Part shown: positions 1 through 64,000 of the stretch, in pieces
How the letters are laid out: each line of letters opens with the position of its first letter
How positions within the stretch are numbered: position 1 is the first letter of the stretch
Assembly: GCA_046160105.1 (NCBI GenBank)
Contig: JBJXGT010000010.1
Location: 42,776-106,775, forward strand
Origin: Gemmatimonadales bacterium
GTDB taxonomy: Bacteria > Gemmatimonadota > Gemmatimonadetes > Gemmatimonadales > GWC2-71-9
Direction of reading: 5' to 3'
Length of the DNA stretch: 64,000 bases
The notes under the pieces: generated by a model
Database searches by the model: none
The model's input: only the letters and a program-made list of their open reading frames with translations
Told to the model about the DNA's origin: nothing
Translations under genes and position numbers: made by a program

Positions 1-1652
1 TCGCGACCGTGGTGCCGGCGAGCTTCCTCAACACTCCGAAACTCCGCCGCGAGGGGACGCCGGTGATCGCCCTGGTGTGGGTCGCGGTGTCGCTGATTCT
101 GGTGGTGGCCTGCGCCAACGTCGCCAACATGCTGCTGGCCAGGGGGCTGTCTCGCCGCCGGGAGATCGCGGTCCGCCTGGCGATCGGCGCCGGCCGCGGC
201 CGAGTCCTCGCCCAACTGCTCACCGAGAGCGCCTGGCTCGGCGTCCTGGGCGGAGCGTTAGGCCTCGGGCTGGCAGCGGTGCTCGGGCGGCTGGTGCCCG
301 CGGTGCTCCCGGGCGGGGCCGACGTCCAGCTGGCGCTGTCGCCCGATCGAGCGGTACTGGCCTTCACCGGGATCGTCTCGATTCTGTCGGGACTCGCGTT
401 CGGTCTGCTTCCGGCCCTCCAGACCGTCCGCCCCGACCTGGCCGCGAGCCTCAAGACCGAGGGGCTGCTGGCCGTGGGTCGACCTCGGCTGCGGCTCCAG
501 GAGGCGTTGGTCGGGCTTCAGGTGGCGGGCTGCGTGGTGCTCCTGGTGGTCGCCGGCCTCCTGGTGCGGAGCTTCGGGCGGGCGCTGACGATGGACCTCG
601 GCAAGCCGCTCCATCACCTGGTGATCACCGGCTTCGACCTCCGCCAGCAGCAGTACACCGCCGAACAGGCCGAGATGTTCTTCCGCCGTCTCGAGGAGCG
701 GATCGCCGGATCGTCGTCGGTGGTCAGAAGCGGAACCAGCATCCTCGACCCCGAGCTGTCGAGCGCCAACAACATCATCAGGCTCGGCGACAGCGCCGCC
801 GCGGACGGCGAGCGCGTCGCGGTGGCGTTCGACGAAGTCGGCACGGGGTACTTCGAGGCCGCCGGTCTACCGCTGCTCGCTGGCCGAACCTTCACCGAAC
901 AGGAGGTCCGAGCCGGTTTCCCGGTGGCGGTGATCGACCAACGGCTCGCCGATCGGCACTTCGGCGGACGGGCGGTCGGGCAACGGCTCTGGCTCGACGA
1001 CAGGCAGGGCAAACGGCTCCACGAGATCGTCGGCGTGGTCGGCAGCACTCAGCCGATCGGGATCGGGAACCGAGCGCTCCCGAGTTACTTCGTGCCGATC
1101 ACGGGGCTTCGCTACCTCGAGGCCAAACTCTGGGTTCGGTACCGGGGCGAGCCGGGGCCCACCGTCGCGGCGATCCGTCGGGCCGCCGAAACGCTCGATC
1201 GAGAAGTGCAGGTCCGAACCCGGACGATCGAGGAGAACATTCAGGAGGCGCTCCTGCCGATGAAGATCCTCTCGGGCAGCCTGGCGGCGCTCGGCGGTCT
1301 CGCGTTGGCGCTGGCGTCGATCGGGTTGTTCGGGGTGATCGGGTTCTCGGTCGGCCGGCGATCGCGGGAGATCGCGATTCGAATGGCGGTCGGCGCGACG
1401 CCGCGAGAGGTCATCACGCTGGTGTTCCGCCAGGGCCTCCCGCCGGTCATGGGTGGGCTGGTGGCCGGCGTTGGGATGGCCGCGGTGGGTGGTCAGTTGA
1501 TCCGGGCGGTGTTGATCGGGGTGAGCCCGTTCGATCCGGTCGCGGTCGGCGCGGTCATCCTGCTGGTCGGCGCGGCGGCGGTCCTGGCGTTCGTGGTGCC
1601 GGCGCGGCGGGCGGCGGCGGTTCGGCCAAGCCAACTATTGCGAGTCGACTAG
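1..1652 (+). CDS. FtsX/MacB-like ABC efflux permease, C-terminal part of a duplicated (ADOP-type) permease; 5' end lies outside the window
   Basis: The frame is open from the window edge, in phase with ORF 9..1652. Two FtsX-type segments (VACANVANMLLARGLSRRREIAVRLAIGAGR and FSVGRRSREIAIRMAVGATPREV) are separated by a ~250 aa extracytoplasmic domain. Stop TAG at 1650-1652. Confidence 0.85.
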   Translation, partial: ATVVPASFLNTPKLRREGTPVIALVWVAVSLILVVACANVANMLLARGLSRRREIAVRLAIGAGRGRVLAQLLTESAWLGVLGGALGLGLAAVLGRLVPAVLPGGADVQLALSPDRAVLAFTGIVSILSGLAFGLLPALQTVRPDLAASLKTEGLLAVGRPRLRLQEALVGLQVAGCVVLLVVAGLLVRSFGRALTMDLGKPLHHLVITGFDLRQQQYTAEQAEMFFRRLEERIAGSSSVVRSGTSILDPELSSANNIIRLGDSAAADGERVAVAFDEVGTGYFEAAGLPLLAGRTFTEQEVRAGFPVAVIDQRLADRHFGGRAVGQRLWLDDRQGKRLHEIVGVVGSTQPIGIGNRALPSYFVPITGLRYLEAKLWVRYRGEPGPTVAAIRRAAETLDREVQVRTRTIEENIQEALLPMKILSGSLAALGGLALALASIGLFGVIGFSVGRRSREIAIRMAVGATPREVITLVFRQGLPPVMGGLVAGVGMAAVGGQLIRAVLIGVSPFDPVAVGAVILLVGAAAVLAFVVPARRAAAVRPSQLLRVD

Positions 1653-1684
1653 CCGCCCGCGCCGGGCCCCGGGGCGGGCAAATC

Positions 1685-2473
1685 CTAACGACCGTGGAAG
1701 ATCGGGCCCCGTTTCTCCAGCGCGGCGCGGCCCGCCTCCTTGAAGTCCTCCGAGGCCAGGCAGCGGCGAACTCCCGCGGCCGACTCTCGAAGGCCGGCGT
1801 CGGTCGAGGCGAGGGACGCGGCGATCGCCCGCTTGGCGGCGGCGATGCCCAGAGGAGCCTTCGCCGCCAGCGTCGCCGCGAGCGACTCGGCGGCGGCCTC
1901 GAGCTGGGAGAGGGGGACCACCCGGTTGGCGATCCCGAGCCGGTGGGCTTCGTGGGCGTCGAACCGGTCGCCGGTGAAGATCAGCTCCTTGGCCCTAGCA
2001 CTCCCGATCAGCTCCGGCAGCCAGACGCACCCGCCCAGGTCGGGGAGAATCCCGAAGTTGATCTCCGGGAATGCCATCACCGCGTCGTCGGCCAGGATCC
2101 GGAGATCGCAGGCCAGGGCGAGTTGGGCCCCGGCGCCTAACGCGAACCCGTGGACCGCCGCGATGGTCGGGAACGGTGCGTCGCGCAGCCAGGTGAATGC
2201 TTGCTGGATCGGCTCGACGTCGCTCGGCAGGGCGGCGCCGGAGCCGGTGGCGGCGCCGAGCAGGACGCCCAGATCGATGCCCGCCGAGAAACCGGGGCCG
2301 TTGCCGGACAGCAGGACGACCCGGACTGACCGGTCGTCGATCAGCTCGACGCCGGTCTCCCGGAGCTCTCGCCACATCTCCGGCGTCTGGGCGTTCCGCT
2401 TTTCCGGCCGATTGAGCCGCAGGCGCACCACCCCGTTGGCGGTGCGCTCCACGGTAAGGGTCGTGAGGCTCAT
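1685..2473 (-). CDS. enoyl-CoA hydratase/isomerase (crotonase) family protein
   Basis: MSLTTLTVERTANGVVRLRLNRPEKRNA...LSGNGPGFSAGIDLG...AAVHGFALGAGAQLALACDLR. The ATG at 2473 overlaps the stop of the upstream gene (ATGA). The rest of ORF 1685..3100 is an Arg/Pro-rich extension over the neighbouring gene. Confidence 0.9.
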   Translation of the reverse strand: MSLTTLTVERTANGVVRLRLNRPEKRNAQTPEMWRELRETGVELIDDRSVRVVLLSGNGPGFSAGIDLGVLLGAATGSGAALPSDVEPIQQAFTWLRDAPFPTIAAVHGFALGAGAQLALACDLRILADDAVMAFPEINFGILPDLGGCVWLPELIGSARAKELIFTGDRFDAHEAHRLGIANRVVPLSQLEAAAESLAATLAAKAPLGIAAAKRAIAASLASTDAGLRESAAGVRRCLASEDFKEAGRAALEKRGPIFHGR

Positions 2474-3900
2474 CGCACTCCGACGAGCCCGCGGACCGCG
2501 GCGATCATCTTGGCCGAGTCGTAGCCCAAGCCGTCGCGAAAGACCAGCTCGACGTTCTTGATGTCGGCGATCCGGGCGGCCGGGTTGCCATTGACCAGCA
2601 CCAGATCGGCGTTCTTGCCCACCGCGATCGACCCGGTCTCGCTGAAGATGCCGAGGATCTTGGCCCCGTTCGAGCTGGCGATCTGGATCGCTTCGACCGG
2701 GGTAAAACCCGCCTCGACCAGGAGCTCGACGTTGCGCTGGTCGCCGTAGCCGAACAGGGCGCCACCGTTGCCGGTCGGATCGACGCCAGAGCCGAGCAGC
2801 CCTCCCGCCTTGGCGAAGGCGAGCTCGTACTTCATCCCGGTCTTGAAAATCTCGAGCGGGATCCCGCTGTTGGTCGCGGCGATCTGCGCGCGGGAGGTGA
2901 GGTACTCGTTCTTCGCGTCGGTCGACATCGCATCGAGGACCCGCTGCTCGAGCGGCGGCCGGTTGGCGACGAAGAGCTCGTAGACCACCAGGGTGGAGGT
3001 GAGCCCGACGCCTTTGTCGATCATCGTCTTGAAGGTGTTCTTCACCTCGGCGGAGCTGACGTCGAGGTTCGAGTAGCTGCCCATCATGTTGGGCGAGCAC
3101 TGATCGGGCTTCCTGGTCTTGTCGTAATCGGAGTTGGCGAAGAGACCGTGCTCAAGTTGATCGATGCCGAGGGCAACGGCTTCGGTGTAGGGCACCGAGC
3201 AGAGGTGGCCGGTGAACTTGAGGCCGTGCTTGTGGCCCTCGTCGATCGCGGCCTTCATCGCGGCCCGGCTCACCCCGGTGTAGAACTTGAGCCACGACAC
3301 GCCCTCGGCCGCCCAGTACGCGACCACTCGGCGGGCCTCGTCCTCGTTCTTGAGCCCCACCATGGAGCTTCCGGTGCCGTTGTCCGGCCCGGTCAGGTAC
3401 GGCCCGGTGATGAACAGCCGCGGCCCCGGGAAGTCGCCCTGGTCGACCGACTTCTTGAGGTTGAGCTCGGCGTAGGGATTATTGGCGCCGGTGGTCCGGA
3501 CCGTGGTCACGCCGCTGGCGAGGTAGAGGAGCGGCGCCGTGAAGCTCGACTGCACGGTGCGGCCCGAGGTGGTGTAGTAGCTGTGGTCGTGGAGGCCGAC
3601 CAGTCCGGGGATGAGCGTCTTCCCCGCGCCATCGATCGTCCGAGCGCCGGAGGGCACGGTGACCGACCCGGTGGCCCCGATCGCCGCGATCTTGCCGCCG
3701 GTGACCACCACGGTCTGGCCCTCGACCGGGGCGGTGCCCATCCCGTCGATGACCCGCACGTTGGTGATCGCGACCGGACCGTCAACCGAGAGGAAATGGC
3801 GCACCTGGGGGCCGAGATTGGCCGGCCGCTGGGCCGACAGGGCGGCGACTGGCACCGCGAGGCCGAGGGCGACGGCGAGGGTCTTGGAGCGGGTCAGCAT
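2470..3900 (-). CDS. secreted amidohydrolase family protein (metal-dependent hydrolase)
   Basis: N-terminal signal peptide MLTRSKTLAVALGLAVPVAALSAQ. GLVGLHDHSY and the C-terminal GSIAVGKNADLVLVNGNP are typical of the amidohydrolase superfamily. Confidence 0.8.
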   Translation of the reverse strand: MLTRSKTLAVALGLAVPVAALSAQRPANLGPQVRHFLSVDGPVAITNVRVIDGMGTAPVEGQTVVVTGGKIAAIGATGSVTVPSGARTIDGAGKTLIPGLVGLHDHSYYTTSGRTVQSSFTAPLLYLASGVTTVRTTGANNPYAELNLKKSVDQGDFPGPRLFITGPYLTGPDNGTGSSMVGLKNEDEARRVVAYWAAEGVSWLKFYTGVSRAAMKAAIDEGHKHGLKFTGHLCSVPYTEAVALGIDQLEHGLFANSDYDKTRKPDQCSPNMMGSYSNLDVSSAEVKNTFKTMIDKGVGLTSTLVVYELFVANRPPLEQRVLDAMSTDAKNEYLTSRAQIAATNSGIPLEIFKTGMKYELAFAKAGGLLGSGVDPTGNGGALFGYGDQRNVELLVEAGFTPVEAIQIASSNGAKILGIFSETGSIAVGKNADLVLVNGNPAARIADIKNVELVFRDGLGYDSAKMIAAVRGLVGVR

Positions 3901-3998
3901 CGGACGGGTCCCTTGGAACGAGGGGTGAGAACGTCGGGGCGATGGGTCGATTATACTGTGACGGGGCGTTGGGGGGCAGGGCGCATCAAGGAACCAGG

Positions 3999-4427
3999 AT
4001 GACAGGCAACATCGGGCAAGCGAGTGAGGTGAGCGGCCGGGTGGCGCGGCGTGTCGCGGCGACCAGGACGGCGCGGGCGGCGTGGGCTTTTGCGGGCCAT
4101 GTGCTCGTGCTGCTCGGGGTCATCGGGGCGTTCGTCCCGTTGATGCCGACGACGGTGTTCTTGATCATGGCGGCGTCGTGTTACGCTCGGTCGTCGGAGC
4201 GGCTCTATCGCTGGCTCCTCGAGCACCCCTGGTTCGGCCCGGTCCTCCGAGACTGGATCGAGCACCGGTCGATGCGCGCCCGCCCCAAGGTGATCGCGAT
4301 CGGGACCATCGTGGTGGCGTTCGCGCTCTCGTTCTTCGCGATTCCGCTGACCTGGGTACGGGTCGTCCACGTGGGGATCGGCCTGGCGCTCGTCGGGTAC
4401 CTGCTCCGAATTCCGATTCGGCGTTAG
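3999..4427 (+). CDS. ybaN: DUF454 inner-membrane protein YbaN
   Basis: FVPLMPTTVFLIMAASCYARSSERLYRWLLEHPWFGPVLRDWIEH matches the YbaN/DUF454 pattern. The ATG at 3999 is preceded by AAGGAA. An alternative ATG lies at 3942. Confidence 0.75.
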   Translation: MTGNIGQASEVSGRVARRVAATRTARAAWAFAGHVLVLLGVIGAFVPLMPTTVFLIMAASCYARSSERLYRWLLEHPWFGPVLRDWIEHRSMRARPKVIAIGTIVVAFALSFFAIPLTWVRVVHVGIGLALVGYLLRIPIRR

Positions 4428-4434
4428 GCGATTT

Positions 4435-5895
4435 TCAGAGGATGTACTTCCGGAGGTCGTCGTCGCTGACGACCTTCGCCAGCCGGTCGCGAACCTTCTC
4501 CGCCGTCATCACGATCCGCTTGTCGAACTCCGGCAGCTCGAAGAGCGCCTCGTCCATCAGCGTCGCCATCACGGTGTGGAGCCGGCGGGCCCCGATGTTC
4601 TCCATCCGGTCGTTGGCGGTCGCCGCGATCCGGGCGATCTCGGCGACCCCGTCGTCGGTGAACTCGAGCACCGCGTTCTCCGCCGCGACCAGCGCCTGGT
4701 ACTGCTTGGTGATGGCGTTCTCGGGCTCCTTCATGATCCGGACGAAATCGGCTTCGGTCAGCGGCGACAACTCGACTCGAATCGGAAACCGGCCTTGGAG
4801 CTCGGGGATCAGGTCGGACGGCTTGGAGACATGGAACGCGCCGGCCGCGATGAAGAGCACGTGGTCGGTCCGAACGTAGCCGTAGCGGGTCTGCACCGTG
4901 GAGCCCTCGACGATCGGGAGCAGATCGCGCTGGACGCCCTCGCGGGAGATGTCCGGCCCGGTTTGCGACTTCTCGCCGGCGATCTTGTCGATCTCGTCGA
5001 TGAAGATGATCCCGTGGTTCTCAACCCGGTCGAGCGCCTCGTTGACCACGTCGTCCATGTCGACGATCCGGCGGAGCTCGTCGTCGACCAGGATCCGCCG
5101 GGCCTCGGGGATCTTGACGGTCCGGCGCTTCTTTCGTTTCGGCATCATCTCCTGGAGCCACTCGCCCCAGTTGAAATCGGTGCCCTCCATGCCTTGCGGC
5201 GGCTGGGGCATGAAATCCATCGAGGGAAAATTCTGCGCCTGGACCTCGATCTCGACCTCGCGATCGTCGAGCTTCCCTTCCGCCAAGAGGACCCGCAGCT
5301 TCTCGCGCGATCGCTGGCGGCGCTCGGCCTCGGGCTCCTCCTCGGCCTTGGCAACCGTGCCACTCGGCGACACGACGAAGATGCCCGACGAGGATGGGTC
5401 GGGCTTCGGGGCGGGGGCCGGCGCCGGAGCCGCGGGCAGCAGGAGATCGAGGAGCTTCTCCTCCGCCTTCTTCTCGGCGTCCGGATAGACCTCGTCTTCG
5501 CGTTCGGTCCGGACCAGGCTGATGGCGGCGTCGACCAGATCGCGCACCATCGTCTCGACATCGCGGCCGACGTAGCCCACCTCGGTGAACTTCGAGGCCT
5601 CGACTTTGATGAAGGGTGCGCCGGCGAGCCGAGCCAAACGGCGAGCGATCTCGGTCTTCCCGACCCCGGTGGGGCCGATCAGGATGATGTTGGACGGAGT
5701 GATCTCGTCCCGAATCTGATCGGGCGTCTGACTGCGCCGCCAGCGGTTACGGACCGCGATGGCGATGGCTCGCTTGGCGGCCTCCTGTCCCACGATGTAA
5801 CGGTCGAGCTCGGCGACGATCTGGCGAGGGGGCATCTCCTCGAGCCAGGGAAGCGGCGGCTGTTCGGGCGACGCGGGCGTGACGGGTTCGGACAT
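4435..5895 (-). CDS. hslU: ATP-dependent protease ATPase subunit HslU
   Basis: IVAELDRYIVGQEAAKRAIAIAVRNRWRR, Walker A GPTGVGKTEIARRLA, IIFIDEIDKI and LFIAAGAFH. No clear SD precedes the ATG at 5895. An internal ATG at 5835 (MPPRQIV) is an alternative start. Confidence 0.93.
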   Translation of the reverse strand: MSEPVTPASPEQPPLPWLEEMPPRQIVAELDRYIVGQEAAKRAIAIAVRNRWRRSQTPDQIRDEITPSNIILIGPTGVGKTEIARRLARLAGAPFIKVEASKFTEVGYVGRDVETMVRDLVDAAISLVRTEREDEVYPDAEKKAEEKLLDLLLPAAPAPAPAPKPDPSSSGIFVVSPSGTVAKAEEEPEAERRQRSREKLRVLLAEGKLDDREVEIEVQAQNFPSMDFMPQPPQGMEGTDFNWGEWLQEMMPKRKKRRTVKIPEARRILVDDELRRIVDMDDVVNEALDRVENHGIIFIDEIDKIAGEKSQTGPDISREGVQRDLLPIVEGSTVQTRYGYVRTDHVLFIAAGAFHVSKPSDLIPELQGRFPIRVELSPLTEADFVRIMKEPENAITKQYQALVAAENAVLEFTDDGVAEIARIAATANDRMENIGARRLHTVMATLMDEALFELPEFDKRIVMTAEKVRDRLAKVVSDDDLRKYIL

Positions 5896-5957
5896 GGGGG
5901 GAAGCTGCCGGGGGGGGAGGGGGGGCGCAAGGAGGGACGGCGCGGGGCGCAGGGCGC

Positions 5958-6013
5958 AGGACTCAAGACTCAGGACTCAGGACTCAGGACTCAGGGCTCA
6001 GGGCTCGGGACCC
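5958..6013. repeat. tandem heptamer array A, (AGGACTC)n, 8 units
   Basis: Read directly: aggactc aagactc aggactc aggactc aggactc agggctc agggctc gggaccc. Inverted relative to arrays B and C. Confidence 0.95.
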
Positions 6014-6075
6014 AGGAGGGGGGCGGCGACTGGCTGGGCGGGGAGGCCGGCTGGGAGGGCTAAGGCGGGTTGGCT

Positions 6076-6152
6076 CAGTCTCGAGTCCTGGGTCGTGAGT
6101 CTTGTGTCTTGAGTCTTGAGTCCTGAGTCCTGAGTCTCGAGTCCTGAGTCCT
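6076..6152. repeat. tandem heptamer array B, (GAGTCCT)n, about 11 units; reverse complement of array A
   Basis: cagtctc gagtcct gggtcgt gagtctt gtgtctt gagtctt gagtcct gagtcct gagtctc gagtcct gagtcct. With array A it can form a long imperfect hairpin with a ~62 nt loop. Confidence 0.95.
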
Positions 6153-6257
6153 GCCCGCCCCGCGCCTCCGCCCAGCAGCGACCCCCTTCGCGAAAAAACG
6201 GGTATCGGGTGCGTCGATCCGATGAAGGGGTTTCTAGAGAAGCGTGCAAGTTGCGGG

Positions 6258-6677
6258 ATGGGCAACTTTCGCAAGTTCGAGGCATGGAAGGCCTGCTTCG
6301 ATCTGACACTCGCCGTGTTCGAGGCAACGAAGGCCTGGCCGAAGGCTGAGCTGTTCGGGATCACCTCCCAGGTCCGCCGGGCCGCCGTCTCGGCCGGGGC
6401 GAACATGGCCGAAGGGTCGGGAAAGCACAGTCACGCCGACTTCGCCCGCTACCTCGACATCGCCAACGGCTCCCTCGCGGAACTCGAGCACCTCCTGCTA
6501 CTCCTCCGTGAACTCAGGCTCCTCCCCAACGATGCCTGGCAGCGCCTCGACGCCGGCCGGGCCAACGCCGCCAAGCTCACCCTCGGTCTCTTCCGCTATT
6601 TCACCAGCCAGCCCACGCCAAACCGCCCCGGTCGTCCCCCGCGGCGCCAACTCTCAGACCCAGGTCCAGGCTCTTGA
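6258..6677 (+). CDS. four-helix-bundle protein (23S rRNA intervening-sequence protein family, TIGR02436-like)
   Basis: MGNFRKFEAWKACFDLTLAVFEATKAWPKAELFGITSQVRRAAVSAGANMAEGSGKHSHADFARYLDIANGSLAELEHLL fits the family pattern. The stop TGA (6675-6677) is supplied by the first unit of array C. An upstream ATG at 6222 is possible. Confidence 0.85.
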   Translation: MGNFRKFEAWKACFDLTLAVFEATKAWPKAELFGITSQVRRAAVSAGANMAEGSGKHSHADFARYLDIANGSLAELEHLLLLLRELRLLPNDAWQRLDAGRANAAKLTLGLFRYFTSQPTPNRPGRPPRRQLSDPGPGS

Positions 6678-6745
6678 GTCCTGAGTCCTGAGTCCTGAGT
6701 CCTGAGCCCTGAGTCCTGAGTCCTGAGTCCTGAGCCCCGAGTCCC
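6676..6745. repeat. tandem heptamer array C, (GAGTCCT)n, 10 units (degenerate units from about 6662)
   Basis: gagtcct x4, gagccct, gagtcct x3, gagcccc, gagtccc. It fills exactly the space between the four-helix-bundle stop and the hslV stop. Confidence 0.95.
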
Positions 6746-7279
6746 TCAACTCAACTCCAATATCGTCAGATTCCGATTGGTAAAGACACAAATATCCGCC
6801 GCGATCTCGAGCGACCGCTGGACGATGTCGCGGGCCGTCTTGCTCGGGTCCGGCATCAAGGCCCGGCCCGCGGCCAGCGCGAAGTTGCCGCCCGACCCGA
6901 CCGACAGCACCCCGTCGTCCGGCTCGAACAGCTCGCCCAACCCGCTGATCAGATAGCTGTGGTCCAGATCGGCCACGACCAGCATCGCCTCGAGTCGGCG
7001 GAGGACCCGGTCGCTCCGCCAGTCCTTGGCCAGCTCGACGGCGGCCCGTGGGAGGTTGCCCGGATAGCGGTCGAGCTTCTCCTCGAAACGCTCGAACAAG
7101 GTGATCGCGTCGGCGACCGAGCCGGCGAACCCCGCCAGGACCCGGCCGTTCTTGAGCGACCGGATCTTGTTCGCGGTGGCTTTCATGACCGTGTCACCCA
7201 TGGTGACCTGGCCGTCGCCGCCCATGGCGACTTTGCCGTCTTTGCGAACGCAGATGATGGTGGTGCCGTGGAAACCCAT
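6746..7279 (-). CDS. hslV: ATP-dependent protease subunit HslV
   Basis: [28 protein letters not shown]...[14 protein letters not shown]. The SD GGGGAGG precedes the ATG. Confidence 0.95.
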
Positions 7280-7296
7280 GAGCCTCCCCTGAAGCG

Positions 7297-8214
7297 TCAG
7301 CCCCCGCGAGGGTGGGCCTGACGATAGACGTCCTTGAGCCGTTGCACGCTGGTATGGGTGTACACCTGCGTGGTGCTGAGCGACGCGTGGCCTAACAACT
7401 CCTGCACCGCCCGGAGGTCGGCGCCGGCATCCATCAGGTGAGTCGCGAAGCTGTGCCGGAGCGAGTGCACCCTCCGTCCGGCGATCCCCGCTCCCCGATA
7501 AAGCCCGTGGATGCGTCGCTGAACACTCCGGGCCGCGAGCCGGCGCCCCTTCGGCGAGAGAAACAGGGCCCGCTTTTCGCCCCGGGTGGCCCGAGCCACC
7601 TCCTCCCGTAGTGCAAGGTAGCCACGAAGCGCCTTCTCGGCCCGGCGGCCCACCGGGACGATCCGCTCCTTCCGGCCCTTGCCGCGGACCCGGATCTGGT
7701 TGCTCAAGAGGTCGAGGTCCGGCACGTCGGCGCCGGCGAGCTCTGAAAGCCGCAGGCCACTCGAGTAGAACAGCTCGAGCATGGCGTGGTCCCGGACCGG
7801 AATGAACTCGCCGGATTTGGCTCGCTCCTCGGCGGCCTCGAACAGCACCGCCGTCTCGTCCTGACGGAGGTAGCTCGGGAGTCGCTTCTCGATCTTCGGC
7901 ACCCGGGCGGCCCGGGCCACCCCGTTGCTAACTCCGTGATGCACCTGCAAATAGCGGAACATCGACCGGATCGCCGAGAGGGCGCGGGCGGCCGACCGAC
8001 GCGAGAGACGGCGCCGCTCGTAGTCGCCGAGGAAGCCGCGAAGCCCCAGCCGATCGACCGTTTCCCAGGTCCATTGGCCGCCATAGTAGTCGTTGGCGAA
8101 CCGGACGAAGGCCTCGAGATCGCGACGGTACGCGTTGACCGTATGGACCGACTGATCCCGCTCCTTGGCGAGGTGGAGGAGGAACTCCGCGGCGAGGGTC
8201 GCGGGGTCGGTCAC
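7297..8214 (-). CDS. xerC: tyrosine recombinase XerC
   Basis: [16 protein letters not shown], the catalytic region [39 protein letters not shown], and a GTG start at 8214 in a GTGA overlap with the trmFO stop. Sits in the conserved trmFO-xerC-hslVU synteny. Confidence 0.9.
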
Positions 8215-9500
8215 AGCGTGGCCCGCCAGGCGGCGAAGTCCCGCTCGGCCCGCGCCACCAGCGCGGCGCGGCGGTCGGACTTCCTGGTCCCTTCGGGCAA
8301 CGGGTCGAGGAGGCCGAAGTTGGCGTTCATCGGTTGAAAATGGTCGGGGTCGGCCTCGGCGAGGTAGCGGTAGAGTCCGCCTAACATGGTGCTGGGCGGC
8401 GGCACCGTGACCGGCTGGCCCGTCAGCAGCCGATGGAGGTTGATGCCGGCCAGCAGTCCGGTGCCGAGCGACTCGGTATAGCCCTCGACGCCGGTGAGCT
8501 GGCCGGCGAAGAACACGTCGCCCCGGCTCAGCCCCGGGCCGAGGCATCGCGGGCTGTTGAGGTACGAATTCCGATGAATGCTGCCGTACCGCAGAAACTC
8601 GGCTGACCCTAACCCAGGGATGGACCGAAACACCCGCTGCTGCTCGGGGATCCGGAGCCGAGTCTGGAAACCGACCAGGTTCCACATCTGGCCGGCTCGA
8701 TCCTCCCGGCGGAGCTGAACCACCGCGTGGGGCTCGCGGCCGGTCCGCGGATCGCGAAGGCCCACCGGTTTCATCGGACCGAACCGGAGCGTCTCGGGGC
8801 CGCGGCGAGCCATCTCCTCGATCGGCAGGCAGCCCTCGAAGTAGGGGACCTGGTCGAAACCGTGGGCGGTAAACTGATCGCCGGCGGCCACCGCGGCGAT
8901 GAACGCCTGGTACTCGTCGCGCGACATCGGCGCGTTGAGGTAATCGTCGCCGTCGCCTTTGCCGTAACGGGAGAGCGCATAGAGCTGGTCCCGGTCAAGG
9001 CTCTCGGCCGACACGATCGGGGCGATGGCGTCGAAGAACGCCAGCGACTCGACGCCCAGCTCGGCGGCGATGACCTGGGCCAGGGCGTCGGAGGTGAGCG
9101 GCCCGGTGGCCACGATCCCGGGCCGCGGCAGCTCGGTGGCCTCCTGGTCGACCACGGTGATCCGGGGGTGGCCGCGCACTCGAGCGTCGACGGCCGCCGA
9201 GAAGATCTCCCGGTCGACCACCAGGGCGGCGCCGCCGGGCACCCGGGCCGCCCGAGCCGCCTCCAGCAGAATGCTGCCTAACGACTCCAGCTCGGCCTTG
9301 AGCAGTCCGTGGGCGTTGACCAGCTCGACCGACTTGAACGAGTTGCTGCACACCAACTCAGCCAGCCGTCCCGTCTGGTGGGCGGGAGTGCCTTTCCCCG
9401 GTCGCATCTCCACCAGGGTGACTTCGACGCCGCGCTCGGCGAGCGCCCAGGCCGCCTCGGAGCCCGCCAGCCCACCGCCAACCACCGTCGCCCGGGTCAC
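8211..9500 (-). CDS. trmFO: methylenetetrahydrofolate--tRNA-(uracil-5-)-methyltransferase TrmFO
   Basis: VVGGGLAGSEAAWALAERG (FAD fold), LVCSNSFK, FFAGQLTGVEGYTES. GTG start at 9500 in a GTGA overlap with the aroK stop. Confidence 0.9.
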   Translation of the reverse strand: MTRATVVGGGLAGSEAAWALAERGVEVTLVEMRPGKGTPAHQTGRLAELVCSNSFKSVELVNAHGLLKAELESLGSILLEAARAARVPGGAALVVDREIFSAAVDARVRGHPRITVVDQEATELPRPGIVATGPLTSDALAQVIAAELGVESLAFFDAIAPIVSAESLDRDQLYALSRYGKGDGDDYLNAPMSRDEYQAFIAAVAAGDQFTAHGFDQVPYFEGCLPIEEMARRGPETLRFGPMKPVGLRDPRTGREPHAVVQLRREDRAGQMWNLVGFQTRLRIPEQQRVFRSIPGLGSAEFLRYGSIHRNSYLNSPRCLGPGLSRGDVFFAGQLTGVEGYTESLGTGLLAGINLHRLLTGQPVTVPPPSTMLGGLYRYLAEADPDHFQPMNANFGLLDPLPEGTRKSDRRAALVARAERDFAAWRATL

Positions 9501-10015
9501 CAACCGGCCCGTTCCCTGGCGACCGAAAGGAGCAGGTCGGCCACTTGGTCGGCGGACTTGGCGGAGACGTCGATGGCGACCGGGGCCGCCCGATACCACG
9601 GGGCGCGCTCCCGAGCCAGCTCGGCGAGCCGCCCGGACAGGTCGGAGCCGGCAAGCAGCGGCCGGCTCCGATCGTCGCTCAGTCGAACCGCGGCGACGGC
9701 CGGATCGACGGCCAGGTGCACCGGGACGGCCTGGCCCGTGACGGCGTCGAGCTGCCCCGGGACGGCCGCCCAGCCACCGCCGGGGCTGATCACGTGGGGG
9801 GGCAGACCTAACGCTTGGAGCACGGCCCGATGCTCCCGCTCCCGGAACGCCGGCTCGCCTTCCTCGAGGAACAGCTCGGAAATCGAGAGGCCGGTGGCCC
9901 GCTCGAGGATCGGGTCGATGTCGGTCCAGTGGGTGTCGAGCCGCTCGGCGAGGAGCCGGCCGACCGTCGTCTTCCCCGCCCCGGGCAATCCGATCAGCAC
10001 CAGATGCCGTCTCAT
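9497..10015 (-). CDS. aroK: shikimate kinase
   Basis: MRRHLVLIGLPGAGKTTVGRLLAERL (P-loop); size about 172 aa. Confidence 0.9.
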   Translation of the reverse strand: MRRHLVLIGLPGAGKTTVGRLLAERLDTHWTDIDPILERATGLSISELFLEEGEPAFREREHRAVLQALGLPPHVISPGGGWAAVPGQLDAVTGQAVPVHLAVDPAVAAVRLSDDRSRPLLAGSDLSGRLAELARERAPWYRAAPVAIDVSAKSADQVADLLLSVARERAGW

Positions 10016-10102
10016 TCGAACGACCCTCGTCCGAGCCCGGTGAGCGCCCCGTGGCGTTTCATCCGGCCGACCGCTGCCGCCCGATCACCGCCCAAGGACG
10101 GG

Positions 10103-11299
10103 TCATCGGGCCGGCCCCGATTCCCTCCACCGATCGGCCAACGCCGCCAGGTACCCGGCCACGTTGCGGCGGGTTTCGCCGACTGAGTCGCCGCCGAACT
10201 TCTCCAGCATCGCGTCAGCGAGCACGATCGCCACCAACGCCTCGGCGATGACCCCCATCGCCGGCACCGCGGTGACATCGGACCGTTCGCTCTGCGCCTT
10301 GGCAGGCGCCTTGGTGGCGAGATCGACACTGGCCAGCGGCGCCATCAGGGTGGAGATCGGCTTCATCGCGACCCGAACCACCAGCGGCGCGCCGGTGGTC
10401 ATCCCGCCCTCGAGGCCACCCGCGTTGTTGCCCTCGCGTCCGAACCCGCCGGCGGCCGGCTGGTCGGCGACGACGATCGGATCGTGCACCTCGGAGCCGG
10501 GGCGTCGAGCGGCCTCGAAGCCCAGGCCGATCTCGACCCCCTTCACCGCCGGGATCGACATCAGCATCCCGGCGAGCCGCCCATCGAGCTTCCGGTCCCA
10601 GGCGACATGACTGCCGAGCCCCGCCACCAGCCCGCGAGCGACCACCTCGACTTCGCCGCCTAACGTATCACCCGCCGTCTTGGCGGCATCGATTCGGGCC
10701 ACCATGGCGGCCTCGGCCCCCGGATCGAGGACCCGCACCGGTGACCGGTCCGCGGCGGCATTGAGTGGCACGGGCAGCGAAGCCGGGAGGGTGGCCCGCA
10801 CGCCGCCGAGCGACACTACGTGGCTCCCGATCTCGATCGCGAACTCGGCCAGAAACCGCTTCGCGACGGCCCCGACCGCCACCCGTGCCGCGGTCTCCCG
10901 GGCGCTGGCCCGCTCGAGGATGTCCCGCGCGTCGGTCCGGTCGTACTTGAGAACCCCGACCAGATCCGCGTGACCGGGCCGCGGCCGAGTCAACTGGCGA
11001 CGGGGAGCGGTGTCGGAGGGCTCGACCGCCATGACGTCGGCCCAGTTGGCCCAGTCCCGGTTGTCGATCTGGAGGGCGATCGGTGAGCCGATCGTCTCGC
11101 CGGAGCGAACCCCGGAGAGGATGGTGACCTGGTCGGACTCGATCTTCATTCGGGCGCCGCGACCGTATCCCTGCATCCGGCGGGTCAGGTCGCGGTCGAT
11201 GTCGGCCGCGACGAGGGGGAGGCCGGCCGGGAGGCCCTCAACGATGGCGACGAGCGCCTTGCCGTGGGATTCGCCGGCGGTGGTGAACCGAAGGTGCAT
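10103..11299 (-). CDS. aroC: chorismate synthase
   Basis: MHLRFTTAGESHGKALVAIVEGLPAG...RPGHADL...SARETAARVA...ERSDVTAVPA. Confidence 0.95.
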   Translation of the reverse strand: MHLRFTTAGESHGKALVAIVEGLPAGLPLVAADIDRDLTRRMQGYGRGARMKIESDQVTILSGVRSGETIGSPIALQIDNRDWANWADVMAVEPSDTAPRRQLTRPRPGHADLVGVLKYDRTDARDILERASARETAARVAVGAVAKRFLAEFAIEIGSHVVSLGGVRATLPASLPVPLNAAADRSPVRVLDPGAEAAMVARIDAAKTAGDTLGGEVEVVARGLVAGLGSHVAWDRKLDGRLAGMLMSIPAVKGVEIGLGFEAARRPGSEVHDPIVVADQPAAGGFGREGNNAGGLEGGMTTGAPLVVRVAMKPISTLMAPLASVDLATKAPAKAQSERSDVTAVPAMGVIAEALVAIVLADAMLEKFGGDSVGETRRNVAGYLAALADRWRESGPAR

Positions 11300-11321
11300 C
11301 GGTCAAAGGTAATGACCTGAC

Positions 11322-12563
11322 TCAGCGGAGCGCGCGATTCACCAGTTGACGGAACTCGACCTCGATCGGGTAGCGCCCGAACGGTGAGAATTGGGTCAGG
11401 ACGAGCCCGATCAGCTGGGTATTCGGGTCGATGAAGAAGTAGGTATTGGCAATGCCGGCCCATGACGCGGTTCCATTGCCACCCCGGAGCGGGTCCTTCC
11501 CGTTGACGATCAGGTTGAACCCCAGCCCGAAGCCGGTCCCCTGAAGGACCTGGGGTCCCACCGCCGGGACCATCTCGCCGGCCAGCTGATTGCGCAGCAT
11601 CTCGACGACCGTGCCCGATTGGAGCACCCGAGCGCCGTCGAGTTCCCCGCCGTTCAGAATCATCTGGGCAAACCGCAAGTAGTCGGCTGCCGTGGACACC
11701 AGGCCACCGCCCCCGGAAAGCACCGCCGCCGGTCGAGTGTAGTTCCCGGTGTCGGGAGAATCGGCCAACACGAAGCGGCCGGGCGCGGGCAGGGCGTAGT
11801 GGCCGGTCAGCCGGCTTCGCTTGTCGGCCGGCACCTGGAAGAAGGAGTCCCTCATCTTGAGCGGGACGAAGATCCGCTCCTCGAAGAACCGATCGAGCGA
11901 CTGACCCGAGACCACCTCGACGATCCGGCCGAGGACGTCAGTGCTGTAACTGTAGCTCCAGACCTCTCCGGGGTGCCCGACAAGGGGCAACCCCGCCAGC
12001 TTGGCGATCAGGTCGGCGAGACTGGTCGGCGTCGGCATCGCCCGATAGAGCGAGTCGACCGGGGTCTGGCCGAAGAATCCGTAGGTGAGTCCGGAGGTAT
12101 GCCGGAGCAGATCCCGCACCGTCATGTGGCGCCGCGGAGGCACCAGTCCGTCACGAGTCCAGACTTTCACCCCGGCGAACTCGGGCAGGTGCTTGGCGAC
12201 CGGATCGTCGAGACCGAGCTTCCCGTCCTCGACCAAGATCATCACCGCCGTGCTGGTGATCGGCTTGGTCATCGAGTAGATCCGGAACAGATCGCTCGGC
12301 TCCATCGGATCCTTGGCCTCCACGCTCCGGAGACCGAACGCCTTCCAATGGGCGAGGCGGCCGTCCTTCGCCACCGCCACCACGATCCCCGCCAGTTTGC
12401 CACCCGTCACGTAGGCCCGCATCGCGGAGTCGACTCGGGCAAGACCGGCGGTCGACAGGCCCACCTTCTCGGGACGTTCGGTGGGCAGCCCTTGGGACCC
12501 GGCCGCCGGGGCCAGCAAGACAAGCAGCAACAGGGACGATCGAATGCCGGTCGCGACGGGCAT
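11322..12563 (-). CDS. secreted serine hydrolase, beta-lactamase-related (class C/PBP4-like) family
   Basis: Signal peptide MPVATGIRSSLLLLVLLAPAAG and the S-x-x-K motif YSMTKPITS. ATG at 12563 with GAGGAA upstream. The track start at 12611 is TTG. Confidence 0.8.
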   Translation of the reverse strand: MPVATGIRSSLLLLVLLAPAAGSQGLPTERPEKVGLSTAGLARVDSAMRAYVTGGKLAGIVVAVAKDGRLAHWKAFGLRSVEAKDPMEPSDLFRIYSMTKPITSTAVMILVEDGKLGLDDPVAKHLPEFAGVKVWTRDGLVPPRRHMTVRDLLRHTSGLTYGFFGQTPVDSLYRAMPTPTSLADLIAKLAGLPLVGHPGEVWSYSYSTDVLGRIVEVVSGQSLDRFFEERIFVPLKMRDSFFQVPADKRSRLTGHYALPAPGRFVLADSPDTGNYTRPAAVLSGGGGLVSTAADYLRFAQMILNGGELDGARVLQSGTVVEMLRNQLAGEMVPAVGPQVLQGTGFGLGFNLIVNGKDPLRGGNGTASWAGIANTYFFIDPNTQLIGLVLTQFSPFGRYPIEVEFRQLVNRALR

Positions 12564-12789
12564 CGGGGGTTCCTCGAGGGGGTGGGAGGGGTGGGTTGAG
12601 GCTATCGGCAAGGCGGCCCGACATCAAGGGCCGAGACCCAGACCACCCTCCGACTTTCCGACCGGCGTTCAATATCCCCTCAGCGTCGTAACGTTCCTCT
12701 CTTGCAGCAGTTTGGTTACCACCCCGCCGATCGGTTGCTCACCTTGGGCGGGTGCCGAGTTGCCCCGTCCCCGCCGAGGCGGCTACCCT

Positions 12790-13362
12790 ATGGTCATGCC
12801 GGAGACGATCCGCCGGTGGACCCGCGAGGAAGTGCTGACGTTGCCGGACGACGGCAACCGCTACGAGCTCATCGACGGCGAACTGCTGGTGAGCCCGTCG
12901 CCGCGGGGCCTCCATCAGCGGGCGGTCGTCGCGCTGTACGACCTGATCGGTCCGTACGTCCGCCGCCTCCGGATCGGCTCGGTGGGGCTGGCGCCGTCGG
13001 ACCTCGATCTCCGCAGCGAGCAGGTATCCCAGCCCGACCTCTTCGTCGTCCATCGCCAGCCCGATGGCAAGGAGCCGATCGACTGGCCCGACTACGGGAT
13101 CCCCTTCTTCATCGCCGAGGTCACCTCGCCGTCCACGGCCCGGTACGATCGGATCGTCAAGCGGCGCCGCTATCAGCGAAGCAGGGTGGCCGAGTACTGG
13201 ATCATCGATCCCGACGCCCGAGCGGTCGAGCGGTGGCGGCCCGACGACGCCCGCTCCGAGATCCTCGACGAGACGATCGTCTGGCACCCATCCGGAGCCA
13301 CCGAGGAGTTAGCGATCGACCTGCCGGCCTACTTCCGCCGGGTCTGGGCCGAGGAGGACTAA
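12790..13362 (+). CDS. Uma2-family (DUF820) endonuclease
   Basis: YELIDGELLVSPSP...QPDLFVV...PFFIAEVTSPSTARYDRIVKRRRYQRSRVAEYWIIDPDARAVERW fits the Uma2 pattern. ATG at 12790; the upstream part of ORF 12481.. is non-coding-like. Confidence 0.85.
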   Translation: MVMPETIRRWTREEVLTLPDDGNRYELIDGELLVSPSPRGLHQRAVVALYDLIGPYVRRLRIGSVGLAPSDLDLRSEQVSQPDLFVVHRQPDGKEPIDWPDYGIPFFIAEVTSPSTARYDRIVKRRRYQRSRVAEYWIIDPDARAVERWRPDDARSEILDETIVWHPSGATEELAIDLPAYFRRVWAEED

Positions 13363-13407
13363 AACACCACTGGGGCTGGTCGATAGGCGACCAACCCCAG
13401 TGGTGTT
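13363..13407. terminator. long perfect-stem hairpin between convergent genes (bidirectional terminator candidate)
   Basis: AACACCACTGGGGCTGGTCG-ATAG-GCGACCAACCCCAGTGGTGTT, immediately after the Uma2 stop (TAA 13360-13362) and 50 nt beyond the pilQ stop. Confidence 0.7.
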
Positions 13408-13457
13408 ACTACTTAGGATCGGGACGAGCGATCCTACTCGAACAAGTCCGACTCGCC

Positions 13458-15308
13458 TCAGTTATCCTGGCCGGCGTCGTCGACGATCCGCGGCGTGACC
13501 AGAATGATGAGGTCCTTCCGGTTCTCAGTGTTCGTGGTGTAGCTGAACAGGCTGCCCAGGATCGGGAGGCTCGACAGCAACGGGATCCCGGTCTTGGCGC
13601 GGGTCACGGTGGTGACCGTGAGGCCGCCGATCACCGCGGTCTCGCCGTCGTTGACCAGGATCTCGTTCTTGGTGCTCTGTTTGTCGATGCTGAAGCCAAG
13701 GTCGGCCGCCGAGAGAATCTTCACCGCCGAGCGTTCGGTCTCGATGTTGAGCACGATCTGCCGGTTGTTGGTGACGTGCGGCGTGACGTTGAGCTTGATG
13801 CCGACTTCCTTGAACTGCACGGTGGCTCTGGGCGACTGCCCGGCGCCGCCGCCCAGCGAGCTCGCGTCGATGACGCGGAGCGGAATTTCTTCACCGACCA
13901 AGAGCGACGCCTTCTTGTTGTCCTTGGTGGTGATGATCGGCTCGGTCTGCACGTCGGTCAGGTCGACCCGCTCGAGCGCGGTCAGGAAGCTGGTGAGACT
14001 GAACCCGCCGAGCGCGATCGAGTAGGTGAGATCGAGCGCCGAGGACAGGACGACGGCGTCGGCGTTGGCGATCGCGGAGATCGCGTTGCCGCCGAGGTCG
14101 ACGATGTTGACACCGGGGTTGAACGGCTTGTTGTCGTTGTCCGGATCGGGCCGCTGAACGAGTTTGTTGTAGAACTGGCTGTTCGAGGCCAAGTCGTAGC
14201 GGAACCCGAGCTGCTCGACATCGGTCCGGTCGACGAAGATGATCTTCGCCTGGATCGCGATCTGGGGCGGCCGGATGTCCAGGCCTCGGGCGAAGTCCAT
14301 GATCGCCGGAAGATTGGTTCGCGACTCGGTGATGATGAGCGAGTTGGTGGCGGTGTCGGCGACGACCGAGCCCCGCTTGGAGATGACACCCTTGACGGTG
14401 TTGGCGAGTTCACCGGCGTTGGCGTAGTTGACCTTGAGCACGTCGGTCTGCCGGGGCTCGAGCGAGTCGATCGCGGCCAGGGTTTCCGGCGCGTCGACCC
14501 GAATGATGCCACCCTCGACCTCTTGGGCCGAGAGCCCGTAGGCCCCGAGCACCGCCTTGAAGGCTTCGGGCCACGGCTTGTCGCGAATCTCGGCGGAGAC
14601 TTTCACGTCGACGGACTTACCCAGGATGATCGACCGACCGCTGATCGCCTGGAAGCCGGCGATCACTTCCTGAATGCTGGCGTTGTCCCAGCTGACCGTG
14701 AGCCGGGGCTCCTGGCGCTGCTGGACCGGGCTCATCGCGACGAGGCGACGATCGCGGGCGGCGGGTAACAGGACCGACCTCTCGGCGGCGTCGGCCTCGG
14801 TGGGCTCGACGATGACGGGCGCCGGGGCCGACTGGGCCCGCGGCGTGGCCACCTGGGCGACTTGGGCAACCGGCACCGTGGCGGCGCCGGTCGACCAGGC
14901 CGTGAACGACTGATCAGCGCCGAACGAAATCCGGATGCCGTCATCGGTTTGGGCGACGGTGTACGGTTTGGCGCGATCGAGCACCAGAACGACGCGGACG
15001 GTGGTCTCGTCGAACTGGCGAACTCGCATGCCGACCACGCCGGCGCGATTGACGCCGTCATAGTTGGACTTGAAATCGGACGGGAGCACCGCGCCGGCGA
15101 GGTCGAGGACGACCCGGGCCGGGTCGGCCAAGGCGAAGTCGTTCACCGACACCGCCCCGCGGACCTGGATGGTGAGCTCGGCGCGGCCAGCCGCGGCCAC
15201 CAGGCTCATCGACCGAACTTCGCCGTCGGTCGGCTCACGATGGGCGGGCGTCGTGGCGGCGAAAGAGAACAGCGCGGCAGCGACGAGCGACCAGGAACTG
15301 AAGGTCAT
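13458..15308 (-). CDS. pilQ: type IV pilus secretin PilQ
   Basis: N-terminal AMIN-like domain. Secretin C-domain LLVGEEIPL...VQFKEVGIKLNVTPHV...GETAVIGGL...GIPLLSSLPILGSLF...LIILVTPRIV. ATGA overlap with pilP. Confidence 0.93.
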   Translation of the reverse strand: MTFSSWSLVAAALFSFAATTPAHREPTDGEVRSMSLVAAAGRAELTIQVRGAVSVNDFALADPARVVLDLAGAVLPSDFKSNYDGVNRAGVVGMRVRQFDETTVRVVLVLDRAKPYTVAQTDDGIRISFGADQSFTAWSTGAATVPVAQVAQVATPRAQSAPAPVIVEPTEADAAERSVLLPAARDRRLVAMSPVQQRQEPRLTVSWDNASIQEVIAGFQAISGRSIILGKSVDVKVSAEIRDKPWPEAFKAVLGAYGLSAQEVEGGIIRVDAPETLAAIDSLEPRQTDVLKVNYANAGELANTVKGVISKRGSVVADTATNSLIITESRTNLPAIMDFARGLDIRPPQIAIQAKIIFVDRTDVEQLGFRYDLASNSQFYNKLVQRPDPDNDNKPFNPGVNIVDLGGNAISAIANADAVVLSSALDLTYSIALGGFSLTSFLTALERVDLTDVQTEPIITTKDNKKASLLVGEEIPLRVIDASSLGGGAGQSPRATVQFKEVGIKLNVTPHVTNNRQIVLNIETERSAVKILSAADLGFSIDKQSTKNEILVNDGETAVIGGLTVTTVTRAKTGIPLLSSLPILGSLFSYTTNTENRKDLIILVTPRIVDDAGQDN

Positions 15309-15922
15309 TGAGTTTCCTCCTGCTTCTTAAGCGACACGGTTTCCTGACGCTCGGTGCCGAAGTCGTCAATCGTGAAGACCACATCCTTGGGACGCACTGA
15401 ACTGACCCGCAACCGACCGAGCCGATCGCCCGGCTTGAGGCTGTACTTGCGGCCGCCGACCTTCTCGCGCATGACCACGACGCTGCTGCCCGGGTTGCGG
15501 GTGTCGTAGTAGATCGCGACGAGAATCAGATCGGGCAGCTCGGGCCCGAGCCGGGTCGACTTGAGCAGCGAGGCGAACGGGTCGCGACTGCCGCCGGTGT
15601 AGGCGAAACTCTCCCGGTCGGGCATCGCCTCGGCGGTGATCGGCGCGGTCGAGGCGCTCGCGGTCGACGCCGCCAACGCGGCGGAATCGGGCTTGGCCGC
15701 GGAGTCGACGGCCGTCGGCGTGGTGGCCGGGGTCGTCACGGTGGCGGCGGCGGCGGTCGCGGCCGGCGGAGGCGCCGGGGTAACCTCGGGTTCCTCGACC
15801 GCGTCGGCCGTGACCGGGGCCGGGGTCAAGGCCGCCTGTTTCGCTTCCGCGTCGTCACCGCTCCCGCATCCCGAGAGGAATGCGAGCGCCGCGACCAGTG
15901 GAGCGAGCGTTCTAGTGACCAC
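15305..15922 (-). CDS. pilP: pilus assembly lipoprotein PilP
   Basis: Lipobox LAFLSGC, an Ala/Thr/Pro-rich linker, and SRDPFASLL plus a C-terminal beta domain. Position between pilO and pilQ. GTG start. Confidence 0.75.
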   Translation of the reverse strand: MVTRTLAPLVAALAFLSGCGSGDDAEAKQAALTPAPVTADAVEEPEVTPAPPPAATAAAATVTTPATTPTAVDSAAKPDSAALAASTASASTAPITAEAMPDRESFAYTGGSRDPFASLLKSTRLGPELPDLILVAIYYDTRNPGSSVVVMREKVGGRKYSLKPGDRLGRLRVSSVRPKDVVFTIDDFGTERQETVSLKKQEETQ

Positions 15923-16547
15923 TCTGCCCTCCTTCGGGTGCCGCCTGGCCCTTCACGTAGGTTCGAACCTGGAACTTCGCCTCGAGCAACGCCTTGCTGT
16001 TATCGCCTAACGCCTGGGCCTGAGCCTGGGGCGCGGCGATCATCACCACGTCGTAAGGGACGATGATCCGGCGGAGGCTCGCGATGTCCGCCAGGAACTC
16101 GCCGATCTGATCGTAGCGCCCGACCACCGCCACCTTGTAGGCGTAGGTGTCGAACGGCGACGGTCCCGGCACCACCGGCTGGGGCACCACCTCGGCGAGG
16201 TTGACGCCCCGGATCTTCGCCCGGGTCGAAATGTCGTCGAGCAGGTTGGGGACCTCGTTGCGTTCCGGCACCAGCTGGCGAAGAACCGCCAGATTGCCGC
16301 GATTGGCGTCGATCTTCTTCTTGAGGTCTTCGATCGTGCCGCGAGCCAGGTCCCGCTTGACGCTGTCGGTCTGCGCCTCGAGCGCCCCGATCGAGTCGGT
16401 CAGCGAGGCGATCCGGGTCTGTTTGGCGGTGACGCCATCGACCCCGATCATGTTGACGACTTCGCCGGAGTAGAACAGGTACCCGATCAGACCGGCGAAC
16501 ATGACGCCGAGCACCGGGGCCGCTTTGGGATTGTCGAGCAGCGCCAT
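15912..16547 (-). CDS. pilO: type IV pilus assembly protein PilO
   Basis: MALLDNPKAAPVLGVMFAGLIGYLFY (TM), then a coiled coil and a ferredoxin-like domain. The ATG at 16547 is 2 nt after the pilN stop. The upstream 132 codons of the track ORF are out-of-context extension. Confidence 0.8.
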   Translation of the reverse strand: MALLDNPKAAPVLGVMFAGLIGYLFYSGEVVNMIGVDGVTAKQTRIASLTDSIGALEAQTDSVKRDLARGTIEDLKKKIDANRGNLAVLRQLVPERNEVPNLLDDISTRAKIRGVNLAEVVPQPVVPGPSPFDTYAYKVAVVGRYDQIGEFLADIASLRRIIVPYDVVMIAAPQAQAQALGDNSKALLEAKFQVRTYVKGQAAPEGGQSGH

Positions 16548-16549
16548 GG

Positions 16550-17281
16550 TCAGTTCTCCTGGCTCTTGGCCGGTCGCTCCAAATGCGCCGCCGATTCGGT
16601 GGTAGGCCGATCGGTGGTCGCCTCGGCCCGGGTGGACCGTTGGAACGACGCTTTGAGGACGAACGCGGTCACCGCGCGATTCTGATCGAGCACCGTATTG
16701 GCCGAGATCGCGGTCACGTCTTTGAGAAACGGGGAATCCTCGAGCTGCCGGAGCAGTCGGGTGTAGCCCTGAATGTCGACGGTGCGACCGGTCACCTGGA
16801 GCTGCACTTGGGGTGGCTCGATCGGGGCTTTCACCGTGGTGTCGGTCGGCGCCGGCGGCGGCGCCATCGCGATGAACTGCATGTCGGTCAGCCAAGTGTA
16901 CGGCGGCACCGCCCGGGCGACTTCGTCCAGGATGTGGGGCCACACGTAGCGGTCGCCATCGACATTCTTGATGGTGGCGATCTGGGCTTGGATCGAGTCG
17001 CGCACCGCTTCGAGCCGGCGTTTCTCCGCCAAGAACGCCCGGAATCGCTGATTCTCGGCGCGGGCCTGTTCGAGTCGGGGCTCGAGGTCGGAGAGCTCGC
17101 CGCTGGTGTTGAGCTGCGCCATCCCGACGTAGCCCAGCCAGCCGAGCCCGAGGACCAAGGCGCCGATCCGGTAGGGATCTTTGATTTTTTGCCCGACGCT
17201 CTTCAGCTGCGCCGCGATCCCCGCGAGCGGAGACGCGTTCTTGGCGCGCTTGTGGCCGGGCTTCAGGTTGATTTCAATCAT
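16550..17281 (-). CDS. pilN: type IV pilus assembly protein PilN
   Basis: MIEINLKPG..., a single TM (IGALVLGLGWLGYVGM), a coiled coil, and the PilN-type VWPHILDEVARAVPPYTWLT. Confidence 0.8.
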   Translation of the reverse strand: MIEINLKPGHKRAKNASPLAGIAAQLKSVGQKIKDPYRIGALVLGLGWLGYVGMAQLNTSGELSDLEPRLEQARAENQRFRAFLAEKRRLEAVRDSIQAQIATIKNVDGDRYVWPHILDEVARAVPPYTWLTDMQFIAMAPPPAPTDTTVKAPIEPPQVQLQVTGRTVDIQGYTRLLRQLEDSPFLKDVTAISANTVLDQNRAVTAFVLKASFQRSTRAEATTDRPTTESAAHLERPAKSQEN

Positions 17282-17306
17282 GGGAGCGCGATTACCTCCT
17301 CTTCCG

Positions 17307-18350
17307 TTACGCGGCCACCCGCAGGGCCAACCCCACGGGCAACATGAGCAACGGGGCAACTTCGTCGACGTTCATCTGATCGAAGACACCCTCGGCGACT
17401 TGAATCCGCTCGATCGGGTTGGCCAGCTGGACCGGCAGCTTGAGCCGATCGCTGAGCGCCTTGGCGAGCCCCGGAATCCGCGCCCCACCGCCCGACAGGT
17501 ACATCCGCGACAACCCGGCCGCCGACCGACTCGCGGTCTGGAGGAAAGCCGCCGCCCGCTCGATGCCCACGGCCAACTCTTCGCCCCGGCTCTGGAGGAA
17601 CGGCGTCAACACGTCGGTGACCTCGAAGCCCTGGAGAAGCTTCTGGGCCTCTTCGGCCGAGAGCCCCCGCTCCCGCTGGAGATCTTCCCTGAATCGACGA
17701 GTGCCAACCGGGAGGTCTCGGGTCAGCACCGGGACACCCTCGTCGAGAATGTTCACGTTGGTCAGCTCATGGCCGATGTTCACCAAACCGACCACGCCCT
17801 TCATCGCATCGGGGTAGTTGACCTCGAACGCGTTGTGCAGGGCGAACGCATCGACGTCGATGACCGACGGCTCGATGCCGATTTCCTTGAGGAGCGACAT
17901 CTTGGTTTCGACCAGCTCTCGCTTGGCCGCCACCAGGAGCACGGACATCTGGAGACCTTCGCTCTCGGGATCCAAGATCTGAAAGTCGAGCTCGACGTTG
18001 TCCATGTCGAACGGCACGTGCTGCTCCGCTTCCCAGCGAATCAGCTCCCGCGCCTCGCCCTCCTTCATCCGATCCATCGGAATCCGCTTGACGATCACGT
18101 CGCGACCGCCGACAGCGGTCACCACGTTCTTCGGCTTGATGCCCATGTCGGCGAACAGTCCCCGGATCGCCTCGGCGACGATGCCCGGATCCATGACTTC
18201 GCCTTCGACGATCGCATCGTCGACCACCGTGGCCATCGCCACCTTGGACAGGACCGGTTCTCCGGTCCCATGCGACACTACCGCAACCTTGATCAGGCCG
18301 CTGCCGATGTCGAGGCCGATTGTCGTGCGTGCGCGGCTAAAAAGTCCCAT
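17307..18350 (-). CDS. pilM: type IV pilus assembly protein PilM (actin-like ATPase fold)
   Basis: MGLFSRARTTIGLDIGSGLIKVAVV...YLSGGGARIPGLAKAL. ATG at 18350; the track start at 18368 is TTG. Confidence 0.9.
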   Translation of the reverse strand: MGLFSRARTTIGLDIGSGLIKVAVVSHGTGEPVLSKVAMATVVDDAIVEGEVMDPGIVAEAIRGLFADMGIKPKNVVTAVGGRDVIVKRIPMDRMKEGEARELIRWEAEQHVPFDMDNVELDFQILDPESEGLQMSVLLVAAKRELVETKMSLLKEIGIEPSVIDVDAFALHNAFEVNYPDAMKGVVGLVNIGHELTNVNILDEGVPVLTRDLPVGTRRFREDLQRERGLSAEEAQKLLQGFEVTDVLTPFLQSRGEELAVGIERAAAFLQTASRSAAGLSRMYLSGGGARIPGLAKALSDRLKLPVQLANPIERIQVAEGVFDQMNVDEVAPLLMLPVGLALRVAA

Positions 18351-18549
18351 AGTCCGCCCGAGTGCCAAGATGGTTTACAGTCACGCCAGGAGTAGCGCAA
18401 ACCTCTGTCAGTCACAGCGATCAACCCCCGATCGCCTTCCCTAAAGACTTACTCTGCAACAACTTGCAGAACTCTATCGACGGCGGCACCGACCGAATCG
18501 GTCGGCTTCTCGCGAGTCGACCCACTTTGCCCATCACTCGGTGTCGGGG

Positions 18550-18564
18550 GCAACCGCTATGCCA
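18550..18564 (-). promoter_or_regulatory. candidate sigma54 (-24/-12) promoter upstream of pilM
   Basis: The minus strand reads TGGCAT-agcgg-TTGC with correct GG-N10-GC spacing, about 200 nt upstream of the pilM ATG. Confidence 0.4.
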
Positions 18565-18713
18565 TCGCTGGCAGCCCCCTGCTGCTACTGGCATCGGCGC
18601 GTTTAACTCGTTATTCGACTTCAGTTTGGCGGTTCCAATCGCGCCCACTGGCTCCCCAGGCGACGTTCCAACCGTCGAAACTTTTCGCAAAGATCCGGTC
18701 GCCTGGCGAAGCG

Positions 18714-19145
18714 CTACTGGAAACCCGCCACCCAGGGTCTCCTGATCGGTACCGCGTACCGAGTGCTGTCAACGGGATTGACGTACACATGAACGATAAT
18801 GCCGGCGCGGGCCCGAGCCCGAGGCCGGCCCGCCGCGTCGCGAATTTCCGCGAAACCATCGAGGAGCCAGAGGTCGCCGCGAAGCCACTCGGCTCGGAGG
18901 CGCACGCTGGTCGCCGGTCGAGGCGACGCCACTCCGACGACGACCTGGTAGCCCGGGACGGCCCCGGCCGTCGAATCGAGCCAGCTGCCCGAGAGGGCCC
19001 CCACGACTCCGGCGCGGGCCGCGCCTTCAGCTGCCATGGCCAGGAACGCCTCCCGCGTTTGGCGGACACCCCCATCGCCAGCGGCCGCCGCCAACGCCGC
19101 GACCGCCGAGCCGAAACCGATCGCGATCAAGACGACGAGGATCAT
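18714..19145 (-). CDS. hypothetical membrane-anchored protein, possible PilX-like pilus component
   Basis: N-terminal hydrophobic helix MILVVLIAIGFGSAVAALAAAA without a G/FTLxE prepilin site. ATGA overlap with the PilW-like gene upstream. Confidence 0.45.
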   Translation of the reverse strand: MILVVLIAIGFGSAVAALAAAAGDGGVRQTREAFLAMAAEGAARAGVVGALSGSWLDSTAGAVPGYQVVVGVASPRPATSVRLRAEWLRGDLWLLDGFAEIRDAAGRPRARARAGIIVHVYVNPVDSTRYAVPIRRPWVAGFQ

Positions 19146-19984
19146 GGGACGTTGTTCAGCCGGAGGCGGAAACGCAAGCTATCGGCGGCGCCGGCCACCC
19201 GTCCGGGGCCGCTGGCCAACTCCCGATGGGTAACGGCCCGGATCGCCACGTCGAGACCCGCGGCGACCTGACCTGGCGCCCACGGCACCCCGAATCGGTC
19301 GACGGCGGCGAGCTCGAGACCGTTCGGGCCATTCAATCGGCCGGCCACGGGCTGGACCGTGGCGGCCGCCGAAACCGCCTCGACCCCAAACTGCCAGCCG
19401 GACCCGGAGAGGTAGGCCCGGGCATTGATCGTTTCGAAGAATCGGACGACCGCTCGGGTCGCCCCGGCCCGGTGAGCGGTGGCCGAGTCGAGCAGGGTCG
19501 TGAAGACGACCGCCGCTTCGCCGGTGGGACAGACCGCGGCGGCCGGCCCACTGAAAAGGGGAAGCGGCACCCAGGCGTCGATCGGCGCGGTGGAGTCGCC
19601 CGGGAGGTAGAGCAGGAGGCTGTCGCGGCTCGGATCCGGGATCCGGGCCCGATACTCGGGGTATCGGGCTAACGCGAGAGTCAGGCTGTCTCGCCCCAGC
19701 CGGCAGGCCACCAGGACGCCACGTGGCGCGCGATAGGTGACCGAGTTCGCCGCGACCAGCCGGAGGTCTTCCCCCGCCAAGGTGTCGTAGCCGATCGCGC
19801 CGAGTTCCCTTTCGAGGGCATGGGCCACGGTGGTCACGTTGGCGGTCATCCCGAGCCGTTCGCTCCGCTCCCGTCCGATGTGCTGGACCCGATTCGAGAG
19901 CTGGAAGCTCATCGTGAGGACCATCCCGCCCACGGTGATGACGAGGAGTACCTCGAGCAAAGTGAAACCGCGACGGCCGGTCAT
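19142..19984 (-). CDS. prepilin-type minor pilin (PilW-like)
   Basis: MTGRRG/FTLLEVLLVITVGGMVL prepilin cleavage/methylation motif. ATG at 19984 in an ATGA overlap with the preceding minor pilin. The 254-codon upstream extension in the track is rejected. Confidence 0.8.
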   Translation of the reverse strand: MTGRRGFTLLEVLLVITVGGMVLTMSFQLSNRVQHIGRERSERLGMTANVTTVAHALERELGAIGYDTLAGEDLRLVAANSVTYRAPRGVLVACRLGRDSLTLALARYPEYRARIPDPSRDSLLLYLPGDSTAPIDAWVPLPLFSGPAAAVCPTGEAAVVFTTLLDSATAHRAGATRAVVRFFETINARAYLSGSGWQFGVEAVSAAATVQPVAGRLNGPNGLELAAVDRFGVPWAPGQVAAGLDVAIRAVTHRELASGPGRVAGAADSLRFRLRLNNVP

Positions 19985-20349
19985 CGACAGGTCACCGCGG
20001 TGACGACCGTATCGACCATGGTTCGCCGGGCAAGGGCGGCTCGGGCTTCGATCGTGATGGTGGCCCCGACCGTGTCTCCCGTGACGATCCAGGCCAGGCC
20101 GATTCCCTCGACCGTGGTGGCGACACCGGCCGCCGGCAGGGCGCACGCCGGCGCCGCCTCGCGATAGGCGCGCTCCAGCTGAGCCGTTTGGCTTTCCACG
20201 GCGGCGACCATAGCGAGCCATCGGCGAGACATGCCAGTGACCTCCGCCGTCTGGGCGACGAGCTTGAGGAGTGCGGTGACCCCGATCGCGAAGGTGACCA
20301 CCGCGAGGAGGACCTCGATGAGGGTAAAGCCGGGGTGGCGACGTGGCAT
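19981..20349 (-). CDS. prepilin-type minor pilin (PilV-like)
   Basis: MPRRHPG/FTLIEVLLAVVTFAIGVTALL prepilin motif; 122 aa. Confidence 0.8.
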   Translation of the reverse strand: MPRRHPGFTLIEVLLAVVTFAIGVTALLKLVAQTAEVTGMSRRWLAMVAAVESQTAQLERAYREAAPACALPAAGVATTVEGIGLAWIVTGDTVGATITIEARAALARRTMVDTVVTAVTCR

Positions 20350-20457
20350 GCCCCAAGGTGGCGAGCCGACCGGCGAACCGGTTAACCAAACGTCCGCAGC
20401 GAGGACCATTTCGCCGCGGACGTCTCGATTCCCGTCCGGATCGACCCGCCGAATCGG

Positions 20458-21801
20458 TCAGGCCAGGCCGTATCGCCGGAGCTTGTAGAAGAGGGTCCGG
20501 AGGCTGATCCGGAGCAACCGAGCCGCTTCCCGCCGAGTGCCCCCGCAGGCGGCCAAGGCGCGGAGGATGATCTCCCGCTCGAAGGCTTCGACCTGGGGTT
20601 TGAGGGCGTACTCGCTGGCGCCGTTGCCGTTGGCCCGGCCCGCGCTGACCAGGACCGGGAAGTCGCTGCGGTCGAGCTTGCCCGAGGGACTCAGCACCGC
20701 GGCGCGTTCGACGACTTGGCGCAGTTCCCGGACGTTGCCTGGCCACGAGTAGCCGACCAGCGCCGACATTGCCTGGGGCGTAATGCTGATCGGCCGGGCG
20801 GTCTTCGAGGCCACCTGCTGGAGAAAGTGGGTGACCAGGGCTGGGATGTCGTCCCGACGATCCCGGAGGGCCGGCAGGTCGAGGGTGGTCATTCCGAGGC
20901 CTTTGGCGAGGTCGGGCTGGATCTTGCCGTCATTGAGCAGCCGATCGATCGCCATTTCAGTGGTCGCCATGATCCGGACGTCGTTGTCGACCACGGCGAC
21001 CGAGCCGGACTGCCGCCCGTTGCCTGGACGACCCGCGCCAAGGCGGGAGACCAGATAGGTCTGGCTTTCCCGGGTCAGGGCCTCGACTTCCTCGAGCAGA
21101 AGGGTCCCTCGGCTCGCCGACCGCCAGACGCTCTGCGGATCGGAGGGGCTCAGATTGGCCTCGCCGCCCGCGGCGGTGAAGAAATCAGGAGTCGCGGTGC
21201 AGTCGATCGCCACGAAAGCGCCGTCGCCGCGGCGGCTGAACCGGTGCATGGCCCGGGCGAGCAGCGCCTTGCCGGTGCCTCGCTCGCCGGTGATCAGGAT
21301 GGTCTGATCGCTGGCGGCGGCCCGGGCCGCGACCTCGAGGATCGAGCGCATCTTGGAATCTTCGGCCACCAGCATCGGCTCGAGACCCTTGGCGCCGATG
21401 GTGGCGCGGAGGGTGGCGACCTCGTGGCGGAGCCGTTCCCGCTCGTCGGCCTGGCGGAGGGCGAGCAACACCTCTTCGGCGATCGCCGGCTTCCTGAGAA
21501 ACCCGTCGGCGCCTTCCCGGAGGGCCGACGCGGCGGCGGCGGATTCGGTCGGACCACCGCAGACGAGCACGATCCCGGTCCCGCCGCCCGCCCGGTAGCG
21601 GCGGAGAAACGCCAGGCCACCGTCGTTGGGGAGCGCGAGATCGCAGACGACCGTCCGGATCCCACAGGCCTGCGCCTCGAGCAGGGCGGCCTCGGGATCG
21701 CGACGCGCGATCACTTCGTAGCCCACATCCTCGAGGGAGGGGGCGACGGCGTGTCGCAGCGAGTCGTCAGCGTCCAGCAGTAGTACGCGCATCGGGTTCA
21801 T
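20458..21801 (-). CDS. response regulator with a degenerate NtrC-type AAA+ domain and a Fis-type HTH
   Basis: Receiver (LLLDADD...VVCDLALP...FLRKP), AAA+ (ITGERGTGKALLARAMH...GNVRELRQVVERA) and HTH (GGTRREAARLLRISLRTLFYKLRRYG). The GAFTGA loop, the Walker B DE and the Arg finger are not conserved (see findings). Confidence 0.85.
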   Translation of the reverse strand: MNPMRVLLLDADDSLRHAVAPSLEDVGYEVIARRDPEAALLEAQACGIRTVVCDLALPNDGGLAFLRRYRAGGGTGIVLVCGGPTESAAAASALREGADGFLRKPAIAEEVLLALRQADERERLRHEVATLRATIGAKGLEPMLVAEDSKMRSILEVAARAAASDQTILITGERGTGKALLARAMHRFSRRGDGAFVAIDCTATPDFFTAAGGEANLSPSDPQSVWRSASRGTLLLEEVEALTRESQTYLVSRLGAGRPGNGRQSGSVAVVDNDVRIMATTEMAIDRLLNDGKIQPDLAKGLGMTTLDLPALRDRRDDIPALVTHFLQQVASKTARPISITPQAMSALVGYSWPGNVRELRQVVERAAVLSPSGKLDRSDFPVLVSAGRANGNGASEYALKPQVEAFEREIILRALAACGGTRREAARLLRISLRTLFYKLRRYGLA

Positions 21802-21816
21802 CCGTTTCGACGCTCG

Positions 21817-21847
21817 CGGCCGCTGGGCTGGTCAACCCGAGCGGCCG
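21817..21847 (-). terminator. GC-rich hairpin between pilA and the regulator gene (attenuator/terminator candidate; no U-tract)
   Basis: CGGCCGCTGGG-ctggtcaa-CCCgAGCGGCCG, an 11 bp stem. Confidence 0.35.
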
Positions 21848-21873
21848 AGACAAAGCCAAGGGGCGGGCTCCGG

Positions 21874-22266
21874 TCAGGAGCAGACGATTTGCCCATCAAC
21901 GGTGCTTGCCGCACCGCCTCCCACCTGGACGGTACACTCGTCGAGCGCCGAGGTGATCGTGCTGTTCGTAATGGTCGCCGTGTACCCGGAAACGGATGGC
22001 GAAATGGCCGCCGCGTTGCCGCCCGAGAACGTGTAGTTGGTCGACGACTGAAGCTGTGCCAACGTCGCGAAGGTGCCGAAATCGGCCCAGTATGCTTCCT
22101 GCGCCGTCATCACGTTGCGAAGATCGGACCGGATCGAAGCCAGCTTCGACTTGTCCTTGGTGGCCGCGAACTTCGGGATCGCGATCGTGGCGAGAATGCC
22201 GATGATCACCACGACAATGAGGAGTTCGATCAGCGTGAAGCCGGCGGTGTGTCGGTTGGTCTTCAT
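21874..22266 (-). CDS. pilA: type IVa major pilin PilA (copy 1)
   Basis: MKTNRHTAG/FTLIELLIVVVIIGILATIAIPKFAATKDK. C-terminal Cys pair (DECT...IVCS). SD AAAGGAGGG. Confidence 0.9.
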   Translation of the reverse strand: MKTNRHTAGFTLIELLIVVVIIGILATIAIPKFAATKDKSKLASIRSDLRNVMTAQEAYWADFGTFATLAQLQSSTNYTFSGGNAAAISPSVSGYTATITNSTITSALDECTVQVGGGAASTVDGQIVCS

Positions 22267-22369
22267 GGTGGTCGCCCTCCTTTCCGTCGTTGGGTTGGTA
22301 GCCAGGCGCGAAACGGGGCGGGGACTCTCGAGAGCCGAGCCACCGCCCCATCGTCGCGTCAGTTCACGC

Positions 22370-22753
22370 TTACGAGCAGACGATGACGCCGTCGAGCGTC
22401 GAAGCGGCACCCGCGCCGACCTGCGTGGTGCACTGGTCGATCGCCGAGGTGATCGTGCTGTTGGTGATCGTGACGGTGAAGCCAGACGCGGCCGGACCGA
22501 CACCAGCGGTGTTGCCCGAGGACAGCGAGAAGTTGCTCGCGGACTGGAGGTTCGCCAGCGTACCATAGGTGGCGAAGTCGGAGAAGTACGCCTCCTGCGC
22601 CGTCATGAGATTCCGGACGTCGGTCTTGACCGAAGCCAGTTTCGCCTTGTCCTTGGTCGCCGCGAACTTCGGAATCGCGATCGCCGCCAAGATGCCGATG
22701 ATCACAACCACGATCAACAGCTCGATGAGAGTGAAGCCCTTACGATTGCCCAT
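22370..22753 (-). CDS. pilA: type IVa major pilin PilA (copy 2, paralog)
   Basis: MGNRKG/FTLIELLIVVVIIGILAAIAIPKFAATKDK. C-terminal Cys pair (DQCT...IVCS). SD GGAGG. Confidence 0.9.
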   Translation of the reverse strand: MGNRKGFTLIELLIVVVIIGILAAIAIPKFAATKDKAKLASVKTDVRNLMTAQEAYFSDFATYGTLANLQSASNFSLSSGNTAGVGPAASGFTVTITNSTITSAIDQCTTQVGAGAASTLDGVIVCS

Positions 22754-22829
22754 GCTGCCTCCGAGTAGGTTAGAACCGTTTATCGTACTTGCCCGAACCA
22801 AGCGGTTTCGCTCGTCCGCCAAGGTAATG

Positions 22830-22845
22830 AGCAACGATGGTGCCA
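22830..22845 (-). promoter_or_regulatory. sigma54 (-24/-12) promoter of pilA copy 2
   Basis: The minus strand reads TGGCAC-catcg-TTGCT, an exact match to the TGGCAC-N5-TTGCW consensus, 77 nt upstream of the ATG at 22753. Confidence 0.8.
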
Positions 22846-23012
22846 GGTGTACCCATTGCGCGTAAGGCGTTGCAAATAAACGCGTTACCGTCCAACTGCA
22901 GGCCGTACTGCAGGCCCTGGTCAAGACGGGAGCCTCGGAGTTTGCAAGCGATGACGTTGGCCGGGCCTGTTTCCGAAGGGCATACTTCTGGCGAACCCCC
23001 GGCGCGGCGCCT

Positions 23013-24704
23013 ATGAGAACCCCACCCCGCGCGACCCTCGCCTCGTTCGCCCTGGCCATCCTCGGCTTCAGTGCCGCGGTGACCAGTCTGGGCAACGGGT
23101 ACACCCAGGACGACCAGCCCATCATCGAGCGGAACGACCGGGTCCATTCGCTGGCCGAGCCGGGGCGGTTCTTCGCCGAGTCTTATTGGCCGGAGCCCTA
23201 CGACCCCGCCCTGTACCGGCCGCTCGCCTCGATCGGCTACGCCATTCAATGGGTCGCGGGTGGCGGGGCCCCCCTGGTGTTCCGGCTGGTCAGCATCGCC
23301 CTCGTCGTGGCCGCTGGGATAGCCGTTTTTCGCCTTGGCCGACGGGTTCTGCCCGAGCCGGTGGCGTGGCTGATGGCCGCTGTGTTCGTGGTCCACCCCG
23401 TCCACGTGGAGGCCGTCGCGGCGGCGGTCAATCAGTCGGAGCTGGTGGTTGGCCTGATCGCCGCGGTGCTCGTCGCCGGATACCTGGATCAGCGACATCA
23501 CTCCACCGCCGGCCGCGGGTTCGTCATTCGGCTCTCCCTCCTGTTCCTCACCGCCCTCCTGTTCAAGGAGAGTGCCGCGGTCCTGGTCGGCATCGTCCTG
23601 GCCGCCGAGATCATCCTGGTTCGGGACCCGGCCCCGCTCGCGGCCCGACTCGCCCGGATCCGTCCGACCATCCTAGGCCTTCTCCTCGGGGTGGTCGTCT
23701 TCATGGCGGTCCGGGCCGCGGCCCTTGGCGGGAACCTCCTCGGGACCTTCGTCGCGGAAGGCCTGGAGAACCTCTCGCTGGGCCAGCGAGCGGTGTTGAT
23801 GCTGGGCGTGGTACCCCATTGGTTCCGGCTCCTCCTCTGGCCCGCTCATCTTCGGGCCGACTACTCGCCCCGGGAAATCGAGCCGACGGCGATCTGGGGC
23901 CCGGCCCAGTCTCAGGGTGCGGTTCTCCTCCTGATCACCCTCGCGTTGGTGTGGTACTGCTGGCGCCGGGCGCCGGTGGTGGCGTTCGGACTGGTCTGGG
24001 CGGGGATCGCGATCTTCCCGGTGAGCAACGTCCTGGTTCCGACCGGGGTGGTGCTCGCGGAGCGGACCCTGTTCTTCCCGAGCATCGGGATGATGCTGGC
24101 GATCGGCGGGGGCCTGGCGGCGCTCTGGCGCCATCCGGCCACCCGCCCAGGGTTGCGGCTGGTGGTGGCCGGCGCGGCGCTGGTCGTCATCGGGTTGGGC
24201 GCGAGCCGCAGCGCCAGTCGGTTCCGGGTCTGGCGGAACAACGAGATCTACTGGCGTCAGGCGGTGATCGACGCTCCTCGGTCCTATCGGGCCGGGCACG
24301 CCTACGCGCAGCTACTTTTCGCCACCGGTGATCGCGCCGGCGGGGAGCGCGAGTTTCGCCGCGCGGTGGCTCTCTACCCCAAAGCGTTGACCGTCTATAA
24401 CGCCAATGCCAATCGGCTCCGGCTCGCGGGGATGTGCGCCGACGCGGTGGTGTTTTATGATCGAACCCTGATCGTCGAGCCCCAGGCCGTCGCGGCCCGA
24501 AGCGGGATGATCGCCTGCTTGCTGTACGACGGCCGCTACGCCGAGGCCAGCGCGGCCGCCAAGGACGGCGGGCGGATCGCTCCTCGGCCCGGGTTGGCGA
24601 AACTGTTCAGCCGTTTTCAGCAGGTGGCCGATAGCGCAGGCGCCGTCGGAGCGCCGGCGGGCACCGTCCGGTTCAGCATCCGGGCGAGCGACACCCTTCC
24701 CTGA
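23013..24704 (+). CDS. TMTC-like polytopic membrane protein (DUF1736-type GT-C candidate) with C-terminal TPR repeats, paralog 1
   Basis: About 10 predicted TM helices. First-loop YTQDDQPIIERN and the VHPVHVEAVAAAVNQSELV motif. C-terminal TPR-like AYAQLLFATGDRAGGEREFRRAVALYP. Confidence 0.7.
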   Translation: MRTPPRATLASFALAILGFSAAVTSLGNGYTQDDQPIIERNDRVHSLAEPGRFFAESYWPEPYDPALYRPLASIGYAIQWVAGGGAPLVFRLVSIALVVAAGIAVFRLGRRVLPEPVAWLMAAVFVVHPVHVEAVAAAVNQSELVVGLIAAVLVAGYLDQRHHSTAGRGFVIRLSLLFLTALLFKESAAVLVGIVLAAEIILVRDPAPLAARLARIRPTILGLLLGVVVFMAVRAAALGGNLLGTFVAEGLENLSLGQRAVLMLGVVPHWFRLLLWPAHLRADYSPREIEPTAIWGPAQSQGAVLLLITLALVWYCWRRAPVVAFGLVWAGIAIFPVSNVLVPTGVVLAERTLFFPSIGMMLAIGGGLAALWRHPATRPGLRLVVAGAALVVIGLGASRSASRFRVWRNNEIYWRQAVIDAPRSYRAGHAYAQLLFATGDRAGGEREFRRAVALYPKALTVYNANANRLRLAGMCADAVVFYDRTLIVEPQAVAARSGMIACLLYDGRYAEASAAAKDGGRIAPRPGLAKLFSRFQQVADSAGAVGAPAGTVRFSIRASDTLP

Positions 24705-24713
24705 CGAGGCACC

Positions 24714-26396
24714 ATGCCGCGCTGGCTGCTCATCGGTTCGCTGGTATTACTGGCGGTGGGGTCGTCGATCACCAACCTCTCCAACCAGTACGCCCAGGAT
24801 GACATGGCGGTCATCCAGAAGAACCCCACCGTCCACACCTTGGCGGAGCCGTGGCGGTTCTTCACCGAGTCCTACTGGCCCAAGCCGTTCGCTCCCGAGA
24901 TGTTCCGCCCGCTCTCCACCACCGGATTCGCCGTCCAGTGGGTGATCGGCGGGGGCCGGCCCTGGGTCTACCGGGTCACCAGCATCCTGCTGTACACCGC
25001 GGCCACCCTGGCGGTCTTTCATCTGGCCGGCTTGCTGTTGCCCCCGTTGGCCGCCTGGCTGGTGGGCGCCTTCTTCGCGGTCCACCCGGTCCACGTCGAA
25101 TCGGTGGCGGTCGGGGTCAACCAGGCCGAGATCATGGTCGGGCTGCTGGCGACGTTGCTGATCATCCGGTATCTCGGCATCCGGCGCTCCGGGACGATCA
25201 CCGTCAAGGACGGCACGTCGGTATTCGGGCTCTACCTGACGGCGCTGATGTTCAAGGAGAGCGGGATCGTCCTGATCGGCCTCCTGGTGGCGGCCGAGTT
25301 GACCGTGGTCAGGAGCGATCGTTCTCTCTGGCGGCGGCTGATCGAGATTCGCCCGCTCCTGCTGGTGATGTTGCTCGGCGCCGCCACCTTCTTCGCGTTG
25401 CGGACCTTCGCGCTCGAGGGCAACGCCAGGGGGACCTACACGACCGAGGCCCTCGAAGGGCTTTCGATGGGCGGCCGCGCGATGACGATGCTCACGGTCG
25501 TGCCCCATTGGTTTCGCCTCCTGTTGTGGCCCGCCCATCTGCGCGGTGACTATGCCCCCAGGGAGATCGACACCTCGACCACCTGGGGCATCGGCCAGAC
25601 CCAGGGCGCTCTGCTGCTCGTGCTCACGGTCATGATGGCGATCGCCGCGTGGCGGAAGTCACCGGCGGTTCTTTTCGGCCTCGCCTGGACCGCGATCGGG
25701 ATCTTCCCGGTCAGCAACGTCCTGGTCCCGACCGCGATCGTGGTCGCCGAGCGGATTCTCTTCCTCCCGAGCATCGGCATGATGTTGGTCGTGGGCGGGC
25801 TGGCCGCCCCCGCGATCGACTGGCTTCGCCAGCGGCCCCGCTCGTTTCACCTGGTGGCGGGCGCCGCCGTCGGGGCGGTCCTGGTGATGGGCCTGACCCG
25901 GAGCGCGAGCCGGCAGCGGGTCTGGAAGGATCAGTTCACCTTCTGGCACCAGACCACCATCGACGCTCCGCTGTCCTACAAGGCGCACCACGCCCTGGCC
26001 TCGCTGCTGTTCCCGGTCGGGGCTCGGTCGTGGGCCGAGCGGGAGTACCGCACCGCGATCGCGCTGTATCCGCGCCGGTGGGGCGCCTACTTCGACCTCG
26101 GCAACAAGCTCCGGCTCGAAGGCCAGTGCGAGCAGGCCGTCTGGCAGTATCGGCAGGCGCTTCGGATCGAGCCGGAGCTCGAAAGCGCTCGGACCAGCGT
26201 GATCGCCTGTTTCCTCAACATGGGGCGATACGGCGACGCCGTGGCCGAATCCCGCGAGGCGATGAGCTACGCGACCCGACCGGCTCGGCTGATGCTCTTT
26301 CAGCGGCTTCTGGTGATCTCCGACAGCGCCGCCCGCGCCAAGGCGGCACCCGGCACGGTCCGGATTTCCATCGCGGCGCGCGACACGACCCCGTGA
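24714..26396 (+). CDS. TMTC-like polytopic membrane protein with C-terminal TPR repeats, paralog 2
   Basis: Collinear with paralog 1: YAQDDMAVIQKN, VHPVHVESVAVGVNQAEIM, PHWFRLLLWPAHLRGDYAPREI. Confidence 0.7.
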   Translation: MPRWLLIGSLVLLAVGSSITNLSNQYAQDDMAVIQKNPTVHTLAEPWRFFTESYWPKPFAPEMFRPLSTTGFAVQWVIGGGRPWVYRVTSILLYTAATLAVFHLAGLLLPPLAAWLVGAFFAVHPVHVESVAVGVNQAEIMVGLLATLLIIRYLGIRRSGTITVKDGTSVFGLYLTALMFKESGIVLIGLLVAAELTVVRSDRSLWRRLIEIRPLLLVMLLGAATFFALRTFALEGNARGTYTTEALEGLSMGGRAMTMLTVVPHWFRLLLWPAHLRGDYAPREIDTSTTWGIGQTQGALLLVLTVMMAIAAWRKSPAVLFGLAWTAIGIFPVSNVLVPTAIVVAERILFLPSIGMMLVVGGLAAPAIDWLRQRPRSFHLVAGAAVGAVLVMGLTRSASRQRVWKDQFTFWHQTTIDAPLSYKAHHALASLLFPVGARSWAEREYRTAIALYPRRWGAYFDLGNKLRLEGQCEQAVWQYRQALRIEPELESARTSVIACFLNMGRYGDAVAESREAMSYATRPARLMLFQRLLVISDSAARAKAAPGTVRISIAARDTTP

Positions 26397-28042
26397 CCAG
26401 CGGCGCTCCTCGCCGTTACGCCGCGGGGATCTACCTGTGGCTCGCCGGGCTCGGAGTGATCGCCGCCGGCCGCGCGCTCGGCAACGGCTTCGCGTTCGAC
26501 GACGTGCCGATGATCGCCGAGAACGCCCAGGTCCAATCCCTCGCCCCCCCGTGGGTCTACGCGCAGCAGAGTTACTGGCCTCCCAAGAACCTCGGCGACG
26601 CCTACCGGCCCTGGACGGTGTGGTGGTTCGCGATCCAATGGGCCCTGGGCGACGGGGCGCCCTGGTTGTTCCACCTCGGCAACCTGGTGCTCACCCTCGC
26701 GGTGATCGGGCTCGTCTACCGGCTCCTGGCCGAGTGGCTGCCTCCGATCGGCGCGGCCGCCGGGGCGGCGATTTTCGCGGTCCATCCGGTCCACGTCGAG
26801 GCCAACGCCAACGTGGTCGGTCAGGGCGAGCTATGGATGGTGGGCTTCGTGACGGCCGGCATCCTCTGGTACCTGCGGGCGCGGCGGCGCGGCGTGTGGT
26901 CGGGTACCGATCGGTTGATCATCGCCCTCTGCCTGGTGTTGGCCGCGGCATCGAAGGAACAGGGGATCGTGTTGCCGGCCTTGCTGGTCGCGATCGAATG
27001 GTGCCTCCCCGACGATGAGCCGCTGACCCGTCGCCTCCGCCGCCTCGCGCCGTTGTACCTCCTGCTGGCGGTCGTCGGCCTCGGTTTTCTGGCGGGTCGA
27101 TACGCCGTCCTCGGCGACATGGGCGGGGGGCCGCCGGCCGCGGGACTGGAGGGCCTTTCACTCGCCGAGCGCGCCCGGGTCATGCTGCCGCTGGCGGCCG
27201 ACTGGGCCCGCCTCCTGGTCTGGCCCCGCGACCTCCTCGCCCAGTACAGCCCGCCGGCGTTCGGGCTGCCGGACGGGTTCGGGTGGGCGGAACTGCTCGG
27301 GGCGGGCATCCTGGTGGGGGCCGGCGGCGCCCTCCTGGCCCGGCGGCGCCACCCCAGGCTCACGTTAGGCATCGCCTGGATCCTGATCGGCCTGCTGCCG
27401 GTGAGCAACCTGTTGTTTCCGACCGGGGTGCTGATCGCCGAGCGGACCCTCTACCTGCCGAGCGTCGGGATCGCGGTGATGGCTGGGGCGGTGGTGGCGT
27501 GGGGCGGGGCGGACCCTCGCCGTCTCGGAGCGACGATCGCGATCACCGTCGCCGTGGTCGCGGCGGGGGCGGCCCGGTCGTGGTCGCGCCAGGCGGTCTG
27601 GCGCGACAGCCCGACCTTGTTCGCCCAGACCATCGTCGACGCGCCGCGAAGCTATCGGGGCTATCTGGTCCGGGCCAAGGAGGTGGCCCGACGCGACGCC
27701 CCCGACGAGGCCGCCCGGATGTACCAGGACGCCGCTGCGTTGTACGAGGGCGATCCCCGGGTGTTCGAAGAGTGGGGTCAGCTGGAACGGGCCGCCGGGC
27801 GGTGCGATCAGGCGATCCCGATCTTCTCGCGGGGGCTCGGGCACCATCCCCGGGCCACCGTCCTTCGAAGCCGACTGTTCGAGTGTCTGCTGACGGTGGG
27901 CGACACCACCGGAGCCGTCGAGGTCGCCCAGATCGGGCTGGGACTCGGGATGACCGAGTTTACTGCGCCGCTGGCCCGGGCAACCAGAGGCCGAGCCGTC
28001 CGGCCCGACCCGCCGCCCGCCACGCCCCAAACGGACCGTTAG
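26393..28042 (+). CDS. TMTC-like polytopic membrane protein with C-terminal TPR repeats, paralog 3
   Basis: GTG start at 26393 in a GTGA overlap with the paralog 2 stop. FAFDDVPMIAEN, VHPVHVEANANVVGQGELW. The 3' end overlaps the convergent gene by 83 nt. Confidence 0.65.
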   Translation: MTSGAPRRYAAGIYLWLAGLGVIAAGRALGNGFAFDDVPMIAENAQVQSLAPPWVYAQQSYWPPKNLGDAYRPWTVWWFAIQWALGDGAPWLFHLGNLVLTLAVIGLVYRLLAEWLPPIGAAAGAAIFAVHPVHVEANANVVGQGELWMVGFVTAGILWYLRARRRGVWSGTDRLIIALCLVLAAASKEQGIVLPALLVAIEWCLPDDEPLTRRLRRLAPLYLLLAVVGLGFLAGRYAVLGDMGGGPPAAGLEGLSLAERARVMLPLAADWARLLVWPRDLLAQYSPPAFGLPDGFGWAELLGAGILVGAGGALLARRRHPRLTLGIAWILIGLLPVSNLLFPTGVLIAERTLYLPSVGIAVMAGAVVAWGGADPRRLGATIAITVAVVAAGAARSWSRQAVWRDSPTLFAQTIVDAPRSYRGYLVRAKEVARRDAPDEAARMYQDAAALYEGDPRVFEEWGQLERAAGRCDQAIPIFSRGLGHHPRATVLRSRLFECLLTVGDTTGAVEVAQIGLGLGMTEFTAPLARATRGRAVRPDPPPATPQTDR

Positions 28043-29774
28043 GCACCCAGTCGGCCGGTTGGTCGATCGCCACCAGCGCGCAGGGCGCGGCTGGGTTGGT
28101 GGCGAGACGGCCGGTGGCGTTCTCGACCAGCACCTGCTCGAAGCCAATCGCCCCGCCACCCGAGCGACCGAGCGCCCAGAGGGGATACTCCCAGGAGTCG
28201 TAGCCGGCCTTGACCGCGACCCGGAGGCAGCGCTCCGCCCGGAGCCGGTCGATCAGCCCGCGGTAGTGCGCGAGTTCCTCGGGGCGACGGGCAAAGTACT
28301 GGGCCGGCCGAGGCGTCGAGAAGACCGATCCGTCGCCAATCAACGGCCGGGTGAGATTAGCGATCAGCGGGGGCACCGCGATCACCCCGGCCAGCACGAG
28401 GATCAGCCTGACCCACCGATCACCCCAGCGATGGGCCGCCGCCGCGACCAGCGGAACCGCCAGAACCAACCCGGGGAGCTGGAGTCGGGCCCCGAACGGC
28501 TGCCACCGGACCAGCGCGGCGAACAACAGCAGCGATCCCAGTGACGCGACCAGGTACCAGCGAAGCGCGGGTTCGGCCACCCGCCAGCCCCGGACCAGGG
28601 TTCCGAGCGCCACCAGCCCGAGCAAGAAGAGCAGTGGCGACCCGGCCAGGTCTTCGTCGGTCGACCAGGGAATGATCCGGAGTCCGCCGAAGTACGGATA
28701 GGCCGCCTTCGGATCGACGCCGAGCGCGGCATGGGCCAGTGCGAGGCCGCCGGTGGTCACCCCATTGACCGTCTCATTCGGCGTCCCCCAGTTGAGCGAC
28801 GCATTGGCGATCAGGTTCGCCACCACCACCGTCGGGCCGGCGCTCGGCGGGCGAAGCAGGCGCTGGACTTCGACGTCGCCGAGCGGCGAACCATAGGTCG
28901 AGAAGTTCCGGACCATCCACGGGGCGTTGAGGAGACCGGCGACCCCGGCCGCCACGACCACCGCTCGGAGCGCCGCCGGCCCCGATCGATGGCGCCGGAC
29001 CCCGAGCGCCATCACCAGGAGCCACGGGAGCCCGAAGACCAGCGCGGTCCCTTTGGTACCGATCCCCAAACCAAGACTCGCGCCCAGCCACCCGGGGAGC
29101 GCCGCCGCGACCGGACCGCCCCACGCCGCAAGGGCGAAGGCCGCGGTGGCCGCGACCCAGAGCGCCGCCACCAGATCGTTCTGGGTCGAGGTGGCCTGAA
29201 GGACCACCGCGGGGGCGGTGCCGACGAGCGCCATCGCGGTCCAGGTCGCCGGGACGCCGCCCCCGAGGAGTCGAGTGATCCGGGCCGCCGCCACCGCCGC
29301 GCCTAACGCCGCCGCCCACTGGACCAGATTGACCAGCCGATCGCCGCCAGCCAGGGCCACGCTCAGGGTGACGAGAAACTCGGCGAACGGCGGCTGCCAC
29401 ACCTGGCGGTCGACCGCGGTGGGGAAATGCGCCACCGAGCCGCGGGCCAGCCACTGCTCGACCCGAGGCAGGTGATAGGTCATGCTGTCCCAGGTGTTGG
29501 GCGCGGCCGCGAGGGCCACGGCGAGGGTCACCAGGGCGACGACGGCCACGATCCACGACGCGGCCCCGGCCAGTTCCCTCGGTCGAGGCCACGACTTCGC
29601 CCGCCAGAGGAACCGTCCCGTCACCCCGATCGCGGCGAGTCCCACCGCGGCCGCCGACCCCGTCCCGAGCGCGCCGACCGCCGAGATCGCCTCGATCCCG
29701 ACCACCGCCGCGACCCCGCCGGCCACCGCGCCGCGGAGGATCGCGTCGGTTCGCGACGGGGCGGCGTCGGTCAC
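27960..29774 (-). CDS. polytopic membrane protein, PMT_2/ArnT-like GT-C glycosyltransferase candidate (604 aa)
   Basis: GTG at 29774 in a GTGA overlap with the upstream stop. NTWDSMTYHLPRVEQWLA first-loop motif, STQNDLVAALW, and more than 10 hydrophobic helices. Confidence 0.6.
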   Translation of the reverse strand: MTDAAPSRTDAILRGAVAGGVAAVVGIEAISAVGALGTGSAAAVGLAAIGVTGRFLWRAKSWPRPRELAGAASWIVAVVALVTLAVALAAAPNTWDSMTYHLPRVEQWLARGSVAHFPTAVDRQVWQPPFAEFLVTLSVALAGGDRLVNLVQWAAALGAAVAAARITRLLGGGVPATWTAMALVGTAPAVVLQATSTQNDLVAALWVAATAAFALAAWGGPVAAALPGWLGASLGLGIGTKGTALVFGLPWLLVMALGVRRHRSGPAALRAVVVAAGVAGLLNAPWMVRNFSTYGSPLGDVEVQRLLRPPSAGPTVVVANLIANASLNWGTPNETVNGVTTGGLALAHAALGVDPKAAYPYFGGLRIIPWSTDEDLAGSPLLFLLGLVALGTLVRGWRVAEPALRWYLVASLGSLLLFAALVRWQPFGARLQLPGLVLAVPLVAAAAHRWGDRWVRLILVLAGVIAVPPLIANLTRPLIGDGSVFSTPRPAQYFARRPEELAHYRGLIDRLRAERCLRVAVKAGYDSWEYPLWALGRSGGGAIGFEQVLVENATGRLATNPAAPCALVAIDQPADWVPNGPFGAWRAAGRAGRLGLWLPGPAAQ

Positions 29775-31753
29775 GGCGTCAGCCCGAGAATCGAATCGCG
29801 AGACACCGGGACGAACGACGGCGCGGCCTCGGCGGCCAGGCGGCGCAGCAGGTAGACGGCCTTCGACGGCTCCCGCTCGAGGATCACCCGATTCCGCCAC
29901 TGGAGGTCCCGGACGAAGACCAGATCCGCGCGGCGGCTGAGCACCGTGGGCGCCAGCAGCGCGGTGCCGGCCCGATCCTCGTTGATCCGGGCAGCGCAAC
30001 GCTGGTCGTAGCGAGCGCCGTCGAGCACCCGCTCGGAGGTGTCGGGCGAGAACGGCGACGCCACCAGTCGGGCCGAGTCGCTCATCAGCGGCACCAGTCG
30101 TTCCAGGCCGCCCGGCCGGCCGGCTCGCTCGAGGGAATCGATCGCGTGGTCGAGGCGACAGCTGTCGACGTTCCGATAGAAGCGTTCCGCTTGGGGACGG
30201 GTGGCGCCCAGCGCCCAGAGGCGGGCCAGGAGCTGCGAGCCCCACGACTCGCGCACCAGGACCACCGCGTCGCGAATCCCGGCCGCGGTCGCCGCCCGAT
30301 CGGCGTCGAACCGGAGGGCCGGTTGGAACGCGGCGTGCTGGCCGGCCCGGACCGGAATCCCGATCGCCAGGGCACCTAACGTCGCGAAACCAAGCAGGGC
30401 CGCCGCGGCGCGGCGAGGGCCATCGCCGAACCCGGCGCCGACCGCCGACGGGAGCCGGGCCGTCCACAAGGTCACCAGCGGCACCAGCGGGTAGACGAAC
30501 CGCGGCCCCAGGAAGAAGCCGTCGTGCCAGTAGGCGAAGTACCCGAGGAGCAGCGCGCCGGCCGACACCAGCAGGTAACGGTCGATCGGCCCCCATCGGG
30601 GAACCAGGATCAAGGCGAGGCCCGCGGCCAGCAGTCCCGGCACCGGCGCCTCGAAGAGGTAGACGTTCAACCGAAGCAGGTAGAGCGCGACCAGCTCGAA
30701 ACCCCGACTCGGGGTATGGGCCGGGCCGTACGGCGCCGGGTGAAAGCCGAGCCCGACGTTAGGTCCCCACAAGAGCTGGTAGCCCGATTGCCAGGCCGAC
30801 CCCGTCGTCGCGGCGTTCACCGCCAGCATCCCCGCGAGCGGCACCAACGCGGCCACCGCCATCGCGACCACGAACCGGCCCCGCCCGCCGGCCCGGGCCC
30901 ATCCGAGCACCCAGATCGCCGCCGGCAGCCCGAATGCGAGCGCGTCCAGCGGCCGGGTGATCGCTGCCATTCCGAGCGCGAACCCCGCCCCGACCGCGGC
31001 ACCCATCCCGGCACCCGCCCGAAGCGCCAGCCAGGCCACCAACGCCACCAGGATCCAGAGCAACGCGGCCGAGTGGTTCATCTGCGACCCCGCCATGAAG
31101 GCGACGAACGGGGCCAGGGCGAACAGGAGCAGCGCCCCACCCCGAACCGACGGACGCTCCTCGAGGCGCACCAGCACCCGTCCCCAAGCCGCGACCGTGG
31201 CCGCGCCCACCAGCGGCCCGATCAGCCACGCCCGACCGACCCACTCCCCGACGGCCAGCAGGGCCGGCCAGCCCGGCGGGAAATGGCCGAACCACCGGCC
31301 GCCGTGCTCGACGAGATGGAGGACGCTGCGAAAGGCCGGGTCCGAGTCGACCGGCAGCCAGAGGCGGCCGGCGGTGTAGCTGCGCGCCTGGAAGAGGAAG
31401 ACGATTTCGTCGATCAGGATCGGCCGGGTCTGGAAGATGCCGACGGCGACCGCGAGATAAGCGGCCAGGGCGAGGAACGTCACCAGCGCGAGCGCCGGCG
31501 GGCGGATCGGATCGAATCTTCCCAGCAAGCCCGCCAGCGCGCCGGTCCGCCACCGGGCGGGCGCCCGGCCGCCGAGCCATCCCACCAGCACCGCCCCGGC
31601 GAGGCAGCCGCCACCGAGGACGAGCCAGTTCGTCGCCACCACGCCGTACCAGGGCGTGGCCCGTTCCGATGGAATCCAATTGGCGATGGGGAGCAGACTC
31701 ACCGCGAGCAGCGCGGCGATGACGAGGCGCGCGATCGACCGCGCCGTCGTCAC
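29771..31753 (-). CDS. polytopic membrane protein, PMT_2/ArnT-like GT-C glycosyltransferase candidate (660 aa) with a C-terminal soluble domain
   Basis: GTG at 31753 in a GTGA overlap with the GT2 stop. [22 protein letters not shown] acidic loop, [14 protein letters not shown], then a ~190 aa non-hydrophobic C-terminus. Confidence 0.6.
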
Positions 31754-32469
31754 TCGGGGGGCCTGCGCTTGGGCCGGAAGAGGTTGAAGCGGACGATGTG
31801 AAAGAAGGCGGCGACCCCGTCCTTCCAGCCGATCTTCTTGCCCTCTTCGTAGGTGCGGCCGGAGTAGGAGATCTGAATCTCCCAGATCCTGGCCTTGGCC
31901 TGCGCCAGTCGAGCGGTGAGCTCTGGTTCGAAGCCGAACCGATCGGTCGTCAAGACCAACGACTTCATCATCGGGGCCTTCACCATCTTGTAGCAGGTCT
32001 CCATGTCGGTCAGGTTCAAATTGGTGAACATGTTGGAGACGAGGGTGAGCAACCGATTCCCGACCGAGTGCCAGAAGTAGAGGACCCGGTGTTCACCGCC
32101 CAGGAACCGCGACCCGAACACCGCGTCGGCCCGGCCCTCCATGATCGGACCCAACAGCCGGCCGAACTCGGCGGGATCGTACTCGAGGTCGGCGTCCTGG
32201 ATGATGACGACGTCGCCGGTGGCGTGCTCGATCCCGGTGCGAATGGCGAATCCCTTGCCCCGATTGACCGGCTGGTGAATGAGGGTGTCGATCAGCTTGG
32301 CGGCCTTGAGCTCGTCGAGGATCAGCTCGCTGCCGTCGGTGGATCGGTCGTTGATGGCGATGATTTCCATCGGGATCGGCACGGAATGGAGCCGGTCGAT
32401 GATGGTCCGGATGGTATCCTTCTCATTGTACACCGGGACGATGACGCTCAGCCTCGGCAACTCGATCAT
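31750..32469 (-). CDS. family 2 glycosyltransferase, DPM1/polyprenyl-phosphate-sugar synthase-like
   Basis: [14 protein letters not shown]...[10 protein letters not shown]...[11 protein letters not shown]...[12 protein letters not shown] (DxD)...GSRF. Short soluble form, 239 aa. ATGA overlap with the methyltransferase stop. Confidence 0.85.
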
Positions 32470-33191
32470 CCGGGGGCTCCTATCGCGATCAGGGACTGCC
32501 CGAACGGCAGCGGCACGAACCGCTCCAACCGCAGCGCCGGGACCAGGGCGTCGAACTGCTTCAACTGGGACAGCGAGATGTGCTTCTGTCCCCGCACCCG
32601 GCCGTTGAACCACCACCCGACGACGCCGGCTCGGTTGAACCAGAACATGGTGACCAACCGCAATCCGGCGGCGGCGAACGCGGCAGCGAGGCTCTCCCGG
32701 CTGTAGCGACGATGGTGGCCGAGCTCCCGATCCAGCGCGCCGTAGATCCCGGGCAAGGACGGCACCAGGATGACCGCGCGCCCCTCGGGCGCCAAGAGGC
32801 CGCGAATCGTGGTCAGCGCGCCGACGTCGTCCTCGATGTGCTCGACGACGTTGAGGGCCACCACGGTATCGAGCCGATCGGGGCCGAACCGCCCTGGCGC
32901 GCCGGCATCCGGCAACTCCAGGGTCTCGACCCGGACCGCCGGGTTGCCGGCGAACCGGGCGGTGACGTGATCCCGATAGAAGGCATCGCGATCGGTCAAC
33001 ACCAGGAGCTCGGGCTTCGCCCCGGCCATGTGGGCCGACATGTTGCCGATGCCCGACCCCACTTCGAGGATCCGCCGACCGAGATAGGGGGCGATCTCGT
33101 CGAACATCCACCGATTGTACCGGGGCGCCGCCGCCATGATCTCCAACGTGAGGGCGCCGGAAGGGTCGCCCGGCACCAACCGATCAGGCAT
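32466..33191 (-). CDS. class I SAM-dependent methyltransferase
   Basis: [13 protein letters not shown] (motif I)...[13 protein letters not shown]...GRAVILVP. The ATG at 33191 overlaps the regulator stop by 8 nt. Confidence 0.85.
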
Positions 33192-34563
33192 TCGTGTTCT
33201 GTTCCTCGTACCGCGACAGCTTCCGATAGAGGGTCGAGGGATCGATGCCCAGCACCTCCGCGGCCCGGGTCTTGTTGCCACCCTCCGACTGCAGCACCCA
33301 CATGATGTAGGCCCGCTCGATGACGTCGAGCGACGGGTTGGGCGACGAGCGCTCGGCCACCAGTGGCTCCTTGCGCCGTCGGGTGATCCGCTCGGGGAGG
33401 GCGGTGGGTTCGATGGTGTCACCCTTGCTCAGCACCACGGCGTGTTCGAGAGCGTTCTGGAGCTCGCGGACGTTGCCGGGCCAATCGTAGACCATGACCG
33501 CGTCGAGGGCCTCGGAGGTGAGTGCCCGGGTCGGGTCGCCCCGTTCGGTGGCGAGTTCCTGGAGGAAGCCGTCGATGAGGAGCACCAGGTCGTCGCGACG
33601 GTCGCGCAATGCGGGCAACTCCAGGGCGATCACGTTCAAGCGGTAGAAGAGATCCGAGCGGAACCGGCCCCGCCGGACCTCTTCTTCGAGGTCCCGGTTG
33701 GTGGCCGCGATGATCCGGACGTCGACCGGAATCGGCTCGGTGGCACCCACCGGGATGACTTCCCGCTCCTGGAGCACCCGAAGCAGCTTGATCTGGAGCG
33801 AGGGGGGCATCTCGCCGACCTCATCCATGAAGAAGGTGCCGCCGCGCGCCGCCGCGAAGAGTCCCTGCTTGTCGCGCACGGCGCCGGTAAAGGAGCCTTT
33901 GACGTGGCCGAACAGCTCGCTTTCGAGCAGGTTCTCTGGGAGCGCGCCGCAGTTGATCGACAGGAAGGGCCCGTCGGCGCGGGTCGAGAGATTGTGGAGA
34001 TAGCGAGCGATCACCTCTTTGCCGGTGCCGCTCTCGCCCTGGATCAGCACGGTCGAGTCGGTGGGAGCGACCACCTCGACCAGCCGGAGCACCTCGAGAA
34101 AGCGGCGCGATTTTCCGATCGGACGGGAGATGGTCGACCGCTCACCCCGGCGCCGAATATCCTGTTTGAGGAGCCGGTTCTCGACTCGAATCTGCCGAAA
34201 CTCGCAGGCCCGCCGGAGGATCGCCAGCAGCTCGTCGTTGGAGAACGGTTTCTGGATGTAGTAGAACGCCCCCGCGTTCACCGCGGCCACCGCGGTTTGC
34301 AGGGAGGCTTGCGCGGTCATCAGGATGACCGGCGTCATCCCATCCTGGTCCTTCGCGGCCTGGAGGATGTCGAGCCCGCTCACCTGGGGCATTCGCACGT
34401 CGGTGAGGACGATGTCGTGATTGCCCGAGCGAATCTGCTCGAGGCCGGCCTTGCCACCCTGGGCCGTGGTCACCTCGAACCCTTCTTTCCGGAGCAAGAT
34501 CCGAAGGGTATCCAGAATCCCGGACTCGTCGTCCACGATCAGGATCGAGGGTTGTTGACTCAT
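33184..34563 (-). CDS. sigma54-dependent response regulator (NtrC family; PilR-like by context)
   Basis: ILIVDDESGI...VLTDVRMP...IQKP, GESGTGKEVIARYLH, ESELFGHVKGSFTGA (intact GAFTGA-type loop), FFMDEVGEM, GNVRELQN, and the C-terminal HTH NKTRAAEVLGIDPSTLYRKL. ATGA overlap with the kinase stop. Confidence 0.9.
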   Translation of the reverse strand: MSQQPSILIVDDESGILDTLRILLRKEGFEVTTAQGGKAGLEQIRSGNHDIVLTDVRMPQVSGLDILQAAKDQDGMTPVILMTAQASLQTAVAAVNAGAFYYIQKPFSNDELLAILRRACEFRQIRVENRLLKQDIRRRGERSTISRPIGKSRRFLEVLRLVEVVAPTDSTVLIQGESGTGKEVIARYLHNLSTRADGPFLSINCGALPENLLESELFGHVKGSFTGAVRDKQGLFAAARGGTFFMDEVGEMPPSLQIKLLRVLQEREVIPVGATEPIPVDVRIIAATNRDLEEEVRRGRFRSDLFYRLNVIALELPALRDRRDDLVLLIDGFLQELATERGDPTRALTSEALDAVMVYDWPGNVRELQNALEHAVVLSKGDTIEPTALPERITRRRKEPLVAERSSPNPSLDVIERAYIMWVLQSEGGNKTRAAEVLGIDPSTLYRKLSRYEEQNTNA

Positions 34564-36317
34564 GCAACGTCCTCCGTGGGGAGCTTCGCGTGCAACAGAA
34601 TGGTAAACGTGGTGCCCTGCCCCGGGGCAGAGTCGACGAGGACGAGTCCTCGATGGGCTTCGACGGCCCGCTGGACGATTGCCAGGCCGAGCCCGCTGCC
34701 GCCTGGCCGCCCCGAAACGAACGGCTGGAAGAGGCGCTCCCGTAGATCGGGATCGATGCCGGGGCCGTTGTCGATGATCCTGAGCCGAACCGGCTGCTCG
34801 AACTCGGCCCCCCGGGGCAGCTCGCTCGGCGGGGGCAGGTCGATCGCCAGGGTCACCAGGCCGCCCGGCTTCAGGGCCTGCATGGCGTTGAGCAACAGGT
34901 TCCAGACGATCCGATGGATCAGATCCTCGTCCGCCTGGACCAAGATCGGACCTCCCTCGACGACGATCTCCTTCGAGGGGCCGCAATCGGGGTGCTCGCG
35001 CGCCAGCCGAACCGCGTCAGTGACGACACTGAGCAGGTTCACCGCGCGGAACTGGCTGGCCCGCACCCGGGAGAAATCGAGAAACTCGCCGAGCAGCCGG
35101 CTCAGGCGATCACTCTCCCGAAGCACCAGATCGCCGAGGACCCGTTCGTCGGGATCGTCGCGGCGAATCCGGACCAGCTGCTCGACGGCGCTTCGAATCG
35201 AGGCCAGCGGGTTACGGATCTCGTGCGCCAATGAGGCCGAGAGCGCCGCCACCGCCTCGAGCCGCTCGGCGCGGAGATTGAGCTCCTGGAGGTACTGGGC
35301 GTCGGAGATGTCGGTGAAGATCGCGGTGACCGAGGGAATCGTCTCGGACTCTCGCTCGAAGGTGGTGGTCGACAACCCGATCGGGAACGACCGCCCCTCC
35401 GGCCGGTGGACGTATCCCTCGGCGCGAGGCACTCGCCGGCCCCGCCGAATCCCGGTGATGACGGCCTGGTACAGCTCCGGGGCCCGTCGTTCGAGCTCCT
35501 CGAGAAAGGGACGGCCGAGATAGCGCGGCCCGTCGACCCCGAGGATCATTTCGCCGGTCGGGTTCAGGAACGCCAGATCGCCCCGGCTGTTGACGGTCAT
35601 CACCCCCGACCGGATGTTGCGGAGGATCTCGTCGGCCTCGAGCCGAACTTGCTCGAGTTCGGTTTCGAGTTGGGTCTGCTCCTCGACCGCGGTTCGCAGT
35701 CGCTGCCCGAGGAACGCTACCACGACGAAAACTAAAGTGAAAACGGCCACCTGGCCCCACAGGCCGGGACTGAAGCCCCGCTCTGGCTGAGCAAGGCTCG
35801 CGTTGGCGAGGAACAGGGCGGCCCCGAACAGCGCCATGACGATGCCGGAGCGCAGCGGCATCAGGAGGCCGTACACCGCGAGCACCAGCACGTAGAGCGC
35901 CGCCCAGCCGCTGTCCTCGGCGCCCGCGAAGTGCACCAGGGCCGTGACCAACAGAAGGTCCATCGCGGCCTGGCTCTGGAGAAACCCCAGTTGGGGCCGC
36001 TCCCGACGGACGAACACGACGTAAGCGCCGTACCCGGTGACCGCGAGGGCGAAGACCACGGTGATTACCGCGACGAACGCCACGTACCGGGCGAAGTCCG
36101 CCCCAACCGCTGGCGGCCGATTGAAGGCGAAGGCCGCCTGAATCAGGGTGGTCACGGCGAGCACGGTCCGACCGAGCAACAACCACTGCATCAGCACCGG
36201 GAAACTCGGCAACCCGCCGCGAACGTCGGCGTCCGGAAGAGTGACCCGGGGTTTGGCCGGGTCTCGCGGGCCCGGCAAAGCTGGGCCGTCGGGTGGCTGG
36301 TTCAGAGACTGGTTCAC
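34560..36317 (-). CDS. membrane sensor histidine kinase (PilS-like by context)
   Basis: About 6 N-terminal TM helices, a PAS-like segment, the H-box SASLAHEIRNPLASI, the N-box WNLLLNAMQA, and G-boxes DNGPGI and GSGLGLAIV. GTG start. Confidence 0.88.
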   Translation of the reverse strand: MNQSLNQPPDGPALPGPRDPAKPRVTLPDADVRGGLPSFPVLMQWLLLGRTVLAVTTLIQAAFAFNRPPAVGADFARYVAFVAVITVVFALAVTGYGAYVVFVRRERPQLGFLQSQAAMDLLLVTALVHFAGAEDSGWAALYVLVLAVYGLLMPLRSGIVMALFGAALFLANASLAQPERGFSPGLWGQVAVFTLVFVVVAFLGQRLRTAVEEQTQLETELEQVRLEADEILRNIRSGVMTVNSRGDLAFLNPTGEMILGVDGPRYLGRPFLEELERRAPELYQAVITGIRRGRRVPRAEGYVHRPEGRSFPIGLSTTTFERESETIPSVTAIFTDISDAQYLQELNLRAERLEAVAALSASLAHEIRNPLASIRSAVEQLVRIRRDDPDERVLGDLVLRESDRLSRLLGEFLDFSRVRASQFRAVNLLSVVTDAVRLAREHPDCGPSKEIVVEGGPILVQADEDLIHRIVWNLLLNAMQALKPGGLVTLAIDLPPPSELPRGAEFEQPVRLRIIDNGPGIDPDLRERLFQPFVSGRPGGSGLGLAIVQRAVEAHRGLVLVDSAPGQGTTFTILLHAKLPTEDVA

Positions 36318-36393
36318 GGGTAGTGAGGTAAGTTAATATCGGACGCCGTGTTGGATGAACGGCTCGACGGTATAGCGGCTCGGGAGGGCACCG

Positions 36394-36783
36394 GTGGACG
36401 AAACCGGCAAGGCGCGAATCGATAGTTGGCTATGGGCAGCGAGGTTCTTCAAGACCCGGACCGCGGCCGCCGAAGCCGTCGACGGCGGCCGGGTGGATGT
36501 CAACGACGAGTCCGCCAAGCGCAGCAAGCTCGTCAAGGTGGGCGACCGAGTCGGGCTGCGGATCGGACCCTACCACTACGATCTCGCGGTCATCGGCCTC
36601 GCCGTCCGGCGCGGCTCGGCCAGCGTCGCGGCGACACTCTATCGGGAGACGCCCGCCAGCATCGCGGCCCGGCAGGCCGTCTCCGACCGGCTCCGAATCC
36701 AGAACCCGGTGTTCTACGACGGCGCCGGCCGGCCCACCAAGAAGCAGCGCCGCGCCATCGACCAGTGGAAGGGGAAGCGCTAG
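36394..36783 (+). CDS. hslR: ribosome-associated heat shock protein Hsp15 (S4 RNA-binding domain)
   Basis: RIDSWLWAARFFKTRTAAAEAVDGGRVDVN. GTG start with GGGAGGG 5 nt upstream. Confidence 0.85.
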   Translation: MDETGKARIDSWLWAARFFKTRTAAAEAVDGGRVDVNDESAKRSKLVKVGDRVGLRIGPYHYDLAVIGLAVRRGSASVAATLYRETPASIAARQAVSDRLRIQNPVFYDGAGRPTKKQRRAIDQWKGKR

Positions 36784-36787
36784 CGGC

Positions 36788-37459
36788 TCAGGTCCGCATG
36801 TAGGTGAACCCCTTGCGCTGCGCGCGATTGACCGCGATCACCATCGCCGGAACGGTGATCACCCCGGGCAGCAAGTTGGCCCGGATCTCGGCCTCGATCT
36901 CCTCCGCCTTGCCCAGACCCGCCGAGGCCAGCCGCCCGACCCAGAACCGAAGGGCGTTGTTGCACATGATGAACGTCGCGCCCCGCTTCGAGAGGCTCTC
37001 GATCGACGCGCCGGCGAGCATCCCGTTGAAGAAGACCGGATCCCCCGACTGGGGACGAAAGAACCAGTTGCGGGCCAGCGGCACCTTGGTGGCCGGGTCG
37101 GTCAGGTTGAGCGCTTGACCGATCTTGTACTTCGCCCAGACCGTGTCGTTCCAGGCAAGGGGTGTGGTCCCACCATAGAACGTCCCGACCACGTTGATGT
37201 CCTTCTCCGTGATCCCGTAGGCCGCCTTGTGGGTCTCGATGAAATTGTGCATGTGGATCAGCCCGATCCCATCGCCGTGGGCGTTGAAATCGAACACCTG
37301 GCGATTGGGCGCCTTGAGCTGATCGAGCCATCGATCGTTCGCGTTGTCGGGCTGACCGGTGGGAACCTCGGCCACCGCGTCCCGTTGCCCGAGCGCCAAC
37401 CCAGTGAGAGCCCCGATTCCGGCGAGAAAACGGCGACGAGGGGTGCGATCGCTGCTCAT
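36788..37459 (-). CDS. Tat-exported hypothetical protein
   Basis: Twin-arginine signal MSSDRTPRRRFLAGIGALTGLALG. SD AAGGAG. 10 nt downstream of the cytochrome gene stop. Family not recognised with confidence. Confidence 0.6.
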   Translation of the reverse strand: MSSDRTPRRRFLAGIGALTGLALGQRDAVAEVPTGQPDNANDRWLDQLKAPNRQVFDFNAHGDGIGLIHMHNFIETHKAAYGITEKDINVVGTFYGGTTPLAWNDTVWAKYKIGQALNLTDPATKVPLARNWFFRPQSGDPVFFNGMLAGASIESLSKRGATFIMCNNALRFWVGRLASAGLGKAEEIEAEIRANLLPGVITVPAMVIAVNRAQRKGFTYMRT

Positions 37460-37469
37460 GAGAACTCCT

Positions 37470-38360
37470 TTACCGCGGCCGAGTCGGCTTGGCGGCGTTG
37501 GTGGGATAGGCCACGTCCGGAGGCGGATCTCCCTGGGGCCAATCCAGGGCCTTGGGGCCGAAATCCGGGCGCGAGTGGGACAACATATAGCCAGCCACGT
37601 CGAAGGCCTGCTGATCGGTCAGGGTCCCCGGGCGATCGAATGGCATGTTATGACGGATGAACGACGCGGCCGTTCTCAGCCGGGCCATCCCGGCCCCGAT
37701 CGTGAACGTTCGCGGTCCCCAAACCGGGGGATAGACCCTCGGGAGTGCGGTCGAATCGGGGTTTGGCAGCCCCTGGCCGTCGGCCCCATGGCAACGGACG
37801 CATTGACTCAGGTACACGCGACGTCCAGCCGCGGTGTCGGGATCGAGCGGGGTCATCCGGGGAAACCCCTGACCGGGGACCTCGCCCGGCGGGGCCACGC
37901 CGCGGGACAGGAACGCCATGTAGGCGATGATGTCCGCCATGTCGCGGCCACCCCACTCCAAGGCCTTCCCGTTCAGGCTGCGCTGGAAGCAGTCGTTGAT
38001 CCGATCTTCGATGACGTTGATCTTCGCGTTCCGAGACCGGTACTGAGGAAACCGACTGTAGACCCCGATCCACGGCGACGCGTCGGCGCGGGTGCCGAAA
38101 TCGAGATGGCAGCTGGTACAGCGGAGGTCGCTCCCGACGTACCGGGGAAGGCTATCCTTCGGGGCCGCCAGGATCGCCCGCCCGCGCCGAATCGAGGCCC
38201 CAACCTGATCGGCGGGGATTTCCGAGTCCGGCGGAATCCGAAAGGCGGTCGGTCTCGGCGCGGGCGCGATCACGGCCGGGGTCGCGGGCCGGTCGGAACC
38301 CGCCTCGCGGCAGCCGACGACCGCCGCTCCAATCAGGACCCCCAGCAGGCGCCGAGTCAT
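37470..38360 (-). CDS. diheme c-type cytochrome, TsdA-like (thiosulfate dehydrogenase family) candidate
   Basis: Two CxxCH motifs (CTSCH, CVRCH). The region between them (RFPQYRSRNAKINVIEDRINDCFQRSLNGKAL...ADIIAYMAFL) resembles the TsdA/SoxA-type first domain with a candidate Cys ligand. Confidence 0.6.
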   Translation of the reverse strand: MTRRLLGVLIGAAVVGCREAGSDRPATPAVIAPAPRPTAFRIPPDSEIPADQVGASIRRGRAILAAPKDSLPRYVGSDLRCTSCHLDFGTRADASPWIGVYSRFPQYRSRNAKINVIEDRINDCFQRSLNGKALEWGGRDMADIIAYMAFLSRGVAPPGEVPGQGFPRMTPLDPDTAAGRRVYLSQCVRCHGADGQGLPNPDSTALPRVYPPVWGPRTFTIGAGMARLRTAASFIRHNMPFDRPGTLTDQQAFDVAGYMLSHSRPDFGPKALDWPQGDPPPDVAYPTNAAKPTRPR

Positions 38361-38431
38361 GGGTCACAGTATAGGAGCAGGCGCCGAACCCGGCAACGTG
38401 ATCCGTTTCGGTCCCTGTTATTTTGCCCCGA

Positions 38432-39079
38432 ATGCGACCGCTCCTATGGCTTGGGCTGGTCACGGCCACGCTGGTTGGTCCCGCGACCGCCCAGAAGGCC
38501 GAGATTCAGGCGTACTTGGGTTCTGCCGCCAGCCTCCCCTTGCCGATCTCGATCGTCCAACGGGGACAACCCGACCTCAATTTCACCGCCAGATGGACCA
38601 CCCGGCCCACCCGGCCGGCGATGTATTACGCCCTTCGGTTCGGCCTGTGGAGTGGAAACCGCGGCTGGCGACTCGACTACACCCATCACAAGATCTACCT
38701 CGAGAACCCGCCACCAGAGGTACAGCAGTTCCGGATCACCAACGGGTTCAACATCCTGACGATTGGGCGGGCCTACCGATCGAACAACCTCACCTATGGG
38801 TTCGGGGCCGGCCCGGTCTTCAGCTACCCGTACAACGAGGTCCGTCGTCGGGAACTCGATCACGATCAGGGGCTCGGCGGGTACATCCTTAGCGGCGGCT
38901 CGGTGATGGGCACCGTCAGTCGGGACATCCCCCTGACGGGCGGTTTGGTCCTCAACCTCGACGTCCGGGCCTCGGCGTCCTTCGTCCGGGTGCCGGTCGT
39001 CGACGGTCACGCATCGGTGCCCAACGCCGCCCTCCACCTCCACGGGGGCCTTGGCTACCTGTTCGGCAAGCGGCGATGA
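38432..39079 (+). CDS. outer-membrane beta-barrel protein (family uncertain)
   Basis: Signal peptide MRPLLWLGLVTATLVGPATAQ, alternating amphipathic strands, and a C-terminal aromatic (GYLFGKRR). ATG at 38432; the track start at 38423 is TTG. Confidence 0.6.
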   Translation: MRPLLWLGLVTATLVGPATAQKAEIQAYLGSAASLPLPISIVQRGQPDLNFTARWTTRPTRPAMYYALRFGLWSGNRGWRLDYTHHKIYLENPPPEVQQFRITNGFNILTIGRAYRSNNLTYGFGAGPVFSYPYNEVRRRELDHDQGLGGYILSGGSVMGTVSRDIPLTGGLVLNLDVRASASFVRVPVVDGHASVPNAALHLHGGLGYLFGKRR

Positions 39080-39208
39080 ACAGGGGGCGGGGTGGCTGCG
39101 GATGCGGCCCCGCTGCCCCAGCCCGACGTCTCAACTCGAAACTATCACCCGACCCCGCCGTAGGTTACCGGCAGCTAGGACACCAATCAGAGCAAACCGG
39201 AGGGGGCG

Positions 39209-39982
39209 ATGGACAAATACTGGGTCAAGATCGCGCTGGGCGCGGCCGTCGTTTTTGGGGTTGGGATGACCGGGGTGACCCTGGCGAAGAAGGGTGTCCA
39301 CGAACTCAAGACCGCCGCCCTGGGCCCCGTTCCCGCCGTGCTCGCCGCCCTACGGTCCGAGTTGCTCAACTTCCGTCTGGATGGTCGCCGAATCGGCTCG
39401 GTCAAGCGGATCGACGTCTCCAACGAGGGCGAATGGACCCCGAAATCAGTCCAGATCCGGGTGGCCCTGGCCGAGGAGATCGACGGCTTGGAGGAGTGCC
39501 AACTGGCCACCGACCGGTGGGGCCGCCGCCACGAAGACGCCCGGTTCCGATGCGTCACCGATGAGGATATCACCGACGAGGAGTTGGTCCAGGTCGGTGA
39601 GGTGCGTTTCGAGCCGGGCGATCTGGTTCGCCCGCTCTACGCCACCGAACGCGATGTCCGCCGGATCAACCGCTCGGCAATTCGCGGCCTCAAGGGTTCG
39701 CTGCACTCGGAAGACGGCAACGCCGTGACCGGCGAAGCCAGCTTCGATGTCGAAGACCGGCGCGGCCATCGTGAGAAAGGCACCGTCCGGCTCGACGCGT
39801 CCGATGGCGGGGCACTGATCGAGATCCGCGATGAGCAAGGGCGGGAAATCTTCAAGCTCCGGGCCAACGAGCAAGGCGTTTCGCTCAATGCCAACGACAA
39901 GCGCGGCAATGCTCTGCTCCGGCTCCTGGCCGGCGAGGCGGGTGTCAGCATGAAGATCGACGCGGAGAAGGAGCCGAACTAG
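39209..39982 (+). CDS. hypothetical membrane-anchored protein
   Basis: SD GGAGGGGG and N-terminal TM KIALGAAVVFGVGMTGVTLA. High GC3. No recognisable family. Its TAG stop shares the palindrome CTAG with the stop of the convergent gene. Confidence 0.6.
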   Translation: MDKYWVKIALGAAVVFGVGMTGVTLAKKGVHELKTAALGPVPAVLAALRSELLNFRLDGRRIGSVKRIDVSNEGEWTPKSVQIRVALAEEIDGLEECQLATDRWGRRHEDARFRCVTDEDITDEELVQVGEVRFEPGDLVRPLYATERDVRRINRSAIRGLKGSLHSEDGNAVTGEASFDVEDRRGHREKGTVRLDASDGGALIEIRDEQGREIFKLRANEQGVSLNANDKRGNALLRLLAGEAGVSMKIDAEKEPN

Positions 39983-42201
39983 CGGCCGATCTCGAACTGC
40001 CGGGTAAACTTGATCGCGAGCGCGCGATCGACGAGTCCACCGAACTCGCCGGTCGCGCGTCCTTCGTTGAAGACCACGAACAGCCCGGTCCCCGCGGGTC
40101 CCAGCCACCCAAACCGCACGTTGGCCCCCAAACTCTCGGTCTGATTGCTGTACTGGGTCAGCGACTGGAGATAGATCCGCGGCGTGAAGGCGTAGGCGAC
40201 TCGGAGCCCGACCAGGGTGCGATGGAAGTTGCCCTCCGGGAGCCTGACGTCGTCGTAGGACATCCGCAGGCTGCTGTTGAGCCGGTCGTTGGGGCGGGCG
40301 TTGAGCGCCAGGGAGCCGCCCCGCCGATGGCCGGTGTAGAAGCCGCCCATCGTGATCGTCCCCGTCACGGAGTACGGCGCGCTCAGATTGGTGTTGTACA
40401 CGGTCGACCACTCGAAGTTGTCGTAGACGCCCGGCGGCACCTTGACCCCGGTGGCGATCGCGAAGGTGTCCCGGAGTCCTTCCCTGGTCAGGTTGAAGCC
40501 CGGCAGCTCGAAGAACGATCCATTGGCGAACACAAAGTGGCTGTCGATATGGATGATCCGGCTCTGGGGATGGCCGTCGAGATCATCGTACTGCCGGAAG
40601 GTGACGTGAGGCCGGGCCTCTCGGAACCAGGCGAGTTTCGGGGTCCGGAGGTGCCGGAGGATCCGCAGGCTGTAGAACCGAAACGCCGGTCGTTCGAGGA
40701 ATCCGACCTCGGGGTTGAAGCCGTCGTCCACCTGGCGGAACGCGCTGCCCACCTCCCATTGGCGGGTCGTGTAGGTGCCGGACAGATTGACCACGTTGGA
40801 ACGGCCGGATCGACTGGGGGTCTCGGAATGGGCCCAGTAGCCGTCGAGCGAAACCGCCTCACCGATCCCGAGCTTCCCGTCGACTCCGACCGTCACATTG
40901 CGATCTCCGGTGCTGTCGGTGTTCAGCCGGCTCACCACGATGGCCCCGATCCGCGACCGGTGGGGCAGCTCGTAGATGACCCGACCGACCGAGAAGTTGC
41001 CGGCCGGAATCCGGCTGGCCGTCCCGAAACCGTCCACCGCCTCCGTTTGGACCGTCATCAGGCCGAGCCCCATCCCGCCGAGCCGGCCGGAAAGGCGGCC
41101 ACCGCCCTGAATCGGCACCTGACGCCCCCGCGATCCGATCCCGATCTGGCGACTGAAGAACACGTCGACCGACTGAGGCGTCCCGAACCCGAAGATCCCG
41201 GCGTTCTCCAGGAAGAACGGCCGTTTCTCCGGGAAGAAGAGGTTGAAGCGGGTCAGGTTGACTTGCTGCTCGTCGACTTCTACCTGGGCGAAGTCGGTGT
41301 TGTAGGTCAGATCGAGGGTCAGGCTCGGCGTCACCCCGATCTTGGCGTCGAGGCCGATCTCGGCCGATTCGTCGGTCGGGGTGCCGTCCCGGTAGTTGCG
41401 GTAGGCCGAGCCTAACGCGTACGGGGTGACCAGGAAGACCTTCCTGGCGGGGGGCTCGAGACCCTCCAACGACCCCGCCATCGAGACTCGGAACAGGGTG
41501 TGCTGGCGAGGAATCGGGGCCCAGAAGTCTTCCTCGTTCTTCCGGCGCACGTAGCGCGCGAAGTTGAGGCCCCAGGTCTGGGTCTTCCCGCTCCCATAGC
41601 GGAGTGTTTCGAACGGGATCCGAAACTCCGCGGTCCATCCGGCACTGTCGACCGAGGTCCGGACCGTCCAGGTGCCGTCCCAGTTGACGTTCTCGTTCCC
41701 GCCGGTGACCGTCGGCGCGCTCCCGACCGGTCCGCCGAAGCCGCCCTCGCCCTCCTTGTTGATCTGCCCGTCGTGCTCCACCGCCGCCGGGGTGGTGGCG
41801 AAGAGGAAGGCGTTCTGTCGATCCCGATAGGTGTCGAGGAGGACGATGAAGGTGTCCTGCTCCTTGAGCGCGATGTCGCGCCGGGTTTCGCCGCGAATGA
41901 TGCCCGCGGGATCGGAGTCGAACAGGCGGGCCCCGACGTAGAGGGCGTCGCCGTCGAACAGGACCCGGACCTCGGTGCGCTCGGTGGCCGGCTGGCCGTC
42001 GAACGGCTCGTGTTGGACGAACCCGCCGATCGGCTCGGCGGCGACCCAGGCCGAATCGTCGAGGCGGCCGTCGATGATGGGCTTGGTCGGGGCGCGAACG
42101 GCGCGGGCAACGGGGCGGGGCGCGGGCGGCGATTGAGCGGTCGCGACGACGGGGCACCCGAGCCAGAGCAGTGCCCCGATCAGGAAGAGACGGGAGGCCA
42201 T
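39979..42201 (-). CDS. secreted carbohydrate-binding family 9 / DUF5916 domain protein
   Basis: Signal peptide, then PIIDGRLDDSAWVAAEPIGGFVQHEPFDGQPATERTEVRVLFDGDALYVGARLFD (CBM9-like) and a long beta-rich C-terminal domain. Confidence 0.75.
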   Translation of the reverse strand: MASRLFLIGALLWLGCPVVATAQSPPAPRPVARAVRAPTKPIIDGRLDDSAWVAAEPIGGFVQHEPFDGQPATERTEVRVLFDGDALYVGARLFDSDPAGIIRGETRRDIALKEQDTFIVLLDTYRDRQNAFLFATTPAAVEHDGQINKEGEGGFGGPVGSAPTVTGGNENVNWDGTWTVRTSVDSAGWTAEFRIPFETLRYGSGKTQTWGLNFARYVRRKNEEDFWAPIPRQHTLFRVSMAGSLEGLEPPARKVFLVTPYALGSAYRNYRDGTPTDESAEIGLDAKIGVTPSLTLDLTYNTDFAQVEVDEQQVNLTRFNLFFPEKRPFFLENAGIFGFGTPQSVDVFFSRQIGIGSRGRQVPIQGGGRLSGRLGGMGLGLMTVQTEAVDGFGTASRIPAGNFSVGRVIYELPHRSRIGAIVVSRLNTDSTGDRNVTVGVDGKLGIGEAVSLDGYWAHSETPSRSGRSNVVNLSGTYTTRQWEVGSAFRQVDDGFNPEVGFLERPAFRFYSLRILRHLRTPKLAWFREARPHVTFRQYDDLDGHPQSRIIHIDSHFVFANGSFFELPGFNLTREGLRDTFAIATGVKVPPGVYDNFEWSTVYNTNLSAPYSVTGTITMGGFYTGHRRGGSLALNARPNDRLNSSLRMSYDDVRLPEGNFHRTLVGLRVAYAFTPRIYLQSLTQYSNQTESLGANVRFGWLGPAGTGLFVVFNEGRATGEFGGLVDRALAIKFTRQFEIGR

Positions 42202-42220
42202 GAGGCCCCAAACCTACCCG

Positions 42221-42550
42221 CTATCGCGAGTGGGTATAGATGAGGTCCAGCAGCTCGTCGTAGCTCTCCTGCGCTCGGCTACCTCCGGCCTTGACGGCGG
42301 CCCCGACACAGTGGCGGAGGTGGTTGCGCATCAACTCCCGCCCTACCGACCGCAAGGCTTCGTGGGCTGACGCGATCTGGGCCATGATGTCGGGACAGTA
42401 GCGATCCTCCTCGATCATCTTCTGGAGGCCGCGCACCTGGCCCTCGATCCGCCGGAGTCGCTTGAGATTGGCGGTCTTGATTTCGGGATCGACGCCATGC
42501 GCCTTGCGGCCACCGGCTTCGGCGGCGCACCCACAGGGAATCGTGCTCAT
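42221..42550 (-). CDS. csoR: CsoR-family metal-sensing transcriptional repressor
   Basis: [54 protein letters not shown] (Cys-His-Cys ligand pattern). ATGA overlap with the copA stop. Confidence 0.9.
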
Positions 42551-44844
42551 CGACCAAACCTCCGGAGGCGAAGCGAATTGGAAACGACGCTGACCGAGCT
42601 CAACGCCATCGCGGCGCTGGCGATGATCGGACTCAGCTGGATCTGGAACCACGGATAGAGCGCGCCCGCGGCCACCGGAATCCCGATCACGTTGTAGACG
42701 AAGGCCCAGAAGAGATTTTGTCGCATGGTGCGCACGGTGGCCCGCGACAGCGCCACCGCGTCGGCGACCGCCCCCAGATCGGGACGCAGCACCGTGATGT
42801 CCCCGGCCTCGACCGCGATGTCACTGCCGGAGGCGAGCGCGAATCCCACGTCGGCCCGGGCCAGCGCGGGGGCGTCGTTGACCCCGTCGCCGACCATCCC
42901 GACCCGGCCCGATCCCCGGCGTCGGTCGATCTCGGCGAGCTTGCCCTCGGGCAAGGTCCCCGCCACCACGTCGGTGATGCCAACCTGGGCCGCGATGGCC
43001 CGTGCCGACGGAGCCGCATCGCCGGTCACCATGGATACCTCGAGACCGAGGGCGTGGAGTCGCCGGATGGCCGCCGCGGAGGTCGGCCGGACGGTATCCG
43101 CGAGCGCGATCGATCCGGCGTACTCGCCGTTGACACCGACGTGGACCCGGGTCGCCCCGGGATGATCGTCGGTCGGGGCCGGCGTCCGAATCCCGTACTC
43201 CTCGAGCAGCTCGGGCCGACCCACCACCACCAAGGCACCCTCGACCACGCCGGTGGCCCCCTGACCGACGGTCGCCGTGAACCCCTCGACGGGATCGATC
43301 CGAGCCCCGTTCTCCGTCGCGGCGCGGACGATGGCCGCGGCGAGGGGATGCTCGGAGCGACGTTCGACCGCGGCGGCCAGCGCCAACGTCCGCTCGGCCG
43401 AAAAGGACCCCGCGCCGGTGGCGGCGACAACGGTCGGCTTGCCCTCGGTGATCGTGCCGGTCTTGTCGAGCACCAGCGCGGTGAGCGACCCAGCCCGCTC
43501 GAGCGCCTCGCCGCCCTTGATCAGCACCCCGAGCTCGGCGCCTTTCCCGGTGGCGACCATGACGGCCGTCGGCACGGCGAGCCCCATGGCGCAGGGACAG
43601 GCGATGACCAAGACCGAGATCGCCGCGGTGGCGGCCCGGATGAACGGGGCGGTATCGACCGCCAAATACCAGATCAGGAAGGTGAGGGCGGCGAGTCCGA
43701 GGACCACGGGAACGAACACCGCGCTGACCCGATCGGCCAGCCGCTGAATCGGGGCTCGGGTGGTCTGGGCCTCGTGCATCATCGTGACGATCCGCTGGAG
43801 CACCGTGCCGGTGCCGACCGCCGTGGTCTCGAGCTCGAAGGCGCCGCTGGTGTTGATCGTCCCGCCGATCGCTCGGTCGCCGACGCCGCGGTTGACCGGC
43901 AGCGGCTCGCCCGTCAACATCGATTCATCGAGCGCGCTGGCACCGGCGACGATCCGCCCATCGACCGGAACCCGCTCGCCGGGTCGAACCACCACCCGAT
44001 CGCCCACGATCACCCGCTCGAGCGGCAGGTCGTGCTCCCGGCCATCTCGAACGACCCGGGCGGTCTGGGGCGCGAGGTCGATCAGCCGCCGGAGGGCCGC
44101 ACTCGTCTGGCGTTTCGCCCTCGACTCGAGGGCCTGCCCGACCAGGAGCAGGCCGATGATCAGAATGACCGCCTCGAAGTACACCTCGGGCGAGAGGCCT
44201 CGCGAGGTGAACGCTCCGGGAGCGACGGTGGCCGCCAGGCTGAGGAGAAAGGCGGCCCCGGTCCCGATCGCGACCAGGGTGTTCATCGTGGCGGTGCGAT
44301 GCCGAGCCGCCGACCAGGCCCGAGTGTAGAAATGGCGGCCGGCCCACACCATCACGAACAGGGTGGCCGCCAGCAGGCCGAATCGAATGGTGTCGTGATC
44401 GAGCCTGAAGAGGGCCGGGAGCACCGCTTGCAGCGGCGGGATGAGCCACCTGGCCGTCCACCGCATCAAGGGGTCCATGGCGACATGGCCGTCTCCGGTC
44501 ATCAGCGGCATCGCCACCAGCATCGCCCCGATTCCGAGCCCGACGGAAACGACGGCCTTCCGGCGGAGCAACTGGAACTCGAGGGCCTGGGCCTCCCCGA
44601 GGGCTCGGTCCATCTCGGCGACCGTTTCGGGGGCGGCGAGGGTGGCGTCGTAGCCGGCGGCGCGGATCACCTCGACCAGACGCTCCGGGGTCGTCGTCGC
44701 GGCGTCGAAGGAGACGGCCGCGGAGTGCGTCATCAGGTTGACCGAGGCCGTGGCGACGCCGGGCGCCTGCTCGAGGGAACGTTGAACCCGGGCCTGGCAG
44801 GCCCCGCAGGTCATTCCTTGGACCGGGAGGGTGATCGTTTCCAT
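42547..44844 (-). CDS. copA: copper-translocating P1B-type ATPase
   Basis: HMA domain [11 protein letters not shown], the TM CPC motif [21 protein letters not shown], and [13 protein letters not shown]. Confidence 0.95.
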
Positions 44845-44851
44845 GGGCGGG

Positions 44852-44881
44852 ATGATAGCATACCCCCCTACCCTATGTCAA
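44852..44881 (-). promoter_or_regulatory. sigma70-type promoter of copA-csoR with an embedded G-tract (candidate CsoR operator)
   Basis: The minus strand reads TTGACA-tagggtaggggggtatgc-TATCAT with an 18 nt spacer. Only 7 nt separate the -10 hexamer from the copA ATG. Confidence 0.6.
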
Positions 44882-44958
44882 TTTGGAGGCCCGGAAGCTG
44901 AACGACCCCGCGGCGGGCCCGAAGGCCACCGCGGAGTCGTCGGGCGGATCGGATCGGG

Positions 44959-45549
44959 CTACAGCTTGATCGCGAGGCCCGCCGTCAGTTGGATGTCGTG
45001 GGTGAACTTGCTACCGAGGCCGAAGTCGCCGCTGTAGAAGAGATCTTCGAGGTCGCCGCGGAGCGAGACGTTCTCGCCGACCGAGATTCGCACGGTCGCC
45101 CCGGCGACGCCGCCGAACGCGCTCTCCGAAAGATCCGGGTCACGCACGAGGCTACCGGTTCGGAGGTAGGCCGCGCCCCCGCCGATCCCCAGACCGATGA
45201 ACTTGCTGCCCGGGGTCAGGTTGAGCATCACCTTCCCGGTGCCGTACACCAGGTCCGTGCTCCGTGGGAAACGACCCCGAGCGGACTGGACCGACACCCG
45301 AGCCGGCGAGTACGCCCCGGTGAATTCGAGACCGAGCGATCGAGTGGTCCACACGGTCAGCCGGCCGCCGTAGACCGCCGAGCCGCGCCGGCTCGCGTCC
45401 CGAACGGCCTCCTGGAGGCCGTCCTTGTCGGTCGGCAGGTAGAGGCCGCCGAAGAGGTTGAGCTCGAGCCCCTTGGTCTGGGCCCCTACCGGGGCCGCCG
45501 CGAGGACCGTCATCAGACCCGCTGCCACCCATCCGATTGTTCTTCGCAT
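44959..45549 (-). CDS. small outer-membrane beta-barrel protein (OmpA-like beta-barrel/porin family)
   Basis: MRRTIGWVAAGLMTVLAAAPVGAQ signal peptide. Alternating strands end ...QLTAGLAIKL. ATG at 45549. Confidence 0.65.
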   Translation of the reverse strand: MRRTIGWVAAGLMTVLAAAPVGAQTKGLELNLFGGLYLPTDKDGLQEAVRDASRRGSAVYGGRLTVWTTRSLGLEFTGAYSPARVSVQSARGRFPRSTDLVYGTGKVMLNLTPGSKFIGLGIGGGAAYLRTGSLVRDPDLSESAFGGVAGATVRISVGENVSLRGDLEDLFYSGDFGLGSKFTHDIQLTAGLAIKL

Positions 45550-45662
45550 TCGCTGATCCCCCGAAAAAGTGTCAGCCCCCCGGCGTTCGGACGAAAGATA
45601 AGTCGATCGGCGGCTCATTTCCGAGCACCCGGTGATCTGGATCACTCGAACCGCACGACCTG

Positions 45663-45691
45663 TTGACAAATTCGAGGCCACTTCTTAATGT
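45663..45691 (+). promoter_or_regulatory. near-consensus sigma70 promoter
   Basis: TTGACA-aattcgaggccacttct-TAATGT with a 17 nt spacer. Very unusual in this GC-rich context. Confidence 0.6.
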
Positions 45692-45697
45692 GTGCGG

Positions 45698-45958
45698 CCC
45701 CGTGGTCGTCTCAGCAATTCGCGGACCCGGGGGGCAGCTGGCTGGGCTGGCTGGCGTTATGCAGACCGTCGCAGTCGACTCGTGATGGAGATCACCGTGA
45801 AGGCAACCATCGCATCCACCATTCTGGCGGGTCTCGTGCGAGACTCGGGTCGGCCGTTTGGCCGGTGGGAGAGGTATCGATTCCGTTAAGCGTACCCGCT
45901 TCGGTTGCTCGATGTCCGCCCCACCCGTGCCTGGCGCTGGTGGGGCGATGTGTTTTTA
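45698..45958 (+). ncRNA. candidate structured RNA (riboswitch-like 5' leader or independent small RNA), class not recognised
   Basis: About 260 nt lie between the consensus promoter and a terminator-like hairpin. Several local hairpins are present (GGTCTCGtgCGAGACt, CGGCCgtttGGCCG). GGTGGG at 45864-45869 could pair with the 5' arm of the terminator as an alternative structure. Confidence 0.35.
45918..45958 (+). terminator. rho-independent terminator-like hairpin with a T-run
   Basis: GCCCCACC-cgtgcctggcgct-GGTGGGGC followed by gatgtgttttta. Confidence 0.55.
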
Positions 45959-45973
45959 CCAGGGAGAGGAACC

Positions 45974-46159
45974 ATGTTGAAACCAACCGTATACGTGCCG
46001 TCGCGGCCGTCGTGCCTGACTCATGTCCGGTGGCGGTTGGCGGAGGCCTCCCTGGAGGCGCTGGTGGCGTATCACCAGCGGGAGGCGGCCCGCGACCAGG
46101 CCCAGGCGAGCGCGACCGCGCCGGAGCCGGTGGTCGCCGGGTCGGCGTCGGTGGACTAG
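45974..46159 (+). CDS. small hypothetical protein (61 aa)
   Basis: GGGAGAGG lies 5 nt before the ATG. Third codon positions are almost all G/C, as in real genes here. No recognisable family. Confidence 0.4.
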   Translation: MLKPTVYVPSRPSCLTHVRWRLAEASLEALVAYHQREAARDQAQASATAPEPVVAGSASVD

Positions 46160-46212
46160 GTGATCGGCCCAGGAGGAGTAACTTCGCAGCATCCTCGGAG
46201 GAGTGTGGAACG

Positions 46213-46935
46213 GTGAGCGAGTTCGACGGCTTCACGCCCGCGGCCCAACGCTTCCTTCGGAGCCTGGCCCGCCACAACGACAAGACTTGGTTCGAGACCA
46301 ATCGGGCGGTCTACGAGACGGCGCTTCGGGAGCCGATGAAAGCTTTGGTGGAGGCCATCGACCTGCGGTTGGCCGGCTTCGCCCCCGAGATCATCGGTGA
46401 CCCGCGGCGCTCGATGTTCCGGATCAACCGGGACATCCGTTTCTCCAAGGACAAGTCGCCGTACAAAACGAACGCTGGTCTGTGGTTCTACCACCAAGCC
46501 GCCGGGCGCGGGGTGGGCCAGGAAGCCGAGGGCGGGGCCGGGTTCTACTTCCATCTGGATGGCTCGTCGTCGTTCGCGGGCGGCGGGATCTGGATGCCAT
46601 CGCGTCCGGCCTTGACCAAGATTCGCGATGCCATCGCCGAACGCCCGGGCGTCTTCCGGCGGATCATCGAGGCCCCGGCGTTTCGACGCCGGTTCGGCCC
46701 GCTCCACGACGAGGCGATGCTGACCCGGGTGCCCCGCGGCTACTCCCCAGAGCATCCCGCCGCCGACCTGCTGCGTCACCAGTCATTTACGGTGGGCCGG
46801 GATGTGAGCGTGGCGGAGCTCGTCTCGGCGAAGCTGGTCGACCGCCTGGCCCGGGACTTCGAGGCCGCGCTTCCGCTGATCCGCTGGCTCAACGCGGCGA
46901 TCGGGTATCCCCCGGCGCGCCAGCGACTCCCATGA
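46213..46935 (+). CDS. DUF2461 (TIGR02453) family protein
   Basis: FTPAAQRFLRSLARHNDKTWFETNRAVYE...SMFRINRDIRFSKDKSPYKTN. GTG at 46213 with GGAGGAG 9 nt upstream. The 175-codon upstream extension of the track ORF is rejected. Confidence 0.8.
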   Translation: MSEFDGFTPAAQRFLRSLARHNDKTWFETNRAVYETALREPMKALVEAIDLRLAGFAPEIIGDPRRSMFRINRDIRFSKDKSPYKTNAGLWFYHQAAGRGVGQEAEGGAGFYFHLDGSSSFAGGGIWMPSRPALTKIRDAIAERPGVFRRIIEAPAFRRRFGPLHDEAMLTRVPRGYSPEHPAADLLRHQSFTVGRDVSVAELVSAKLVDRLARDFEAALPLIRWLNAAIGYPPARQRLP

Positions 46936-47735
46936 CGCTCGCGGCCGATCTCGCCGAGTTCACGGCGAGCCATCCGGTATCCTCGCTGAGGCGGCACGAG
47001 GGCGAGGTGCGCTACCGGGTCAGTGGGGACGGTCAGCCCGCCATCGTGTTGCTGACCGGGGCGCTCGGGATCGGGCACCTCGGCTTCCAGGTGCACCGAG
47101 CGCTGGAGTCCCGGTTTCGGATCCTCGCCCCGGACTATCCGGACACCGACCAACCGGCTCGGCTCCTCGCCGACCTGGTGGCGATGCTCGACGCCGAGGG
47201 CATCGGCCGGGCGGTGATTCACGGGTCGTCGTTCGGTGGGTTGATCGCCCAACGACTGGTCGACCGAGTACCTGACCGGATCGCGGGATTGATTCTGTCG
47301 CACACCGGCCTGGTGGCGACCGCGGGATCACCGGGGTGGCTGCTGGCCTTGGTGGAGCGACTGCCCAAGCGATGGGTCGTGGGAAGCCTGACCAAACGCC
47401 TGCGAGGCCTGATGCGGGGCGCCGACCCGGCCTGGCTCCCCTTGTTCGACAACGGCCTGGCCCGGCTCGGCACCGAGGGCCTTTTCCGCCGACTGCGGCT
47501 GGGGGCCGGGTTGGCCAAGATGCCCGAGCCGGCCGGGCGGTGGCGCGGCCCCGCCCTGCTGATCGACAGCGACGACGATCCGGCGGTCCGGCCGGCGGCT
47601 CGAGCGGCGTTACGGCGGGCATTTCCCGACGCCAGCCAGCACACCTTCCACGGGACCGGCCACATAGCGCCGGTATTGGACCCCATCGGGTACGCCGAGA
47701 TCGTGGCCGCGTTCGCGGCCGGGATCGCCGGGTAG
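46932..47735 (+). CDS. alpha/beta-fold hydrolase
   Basis: Nucleophile elbow HGSSFGG. PAIVLLTGALG...ILAPDYP. C-terminal GTGHIAP (His). ATGA overlap with the upstream stop. Confidence 0.8.
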   Translation: MTLAADLAEFTASHPVSSLRRHEGEVRYRVSGDGQPAIVLLTGALGIGHLGFQVHRALESRFRILAPDYPDTDQPARLLADLVAMLDAEGIGRAVIHGSSFGGLIAQRLVDRVPDRIAGLILSHTGLVATAGSPGWLLALVERLPKRWVVGSLTKRLRGLMRGADPAWLPLFDNGLARLGTEGLFRRLRLGAGLAKMPEPAGRWRGPALLIDSDDDPAVRPAARAALRRAFPDASQHTFHGTGHIAPVLDPIGYAEIVAAFAAGIAG

Positions 47736-47779
47736 GTTCCGGTGTCCGGTCGCCCCCCGGGGGCGGCACCGACCAGCCC

Positions 47780-48211
47780 CTACCGTTCTTCGAGGAGCTC
47801 GGCGAGGTCGAGCGGACCGGTCGTCATCGCGAGTGCCCCATCCGGTCCACGGGGCCAGTCGGCTTCGGGCCGGTCCCAATACAACTCGATACCATTGTGG
47901 TCGGGGTCCGAGAGATAGAGGGCTTGGCTGACCCCGTGGTCACTGGCGCCCTGCAGCGCGATCTTGGCCGCGGTGAGCCGGCGGAGCGCGTCGGCCAGGG
48001 TGGCCCGGGTCGGATAGCGGATGGCCACGTGGTAGAGACCAGTCGATCCGCGCGGCGGCGGTGAGCCTCCCCGGCTCTCCCAGGTGTTGAGGCCGATGTG
48101 ATGATGGTAGCCGCCGGCCGCGACGAACGCCGCCTGCCGCCCATAACGCTGGGTCAGGGTGAAGCCCAGCACGCCGCAGTAGAACGCCAAGGCGCGTTCG
48201 AGATCCGCCAC
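47780..48211 (-). CDS. VOC-family (glyoxalase/bleomycin resistance/extradiol dioxygenase-like) protein
   Basis: DLERALAFYCGVLGF...GGYHHHIGLNTW...GLYHVAI...SDHGVSQALYLSDPDHNGIELYWDRP. The start is uncertain (see findings). Confidence 0.8.
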   Translation of the reverse strand: MADLERALAFYCGVLGFTLTQRYGRQAAFVAAGGYHHHIGLNTWESRGGSPPPRGSTGLYHVAIRYPTRATLADALRRLTAAKIALQGASDHGVSQALYLSDPDHNGIELYWDRPEADWPRGPDGALAMTTGPLDLAELLEER

Positions 48212-48282
48212 CTTGAGATGGACGTGGCCGATGGTGACGCCCGGGTCGATCGGTTCGGTGATCGCCGGCCCGACGCGAGCGC

Positions 48283-48546
48283 TCAGGCGGCCTTCTTCTT
48301 GAGCATGCCAACGATCAGCGGCAACACCGCGCCGATCACCGCCGAGGCGGCCACGCTGCCCCCCGTCGCGTTACCGAGCACGTTGCCCAAGGGGCCGCCG
48401 AGGAGTTGGCCCCCGCCCAAGCCGCCGAGGGCGCCGAGAACGGTGTTGAGGAGTGGTCCGAGGCTCTTGGCCTTGGCGAGCATTCCGCCGGCGTTCCCAC
48501 CGACCGCGCCCGACACGAGTTGAATCAACAACGAAGTCAAGTCCAC
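48283..48546 (-). CDS. small glycine-rich membrane protein
   Basis: AGGAG lies 5 nt before the GTG at 48546. VDLTSLLIQLVSGAVGGNAGG...LGALGGLGGGQLLGG...VIGAVLPLIVGMLKKKAA. Confidence 0.55.
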   Translation of the reverse strand: MDLTSLLIQLVSGAVGGNAGGMLAKAKSLGPLLNTVLGALGGLGGGQLLGGPLGNVLGNATGGSVAASAVIGAVLPLIVGMLKKKAA

Positions 48547-48644
48547 GCTGACTCCTGGCTGGAGGGATCGCACCGGCTGGGGCGCCAGGTAAGATCCCTT
48601 CAATTCCGGCCACCGCAAGGGCCGGTGGGGGCGCCGGGCCCGGG

Positions 48645-48680
48645 ACGGAAAATGAACGAGGGCCGGCTCCCGCCGGCCCT
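48645..48680 (-). terminator. rho-independent terminator downstream of pilC
   Basis: Perfect 10 bp stem GAGGGCCGGC-tccc-GCCGGCCCTC, followed on the minus strand by GTTCATTTTCC. Confidence 0.7.
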
Positions 48681-48724
48681 CGCCCGTTCCTCCCTGAGGT
48701 GTCAGTCGAGTTTGCGGTCGAGTG

Positions 48725-49933
48725 TCACTGGACCGCGTTCACCATGTCGAAGATCGGGAGGTACATCGCTACGACCATGCCGCCGACGACCACGCCGAGG
48801 ACGACGATCATGATCGGTTCCATCAAGCTCAACAGGGCGCTCACCGCGACGTCGACCTCGGCATCGTAGAAGTCGGCGATTTTGGAGAGCATCTCGTCGA
48901 GACCACCGGTCTGCTCGCCGACGGCGATCATCGAGATCACCATGGGCGGAAAGACGGCGGACGTCTGGAGCGGCCCGGCGATCGTTTCACCGCCGGCGAT
49001 CGAGGCCCGCGACTGCATCACGGCATCGTGGATGACCCGGTTGCCGGCCGTCTTGGCGGTGATCTCGAGGCCGTCGAGGATCGAGACGCCGGAGGAGATC
49101 AGGGTCCCCAGGGTCCGGGTGAAGCGCGACACCGCCGACTTGCGGAGCACGTCGCCGAGCACCGGGGCGTTGAGCATCGCGCCGTCGAGCCGTTTGCGGC
49201 CATCGGGAGTGTTGTAGTACTGCCTCCCGAGGAAGAAGATCGCGACGGCGCCAAGGATGATCGCCCACCACCATTGGGTCAGGGCCTTAGAAGCCCCGAT
49301 CACGATCCGGGTGGGAAGCGGCAGCTCCATGTTCACCGAGGCGAACATGCTCTCGAAGGTCGGAATGACGAAGATCAGGAGGACGGCGATGGCGATCACC
49401 GCGACCGAGATGATCACGGCCGGATAGACCATCGCGCCCTTCACCTTGCGGACCAGGGCGTCGCTCTTCTCGAGGAAGGTCGCCAGGCGCAGCAAGATGG
49501 TGTCGAGAATACCGCCGGCCTCGCCGGCCGCGACCATGTTGACGTACAGGTCGGGGAAGGCCTTCGGGTGCTTCCGGAAGGCATCGGCGAGGGTGTTGCC
49601 GGCCTCGACGTCGTAGACGACCGTCTTGACGATCTCCTTGAGCGCCTTGTTCTCAGTCTGCTGCGCCAGGATTGTCAGCGACTGGACCAGCGGCAAGCCC
49701 GCGTTGATCATGGTCGCGAACTGCCGGGTGAAGATGACCAGATCGCGGGTGCTGACGCCGCCGGAACCGGGCATCTTGAAGGCGAGCTGCTTGGGCTGCT
49801 CGCGAACACTGACCAGGAGAAGCCGGTTCTTCTTCAAGTACGACATCACGTCGTCCTTGGAGGGAACGTCCAGCGTTCCCTTCATGATCTGGCCGTTGGT
49901 CGTGTTCTTCGCCGTGTACTCGAATACCGCCAT
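48725..49933 (-). CDS. pilC: type IV pilus platform protein PilC (GspF family)
   Basis: Two GspF repeats: FTRQFATMINAGLPLVQSL and FTRTLGTLISSGVSILDGL. C-terminal PIMIVVLGVVVGGMVVAMYLPIF. Confidence 0.93.
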   Translation of the reverse strand: MAVFEYTAKNTTNGQIMKGTLDVPSKDDVMSYLKKNRLLLVSVREQPKQLAFKMPGSGGVSTRDLVIFTRQFATMINAGLPLVQSLTILAQQTENKALKEIVKTVVYDVEAGNTLADAFRKHPKAFPDLYVNMVAAGEAGGILDTILLRLATFLEKSDALVRKVKGAMVYPAVIISVAVIAIAVLLIFVIPTFESMFASVNMELPLPTRIVIGASKALTQWWWAIILGAVAIFFLGRQYYNTPDGRKRLDGAMLNAPVLGDVLRKSAVSRFTRTLGTLISSGVSILDGLEITAKTAGNRVIHDAVMQSRASIAGGETIAGPLQTSAVFPPMVISMIAVGEQTGGLDEMLSKIADFYDAEVDVAVSALLSLMEPIMIVVLGVVVGGMVVAMYLPIFDMVNAVQ

Positions 49934-49963
49934 AGTGACCTCGTGTTTCGACGTCGTGCGACG

Positions 49964-51154
49964 CTACCTGCGCGCCAGGGGTCGCTCCGTTTTCGACTGC
50001 GGCAGATCGGCGATCGGCTGATCGTCGAGCGGCTTTTCTCCGATCATCCGGAGGAACTCGTTCGGTTCCTGGGCGATCCGGAGACACTCCTCTTTGGTGA
50101 CTTCGCGATTCATGTACAACTGGTAGAGGGCATCGGTCATGGTCTGCATGCCGTGCTTCTTGCCGGACTGCAGGGCCGAGTAGATCTGGTGGATCTTGTC
50201 ATCGCGAATCAGGGCCCGGATGGCGGGCGTCGCCACCATCGTCTCGCAGGCCATGACCCGGCCCTTGCCGCGAGATCGCTGCAACAGGGTCTGGGTCACC
50301 ACGCCCTCGAGCACGAAGGCGAGCTGAGCCCGGACCTGGGACTGCTGATTGTGCGGAAAGACGTCGATGATCCGGTTGATCGACTCGGCCGCCGAGTTGG
50401 TGTGCAGGGTGGCGAGGACCAAGTGGCCGGTCTCGGCGATCGTCAGCGCGGCGGCGATCGTCTCGAGATCCCGCATTTCGCCGACCAGGATGACATCGGG
50501 ATCTTCCCGAAGGGCGTACTTGAGCGCGTTGGCGAAACTCTTGGTGTCGGTGCCGATCTCGCGCTGGTTGACGATGCAGCCCTGGTGCCGGTGGATGAAC
50601 TCGATCGGATCTTCCACCGTGATGATGTGGCTGTGCCGTTCCTTGTTGATCTTGTCGATGATCGCCGCGAGCGTGGTCGACTTACCGGAACCGGTCGGGC
50701 CGGTGACCAGGATGAGACCCCGGGGGCGCTCGGCCAGCTTGGCCATGACCGGCGGGAGGCCCAGGTCCTGGAAGGTCCGGACCTGGAACGGGATCATTCG
50801 GAGCACCATGGCGACGCAGCCGCGCTGCTTGAACACGTTGCCGCGGAACCGGGCCAGGTTCTGAATCCCGAACGAGAAGTCGAGCTCGTCCTCGAGCTCG
50901 AACCGCTTCTTCTGGGCCTCGGTGAGGACCGAATAGGCGAGCTGGAGGGTGTCCTTCGGGCTCATGACGTGATCGACCGACGAATCGGTGATGTCCCCGT
51001 CGATCCGAATCTTCGGCCGCTCGCCGGCCGTGACGTGCAGGTCGGAGGCGTCCTTGTCGATCATCTCCTGGAGCAGGGATCGAAGGTTGAGCCGGTTCCG
51101 GGCGTCGCTCCCAGGGGCCGGCGCGCCTTCGATGCGGATTTCTTGGTCGCTCAT
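49964..51154 (-). CDS. pilT: twitching motility ATPase PilT (with a ~45 aa C-terminal extension)
   Basis: ASDLHVTAG, GPTGSGKSTTLAA, ITVEDPIEF, ILVGEMRDLETI, GHLVLATLHT, AIRALIRDDKIHQI, GMQTM. Confidence 0.9.
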   Translation of the reverse strand: MSDQEIRIEGAPAPGSDARNRLNLRSLLQEMIDKDASDLHVTAGERPKIRIDGDITDSSVDHVMSPKDTLQLAYSVLTEAQKKRFELEDELDFSFGIQNLARFRGNVFKQRGCVAMVLRMIPFQVRTFQDLGLPPVMAKLAERPRGLILVTGPTGSGKSTTLAAIIDKINKERHSHIITVEDPIEFIHRHQGCIVNQREIGTDTKSFANALKYALREDPDVILVGEMRDLETIAAALTIAETGHLVLATLHTNSAAESINRIIDVFPHNQQSQVRAQLAFVLEGVVTQTLLQRSRGKGRVMACETMVATPAIRALIRDDKIHQIYSALQSGKKHGMQTMTDALYQLYMNREVTKEECLRIAQEPNEFLRMIGEKPLDDQPIADLPQSKTERPLARR

Positions 51155-52887
51155 TGCGCGGTCTCCTTGACGACTTCTTCTAGGGTGGTGACGCCTCGGT
51201 CGATCTTCTTCATCCCGTCCATCCGCAGGGTCAGCATGTCGTCCTTGACCGCCTGCTCGCGAAGTTCCGCGACGGAGGCGCCTCGAAGGATCATCCGCCG
51301 GAGCTCGTGGGTCATCGCCATCACCTCGTAGAGCCCAGCCCGGCCCTTGTACCCGGTGCCGCCGCAGGTCTCGCAGCCGGTGCCCTTCATGAAGGGGATC
51401 TGGCGAATCCGGTCGAGATCGGGGCCGATCGCCTTGAGCTCCTCGTCCTTGTACTTCGCCGGCGCCTTGCAGCCGGGGCAGATCCGACGGACCAACCGCT
51501 GCGCAACCACCAGGTTGACGGCCGCCGACACGTTGAACGGCTCGATCCCCATGTCGATCATACGGGTGATGGTGCTCGGCGCGTCGTTGGTGTGGAGCGT
51601 CGAGAGCACCAAGTGACCGGTCAAGGCGGCCTTGATGGCGATGCCGCCCGTTTCCAGGTCTCGAATCTCACCGATCATGACGACGTTCGGGTCCTGCCGC
51701 AAGAAGGCCTTGAGGGCCGCGGCGAAGGTCAGCCCGATGTCGGGGCGGACCTGGACCTGATTGATCCCCATCAGGTTGTACTCGACCGGGTCCTCGGCCG
51801 TCATGATGTTGGTTTCGATCGTGTTGATGCGCTGGAGGGCGGAGTACAGGGTGGTGGTCTTGCCGGAGCCGGTTGGGCCGGTGACCAGCACCATCCCGTA
51901 CGGGTTGAGAATCGCCCGGAGCAAATCGGCCTCGGCCTTGACCTCGAAGCCGAACTTGGTCAAATCGAGGGTCAGGTTGCCCTTGTCGAGAATTCGGAGC
52001 ACGATCTTCTCGCCGAACAGACAGGGCAGGGTCGAGACTCGGAAGTCGATGACCTTGCTGCCCATCTTGAGCTTGAGGCGGCCGTCCTGAGGCACCCGGC
52101 GCTCGGCAATGTTGAGCTGGGAGAGAATCTTGATCCGGGAGATCAGCGCCGCCCGCATCTTGATCGGCGGCTTCATCACTTCGTGGAGCACGCCGTCGAT
52201 TCGGTAGCGGACCCGCAGCTCGTGCTCGAAGCACTCGACGTGGATGTCGGAGGCGCCGCGCTTGACCGCGTCGGAAAGGATGCCGTTGATGAGCTTGACG
52301 ACCGGGGCGTCGTTGATCTGCGCCTGGCCGACATTCTCTTCTTCCTGTTCCTCGACCAACTCGAGATCGTCGGTGAGGCCAAGACCCTCCATGTCCTTGA
52401 GCAGATCGTGGAGCTGCTGCTGCTGGTTGTCGTTGGCATCGTAGTACTTCTCGATCAACGAGCGAAGGGTGTACTCGCCGGCGAGGACCGGGAAAAGGTC
52501 GAACCGGGTGATGAACTTGAGGTCCTGGAGCAGCCCGTGGTCGGTGGGATCCGCCATCGCCACCGTGAGGGTGCGGCCTTCGCGCTTGAGCGGCAGGACG
52601 CAGTGTTTCCGAGCCACGTCCGACGGGATCAGCTTGAGGATCTTGGCATCGACTTCGAACCGGGACAGGTCGACGGCCGGCATCCTGTGTTGGCGGGCCA
52701 AGACCTTGGTGATCTCGACCTCGGGCATGACGCCCATCTTGACCAGGACGTAACCGAGGCGATGCCCACTGGACTTCTGCTCGGCCAGGGCGGCACCAAG
52801 TTGCTCCCGGGTCAGGAGATTTTCCGAAAGGAGAATCTCACCGAGCCGGTCGCCTATGCCGGGGGGTGCCACCACACTCGACGCCAT
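51151..52887 (-). CDS. pilB: type IV pilus assembly ATPase PilB
   Basis: N-terminal T2SSE_N/MshEN-like domain, GPTGSGKTTTLYS, IMTAEDPVEY, the Zn motif CPGCKAP...CETCGGTGYKGRAGLYEV. ATG at 52887; the track start at 52914 is TTG. Confidence 0.93.
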   Translation of the reverse strand: MASSVVAPPGIGDRLGEILLSENLLTREQLGAALAEQKSSGHRLGYVLVKMGVMPEVEITKVLARQHRMPAVDLSRFEVDAKILKLIPSDVARKHCVLPLKREGRTLTVAMADPTDHGLLQDLKFITRFDLFPVLAGEYTLRSLIEKYYDANDNQQQQLHDLLKDMEGLGLTDDLELVEEQEEENVGQAQINDAPVVKLINGILSDAVKRGASDIHVECFEHELRVRYRIDGVLHEVMKPPIKMRAALISRIKILSQLNIAERRVPQDGRLKLKMGSKVIDFRVSTLPCLFGEKIVLRILDKGNLTLDLTKFGFEVKAEADLLRAILNPYGMVLVTGPTGSGKTTTLYSALQRINTIETNIMTAEDPVEYNLMGINQVQVRPDIGLTFAAALKAFLRQDPNVVMIGEIRDLETGGIAIKAALTGHLVLSTLHTNDAPSTITRMIDMGIEPFNVSAAVNLVVAQRLVRRICPGCKAPAKYKDEELKAIGPDLDRIRQIPFMKGTGCETCGGTGYKGRAGLYEVMAMTHELRRMILRGASVAELREQAVKDDMLTLRMDGMKKIDRGVTTLEEVVKETAQ

Positions 52888-53006
52888 GGGCCTTCGGACC
52901 ACTCCAAGGGACAAGGGAACCGATCCCCTTTTGCAAGGAATTGCGCCGAAAAAAACGGGTCGATTTCCTGGCCGGTCGGCACCCCCCGCTGACTACATCC
53001 AAAGCT

Positions 53007-53705
53007 CTACGGAACAATGACTTGCGGTGCTAGCTTCCGGATCAAAGATGGGGTCAGACCGGGGACCTTTTCCAGGTCCTTCATCGACGCGAATGGCCCG
53101 TTGGCTTGGCGATATGCGATGATCGCCTTCGCCCGGCTCGGACCGATCCCCGGGAGGGCATCCAACTCGGGTTCGGACGCCGAGTTGATCCGAACCATGG
53201 CCCCCTTGGCCGCCGGGCCGGAACCAGGCGTCAGCACGACGATGGCGGGGGGCGGCGGCGGGGGCGGCTGGACCGATCGGGCTCGGCCGCTACCGCGCCG
53301 AGTTCTGACCCGATTGGTATCGCCGAGACTGAGGAATGGGGCGACCCTCCGGAAGGTTGCGTCGCCAATGCCCGGCACCGAGTCCAAATCGGCGAGGGAG
53401 AGGAACCCTCCGCGAGCCCGCCGCTCGGAGACCAGCCGGGCGGCAAGCCCCGGACCGACGCCCGGAATCCGCGCCAGGTCCGACGCGGAGGCGGAGTTGA
53501 GGTCGATACGCTCACCCGGGGTGAGTGGCCGGCCGGCCGCAACGGATCGAGCGCGATGGGCCGCCAGATCGGTGGGGCCGGAGGCGGACAGGAGGGTGAC
53601 ACCGCCCGGGGGCGAGTCTGGCTTGGTCGCGACGATCCGGATGACGTGGCCGGCGAGGCCGATGCCGATCAGGATGGCGAGGGCGTGACGTTCTTTGGTC
53701 GACAT
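53007..53705 (-). CDS. comEA: ComEA-family DNA-binding protein with two helix-hairpin-helix modules
   Basis: N-terminal TM. Module 1: DLNSASASDLARIPGVGPGLAARLVSERRARGGFLSLADLDSVPGIG. Module 2: INSASEPELDALPGIGPSRAKAIIAYRQANGPFASMKDLEKVPGL. ATG at 53705. Confidence 0.85.
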   Translation of the reverse strand: MSTKERHALAILIGIGLAGHVIRIVATKPDSPPGGVTLLSASGPTDLAAHRARSVAAGRPLTPGERIDLNSASASDLARIPGVGPGLAARLVSERRARGGFLSLADLDSVPGIGDATFRRVAPFLSLGDTNRVRTRRGSGRARSVQPPPPPPPAIVVLTPGSGPAAKGAMVRINSASEPELDALPGIGPSRAKAIIAYRQANGPFASMKDLEKVPGLTPSLIRKLAPQVIVP

Positions 53706-53763
53706 GGCGACCAAGGTAGGGTGGGCCCGCGGAACTGAATAACCAAATTGTGCCGAGATGGGA

Positions 53764-54681
53764 TCAATTCGCCGCTTTCGCCTCGCGGATCACCGCCATC
53801 GCCACGTTGCCGACGGCCGCCAGGACCTCGGCGCTGAGCTTGTCGGGGGTGTCATCGGCGGTGTGCCACCAGGGATAGGCGCTCGAGGGCCCGAAGTCGC
53901 CGATGATGTTGATGGCCCGAATCCCCGCCTGTTGAAGGGGGACATGGTCGTCGGTTATTGCGCCACCCGATTCATTGAGGAACAGGTTGCCGTGTCCCAC
54001 CCGCGCCGCGGTGCTCCAGACCAGGTCCACCACACCCGGAGCCGCCGTGAGGGAGTGCCCCTCTTTGCGGAACTGGGCGTTCTTGCCGCCGACGATGTCG
54101 AGCAGGATCGCGAATTCGGGCCTCGGCCCGGGCGCGGGGTTGGCGGCGTAGTACTTCGAGCCGAGGAGGACGTCGACCTCCGGGGTGAAGGTGCCGTAAT
54201 CCTCGGCGTCGACGAAGAGGAGATCGACCCCGATGGTCGGGGCTCTTTTCTTCAAGGCGTCGGCCATCGCGAGGAGGACGGCCACGCCGGAGCCGCCGTC
54301 GTTGGCCCCCGGCACCGGCAACTTGGCCCGGGCGCCGGTGTCGTAGTCGGCGAGGGGCTTGGTGTCCCAATGGGCCAGGAAGAGCAACCGCCTGGTGGCG
54401 GCGGGGTTGAACCGGCCGATGAAGTTCCGCAGCAACAGGGTATCGCCTTGGGCGTTCCGGTGCCGCCACGCCTGGACGATCACGGTATCAGCCCGTTCGC
54501 TGAGCTGCGCCTGGATCCACTCCCCGGTCTTCCGATGGGGCTCGGTCCCGGGGATCCGGGGCCCGAACTCCACCTGGGTGGTGGCGTAACCGAGGGCGGC
54601 CTGGCCGTCGATCTCCGGGGCGGGAGGCGGGGTCTGGCAACCGACCAGGGCGGAAACGAGCAAGGTCAGGCGAAGGCTCAT
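53764..54681 (-). CDS. M28-family metallopeptidase lipoprotein (glutaminyl-cyclase-like)
   Basis: Lipobox LVGC. LFLAHWDTKP, GANDGGSGVAVLLAMA, LLFVDAEDYG. Confidence 0.8.
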   Translation of the reverse strand: MSLRLTLLVSALVGCQTPPPAPEIDGQAALGYATTQVEFGPRIPGTEPHRKTGEWIQAQLSERADTVIVQAWRHRNAQGDTLLLRNFIGRFNPAATRRLLFLAHWDTKPLADYDTGARAKLPVPGANDGGSGVAVLLAMADALKKRAPTIGVDLLFVDAEDYGTFTPEVDVLLGSKYYAANPAPGPRPEFAILLDIVGGKNAQFRKEGHSLTAAPGVVDLVWSTAARVGHGNLFLNESGGAITDDHVPLQQAGIRAINIIGDFGPSSAYPWWHTADDTPDKLSAEVLAAVGNVAMAVIREAKAAN

Positions 54682-54760
54682 CCGAGGGGCCGGGGGGTGA
54701 GGTTCCCACCAGTGTAAGGCCGGCCAGGCATCGGGCCAAGGGCGCCGTTAACTTTCCACC

Positions 54761-56320
54761 ATGCGGCTGCTCCGGCGACACATGCTTCGGTCGGTGGCGA
54801 CTCCGTTCGCCTTCTCGCTGACCGCCTGCACCGGGCTGATGATGATCAACACCCTGGCCAAGCGGTTCGGGGACCTGGTCGGCAAGGATTTGCCGACCGG
54901 GGTGATCGTCGAGGTGCTGGTGCTGAGCATCCCCTTCATCATCGCGCTGACCTTGCCGATGGCGGTGCTGGTGGCCGTGCTCTACGGCTTCAGCACCATG
55001 GGCAGCGACAACGAGATCACCGCGATGCGGGCCAACGGCATCAGCGTGCTCCAGATGCTCCGTCCGACGATGGTCGCCGGGGTGGTGGTGATGGCGCTCA
55101 ACTTCCTGTTCATCGATCAGGTGCTGCCTCGCAGCAACGCCCGGCTCAAGAATCTCCAGACCGGCATCGGGGTGAAGAAGCCGGCGTTTCAGATGCGGGA
55201 GCAGGCGATCAACAACCTGCCGCCCTATTTCATTCGGGCCGCCCGGGTCTATCCCGGCTCCGGGCGGCTCCAGGAGGTCGAGATTTTCGACCTGAGCCTG
55301 GTCGACGGGCGCCGGGTGATCTACGCCGACAGCGGCACGATGGCGTTCGACGCCAACCAGACCGACCTGATCCTGACGCTGTTCGTCGGCCGGGTCCACG
55401 AGTACAAGACGCTCGAGCCGGGCAAGTTTCAGGTCACCGCGTTCACCACCAACACCATCCGGGTCAAGCACGTCCAGAATCTGTTCGAGCGCGATTCGAC
55501 CAACTTCGACCGCGGCGATCGGGAGATGACCACCTGCGAGATGATGGACCAGGTGGCCGCCTTTCAGCGGACCGGCGAACGGGCTCGGGCGGTCCGGACC
55601 GACTACGTCCGCCGGGACCTCCGCACCATGATGCGGCTCTACCAGAGCGCCGCGCCGGTCCCGGTGGCGGACACGACGGCGCCGAAGAAGCACTGCGGCC
55701 AGTGGCGGGTCCTCGAGAGAGCGATCGGGAAGGTGCTGCTCCCCGAGGTGGTCGAGGCGCAGGAACCGGCGCCCCCTCCGCTGCCGCAGCCCCAGCGACC
55801 GCCCTCCCAGGCGCCGGCGACGCCGGTGTTCGAGACACCGGTGATCAGCGACACCACGCCGGGTCTCGCCACCACCTCCGACTACCCGACGACGCTGACC
55901 ACTCTCGCGGAGGTCACCGGGGCGCAACAGGACGAGCGTTACGGCACCAGCCAGGCCCACCGCTACTCGGTCGAGATTCACAAGAAGTACACCATCAGCG
56001 TGGCCTGCTTCTCGTTCGTCCTGATCGGAGTGGCCCTGGCCCTGCGGTTCCCCCGGGGAGGAATGGGGCTCGTCATCGGGGGCGGGTTGCTCATCTTCGC
56101 GATCTTCTACATCAGCATGGTGGGCGGCGAGTCGCTGGCCGACCGGGGGCTGGTCTCGCCGCCACTGGCGATGTGGTTCCCCAATATCCTGGTCCTGGGG
56201 GCCGGCCTGATCGGGTTGTTCCGGGTCAACCGTGAGTTCGGCTCGACCCGCGGCGGCGATCTCTCCGACCTGATCGACGGCCTCGTCCGGGTGTTCCGGC
56301 GGGCTCCGAAGGAAGCCTGA
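54761..56320 (+). CDS. lptF: LptF/LptG-family LPS export permease (LptF-like) with a large periplasmic insertion
   Basis: MRLLRRHMLRSVATPFAFSLTACTGLMMI (YjgP/YjgQ N-terminus). C-terminal TM triad. 519 aa, versus about 360-400 aa typical for the family. Confidence 0.8.
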   Translation: MRLLRRHMLRSVATPFAFSLTACTGLMMINTLAKRFGDLVGKDLPTGVIVEVLVLSIPFIIALTLPMAVLVAVLYGFSTMGSDNEITAMRANGISVLQMLRPTMVAGVVVMALNFLFIDQVLPRSNARLKNLQTGIGVKKPAFQMREQAINNLPPYFIRAARVYPGSGRLQEVEIFDLSLVDGRRVIYADSGTMAFDANQTDLILTLFVGRVHEYKTLEPGKFQVTAFTTNTIRVKHVQNLFERDSTNFDRGDREMTTCEMMDQVAAFQRTGERARAVRTDYVRRDLRTMMRLYQSAAPVPVADTTAPKKHCGQWRVLERAIGKVLLPEVVEAQEPAPPPLPQPQRPPSQAPATPVFETPVISDTTPGLATTSDYPTTLTTLAEVTGAQQDERYGTSQAHRYSVEIHKKYTISVACFSFVLIGVALALRFPRGGMGLVIGGGLLIFAIFYISMVGGESLADRGLVSPPLAMWFPNILVLGAGLIGLFRVNREFGSTRGGDLSDLIDGLVRVFRRAPKEA

Positions 56321-56322
56321 CC

Positions 56323-57411
56323 GTGGGCATGGTTCGGTTGCTCTCCAAGTACGTGCTCTGGCAGTGGCTCCGGATCTTCGTGCTGGCGGCGGTCGGGTTG
56401 CCGCTGGTCTCGGTGCTGATCAATACCACCGACCGACTGAATCGGCTGCTCGACCGGGATCTCTCGGGCGCTACCATCGCGTTGGCGGGGCTCTACGGCC
56501 TCCCCGGACACATGGCGCAGATGATCCCGGCGGCGGCCCTTTTCGCCACCGTCTTCACCATCGGACCCCTGGCTCGAAACTCCGAGATCACGGCGGCCAA
56601 GGCGGGAGGGGTGAGTTTCCACCGGTTGACGCTGCCGGTGCTGTTCGCCAGCACCCTGGCCGCGGTCTTTTGCTTCTGGATCGGTGAGGTGGCCACCCGG
56701 ACCACGGCTCGCCAGCTCGAGCTCGAGAAGGAGCGGATCGCCCGGAACCAGACCACCCGCCACGAGTTCGTCTACATCGCCGACGACGGCTGGACCTACT
56801 CGGTGCGGTACCTCAACACCGAGACCCGGATGATGCACGGGGTGGTGCTGGAGCATGCCGGGCGTCGGGCCGGCTACGCCAATCTCGCCATCTCGGCCGA
56901 CAGCGCCCGGTGGAACGACACCACCAGTCGGTGGCGGCTGATGGGCGGCTCGTCGCACATCCTGGCCGACACCACGGTGCCGAAAACGATGCGGTTCGCC
57001 TCGCTCGAGCTCAAGTCGTTCGACGAGCCGCCCCGATCCCTGTTGATCGAGCCGAAGCGCCCGGAGGAGATGGCCTACGCCGAGCTCGGTGAATACATCC
57101 AAACGCTCCGCCGCTCGGGGAACGACACCAGGAAGCTCGAGGTCGACCAGGCCATCAAGCTCGCCCTCCCGGCGGCGTGCTTGGTGATCGCCTTGTTCGG
57201 CGCCCCGTTGGCGATGACCAACCCGAGAGCGGGCACCGCGTGGGGCATCGCGATCAGCCTGGGGACGACCGTGTTCTACCTGTTGCTGATCAACCTGATG
57301 AAGGCGGTGGGGGCGACGGGGGTGATCAATCCGGCGGGTGCCGCGGCGTGGGTGCCGAATGGGATCTTCTTGGTGATGGGCTTGTGGCTGATGGTGCGGG
57401 TGAGGACGTAG
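56323..57411 (+). CDS. lptG: LptF/LptG-family LPS export permease (LptG-like)
   Basis: LLSKYVLWQWLRIFVLAAVGLPLVSVLI. GTG at 56323 with GAAGGAAG 7 nt upstream. An ATG at 56329 is an alternative start. Confidence 0.8.
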   Translation: MGMVRLLSKYVLWQWLRIFVLAAVGLPLVSVLINTTDRLNRLLDRDLSGATIALAGLYGLPGHMAQMIPAAALFATVFTIGPLARNSEITAAKAGGVSFHRLTLPVLFASTLAAVFCFWIGEVATRTTARQLELEKERIARNQTTRHEFVYIADDGWTYSVRYLNTETRMMHGVVLEHAGRRAGYANLAISADSARWNDTTSRWRLMGGSSHILADTTVPKTMRFASLELKSFDEPPRSLLIEPKRPEEMAYAELGEYIQTLRRSGNDTRKLEVDQAIKLALPAACLVIALFGAPLAMTNPRAGTAWGIAISLGTTVFYLLLINLMKAVGATGVINPAGAAAWVPNGIFLVMGLWLMVRVRT

Positions 57412-57416
57412 GGGTC

Positions 57417-57479
57417 AGGACTCAGGACTCAGGACTCAAGACTCAGGACGCAAGACTCAGGACGCAAGACTCAGGATCA
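57417..57479. repeat. tandem heptamer array D, (AGGACTC)n, 9 units
   Basis: aggactc x3, aagactc, aggacgc, aagactc, aggacgc, aagactc, aggatca. Starts 6 nt after the lptG stop. Confidence 0.95.
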
Positions 57480-57488
57480 GCAAAGAGA

Positions 57489-57521
57489 ACGGCCGGGTTC
57501 CGAAATCCGAAACCCGGCCGT
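57489..57521. terminator. central hairpin between convergent genes (bidirectional terminator candidate)
   Basis: ACGGCCGGGTT-ccgaaatccga-AACCCGGCCGT, an 11 bp perfect stem flanked by arrays D and E. Confidence 0.6.
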
Positions 57522-57530
57522 CACTTTCTT

Positions 57531-57558
57531 GAGTCCTGAGTCCTGAGTCTTGAGTCCT
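57531..57558. repeat. tandem heptamer array E, (GAGTCCT)n, 4 units; inverted relative to array D
   Basis: gagtcct gagtcct gagtctt gagtcct. The last unit overlaps the TAG stop of the TonB-dependent receptor gene. Confidence 0.95.
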
Positions 57559-60500
57559 AAAAAACGTACTTCGCGCCCAACTGCACCCGCCAGCGGGACC
57601 CGAAGGTCTGGACCGGTCGGATCCGGGGCAGAATGATGTTGCTACCTGACTTGGGCAGGTCGTAGAGCCCGCGGTCATCGGCGGTGGTCCCGGTCGTGCC
57701 CCGGTTGTCGGTGCCAGCGACCCGCAGGAAATTGAGCTCCTCGAAGGCGCTGGTCTCCCGCTGCAAGCCCCAATCCGCGTCGAGCATGTTGAGGAAGTTG
57801 AAGATGTCCGCGCCCACCTGCATCCGATTGCCACCCGGGACGTTGATGAACTTGGAGAGCCGAACGTCGACGAAGCTGATCCATGGATTCCGGCAGCTGT
57901 TGCGCCGCATGACCTGGCCGCGCTGGGACCGGAGGCAGTCCTGCCCGGCGATGAACTGATCGAGGACGGCGTAATCGGCCGCGGCGACCAGGCTGATGTC
58001 GGTGGGATCCTTGGGCACGTACAGCAGGTCGTTGCCGACGATGCCATCACCATTGGCGTCGCCGTTGTAGGTGTAGGCGAACGGCAAGCCCGACTGACCG
58101 CGGTAAATCATCGAGCCCGCGAGACCGAACGGAAGGTTGACCGTCCCGGAGAGAATGATCTTGTGGCGAGTCTCGAACCCGGAAGTCGCCAGATTGCGGT
58201 TGGCCAGGGTGCCGTCGAGTGAGGTGAAGTTCAGGTTCGAGGTCGCGATGCTCGACGTCAGCGAGAAGAGGTCCTCGCTCTTCTGCCAGGTATACGCGGC
58301 GTTGAATTCGACCCCATCAGAGAAACGCTTCTGGAGCTGCCCGGTGACCAGCCACGACCGGTCCTTGGATCGGTTCTCGTGGGTCACCACGGTCGCGAAG
58401 GCCGCCCTGGCCGGGGCGGGATCGGCGATGTACAACATCCGCCCTTCGGCGTTCGCGTTCGTCTCGATTCTCTTGATGTTGTTGACGTACATCGTGTGGC
58501 GATTTCGGGTATGGATCACGTCCAGGGTACCGACGATTCCGCTCCCGAACTGATGATCGATCCCGAAGGCATACCGGAGGGACTGCTGCGCCTTGAAGTC
58601 CGGATCGAAGACGTTGATCGTCTGCGCCGGCGGCGTTCCGGGCGGCGTGTTGAGACAGGTCCGGGGCAGGTTGCCGACATCGAGCGTGAAGGTCGGCACC
58701 AAGTTGCCGGTGCAGACTAAGGTGAACTGCTCTTGCCCGGTGTTGGTGAAGGCATTCGACAACCAGACGTACGGCGGCCGACCCGCGAAGATCCCTACCC
58801 CGCCCCGGAGGATCGTTTCTCCCGATCCCCAAACGTCCCAGTTGAACCCGAACCGGGGGGCGATCGCCAGGTTGCCCGAGGGGAAGTCATCGGTTCGCAA
58901 CCCCGGGAACGCCGCAGTGAAAGCCGCGTTTGCCACCGGCGCGTCATGGAGCGGAACATCGACCCGCACCCCGAAGGTCAGCGCGACGCGATCGGACAGG
59001 TTCCATCGATCCTGGAGGTACCCGCCGAGCTGCTTGACCCCCCAATCGGCGATCGGACCTTCCGGTCGCGCCGCGGTCCCGAACGAGAGCTCGTACCGAT
59101 TCGGGGTCCCGGCGTCGAGCGCATCCGCGCTCGCGAACGTCCAGACGCCCAGCGAACCCGGGAAGAAGACGTTCCGGAAGCTGAAGAACTCGTTGTGGGT
59201 GCCGACGGTGAACTGATGGTTGCCGACGCCGAAGGTGAAGTTGTCGGTGATCTCGAGGATGTTCTGATCGAGGGAGTTGGCATGGGAGAACTTCTCCGCC
59301 CCCGCCGCGATATAGTTGCCGGCCACGTCGCCCTGGATCAGCAGCAAGGGGACCCGATTCGGGACCGCCCGCTGATCGCGAACCGTCTGGTAGCTGACCA
59401 GGAACTCGTTCGACGAGGAACCGAGGGTGCTGGTCAGCTTGAGGCGGGTGCTGTTGGTCTTCGATTCGAACCGATACCCGCTGTTCGACAACTGCCAGCC
59501 GTCGCGGTCGGTCCGGGTCCGGCTGGTCCGCCCGAAGTTGTCGTCGCCGGCATTGACGTAGTTGTGCGACAGCTCGGCGAAGTGGTTGTTGGACAACTGG
59601 TACGTCAGCTTACCGAAGAAGTTGTTGTCGGGCCGCTCGATGACGGGCGACTCGGACCCGCCCGGGTCGAAGCCGTACTTGCTGCGAATGATGCCGGCCA
59701 CCCGCTCGGCCGTCGACGTCGTGATCCCGGTGGCCGGAATGGTGCTCTCGTTCCCGGTGAACGGCTGGTTCCGATCCTGGATGTCGCCGGTCACGAAGAA
59801 GTGCATCCGATTCTTGATGATCGGGCCACCCAACGAAAACCCAAACGCCTTCACCTGGAAGTTGGCCAGTCGGGTGCCGGCGGTGTCGAGACCGACCAGG
59901 TCCTGTCGCTGGAACGATCCGAAGACCGACCCGGACAGCTTGTTGGTCCCCGACTTGGTCACCGCGTTGACCAACCCACCGGAGAAGTTGCCTTGGCGGA
60001 CGTCGAACGGCGCCGTCAGCACCTGGAACTCCTGAAGGGCCTCGAGGGAGATCGGCTTGGCGCCCGCCTGCCCGCCCGGAGTACCGCTCGCCGCAAGCCC
60101 GAAGACGTCGTTGTTGATGCCGCCGTCGATCTGGATGTTGTTGAATCGGTTGTTCTGACCCGCGATGGTGATCCCACCCCCCGAAGTGGTCGCGACCTGG
60201 GGATTGATGTTGAGCAGCGAGGTGAAGTTGCGCCCCAGCAGCGGGAGCCGCCCCATCGTGGTATCGGAGAGGATCTGCGCGGCACCGGTCCGACCGGTGT
60301 TGATCAAGGGGTTGGTGCTGGCGATCACCGAGATCTCTTCGAGCGTCACGACCTGCGCCTTGAGCTCGAAATCGGAGGTGTAGCGCTGGCCCAACGTCAG
60401 GGTCACCCCCGACTTCGTTGCCCGCTCGAAGCCGATCGCCCGGACCTCGATGGTGTAAGGACCCCCGGGCGGCACGTTCTCGAGGTTGTACCGGCCGTTG

Positions 60501-60706
60501 GTCCGGGTGCTGGTGGTCTGGCGAACTCCAGTCGCCGAGTTGGTGAGCCAGACGATGGCCGCCTCCACCGGAGTGCCGCCTTCGCGGGTAACGATCCCCT
60601 GGACCGCCGCGCTGGTGACGCCCTGGGCCGGGGCCCCGTTGGGCGCCAACACGCTAAATGCCATGGCCGCAACGAGATAGGATGAGTATCTAGAGTGGTG
60701 CCGCAT
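57557..60706 (-). CDS. TonB-dependent outer-membrane receptor with an N-terminal carboxypeptidase-regulatory-like domain
   Basis: Signal peptide. GIVTREGGTPVEAAIVWLTNSATGVRQTTSTRTNGRYNLENVPPGGPYTIEVRAIGF. Plug domain. C-terminal ...RWRVQLGAKYVF. Confidence 0.9.
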   Translation of the reverse strand: MRHHSRYSSYLVAAMAFSVLAPNGAPAQGVTSAAVQGIVTREGGTPVEAAIVWLTNSATGVRQTTSTRTNGRYNLENVPPGGPYTIEVRAIGFERATKSGVTLTLGQRYTSDFELKAQVVTLEEISVIASTNPLINTGRTGAAQILSDTTMGRLPLLGRNFTSLLNINPQVATTSGGGITIAGQNNRFNNIQIDGGINNDVFGLAASGTPGGQAGAKPISLEALQEFQVLTAPFDVRQGNFSGGLVNAVTKSGTNKLSGSVFGSFQRQDLVGLDTAGTRLANFQVKAFGFSLGGPIIKNRMHFFVTGDIQDRNQPFTGNESTIPATGITTSTAERVAGIIRSKYGFDPGGSESPVIERPDNNFFGKLTYQLSNNHFAELSHNYVNAGDDNFGRTSRTRTDRDGWQLSNSGYRFESKTNSTRLKLTSTLGSSSNEFLVSYQTVRDQRAVPNRVPLLLIQGDVAGNYIAAGAEKFSHANSLDQNILEITDNFTFGVGNHQFTVGTHNEFFSFRNVFFPGSLGVWTFASADALDAGTPNRYELSFGTAARPEGPIADWGVKQLGGYLQDRWNLSDRVALTFGVRVDVPLHDAPVANAAFTAAFPGLRTDDFPSGNLAIAPRFGFNWDVWGSGETILRGGVGIFAGRPPYVWLSNAFTNTGQEQFTLVCTGNLVPTFTLDVGNLPRTCLNTPPGTPPAQTINVFDPDFKAQQSLRYAFGIDHQFGSGIVGTLDVIHTRNRHTMYVNNIKRIETNANAEGRMLYIADPAPARAAFATVVTHENRSKDRSWLVTGQLQKRFSDGVEFNAAYTWQKSEDLFSLTSSIATSNLNFTSLDGTLANRNLATSGFETRHKIILSGTVNLPFGLAGSMIYRGQSGLPFAYTYNGDANGDGIVGNDLLYVPKDPTDISLVAAADYAVLDQFIAGQDCLRSQRGQVMRRNSCRNPWISFVDVRLSKFINVPGGNRMQVGADIFNFLNMLDADWGLQRETSAFEELNFLRVAGTDNRGTTGTTADDRGLYDLPKSGSNIILPRIRPVQTFGSRWRVQLGAKYVF

Positions 60707-60810
60707 CAGCTGCTCCGAAGAGAGATTCCGGTAGTGGTGAAGCGAAGGTCAAAACATATGGTTGGGCCTAGCCCGGTCAAGCAGGACCAGTATCGAACCC
60801 GGAACGAACC

Positions 60811-62163
60811 TCAACCAGCCCGGCGGCGCCCGATGGTCAGATAATACAGCGGTAACCCCGCGAGCAGGATCCCAAAGGTCACTCCGGTATTGACCGGATC
60901 GGTAATCAGGGCGTTGATGACCATCCCGACCGCCGCCAGCAGGAACACGATGGGCACCACCGGATACCCGATGGTCCGATAGGGCCGGACCGCGTCCGGC
61001 GCCTTCCGGCGAAGCACGAAAACTCCCAGAATGGCCATGATGTAGAACGGCCAGATCCCCAGCACGAACCGATCGGCCAATTGCTGGAAGTCGTTGAACA
61101 GGACGTAGCCGCACCCCAACGCCGCCGCCAACCAGATCGCCACCGAGGGAGTCTGGAACTTGGGACTGACCCGGGCGACCCCTTTGAAGAAAAGCCCCCG
61201 ATCAGCCATCGCGAAGAAGATCCGCGGGTTAGTGAGCATCGACCCGTTCAAGGTCCCGAAGCAGGAGATCATCACGATCGCCGAGACCACGGCCGCCCCG
61301 GCGCCCCCGAGGAGCGGAATCCGCTCGGCCGCGGTCGCCGCGATCAGCCGCTGGCCGGCCATCTCGGGCACCGGGACGAGGTAGATGTAGGCCGCGTTGA
61401 GGAGGAGATAGATGAAGATGATGAGAATGGTGCCGATGATCAGGGCGAGCGGGAAGTTCTTCCCGGGGTTCTTGATCTCCCCACCGATGAACGAGAGATC
61501 GGCCCACCCGTCGTAGGCCCACATGATCGAGACCAGCGCCGAGGCCACCATCGAGATGCTGAAGGCGGTCCGGCCGCTGTCGGTGAAGTTCCCCCAGCTC
61601 CCCTCCCCCACCGCGAACGCCAGCAGCACCAGACCCACCATGCCCGCGTACTTGGCGATGGTCGCGACGCCCATGACCCGGGCCGCGTATTTGACCCCGA
61701 GGTAGTTGATCAGGGCCACCACCAGAATGGTGGCCGCCGCCGCCAGATTGACCCCGCCCAGCTCCCACCCGAGGACCGGCACCGTGAACCGGCCGCCCAA
61801 TGGCACGAAGTAGCCGAGATACTCCGCGAAGATGGTCGAGATCCCGCCTAACGCGGACGCCCGGATCACCGAGAGCTGCGACCACCCGAACAGAAACGCG
61901 GGGACCGGCCCGAAGGCCTCCTCGAGGTAGGCGAAGATCCCCCCCGATCGGGGCGACATCGCCGCCAGCTCGGCCAGGGTGAGGGCGCCGAACAGGGCCA
62001 GGGCCCCGCCGAGGACCCAGGCCAGCATCATCGGCCCCGGCTCGCCGAGCCGGCCCGCCACGGTCGCCGGGACCCGGAAGATGCCCGACCCGATGGTGGT
62101 CCCCACGATCACGGCGATGGCGGAGAACAGGCCTACCGTTCGAGGAAGTCGTTCCGATTGCAT
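60811..62163 (-). CDS. APC-family amino acid permease
   Basis: MQSERLPRTVGLFSAIAVIVGTTIGSGIFRVP and about 12 TM helices. ATG at 62163. Confidence 0.88.
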   Translation of the reverse strand: MQSERLPRTVGLFSAIAVIVGTTIGSGIFRVPATVAGRLGEPGPMMLAWVLGGALALFGALTLAELAAMSPRSGGIFAYLEEAFGPVPAFLFGWSQLSVIRASALGGISTIFAEYLGYFVPLGGRFTVPVLGWELGGVNLAAAATILVVALINYLGVKYAARVMGVATIAKYAGMVGLVLLAFAVGEGSWGNFTDSGRTAFSISMVASALVSIMWAYDGWADLSFIGGEIKNPGKNFPLALIIGTILIIFIYLLLNAAYIYLVPVPEMAGQRLIAATAAERIPLLGGAGAAVVSAIVMISCFGTLNGSMLTNPRIFFAMADRGLFFKGVARVSPKFQTPSVAIWLAAALGCGYVLFNDFQQLADRFVLGIWPFYIMAILGVFVLRRKAPDAVRPYRTIGYPVVPIVFLLAAVGMVINALITDPVNTGVTFGILLAGLPLYYLTIGRRRAG

Positions 62164-62261
62164 CACGGGACCTTCGCGTGGGGGAAACCGATGCCGGCCT
62201 GGACCCGCTGGAGTATATTTCCCGCCGTCGTCCAACACTACCCTACGGAACGCCCCCACTG

Positions 62262-63200
62262 ATGGCTTCGATCCTCCGCGATCTCGTGACCCTGACCAAG
62301 CCGAGGATCATCTCGCTGCTGTTGCTGACGACCATCGCCCCGATGTTCATCACCGACCAGGGCCTGCCTTCGTTGGCCCTGATCGGCTGGGTGTCGTTGG
62401 CCGGGTACCTCATGGCGGGCGGCGCCAACGCCGTCAACATGTGGTTCGACCGCGACATCGACGTGAACATGGCTCGGACCCGGACCCGGCCGATTCCCTC
62501 GGGGCGAATCTCGCCGGCGGCGGGCTTGGTCTTCGGCCTGGGTCTCGGCGCCGCGGCCTTCGCCATCTTCTGGTTCTTCGTCAATCCACTCTCGGCCTGG
62601 CTCGCCTTGGGCGGGTTCGCGTTCTACGTGCTCGTCTACACCGCCTGGCTCAAGCGGACCACCCCGCAGAACATCGTCATCGGAGGGGCGGCGGGCGCGT
62701 TCCCGCCGTTGGTGGGTTGGGCCGCGATGACCAACTCGATAGAGTTGGGGGCGATCTACCTGTTCGCCATCATCTTCTACTGGACGCCCCCCCACTTCTG
62801 GGCCTTGGCGCTGGTCAAGCAACAGGACTACGCCAAGGTCGGCGTCCCGATGATGCCGCTGGTCAAGGGCGATCACCAGACCAAGGTCCAGATGCTCGGC
62901 TACACCCTGCTCCTCTTCCCGCTCACTCTCCTGCCGGCGCTGTCCGGACATCAGGGGCTGTTCTACGGGGTGGCGGCGTTCCTGCTCGGCGGGCGGCTGG
63001 TCTGGTTCTGCCTGAAGTTGCTGACGGAAGACGGGGTGACCCCGACCGCCTGGCGGATGTACCGCTACTCACTGCTCTACCTGGCCCTCCTCTTCGTCGC
63101 GATGGGCGTCGACCGGGCCCTGCCCTTCGGACACCGGACGCCCGAGGCCGCCAAGCTGGAATTGGTGAAGGACGCCGCCGCCGAGCAGCACGGCCACTAG
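62262..63200 (+). CDS. cyoE: protoheme IX farnesyltransferase (heme O synthase)
   Basis: LTKPRIISLLLLTT...GGANAVNMWFDRDIDVNMARTRTRPIPSGRI...FYWTPPHFWALAL. Confidence 0.93.
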   Translation: MASILRDLVTLTKPRIISLLLLTTIAPMFITDQGLPSLALIGWVSLAGYLMAGGANAVNMWFDRDIDVNMARTRTRPIPSGRISPAAGLVFGLGLGAAAFAIFWFFVNPLSAWLALGGFAFYVLVYTAWLKRTTPQNIVIGGAAGAFPPLVGWAAMTNSIELGAIYLFAIIFYWTPPHFWALALVKQQDYAKVGVPMMPLVKGDHQTKVQMLGYTLLLFPLTLLPALSGHQGLFYGVAAFLLGGRLVWFCLKLLTEDGVTPTAWRMYRYSLLYLALLFVAMGVDRALPFGHRTPEAAKLELVKDAAAEQHGH

Positions 63201-63201
63201 G

Positions 63202-64000
63202 CTACGGCTCGGCCAGCACCTGCCGGCCGAGAAACCCGACCACTTCGCGGACTCCGACCGGGGTGAGCCACTGCTGCCACCGACCCTCCCGCCGTTCTCG
63301 CGGATCGTTCGACCGAACCAGCACGAAGCTGCCTAACGTGCCGCGGTCGACGAACAGGTAGTAGCGCCCCACCGGCTCGAAGTACCGCCACACCTCGTAT
63401 CCCGGCACCGTCCCCCGCGCCTGGCGGCGGAGCACTTGGATCGGGAGCCCCTCGCGGAGAAAGACCCGACCCCGATCGGTCTGCCACCCCGCCAGGCCCC
63501 GGGCCGGATCCGAGTAGAACGCGTTGGCGTAGATGACCCCGTCGTAGAACTGGGCCCGGCGCTCGTTGCCGGCCGATCGAGGCGTCGGATCTCGGACCCG
63601 CCAGAACCGAACCAGGAATTCCCGTTTGGCGGCCTCGCCGGCCTGAACCGGCCAGCCCGCCAGCTCGCTGGCCGGCGCGATCGCGGCCAACGGGGCGAAC
63701 GCCTGGTCGAGACCCAGCTCGCCGAGGCTTCCGAAATAGGTGTCGTCGGGCAGCCCCGCGGGGGCATTGGCGACCGCCGGGTCGACCAGAAAGCCGGTCG
63801 ATCGCGACACGGTCTGCTCGCCGAGGGCCATGTCGGCCTGGAGCCGGTAGCGGCCGGGAGCGAGCTCGCCGACCTCGAGCTGCCCGGTCAACAGCCCGAT
63901 CCCCGCCGCCACCCTGAGCCGGGTCGGACCGACCTGCTTCTTCACCGCGCCCGACTCGTCGGTCACCCGGACCGTAAGGCGGCCCTCGACCTCGGTGCCG
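63202..64000 (-). CDS. GWxTD domain-containing protein; N-terminal part lies outside the window
   Basis: FLVRFWRVRDPTP...ERRAQFYDGVIYANAFY...GWQTDRGRVFLREG...EVWRY. The frame stays open to the window end. Confidence 0.8.
   Translation of the reverse strand, partial: GTEVEGRLTVRVTDESGAVKKQVGPTRLRVAAGIGLLTGQLEVGELAPGRYRLQADMALGEQTVSRSTGFLVDPAVANAPAGLPDDTYFGSLGELGLDQAFAPLAAIAPASELAGWPVQAGEAAKREFLVRFWRVRDPTPRSAGNERRAQFYDGVIYANAFYSDPARGLAGWQTDRGRVFLREGLPIQVLRRQARGTVPGYEVWRYFEPVGRYYLFVDRGTLGSFVLVRSNDPRERREGRWQQWLTPVGVREVVGFLGRQVLAEP

Follow-up and report, generated by a model that had tools for sequence, protein, structure and literature searches.

A four-helix-bundle gene framed by complementary heptamer arrays between hslV and hslU of a Gemmatimonadales bacterium

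Organization of the hslV-hslU junction

The window (the whole stretch of 64,000 nt that was analysed) carries hslU, hslV, xerC and trmFO, the last two on the same strand as hslV and upstream of it, and within about 5 kb the other neighbours are an amidohydrolase and a DUF454 gene. A spacer of 850 nt (5896-6745) separates hslV from hslU, as the gap of about 850 bp read in the first-pass annotation had indicated, and holds three heptamer arrays, A, B and C, together with a four-helix-bundle gene (Table 1). Array coordinates and copy numbers were determined with Tandem Repeats Finder (TRF). The ten copies counted earlier for C agree with it, whereas those for A (eight) and B (eleven) had to be corrected to 8.7 and 10.1, and the loop between A and B, first given as 62 nt, is present but closer to 65 nt. 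Matches to (GAGTCCT)2 with at most two mismatches number 32 in the window versus 0.61 expected. Array C adjoins hslV, whose stop codon (6746-6748) lies one base beyond the end of the array. The TGA of the inserted ORF (6675-6677) is indeed supplied by array C, of which it forms the opening three bases; this is automatic, because 7 and 3 have no common factor and any frame running into (TGAGTCC)n meets a TGA within three units. The arrangement of three arrays and a gene is a genuine feature of this junction.

Table 1. Features of the hslV-hslU junction and of the second heptamer locus in the window
Feature	Positions	Strand	Evidence
hslU (AAA+ ATPase), downstream host gene	4435-5895	-	486-aa ORF, AAA_2/AAA domains
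Putative hslU promoter-like element	5902-5930	-	TTGCGC 5925-5930, 17 nt, CAGCTT 5902-5907, 6 nt, ATG
Array A, (AGGACTC)n, purine-rich 5' arm	5950-6017	+	TRF 5957-6017, period 7, 8.7 copies
G-rich A-B loop	6018-6082	+	Read from sequence; about 65 nt
Array B, (GAGTCCT)n, extra arm folding back on A	6083-6153	+	TRF, 10.1 copies
Putative internal promoter region	6154-6257	+	-10-like CAAGTT 6247-6252, 5 nt before ATG; without Shine-Dalgarno
Four-helix-bundle gene (PF05635 / TIGR02436), 139 aa	6258-6677	+	Profile matches
Array C, (TGAGTCC)n, canonical 3' arm complementary to A	6675-6744	+	TRF, 10.0 copies
hslV (proteasome-like peptidase), upstream host gene	6746-7279	-	ORF and domain matches
Gene-less hairpin of the same heptamer	57415-57558		Takes up the whole gap between lptG and a TonB-dependent-type outer-membrane gene, which are convergent

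The same cassette is found between hslV and hslU in two closer relatives from independent metagenome assemblies (L001 and L002). Array A is present in both, array B in L002 and not in L001, which makes B a lineage-specific extra arm. In relatives whose HslV is 85-91% identical, the junction is either closed, as in L211 where hslV and hslU overlap by TGATG, or 38 nt long (L208), and in both of these genomes, which lack the cassette, the trmFO-xerC-hslVU string is found as well; the hslU orthologue was called in L001, L208 and L211. Judging from this comparison of spacers, the cassette has been inserted where near relatives have a closed junction, in agreement with the proposal that it had landed in the hslVU operon. 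Since array copy number varies between relatives, the arrays are expandable, and this part of the earlier description of a mobile or expandable cassette stands.

The four-helix-bundle gene

The ORF is matched by PF05635 (E 3.6e-28, 98.3 bits for a cut-off of 33.8) and by TIGR02436 (92.1 bits, cut-off 24), which confirms an opposite-strand gene of the four-helix-bundle family known from rRNA intervening sequences (IVS). NCBI has a 100% identical counterpart of its 139-aa product from a Gemmatimonadales MAG. The product also matches the solved XCC0516 (2GSC, E 1.2e-15) and 2RLD, sequence matches that point to a homopentameric four-helix-bundle fold. In a 34-sequence alignment, the residues R41, S45, N49 and E52 of the motif R-x3-S-x3-N-x2-E are invariant or nearly so; the motif described for the family is GxxRxxxSxxxNxxE (PMC3936711). 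With dN/dS values of 0.12-0.17 relative to orthologues, the ORF is, on codon evidence, under purifying selection. PADLOC returned no defence-system match. Other operons also contain members of the family, one being an operon for type II secretion / type IV pili; a location between cmr3 and cmr2 has been reported too (PMC3936711).

Complementary arms in the gene family

Related loci were searched with 11 sequences, the 34-sequence alignment being too diverse for a query. Arms were defined by a complementarity score of at least 14 in a stringent local alignment of the two flanks, which replaced the RNAduplex flank energy because the latter failed to distinguish genes from controls when the DNA was GC-rich. 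By this measure, complementary arms frame 64 of the 78 related genes versus none of 182 shifted control flank pairs (Mann-Whitney p = 4e-29), and they are present in 33 of 41 clusters when the genes are grouped at 70% identity. They are mostly tandem arrays with a period of 7-10, the repeat unit varying from locus to locus. The geometry stays constant: some 79 nt (about 79) separate the end of the purine-rich arm from the start codon, and the second arm begins about 10 nt past the stop. A gene of Anaerolineales and a contig from IMG/VR likewise have heptamer arms. A repeat-framed layout thus emerges from these alignments as the norm in this branch of the PF05635 family, and no description of it was found in the literature on the heptamer, on PF05635/TIGR02436 with repeats, or on inversion.

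Putative promoters and terminator-like sites

In 54 of 71 family loci, a hexamer of the form [TC]ANNNT has its end 4-9 nt, typically about 6 nt, upstream of the start codon, compared with 5/71 and 3/71 at control offsets. A Shine-Dalgarno-like 4-mer precedes the start in only one of the 71. A -10-like hexamer so near the start, without Shine-Dalgarno, suggests that the mRNA of the four-helix-bundle gene is probably leaderless. An apparent promoter lies inside the cassette, past A and B; transcribed from it, the mRNA of the gene would lack the 5' arm and be unable to form the stem. A scan of the spacer with the sigma-70 consensus gave no match. Of 57 other cassettes, 10 have a terminator-like site (an intrinsic terminator) before the promoter, the position that array B occupies here, and only one has such a site after the 3' arm. 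No U-tract was found after the A-C duplex.

On the other strand, hslU may have its own promoter-like element beside array A. The corresponding sequence in L001 is TTGCGC-17-CACCTT-6-ATG, with the geometry seen in the window. It can be observed here that hslU may need no read-through from hslV, a point that weighs against a stem model.

Pairing and folding of the arrays

Arrays A and C pair at 53 Watson-Crick positions out of 59 aligned, with 6 mismatches, and when the whole 831 nt are folded, the minimum-energy structure of either strand has A-C as its outer stem. This pair, the canonical one, has the layout of rRNA IVS, and the stem enclosing the gene that was proposed at first is also the norm in the family. 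The other structure proposed, an A-B hairpin just upstream of the hslU start, is likewise recovered: taken alone, it has a folding energy of -165.3 kcal/mol for the + strand (z -11.7) and of -123.7 kcal/mol for the - strand (z -8.7). For pairing with A, B is a competitor of C, which is a further observation against a stem model. Rfam gave only sub-threshold look-alikes of microRNA precursors for the A-B hairpin, and no family, rRNA included, reached its gathering score in the whole 64-kb window.

The mismatches between arms across the family show no G-U bias to either strand (99 vs 83), and the transversions, 181 in number, equal the transitions in frequency. With this pattern, homogenisation at the DNA level could by itself keep the arms complementary.

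Inversion of cassettes in the family

Both orientations of the cassette occur in four of nine conserved (orthologous) locus groups of the family, with breakpoints inside the arrays, which indicates that the arms recombine as DNA. These inversions were seen between species-level relatives, whose flanks are 84-87% identical. At the hslVU locus, the window, L001 and L002 all have the same orientation. A home-made GC-frame gene caller for cassette orientation was dropped, as it mis-called known genes.

Evidence for transposition is weak, and the DNA-level behaviour seen is inversion between arms; the mobile part of the first proposal did not hold to the same degree as the expandable one. Cases of the same cassette with seemingly unrelated flanks were discarded, blastn showing that the flanks were those of the same locus reversed, and a single locus (L186) is left as candidate for a second insertion site. 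The cassette contains no transposase, and its edges show no evident direct repeat. In the other annotated contexts, no recombinase lies beside framed cassettes; here, the adjacent xerC belongs to the conserved trmFO-xerC-hslVU string.

Gene-less arrays of the same heptamer

Heptamer arrays are found at two loci in the window, and L001 has a third one, a gene-less hairpin at 1659-1832. The second locus of the window (57415-57558) combines (TCAGGAC)x9.6 and (TGAGTCC)x4 on either side of a loop of 50 nt that holds a GC hairpin and a T-rich tail, and folds at -87.7 kcal/mol (z -9.0). Beyond the window, (GAGTCCT)3 is found at no fewer than 119 loci in many phyla. About 45 of these loci are inverted pairs, and a four-helix-bundle gene lies within 8 kb of only two of the loci, so that the heptamer is no frame special to this gene. 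Gene-less hairpins mean that arms can exist independently of the gene, an observation that also speaks against a stem model. In another genome (MAG87), one repeat unit is common to a cassette (L003) and to an array without the gene (L014), whereas the gene-less arrays near other cassettes are often of a different unit (L146, L149, L162 and L182).

Discussion

The reading that we favour, with a confidence that does not exceed an even balance, is that a self-contained gene cassette of the rRNA-IVS type lies within hslVU and that its arms pair in read-through RNA to form a target of RNase III. At the DNA level, the inverted-repeat arms would recombine with one another, keeping their complementarity while the repeat unit drifts and occasionally flipping the cassette. 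At the RNA level, a transcript crossing the cassette, which here would run from hslV to hslU and be antisense to the gene, would contain both arms, and A and C could zip up around the cassette as a duplex of about 60 bp. Such a duplex would be a substrate of the RNase III type, as in the excision of rRNA IVS, and its cleavage would yield separate hslV and hslU parts. By this analogy, it is plausible that RNase III would process hslVU RNA that reads through the cassette; hslU would probably rely also on the promoter-like element adjoining array A. Besides the points named above, this reading has against it the lack of a G-U bias between the arms, the predicted start of the gene's mRNA beyond the 5' arm, the missing U-tract and the single orientation seen at the hslVU locus.

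The closest known system is the IVS of 23S rRNA with an S23p / PF05635 ORF in Leptospira and Coxiella burnetii. It shares with the cassette the protein family, an ORF inside complementary termini that form a long stem, and a sporadic, insertion-like distribution. In Coxiella, a PF05635 ORF is flanked by terminal inverted repeats that RNase III cleaves, and two to three tandem heptamers of variable copy number are located at the 5' RNase III site (PMC4990558). Unlike the IVS, which reside in helix 25 or 45 of the rRNA, the cassette lies between protein-coding genes and on the opposite strand, its arms are whole tandem arrays of 60-70 nt, and it has an apparent promoter of its own. Moreover, its ORF is under purifying selection whereas that of Coxiella is decaying, members of its family are found inverted, and its cleavage by RNase III is only predicted.

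The same inversions could instead be the function of the arrays, in a device acting at the DNA level only, where they serve to invert a cassette made of a gene and its promoter; we hold this to be credible but unlikely. As a promoter is present and a terminator after the gene is usually absent, a flip would alter which neighbour receives the outgoing transcription: at hslVU, antisense into hslV as found, and sense into hslU if flipped. The two orientations with breakpoints in the arrays, the lack of a G-U strand bias and the rarity of terminator-like sites after the 3' arm relative to those before the promoter are all in agreement with it. It is weakened by the fact that the inversions separate species-level relatives rather than members of a population, by the absence of a dedicated invertase in the annotated contexts and by the single orientation shared at the hslVU locus, and it leaves unexplained why rRNA IVS have the same layout. 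Known invertible segments (fimS, hin, the invertible promoters of Bacteroides, shufflons) are similarly bounded by inverted repeats, with a promoter inside and both orientations among relatives; they differ in having an adjoining site-specific recombinase and short conserved sites where the cassette has long locus-specific tandem arrays, and the inversion of the cassette is seen only between related genomes and not at hslVU.

That the arrays are generic intergenic hairpins of the STRR or REP type, acting as terminators or insulators, with the gene as a passenger lodged or surviving in their loops, seems quite unlikely to us. The many heptamer loci without the gene would fit, as would the gene-less pair of the window, which encloses a terminator-like hairpin between convergent genes, and the hslV junctions of relatives, where arrays occur without a four-helix-bundle gene in L208 and L210 and together with another gene in L209. 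Seen from the gene side, however, the association is near-total, the spacing to start and stop codons is fixed, which chance lodging would not predict, and arms and gene invert as one unit. The name STRR is used for cyanobacteria. Like the present arrays, the cyanobacterial STRR and the TAACTGA heptamers of Beggiatoaceae are intergenic, have many loci per genome and are common to distant lineages; those are, however, overwhelmingly direct and upstream of genes, with one inverted case in 170 sets (PMC4679880), whereas here the arrays come in inverted pairs, which either fold into hairpins or flank a gene.

Less probable again is a caretaker role comparable to that of REPIN-RAYT, in which the protein would act in trans on hairpins of its own repeat, spreading, maintaining or flipping them. 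Action in trans would account for gene-less copies of the same unit elsewhere in a genome, as in the window, L001 and MAG87, and the protein is conserved (dN/dS about 0.15). Its relative bAvd, a nucleic-acid-handling accessory protein of diversity-generating retroelements, belongs to the same Pfam family and has the four-helix-bundle pentamer fold. The differing units of gene-less arrays beside other cassettes argue against such a role, and to our knowledge this fold has no catalytic domain. REP/BIME and REPIN-RAYT elements are also hairpin repeats lying intergenically within operons, with one gene between inverted copies of a repeat that is dispersed alone as well, but the cassette encodes a small helical protein and not an HUH/Y1 transposase, and its repeat is a short-unit tandem array. 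It is very improbable that the ORF is an Avd-type gene left over from, or accessory to, a diversity-generating retroelement: PF05635 includes bAvd and many hits also have a precomputed PF22296 (bAvd) domain, but no reverse transcriptase and no template or variable repeat lies within about 5 kb, where all neighbours were identified as other genes. Finally, although the window itself comes from a MAG, a chance repeat or an assembly artefact has practically no probability, given the excess of heptamer matches, the same arrays in two independent assemblies and the recurrence of the architecture across the family.

The nature of rRNA IVS and the role of their four-helix-bundle protein have been in question since the early 1990s, a question now testable. 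Their free-standing relatives share the layout of an ORF in a long stem, built here from short-unit tandem arrays, and add an apparent leaderless promoter, locations inside essential operons and flipped forms. A wider reading, which we consider rather unlikely, would be a hitherto unrecognised partnership of protein and repeat for the spread, upkeep or inversion of hairpins of its own unit, the cassette being a flippable promoter module firing outwards and the rRNA IVS a special case of it; if so, the cassette would rewire neighbouring operons such as hslVU. For annotation, such cassettes break operon predictions, as for hslVU here, and their arrays could pass for CRISPR-like repeats.

The hslV-hslU junction and its relatives

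In the window, the minus-strand gene string trmFO, xerC, hslV, hslU is split before its last gene by three period-7 arrays (Tandem Repeats Finder) and an opposite-strand ORF, which confirms the first-pass annotation of a four-helix-bundle gene framed by heptamers. The ORF has profile matches to PF05635 (E 3.6e-28) and to TIGR02436 'four helix bundle protein'; it also matches XCC0516, a pentameric protein of solved structure (2GSC), and its product is identical to one from a Gemmatimonadales MAG. An upstream ATG at 6222 was discarded as start because it is out of frame in L002, a metagenome contig carrying the same cassette. The two-unit 14-mer, with at most 2 mismatches, has 32 matches in the window, where 0.61 would be expected. 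The ORF ends, as claimed, in a TGA that is the opening triplet of array C, but this is automatic rather than special, since any frame entering (TGAGTCC)n reaches TGA within three units; the hslV stop lies one base past the end of C. Orthologues of xerC are annotated with 305 aa, and the true start of the longer mechanical ORF is therefore probably near 8214.

Features of the window around the heptamer arrays
Feature	Position	Strand	Description
Amidohydrolase-DUF454 gap	~3900-3942		~40 nt, no array
hslU	4435-5895	-
hslV-hslU spacer	5896-6745		850 nt
Possible hslU promoter	5902-5930	-	TTGCGC-17-CAGCTT-6-ATG
Array A	5957-6017		CAGGACT x8.7, period 7
A-B hairpin	5958-6145
Array B	6083-6153		GAGTCCT x10.1, period 7
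-10-like hexamer	6247-6252		CAAGTT
Four-helix-bundle ORF	6258-6677	+	139 codons, between B and C
Array C	6675-6744		TGAGTCC x10.0, period 7
hslV	6746-7279	-
xerC, mechanical ORF	7297-8685		462 aa, overlaps trmFO
lptG	56323-57411
Gene-less hairpin	57415-57558		(TCAGGAC)x9.6, 50-nt loop with GC hairpin, (TGAGTCC)x4
TonB-dependent-type outer-membrane receptor gene	57557-60706

The cassette stands at the same place in two metagenome contigs, L001 and L002, with an encoded protein that is 90% identical in one and 76% in the other. L002 keeps the order of the window (A, loop, B, gene, C, hslV); L001 has A, gene and C without B, and a 797-aa Ser/Thr kinase gene inserted between C and hslV. The dN/dS of the ORF is 0.12-0.17 (three orthologues), and the ORF is under purifying selection. 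In L208 and L211, genomes whose HslV is 85% identical in one and 91% in the other, the aroC-aroK-trmFO-xerC-hslV-hslU string is kept and the cassette is absent; the hslV stop overlaps the hslU start in L211 (TGATG) and the two genes are 38 nt apart in L208. These junctions show the IVS-like cassette to be an insertion into hslVU, as proposed, and it is inherited.

Insertions and arrays recur at the hslV-hslU junction, which is a hot spot for both. The L208 spacer (4027-4071) is itself a (TAGACGGA)x5.6 array, L210 (4031-4171) has a gene-less hairpin after hslV, (CGGATAGGA)x8.6 / (GTCCTATCC)x4, and L209 (4050-5160) has a SnoaL/DUF4440 gene with (ATCCTATCC)x7 before hslU. Junction arrays in these other Gemmatimonadales are of period 8/9 (TAGACGGA, CGGATAGGA), and are solitary, form a gene-less hairpin or surround the SnoaL/DUF4440 gene.

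Array-framed layout across the family

Flanks were compared at 80 metagenome loci whose genes code for relatives with 40-52% identity, the 300 nt upstream of each gene being aligned with the reverse complement of the 300 nt downstream, with 182 equally spaced flank pairs from the same loci as controls. An arm score of at least 14 was reached by 64 of 78 distinct genes, which are not independent events since they group at nine or more conserved genomic locations besides singletons, and by 0 of 182 controls (maximum 13); the medians were 21 and 9, respectively (p = 4e-29). After clustering at 70% protein identity, 33 of 41 clusters were framed. Framing by arms is the norm in this branch of the PF05635 family, and the gene-enclosing A-C arms proposed from the window alone are borne out well beyond it.

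Of the 64 framed genes, 51 have arms made of tandem arrays, with periods of 8 (22 cases), 10 (13), 7 (7) and 9 (7), and the unit varies by locus (GGACTCA, GGTACAG, GAATGATG, GGGCGGCAA, GACGGTAAGG, GCGGCGGTCAA plus spacer, and others). Although the unit differs, the arm-to-gene geometry is constant: the purine-rich first arm (G 46%, C 19%) ends a median of 79 nt upstream of the start codon and the complementary arm begins a median of 10 nt downstream of the stop. L001, at 87 nt from arm to start codon, fits this geometry; in the window and in L002, B with its loop intervenes and puts A 241 nt and 221 nt upstream, respectively.

The arms of L202, a relative with 56% identity, are (AGGGTAC)x4.7 and (CCCTGTA)x4.9, and heptamer arms also enclose a gene from Anaerolineales and another from an IMG/VR contig; none flank a Poribacteria gene adjoining an IS110 transposase. 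In L205-L207 a cassette with period-8 arms lies antisense in a type II secretion / type IV pilus operon, between the gene with a T2SSG domain (pseudopilin-like) and the gene for the secretion ATPase (T2SSE). A 514-aa T2SSE gene is called beside it in L206 (4466-6010), and the same stretch in L205 and L207 is without a called gene, where the neighbour may be disrupted. Some arms in L144, L150, L128 and L129 have a period of ~20, in which a conserved core GCGGCGGTCAA alternates with variable spacers of 9-10 nt. Arrays of this kind could be misread as CRISPR-like repeats and may play a part in the CRISPR association reported for 23S_rRNA_IVP genes (PMC3936711, PMC10910872); family members have been reported inside cas operons, e.g. 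between cmr3 and cmr2 (PMC3936711).

Inversion and recombination between the arms

Loci with 80-98% identical proteins at first seemed to have unrelated flanks, a reading rejected when blastn matched the flanks as one shared locus carrying the cassette in opposite orientations. L136 4368-7926 corresponds to L146 3586-1 and L136 2044-3918 to L146 5983-4109, both reversed, while the centre matches forward; the breakpoints lie inside the arrays, so that the arms interact at the DNA level. Locus pairs were direct in 92 cases and inverted in 30, with both orientations in 4 of 9 locus groups and a single one in the window's own group. Neither strand shows a G-U preference among the arm mismatches (99 vs 83), and transversions (181) occur as often, a pattern without positive sign of RNA-level selection on the arms. 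Recombination between the arms can explain how they remain complementary as the unit drifts. Flanks unrelated in both orientations were found in L186 only, so that evidence for transposition is thin; demonstrated mobility is limited to insertion polymorphism and inversion.

Folding, expression and likeness to rRNA IVS

Both pairings proposed earlier are present in the predicted folds. The A-B hairpin alone gives -165.3 kcal/mol (z -11.7) on the plus strand and -123.7 kcal/mol (z -8.7) on the minus strand; in the minimum-energy fold of the whole 831-nt element, A pairs with C around the gene on both strands (-433.2 and -434.7 kcal/mol). A-C is thus the predicted thermodynamic optimum and A-B a local alternative. 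The A-B hairpin was rejected as a microRNA precursor: plant/animal Rfam models are sub-threshold (MIR6450, 41.5 bits vs a gathering score of 70), and the resemblance is due to the long regular stem.

The Coxiella burnetii IVS is likewise a PF05635 ORF between terminal inverted repeats, which form a 28-bp stem that RNase III cleaves; two or three tandem heptamers GACAGAT, strain-variable in number, lie in its 5' region, and the first of them is the site of 5' cleavage (PMC4990558). The window cassette shares the ORF between complementary termini and the tandem heptamers; our literature search found no description of array-framed free-standing family members. By likeness to rRNA IVS excision, processing or attenuation of hslVU is plausible.

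The start codon follows the end of a -10-like hexamer [TC]ANNNT at a distance of 4-9 nt (mode 6) in 54 of 71 loci (5/71 and 3/71 at control offsets), with correctly spaced TTGA-type -35 boxes in many loci and a Shine-Dalgarno-like 4-mer in 1/71 only. A leaderless mRNA that starts downstream of the 5' arm is therefore probable for the cassette itself, and such a transcript would be unable to form the stem. In 10 of 57 cassettes, the final unit of the 5' arm makes up an intrinsic-terminator-like hairpin immediately before the promoter (1/57 after the 3' arm, ORF control 0/57), the position held by B in the window. Between A and hslU, a minus-strand motif shared by the window and L001 (TTGCGC-17-CA(G/C)CTT-6-ATG) is a possible leaderless promoter, which, if true, would free hslU from hslV transcription.

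Heptamer arrays without the gene

That the arrays are specific to the four-helix-bundle gene is not borne out. A gene-less hairpin in the window (-87.7 kcal/mol, z -9.0) takes up the 145 nt between the convergent lptG and receptor genes; its loop has a GC-rich hairpin and a T-rich tail on both strands. An inverted AGGACTC/GAGTCCT pair lies between the amidohydrolase and DUF454 genes in L001 (1659-1832) and is missing from the window, so that even close relatives differ by gain or loss of arrays. In a one-genome-per-species collection, exact (GAGTCCT)3 occurs at at least 119 places in many phyla, the matches listed including Acidobacteriota, Planctomycetota, Cyanobacteria, Chloroflexota, Longimicrobium and others. 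About 45 of the matches listed are inverted pairs, and only two of the matches listed have a PF05635 gene within 8 kb. Several copies per MAG are common (e.g. Thermoanaerobaculia CAZLGP01, Acidobacteria JAJXWV01, Kastovskya adunca), and inverted pairs in other phyla are mostly GAGTCCT-first, opposite to the window. Of the two PF05635 genes near such an array, the one in an unclassified MAG (L003 3270-3870) is a low-GC (46%) pseudogene flanked by GAGTCCT and AGGACTC arrays; it has an in-frame stop (NIV*GAAR vs NIAEG in relatives) and looks like a copy inactivated recently.

Follow-up and report, generated by a model that had tools for sequence, protein, structure and literature searches.

A GAFTGA-less NtrC-family protein in the type IV pilus locus of Gemmatimonadota, probably a sigma-54-independent DNA-binding regulator

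The window analyzed here is a stretch of 64,000 nucleotides from a Gemmatimonadales bacterium (GenBank assembly GCA_046160105.1, contig JBJXGT010000010.1, positions 42,776 to 106,775 of the forward strand). It carries a type IV pilus locus in which the gene for an NtrC-family regulator, the focal gene of this study, lies between pilin and minor-pilin genes. A first-pass annotation made from the sequence alone had placed the gene there and had named PilV-like, PilW-like and hypothetical genes as those that follow directly; this arrangement is borne out, with two pilin genes upstream. The genes and features of the locus, together with the canonical PilS/PilR pair 11 kb from the focal gene, are:

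22370..22753, minus strand: major pilin gene (pilin 1), upstream of the focal regulator
22312..22352, minus strand: GC-rich terminator-like hairpin after the stop codon of the major pilin gene
21874..22275, minus strand: second pilin gene, 73% identical to pilin 1
20458..21801, minus strand: focal regulator gene, 447 aa from the ATG at 21801, an NtrC-family atypical EBP (REC, AAA+, lid, HTH_8)
19981..20349, minus strand: PilV-like minor pilin gene with an N_methyl motif, probable start at the second Met of the open reading frame
19142..19990, minus strand: PilW-like minor pilin gene with an N_methyl motif
18714..19145, minus strand: gene for a hypothetical protein, hydrophobic in an N-terminal segment, that completes the minor-pilin set of three
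17307..18350, minus strand: pilM, first gene of pilMNOPQ, which extends to 13458
33184..34563, minus strand: canonical PilR-like sigma-54 activator (GSFTGA, Walker B DE, both Arg fingers)
34560..36317, minus strand: PilS-like histidine kinase (6TM_PilS, PAS, HisKA, HATPase_c)

The reading frame of the focal gene is intact. Based on the starts of its orthologues and on the NCBI call (P0001, 444 aa, 100% identical to the focal regulator and beginning at M4), the probable true start is M4 at 21792, which gives a protein of 444 aa; residue numbers in this text count from M1 = 21801. The second pilin gene is separated from the regulator by 72 bp if the ATG at 21801 is used and by 81 bp if the probable start is used, and in most orthologous loci the gap between the last pilin gene and the regulator is a few to about 90 bp. 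No known RNA elements turned up when the window was scanned in full with Rfam.

Pfam recognizes Response_reg, Sigma54_activat, AAA_lid_14 (87 bits) and HTH_8 in the focal protein, and the Sigma54_activat score is 81 bits (PF00158 cutoff, 20.2) versus 238 bits for the PilR-like paralogue at 33184-34563. The fold is confirmed by an AlphaFold model of moderate confidence (pLDDT 73.8, pTM 0.49), in which the L1 and pre-sensor-I loops are disordered. The best structural matches to the model are NtrX, the inactive state of NtrC1, NtrC4, LuxO and VpsR, and FleQ is also among the matches. The domains and the AAA+ motifs that depart from the canonical pattern map as follows:

21448..21789, minus strand: receiver domain, residues about 5-118
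20863..21366, minus strand: AAA+ core, residues about 146-313
21124..21186, minus strand: L1 loop region without GAFTGA (DFFTAAGGEANLSPSDPQSVW, residues 206-226), differing in length among family members and modeled as disordered
21076..21102, minus strand: Walker B LLLEEVEAL (E237, E238), with Glu in place of Asp and an unchanged catalytic Glu
20890..20928, minus strand: Arg-finger region GKIQPDLAKGLGM (Q295, K300, G301), FRxELLQRL in most orthologues
20461..20544, minus strand: Fis-type HTH (GGTRREAARLLRISLRTLFYKLRRYGLA), its recognition helix invariant in the family and in a sister family

The motifs were compared by BLASTP with the paralogue at 33184-34563 and by HMMER with the structures of NtrC1 and NtrX. 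Both reproduced, without shifts, a motif table that had first been drawn up by eye against the paralogue. Where the paralogue has the L1 loop ELFGHVKGSFTGAVRDKQGLF, neither the two sets of alignments nor a regular-expression search found a GAFTGA-like string anywhere in the focal protein, and the motif is likewise missing from 120 of the 120 closest homologues and from the sister family. The Walker B motif reads LLLEE versus FFMDE in the paralogue. It had been listed as altered, and this holds for the change of Asp to Glu at E237 and does not extend to the catalytic Glu, which is retained as E238. Across the family, Walker B is EE in most members and ED or DE in a few.

The Arg-finger region (GKIQPDLAKGL versus GRFRSDLFYRL in the paralogue) calls for a similar qualification. 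Both canonical positions are indeed lost in the focal regulator, where they are Q295 and G301; K300 stands one position before the lost second Arg, and the closest relatives carry an Arg there (ARGL). The second Arg is present in most orthologues, and many have the two together, the first position being R or Q. Loss of both arginines is limited to the focal genome and its nearest relatives, while the absence of GAFTGA and the EE Walker B characterize the whole family. A search for the missing motifs at shifted positions recovered neither GAFTGA nor DE; the sole shift is the Lys or Arg that precedes the second Arg position in the subclade of the window. To the list of changes we add the Glu-switch Asn, which the first-pass annotation had passed over and which is replaced by Asp200. 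The elements that it described as kept are all present: Walker A (GERGTGKA with K178, 21265-21288; invariant in the family except for its third residue), sensor II (R358 of GNVREL; invariant in the family), the receiver Asp and Lys (D54 and K104) and the Fis-type HTH (HTH_8).

Judged by these motifs, the focal protein cannot fill the role of a conventional sigma-54 activator. From the conserved motifs we infer that it would still bind nucleotide and would not need to hydrolyze it, and many members of the family may still hydrolyze ATP slowly, given the EE Walker B and the second Arg present in most orthologues. In public databases, proteins of this family are annotated as "sigma-54-dependent transcriptional regulator" or "AtoC"; these labels are very probably wrong.

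The receiver domain is also atypical. It scores 46 bits against the REC model, versus 103 bits for PilR, and it has D54 and K104 together with a Cys (Cys81) at the Thr/Ser position. Its acidic pocket reads LLLDADDS, the first position being D, A or G in the family. D54 is invariant in the family; K104 is replaced by N, Q or R in some orthologues and is lost in the sister family. No histidine kinase gene adjoins the regulator gene in the window or in the seven loci listed with called genes, and the kinase gene nearest to the focal gene is that of PilS, the partner of PilR. Because there is no neighboring cognate kinase gene and the receiver is partly degenerate, control of the focal regulator by phosphorylation is doubtful.

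The family to which the focal protein belongs is sharply bounded: its members cluster tightly as one group at 777 bits, followed by a match at 395 and by ordinary bEBPs on a plateau at about 260-280. Orthologues occur in at least 45 species-level genomes of Gemmatimonadota, always in the identical slot of the pilus locus, with an invariant order of pilins, regulator, minor pilins and pilMNOPQ. The gene is under purifying selection, with an overall dN/dS of 0.11-0.14; the values for the AAA+ domain and the HTH are 0.19-0.26 and 0-0.02, respectively. Mean pairwise identity is high in the linker (0.86), the Walker A half (0.88), the lid (0.83) and the HTH (0.86), and it falls to 0.36 in the L1 loop and 0.22 in the pre-sensor-I loop, the least conserved parts of the protein. 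These two hypervariable loops are the ones by which ATP hydrolysis is coupled to sigma-54.

A sister family (41-47% identity, about 43%) fills the identical slot in the pilus locus, where it adjoins pilS-pilR-pilA; GAFTGA is missing from it as well, its Walker B is EE and its recognition helix is identical. Outside these families, the focal protein is 42-45% identical to P0278 and P0313, other Gemmatimonadales proteins of the bEBP family, of which the first bears GAFTGA and the second yielded no GAFTGA-like string. Since its identity to PilR is only about 30%, lower than that to P0278 and P0313, we reject the idea that the focal gene is a recent duplicate of PilR.

Phylogenetic footprinting upstream of the pilus genes brought out the following conserved elements:

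22831..22845, minus strand: sigma-54 promoter TGGCACCATCGTTGC, upstream of the major pilin gene, with no second perfect match in the window; its conservation extends to about 30 loci
22933..22948, minus strand: conserved upstream element CTTGCAAA(C/G)TCC(G/A)AGG, a candidate enhancer about 105 bp upstream of the -24 box
18550..18564, minus strand: another sigma-54 promoter, TGGCATAGCGGTTGC, which precedes pilM by about 195 bp and has been conserved across 41 loci
18383..18469, minus strand: palindrome CTGCAAGTTGTTGCAG (18454-18469) followed by a sigma-70-like promoter, a candidate operator and promoter for pilM

A TTGC(A/G)AA element is common to both sigma-54 promoters, about 105 bp upstream of each. 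The sigma-70-like promoter of pilM, also conserved, consists of CTGACA (18406-18411), a 17-nt spacer and TGGCGT (18383-18388). In none of the loci examined is there a sigma-54 promoter upstream of the regulator gene or of the last pilin gene.

In total, these observations are consistent with the reading that the focal protein is a functional atypical EBP homologue that has permanently lost the engagement of sigma-54 and that Gemmatimonadota have retained as a DNA-binding regulator devoted to their type IV pilus locus; we place the probability of this reading at roughly 0.6. A sigma-54-independent DNA-binding role, one of the possibilities raised from the sequence at the outset, is a reasonable reading because GAFTGA is absent and the loops that couple to sigma-54 are the least conserved, and there are known precedents. 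EBP homologues without GAFTGA work at sigma-70 promoters or as repressors, some of them without ATP hydrolysis. In the model that we favor, a dimer or higher oligomer of the focal protein would bind DNA via its invariant HTH and would modulate the pilus genes without remodeling of the sigma-54 holoenzyme. It might do so in front of pilM, where the palindrome and the conserved sigma-70-like promoter lie, or it might occupy the conserved upstream elements of both sigma-54 promoters. Two subclades have different versions of the palindrome near pilM even though the recognition helix of the regulator is invariant, which weakens the link between this palindrome and the focal regulator, and every one of the conserved upstream elements might instead be a site for PilR.

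We regard the focal family as a new family of an already known kind, that of atypical sigma-54-independent EBP homologues. Perhaps the most instructive comparison is with VpsR of Vibrio cholerae, which shares with the focal protein the order REC, AAA+ and HTH, the lack of GAFTGA and a non-consensus Walker B (ND, versus EE in the focal protein) and which acts with sigma-70 RNA polymerase and has no ATPase activity. Their identity in structural alignment is about 23-24%, and, unlike the focal gene with its setting in a pilus locus, VpsR controls biofilm polysaccharide genes and needs c-di-GMP. NtrX of Brucella abortus, the best structural match and the third-best sequence match among solved structures, has the same three domains, a shortened L1 loop and no GAFTGA. 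It acts as a repressor and is said to appear specific to Alphaproteobacteria; unlike the focal protein, it keeps a DE Walker B (seen in the alignment) and is not linked to pili. NtrX is paired with the NtrY kinase.

The NtrC proteins of Rhodobacter capsulatus and Caulobacter are likewise NtrC-family response regulators without the L1/GAFTGA loop; they regulate sigma-70 promoters, and that of R. capsulatus needs ATP binding and not hydrolysis. They differ from the focal protein in that they work in NtrB-NtrC pairs, require phosphorylation and have a regulon in nitrogen metabolism, whereas the focal gene has no adjacent kinase gene, a partly degenerate receiver and a place among pilus genes. EBP homologues with an altered GAFTGA that work without sigma-54 also include TyrR of Escherichia coli, PhhR of Pseudomonas putida, HupR of R. 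capsulatus and HsfA of Myxococcus xanthus. None of these is embedded in a pilus locus, TyrR and PhhR have ACT/PAS sensory domains where the focal protein has a receiver, and the NCBIfam model for TyrR gives the focal protein 138 bits, which is below its cutoff.

Among pilus regulators, the canonical PilR of the window resembles the focal protein in domain order and locus, and it regulates type IV pilus genes. It differs in having GSFTGA, a DE Walker B, both Arg fingers and an adjacent PilS, and its orthologues are 83-92% identical between lineages, whereas the same lineages show only about 43% identity in the focal family. With 31% identity to PilR, no pairing with PilS and no GAFTGA, the focal protein does not qualify as a PilR orthologue. 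PilR2 of M. xanthus, which we liken to it by description only, is a second NtrC-family regulator in a type IV pilus cluster alongside PilS/PilR and is reported to be independently required for pilus-dependent motility; unlike the focal protein, which is an orphan, PilR2 is paired with a kinase of its own, PilS2. Myxococcus PexR was rejected as a comparator, being a canonical GAFTGA-bearing bEBP. A literature search found no paper on atypical EBPs linked to type IV pili.

Could the focal protein instead act on PilR, as in the mixed oligomers that the first-pass annotation raised as its other possibility? A paralogue that is blind to sigma-54 and impaired in hydrolysis might throttle PilR by forming mixed, unproductive rings or by competing for the shared TTGC(A/G)AA elements upstream of the pilin and pilM sigma-54 promoters, and if the regulator gene were transcribed by read-through from the PilR-dependent pilin promoter, the outcome would be negative feedback on the pilin and pilMNOPQ genes. 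The locus offers some encouragement, since the regulator has no sigma-54 promoter of its own, is in most loci only a short distance from the last pilin gene and lies downstream of the sigma-54-driven major pilin gene and a leaky-looking hairpin, both sigma-54 promoters share the TTGC(A/G)AA element, and PilR is always encoded in or near the locus. Most orthologues, moreover, keep the second Arg finger, a residue that works in trans at the interface between subunits. However, the focal protein is only distantly similar to PilR (about 30% identity, no recent duplicate), and its recognition helix (LRTLFYKLRRY versus PSTLYRKLSRY in PilR) suggests that the two bind different DNA sites. The literature searched contained no natural case of a bEBP poisoned through mixed oligomers with a GAFTGA-less paralogue, and we know of no natural dominant-negative EBP paralogue of this sort that has been described. 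We consider such interference unlikely.

An equally improbable alternative is that the Walker A pocket and the lid have been repurposed to sense a nucleotide or second messenger such as c-di-GMP or ADP/ATP, as in FleQ and VpsR. The pattern of conservation is in keeping with this idea, in that few parts of the protein are as well conserved as the Walker A half and the lid, and the catalytic and coupling elements are relaxed. FleQ and VpsR both appear among the structural matches, and VpsR itself combines the lack of GAFTGA, a non-consensus Walker B and the lack of ATPase activity with a need for c-di-GMP. The neighborhood speaks against it, as no diguanylate cyclase or phosphodiesterase gene is conserved beside the regulator in the loci examined, and the segment before the AAA+ domain, LEPMLVAED, viewed by eye, has no Arg at what we take to be the position of LFRS in FleQ. 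If such sensing did take place, the expression of pilus genes would be coupled to the surface or biofilm state.

The remaining suggestion, that the gene is a degenerating paralogue or a pseudogene in the making whose AAA+ core is decaying for want of function, can point to a Sigma54_activat score one third of that of the paralogue, to the loss of both canonical Arg-finger positions in the focal genome and to one apparently frameshifted orthologue (L048), but we reject it as highly improbable, and with it the first-pass description of the core as "decayed," on the strength of the low dN/dS, the nearly invariant HTH, the intact frame, the conserved synteny across species and a sister family at about 43% identity, and because Walker A, sensor II, the lid and the linker have changed less than the remainder of the protein.

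On the favored reading, that of a sigma-54-independent DNA-binding regulator, the family adds a well-delimited, phylum-specific member to a short list that consists of TyrR, PhhR, HupR, HsfA, NtrX, VpsR and the NtrC proteins of Rhodobacter and Caulobacter. Its setting is unusual: a sigma-54-independent EBP homologue among genes that are themselves under sigma-54 promoters and PilS/PilR, so that two NtrC-type regulators may split the control of one machine. The family also offers a natural case in which to ask what a conserved, non-catalytic AAA+ module is for, be it oligomerization, ligand sensing or interference with a canonical activator. More broadly, its pattern of conservation, with hypervariable L1 and pre-sensor-I loops set in a protein whose Walker A, lid, linker and HTH are nearly frozen, is an evolutionary signature of the parts of a bEBP that serve sigma-54 remodeling.

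The gene at 20458-21801 (minus strand; an ORF of 447 aa) encodes a protein with the Pfam domains Response_reg, Sigma54_activat, AAA_lid_14, and HTH_8, and its GC3 of 0.86 is typical of coding sequence in a window of ~68% GC. P0001, annotated in a Gemmatimonadales MAG, is the identical protein; its start, like that of all orthologues, is the second Met of our ORF, at 21792. One MAG's orthologue (locus L048, 6001-7282) matches in two overlapping frames, which points to an assembly error or to a frameshift that could make it a pseudogene. Sigma54_activat scores 81 bits here and 238 bits in the canonical PilR, a paralogue at 33184-34563 to which the protein is 31% identical over its full length (BLASTP). 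None of the NCBIfam equivalogs matched the protein at or above cutoff.

Motifs were placed by BLASTP against this paralogue and by HMMER alignments to the NtrC1 and NtrX structures (residues numbered from M1 at 21801). The L1 loop reads DFFTAAGGEANLSPSDPQSVW, without GAFTGA; Walker B is LLLEE (E237, E238); Asp200 replaces Asn at the Glu-switch position; and the arginines of FRxDLxxRL are replaced by Q295 and G301. Walker A (K178), sensor II R358, receiver residues D54 and K104, and the Fis-type HTH are retained. Each motif thus lies where the first-pass annotation had put it, and since there is also no GAFTGA-like string anywhere in the protein, the motif losses are not an artifact of misalignment. 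No motif was recovered at a shifted position, with one qualification: immediately before the lost second arginine sits a basic residue, K300 in this protein; the two closest relatives, reading ARGL, have Arg there, and the remaining family has AQRL.

Is the AAA+ core decayed, as was first proposed? Among the 120 closest homologues listed, each at least 60% identical to the protein, GAFTGA is missing in all and L1 varies in length (deleted in 12), Walker B EE and the Glu-switch Asp occur in nearly all, and Walker A and the sensor II Arg are kept by every one. Most retain the second arginine and many retain both; therefore, the double loss of canonical arginines is confined to this genome and those nearest to it. 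In canonical bEBPs, the L1 and pre-sensor-I loops touch sigma-54 and couple hydrolysis to it, and it is here that conservation collapses:

Mean pairwise identity by region
REC-AAA+ linker, 0.86
Walker A half, 0.88
L1 loop, 0.36
pre-sensor-I loop, 0.22
lid, 0.83
HTH, 0.86

Thus, only the sigma-54-coupling loops have been freed from constraint. Computed against two orthologues, dN/dS is 0-0.02 for the HTH and 0.19-0.26 for the AAA+ domain, with 0.11-0.14 for the gene as a whole. Taken with the universally kept Walker A and sensor II Arg and the regional pattern of identity, these values rule out decay.

With the family alignment as input, AlphaFold2 gave a model (pLDDT 73.8) that has low confidence in L1 (212-218) and the pre-sensor-I segment (256-271), and pLDDT also falls below 50 at the REC-AAA+ junction (129-148) and the pre-HTH linker (383-396). 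The end of the receiver continues as a 30-residue helix that reaches into the linker, in the direction of the AAA+ domain. The top Foldseek ranks comprise NtrX, itself an atypical EBP; NtrC1 and NtrC4 in the inactive state; LuxO; and VpsR, an atypical EBP that likewise lacks GAFTGA.

A family profile of 24 members, searched against 1.84 billion representatives, singled out one 50%-identity cluster, which scored 777 bits; the runner-up reached 395 bits, and ordinary bEBPs reached a plateau at ~260-280 bits. In a scan of species-representative genomes, the family was present in ~45 species, all of them Gemmatimonadota MAGs. Closest to it among the outliers is a small sister family (P0121, P0270, P0271, and P0273; 41-47% identical to our protein) that shares the recognition helix SLRTLFYKLRRYGL, has Walker B EE, lacks GAFTGA, and has lost the conserved receiver Lys. 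PilR is 83-92% identical between the two lineages, so that, outside its HTH, the atypical regulator must be evolving far faster than PilR does. A recent duplication of PilR is rejected as its origin, given ~30% identity to PilR versus 42-45% to P0278 and P0313, both bEBP-family proteins of Gemmatimonadales; P0278 carries GAFTGA, and in P0313 no GAFTGA-like string was found.

The regulator follows the pilin genes and precedes the PilV-like, PilW-like, and hypothetical genes, as the first-pass annotation had it:

34560-36317, minus, PilS-like kinase (6TM_PilS domain)
33184-34563, minus, canonical PilR
23013-33111, minus, glycosyltransferase and PMT_2/TPR membrane-protein island
minus, two pilin genes, directly ahead of the regulator
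20458-21801, minus, the regulator
minus, PilV-like, PilW-like, and hypothetical genes
minus, pilMNOPQ
12481-13362, plus, Uma2-family endonuclease gene
11322-12611, minus, beta-lactamase-fold gene
last in this minus-strand order, aroC
48725-52914, pilB, pilT, and pilC

Where the flank is long enough, nearly every related locus repeats this block: first the pilins (one to four), then the regulator, the three minor pilins, and pilMNOPQ. In L014, ~5 kb is inserted behind the regulator, and in the sister family the block lies directly 3' of pilS-pilR, which in sister loci L058 and L059 abuts the pilin gene. The island between pilR and the pilins, with its large TPR or PMT_2-like membrane proteins and family 2 glycosyltransferase, may be a pilin glycosylation module; related loci add methyltransferases. 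Because aroC directly follows pilQ in the five related loci with genes listed, the pair at 11322-13362 looks like a lineage-specific insertion. The remainder of the window (36394-64000) is ordinary, with genes for a cytochrome c, a P-type heavy-metal ATPase, PilC, PilT, PilB, an M28 peptidase, LptF/G, a TonB-dependent-like outer-membrane barrel, and an amino-acid permease. The whole window gave no Rfam match.

At 22831-22845 (minus), 77 bp ahead of the ATG of the first pilin gene, stands the window's sole perfect match to the sigma-54 promoter motif TGGCAC-N5-TTGC; it is conserved as TGGCACCA(A/T)CGTTGC in ~30 loci and as TGGCACACTCGTTGC in sister loci. In 41 loci there is a second sigma-54 site, TGGCA(T/C)AGSSGTTGC, ~195 bp ahead of pilM (window 18550-18564, minus), and a TTGC(A/G)AA-containing element stands ~105 bp further upstream of both promoters. 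Across loci, no sigma-54 promoter was found ahead of either the last pilin gene or the regulator, the two being only 2-90 bp apart in most loci; the regulator is therefore probably cotranscribed with the second pilin, on a transcript that could stem from read-through or an unrecognized promoter. In every related locus, the stop codon of the major pilin gene is followed by a strong GC-rich hairpin (window 22312-22352, minus; -32.5 kcal/mol, z = -3.25, weak U-tract), which probably serves as an attenuating terminator and thereby tunes the ratio between major pilin and downstream genes.

Between the pilM sigma-54 promoter and pilM lies a conserved sigma-70-like promoter, TTGACA-17-TAGCGT in most loci (in the window, CTGACA at 18406-18411, 17 nt, and TGGCGT at 18383-18388, minus), so that the leader (18350-18700, minus) holds the two in tandem with conserved blocks between them. 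Ahead of the sigma-70-like promoter is a palindrome, CTGCAAGTTGTTGCAG in the window (18454-18469) and TGCTTGA-N7-TCAAGCA elsewhere, whose sequence differs between two subclades of loci. Short tandem repeats of 7-8 nt, with units that vary by locus (e.g., GGCAGTG, GGTAAGGC, and AGAGGCTA), follow the regulator stop codon in L001, L019, L025, L028, L038, and L042 and are absent from the window. In L002, L035, L037, L038, and L042, a GC hairpin with ATTTTCGTTTC behind it stops ~12 nt short of the pilV-like start codon; other loci, the window included (~20350-20365), have a conserved CTTGG..CATG upstream of pilV and no Shine-Dalgarno sequence there.

In total, the protein's sequence features fit a known kind of regulator, the atypical EBP homologues, in which GAFTGA has been lost and which work with no need of sigma-54, either as sigma-70-dependent activators or as repressors. 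Their nucleotide requirements differ: R. capsulatus NtrC requires ATP binding and not hydrolysis, and VpsR needs no ATP at all. The first-pass interpretation is thus partly supported: a sigma-54-independent DNA-binding regulator is the preferred reading, and the decayed core is rejected. By analogy with FleQ and VpsR, a frozen Walker A and lid module could possibly sense a ligand. That the protein is instead an anti-activator, as was also suggested, is less likely and would be the more novel outcome; its low identity to PilR (~30%) and a recognition helix unlike that of PilR speak against this. We posit that, as a sigma-54-independent regulator, the protein would bind DNA and probably nucleotide. 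Most likely it would target either the region around the sigma-70-like promoter of pilM or the conserved elements upstream of both sigma-54 promoters, as an activator or a repressor. The atypical EBPs of this family form a new, well-delimited, Gemmatimonadota-specific group whose genes keep a fixed position in the type IV pilus locus, to which these regulators would be dedicated.
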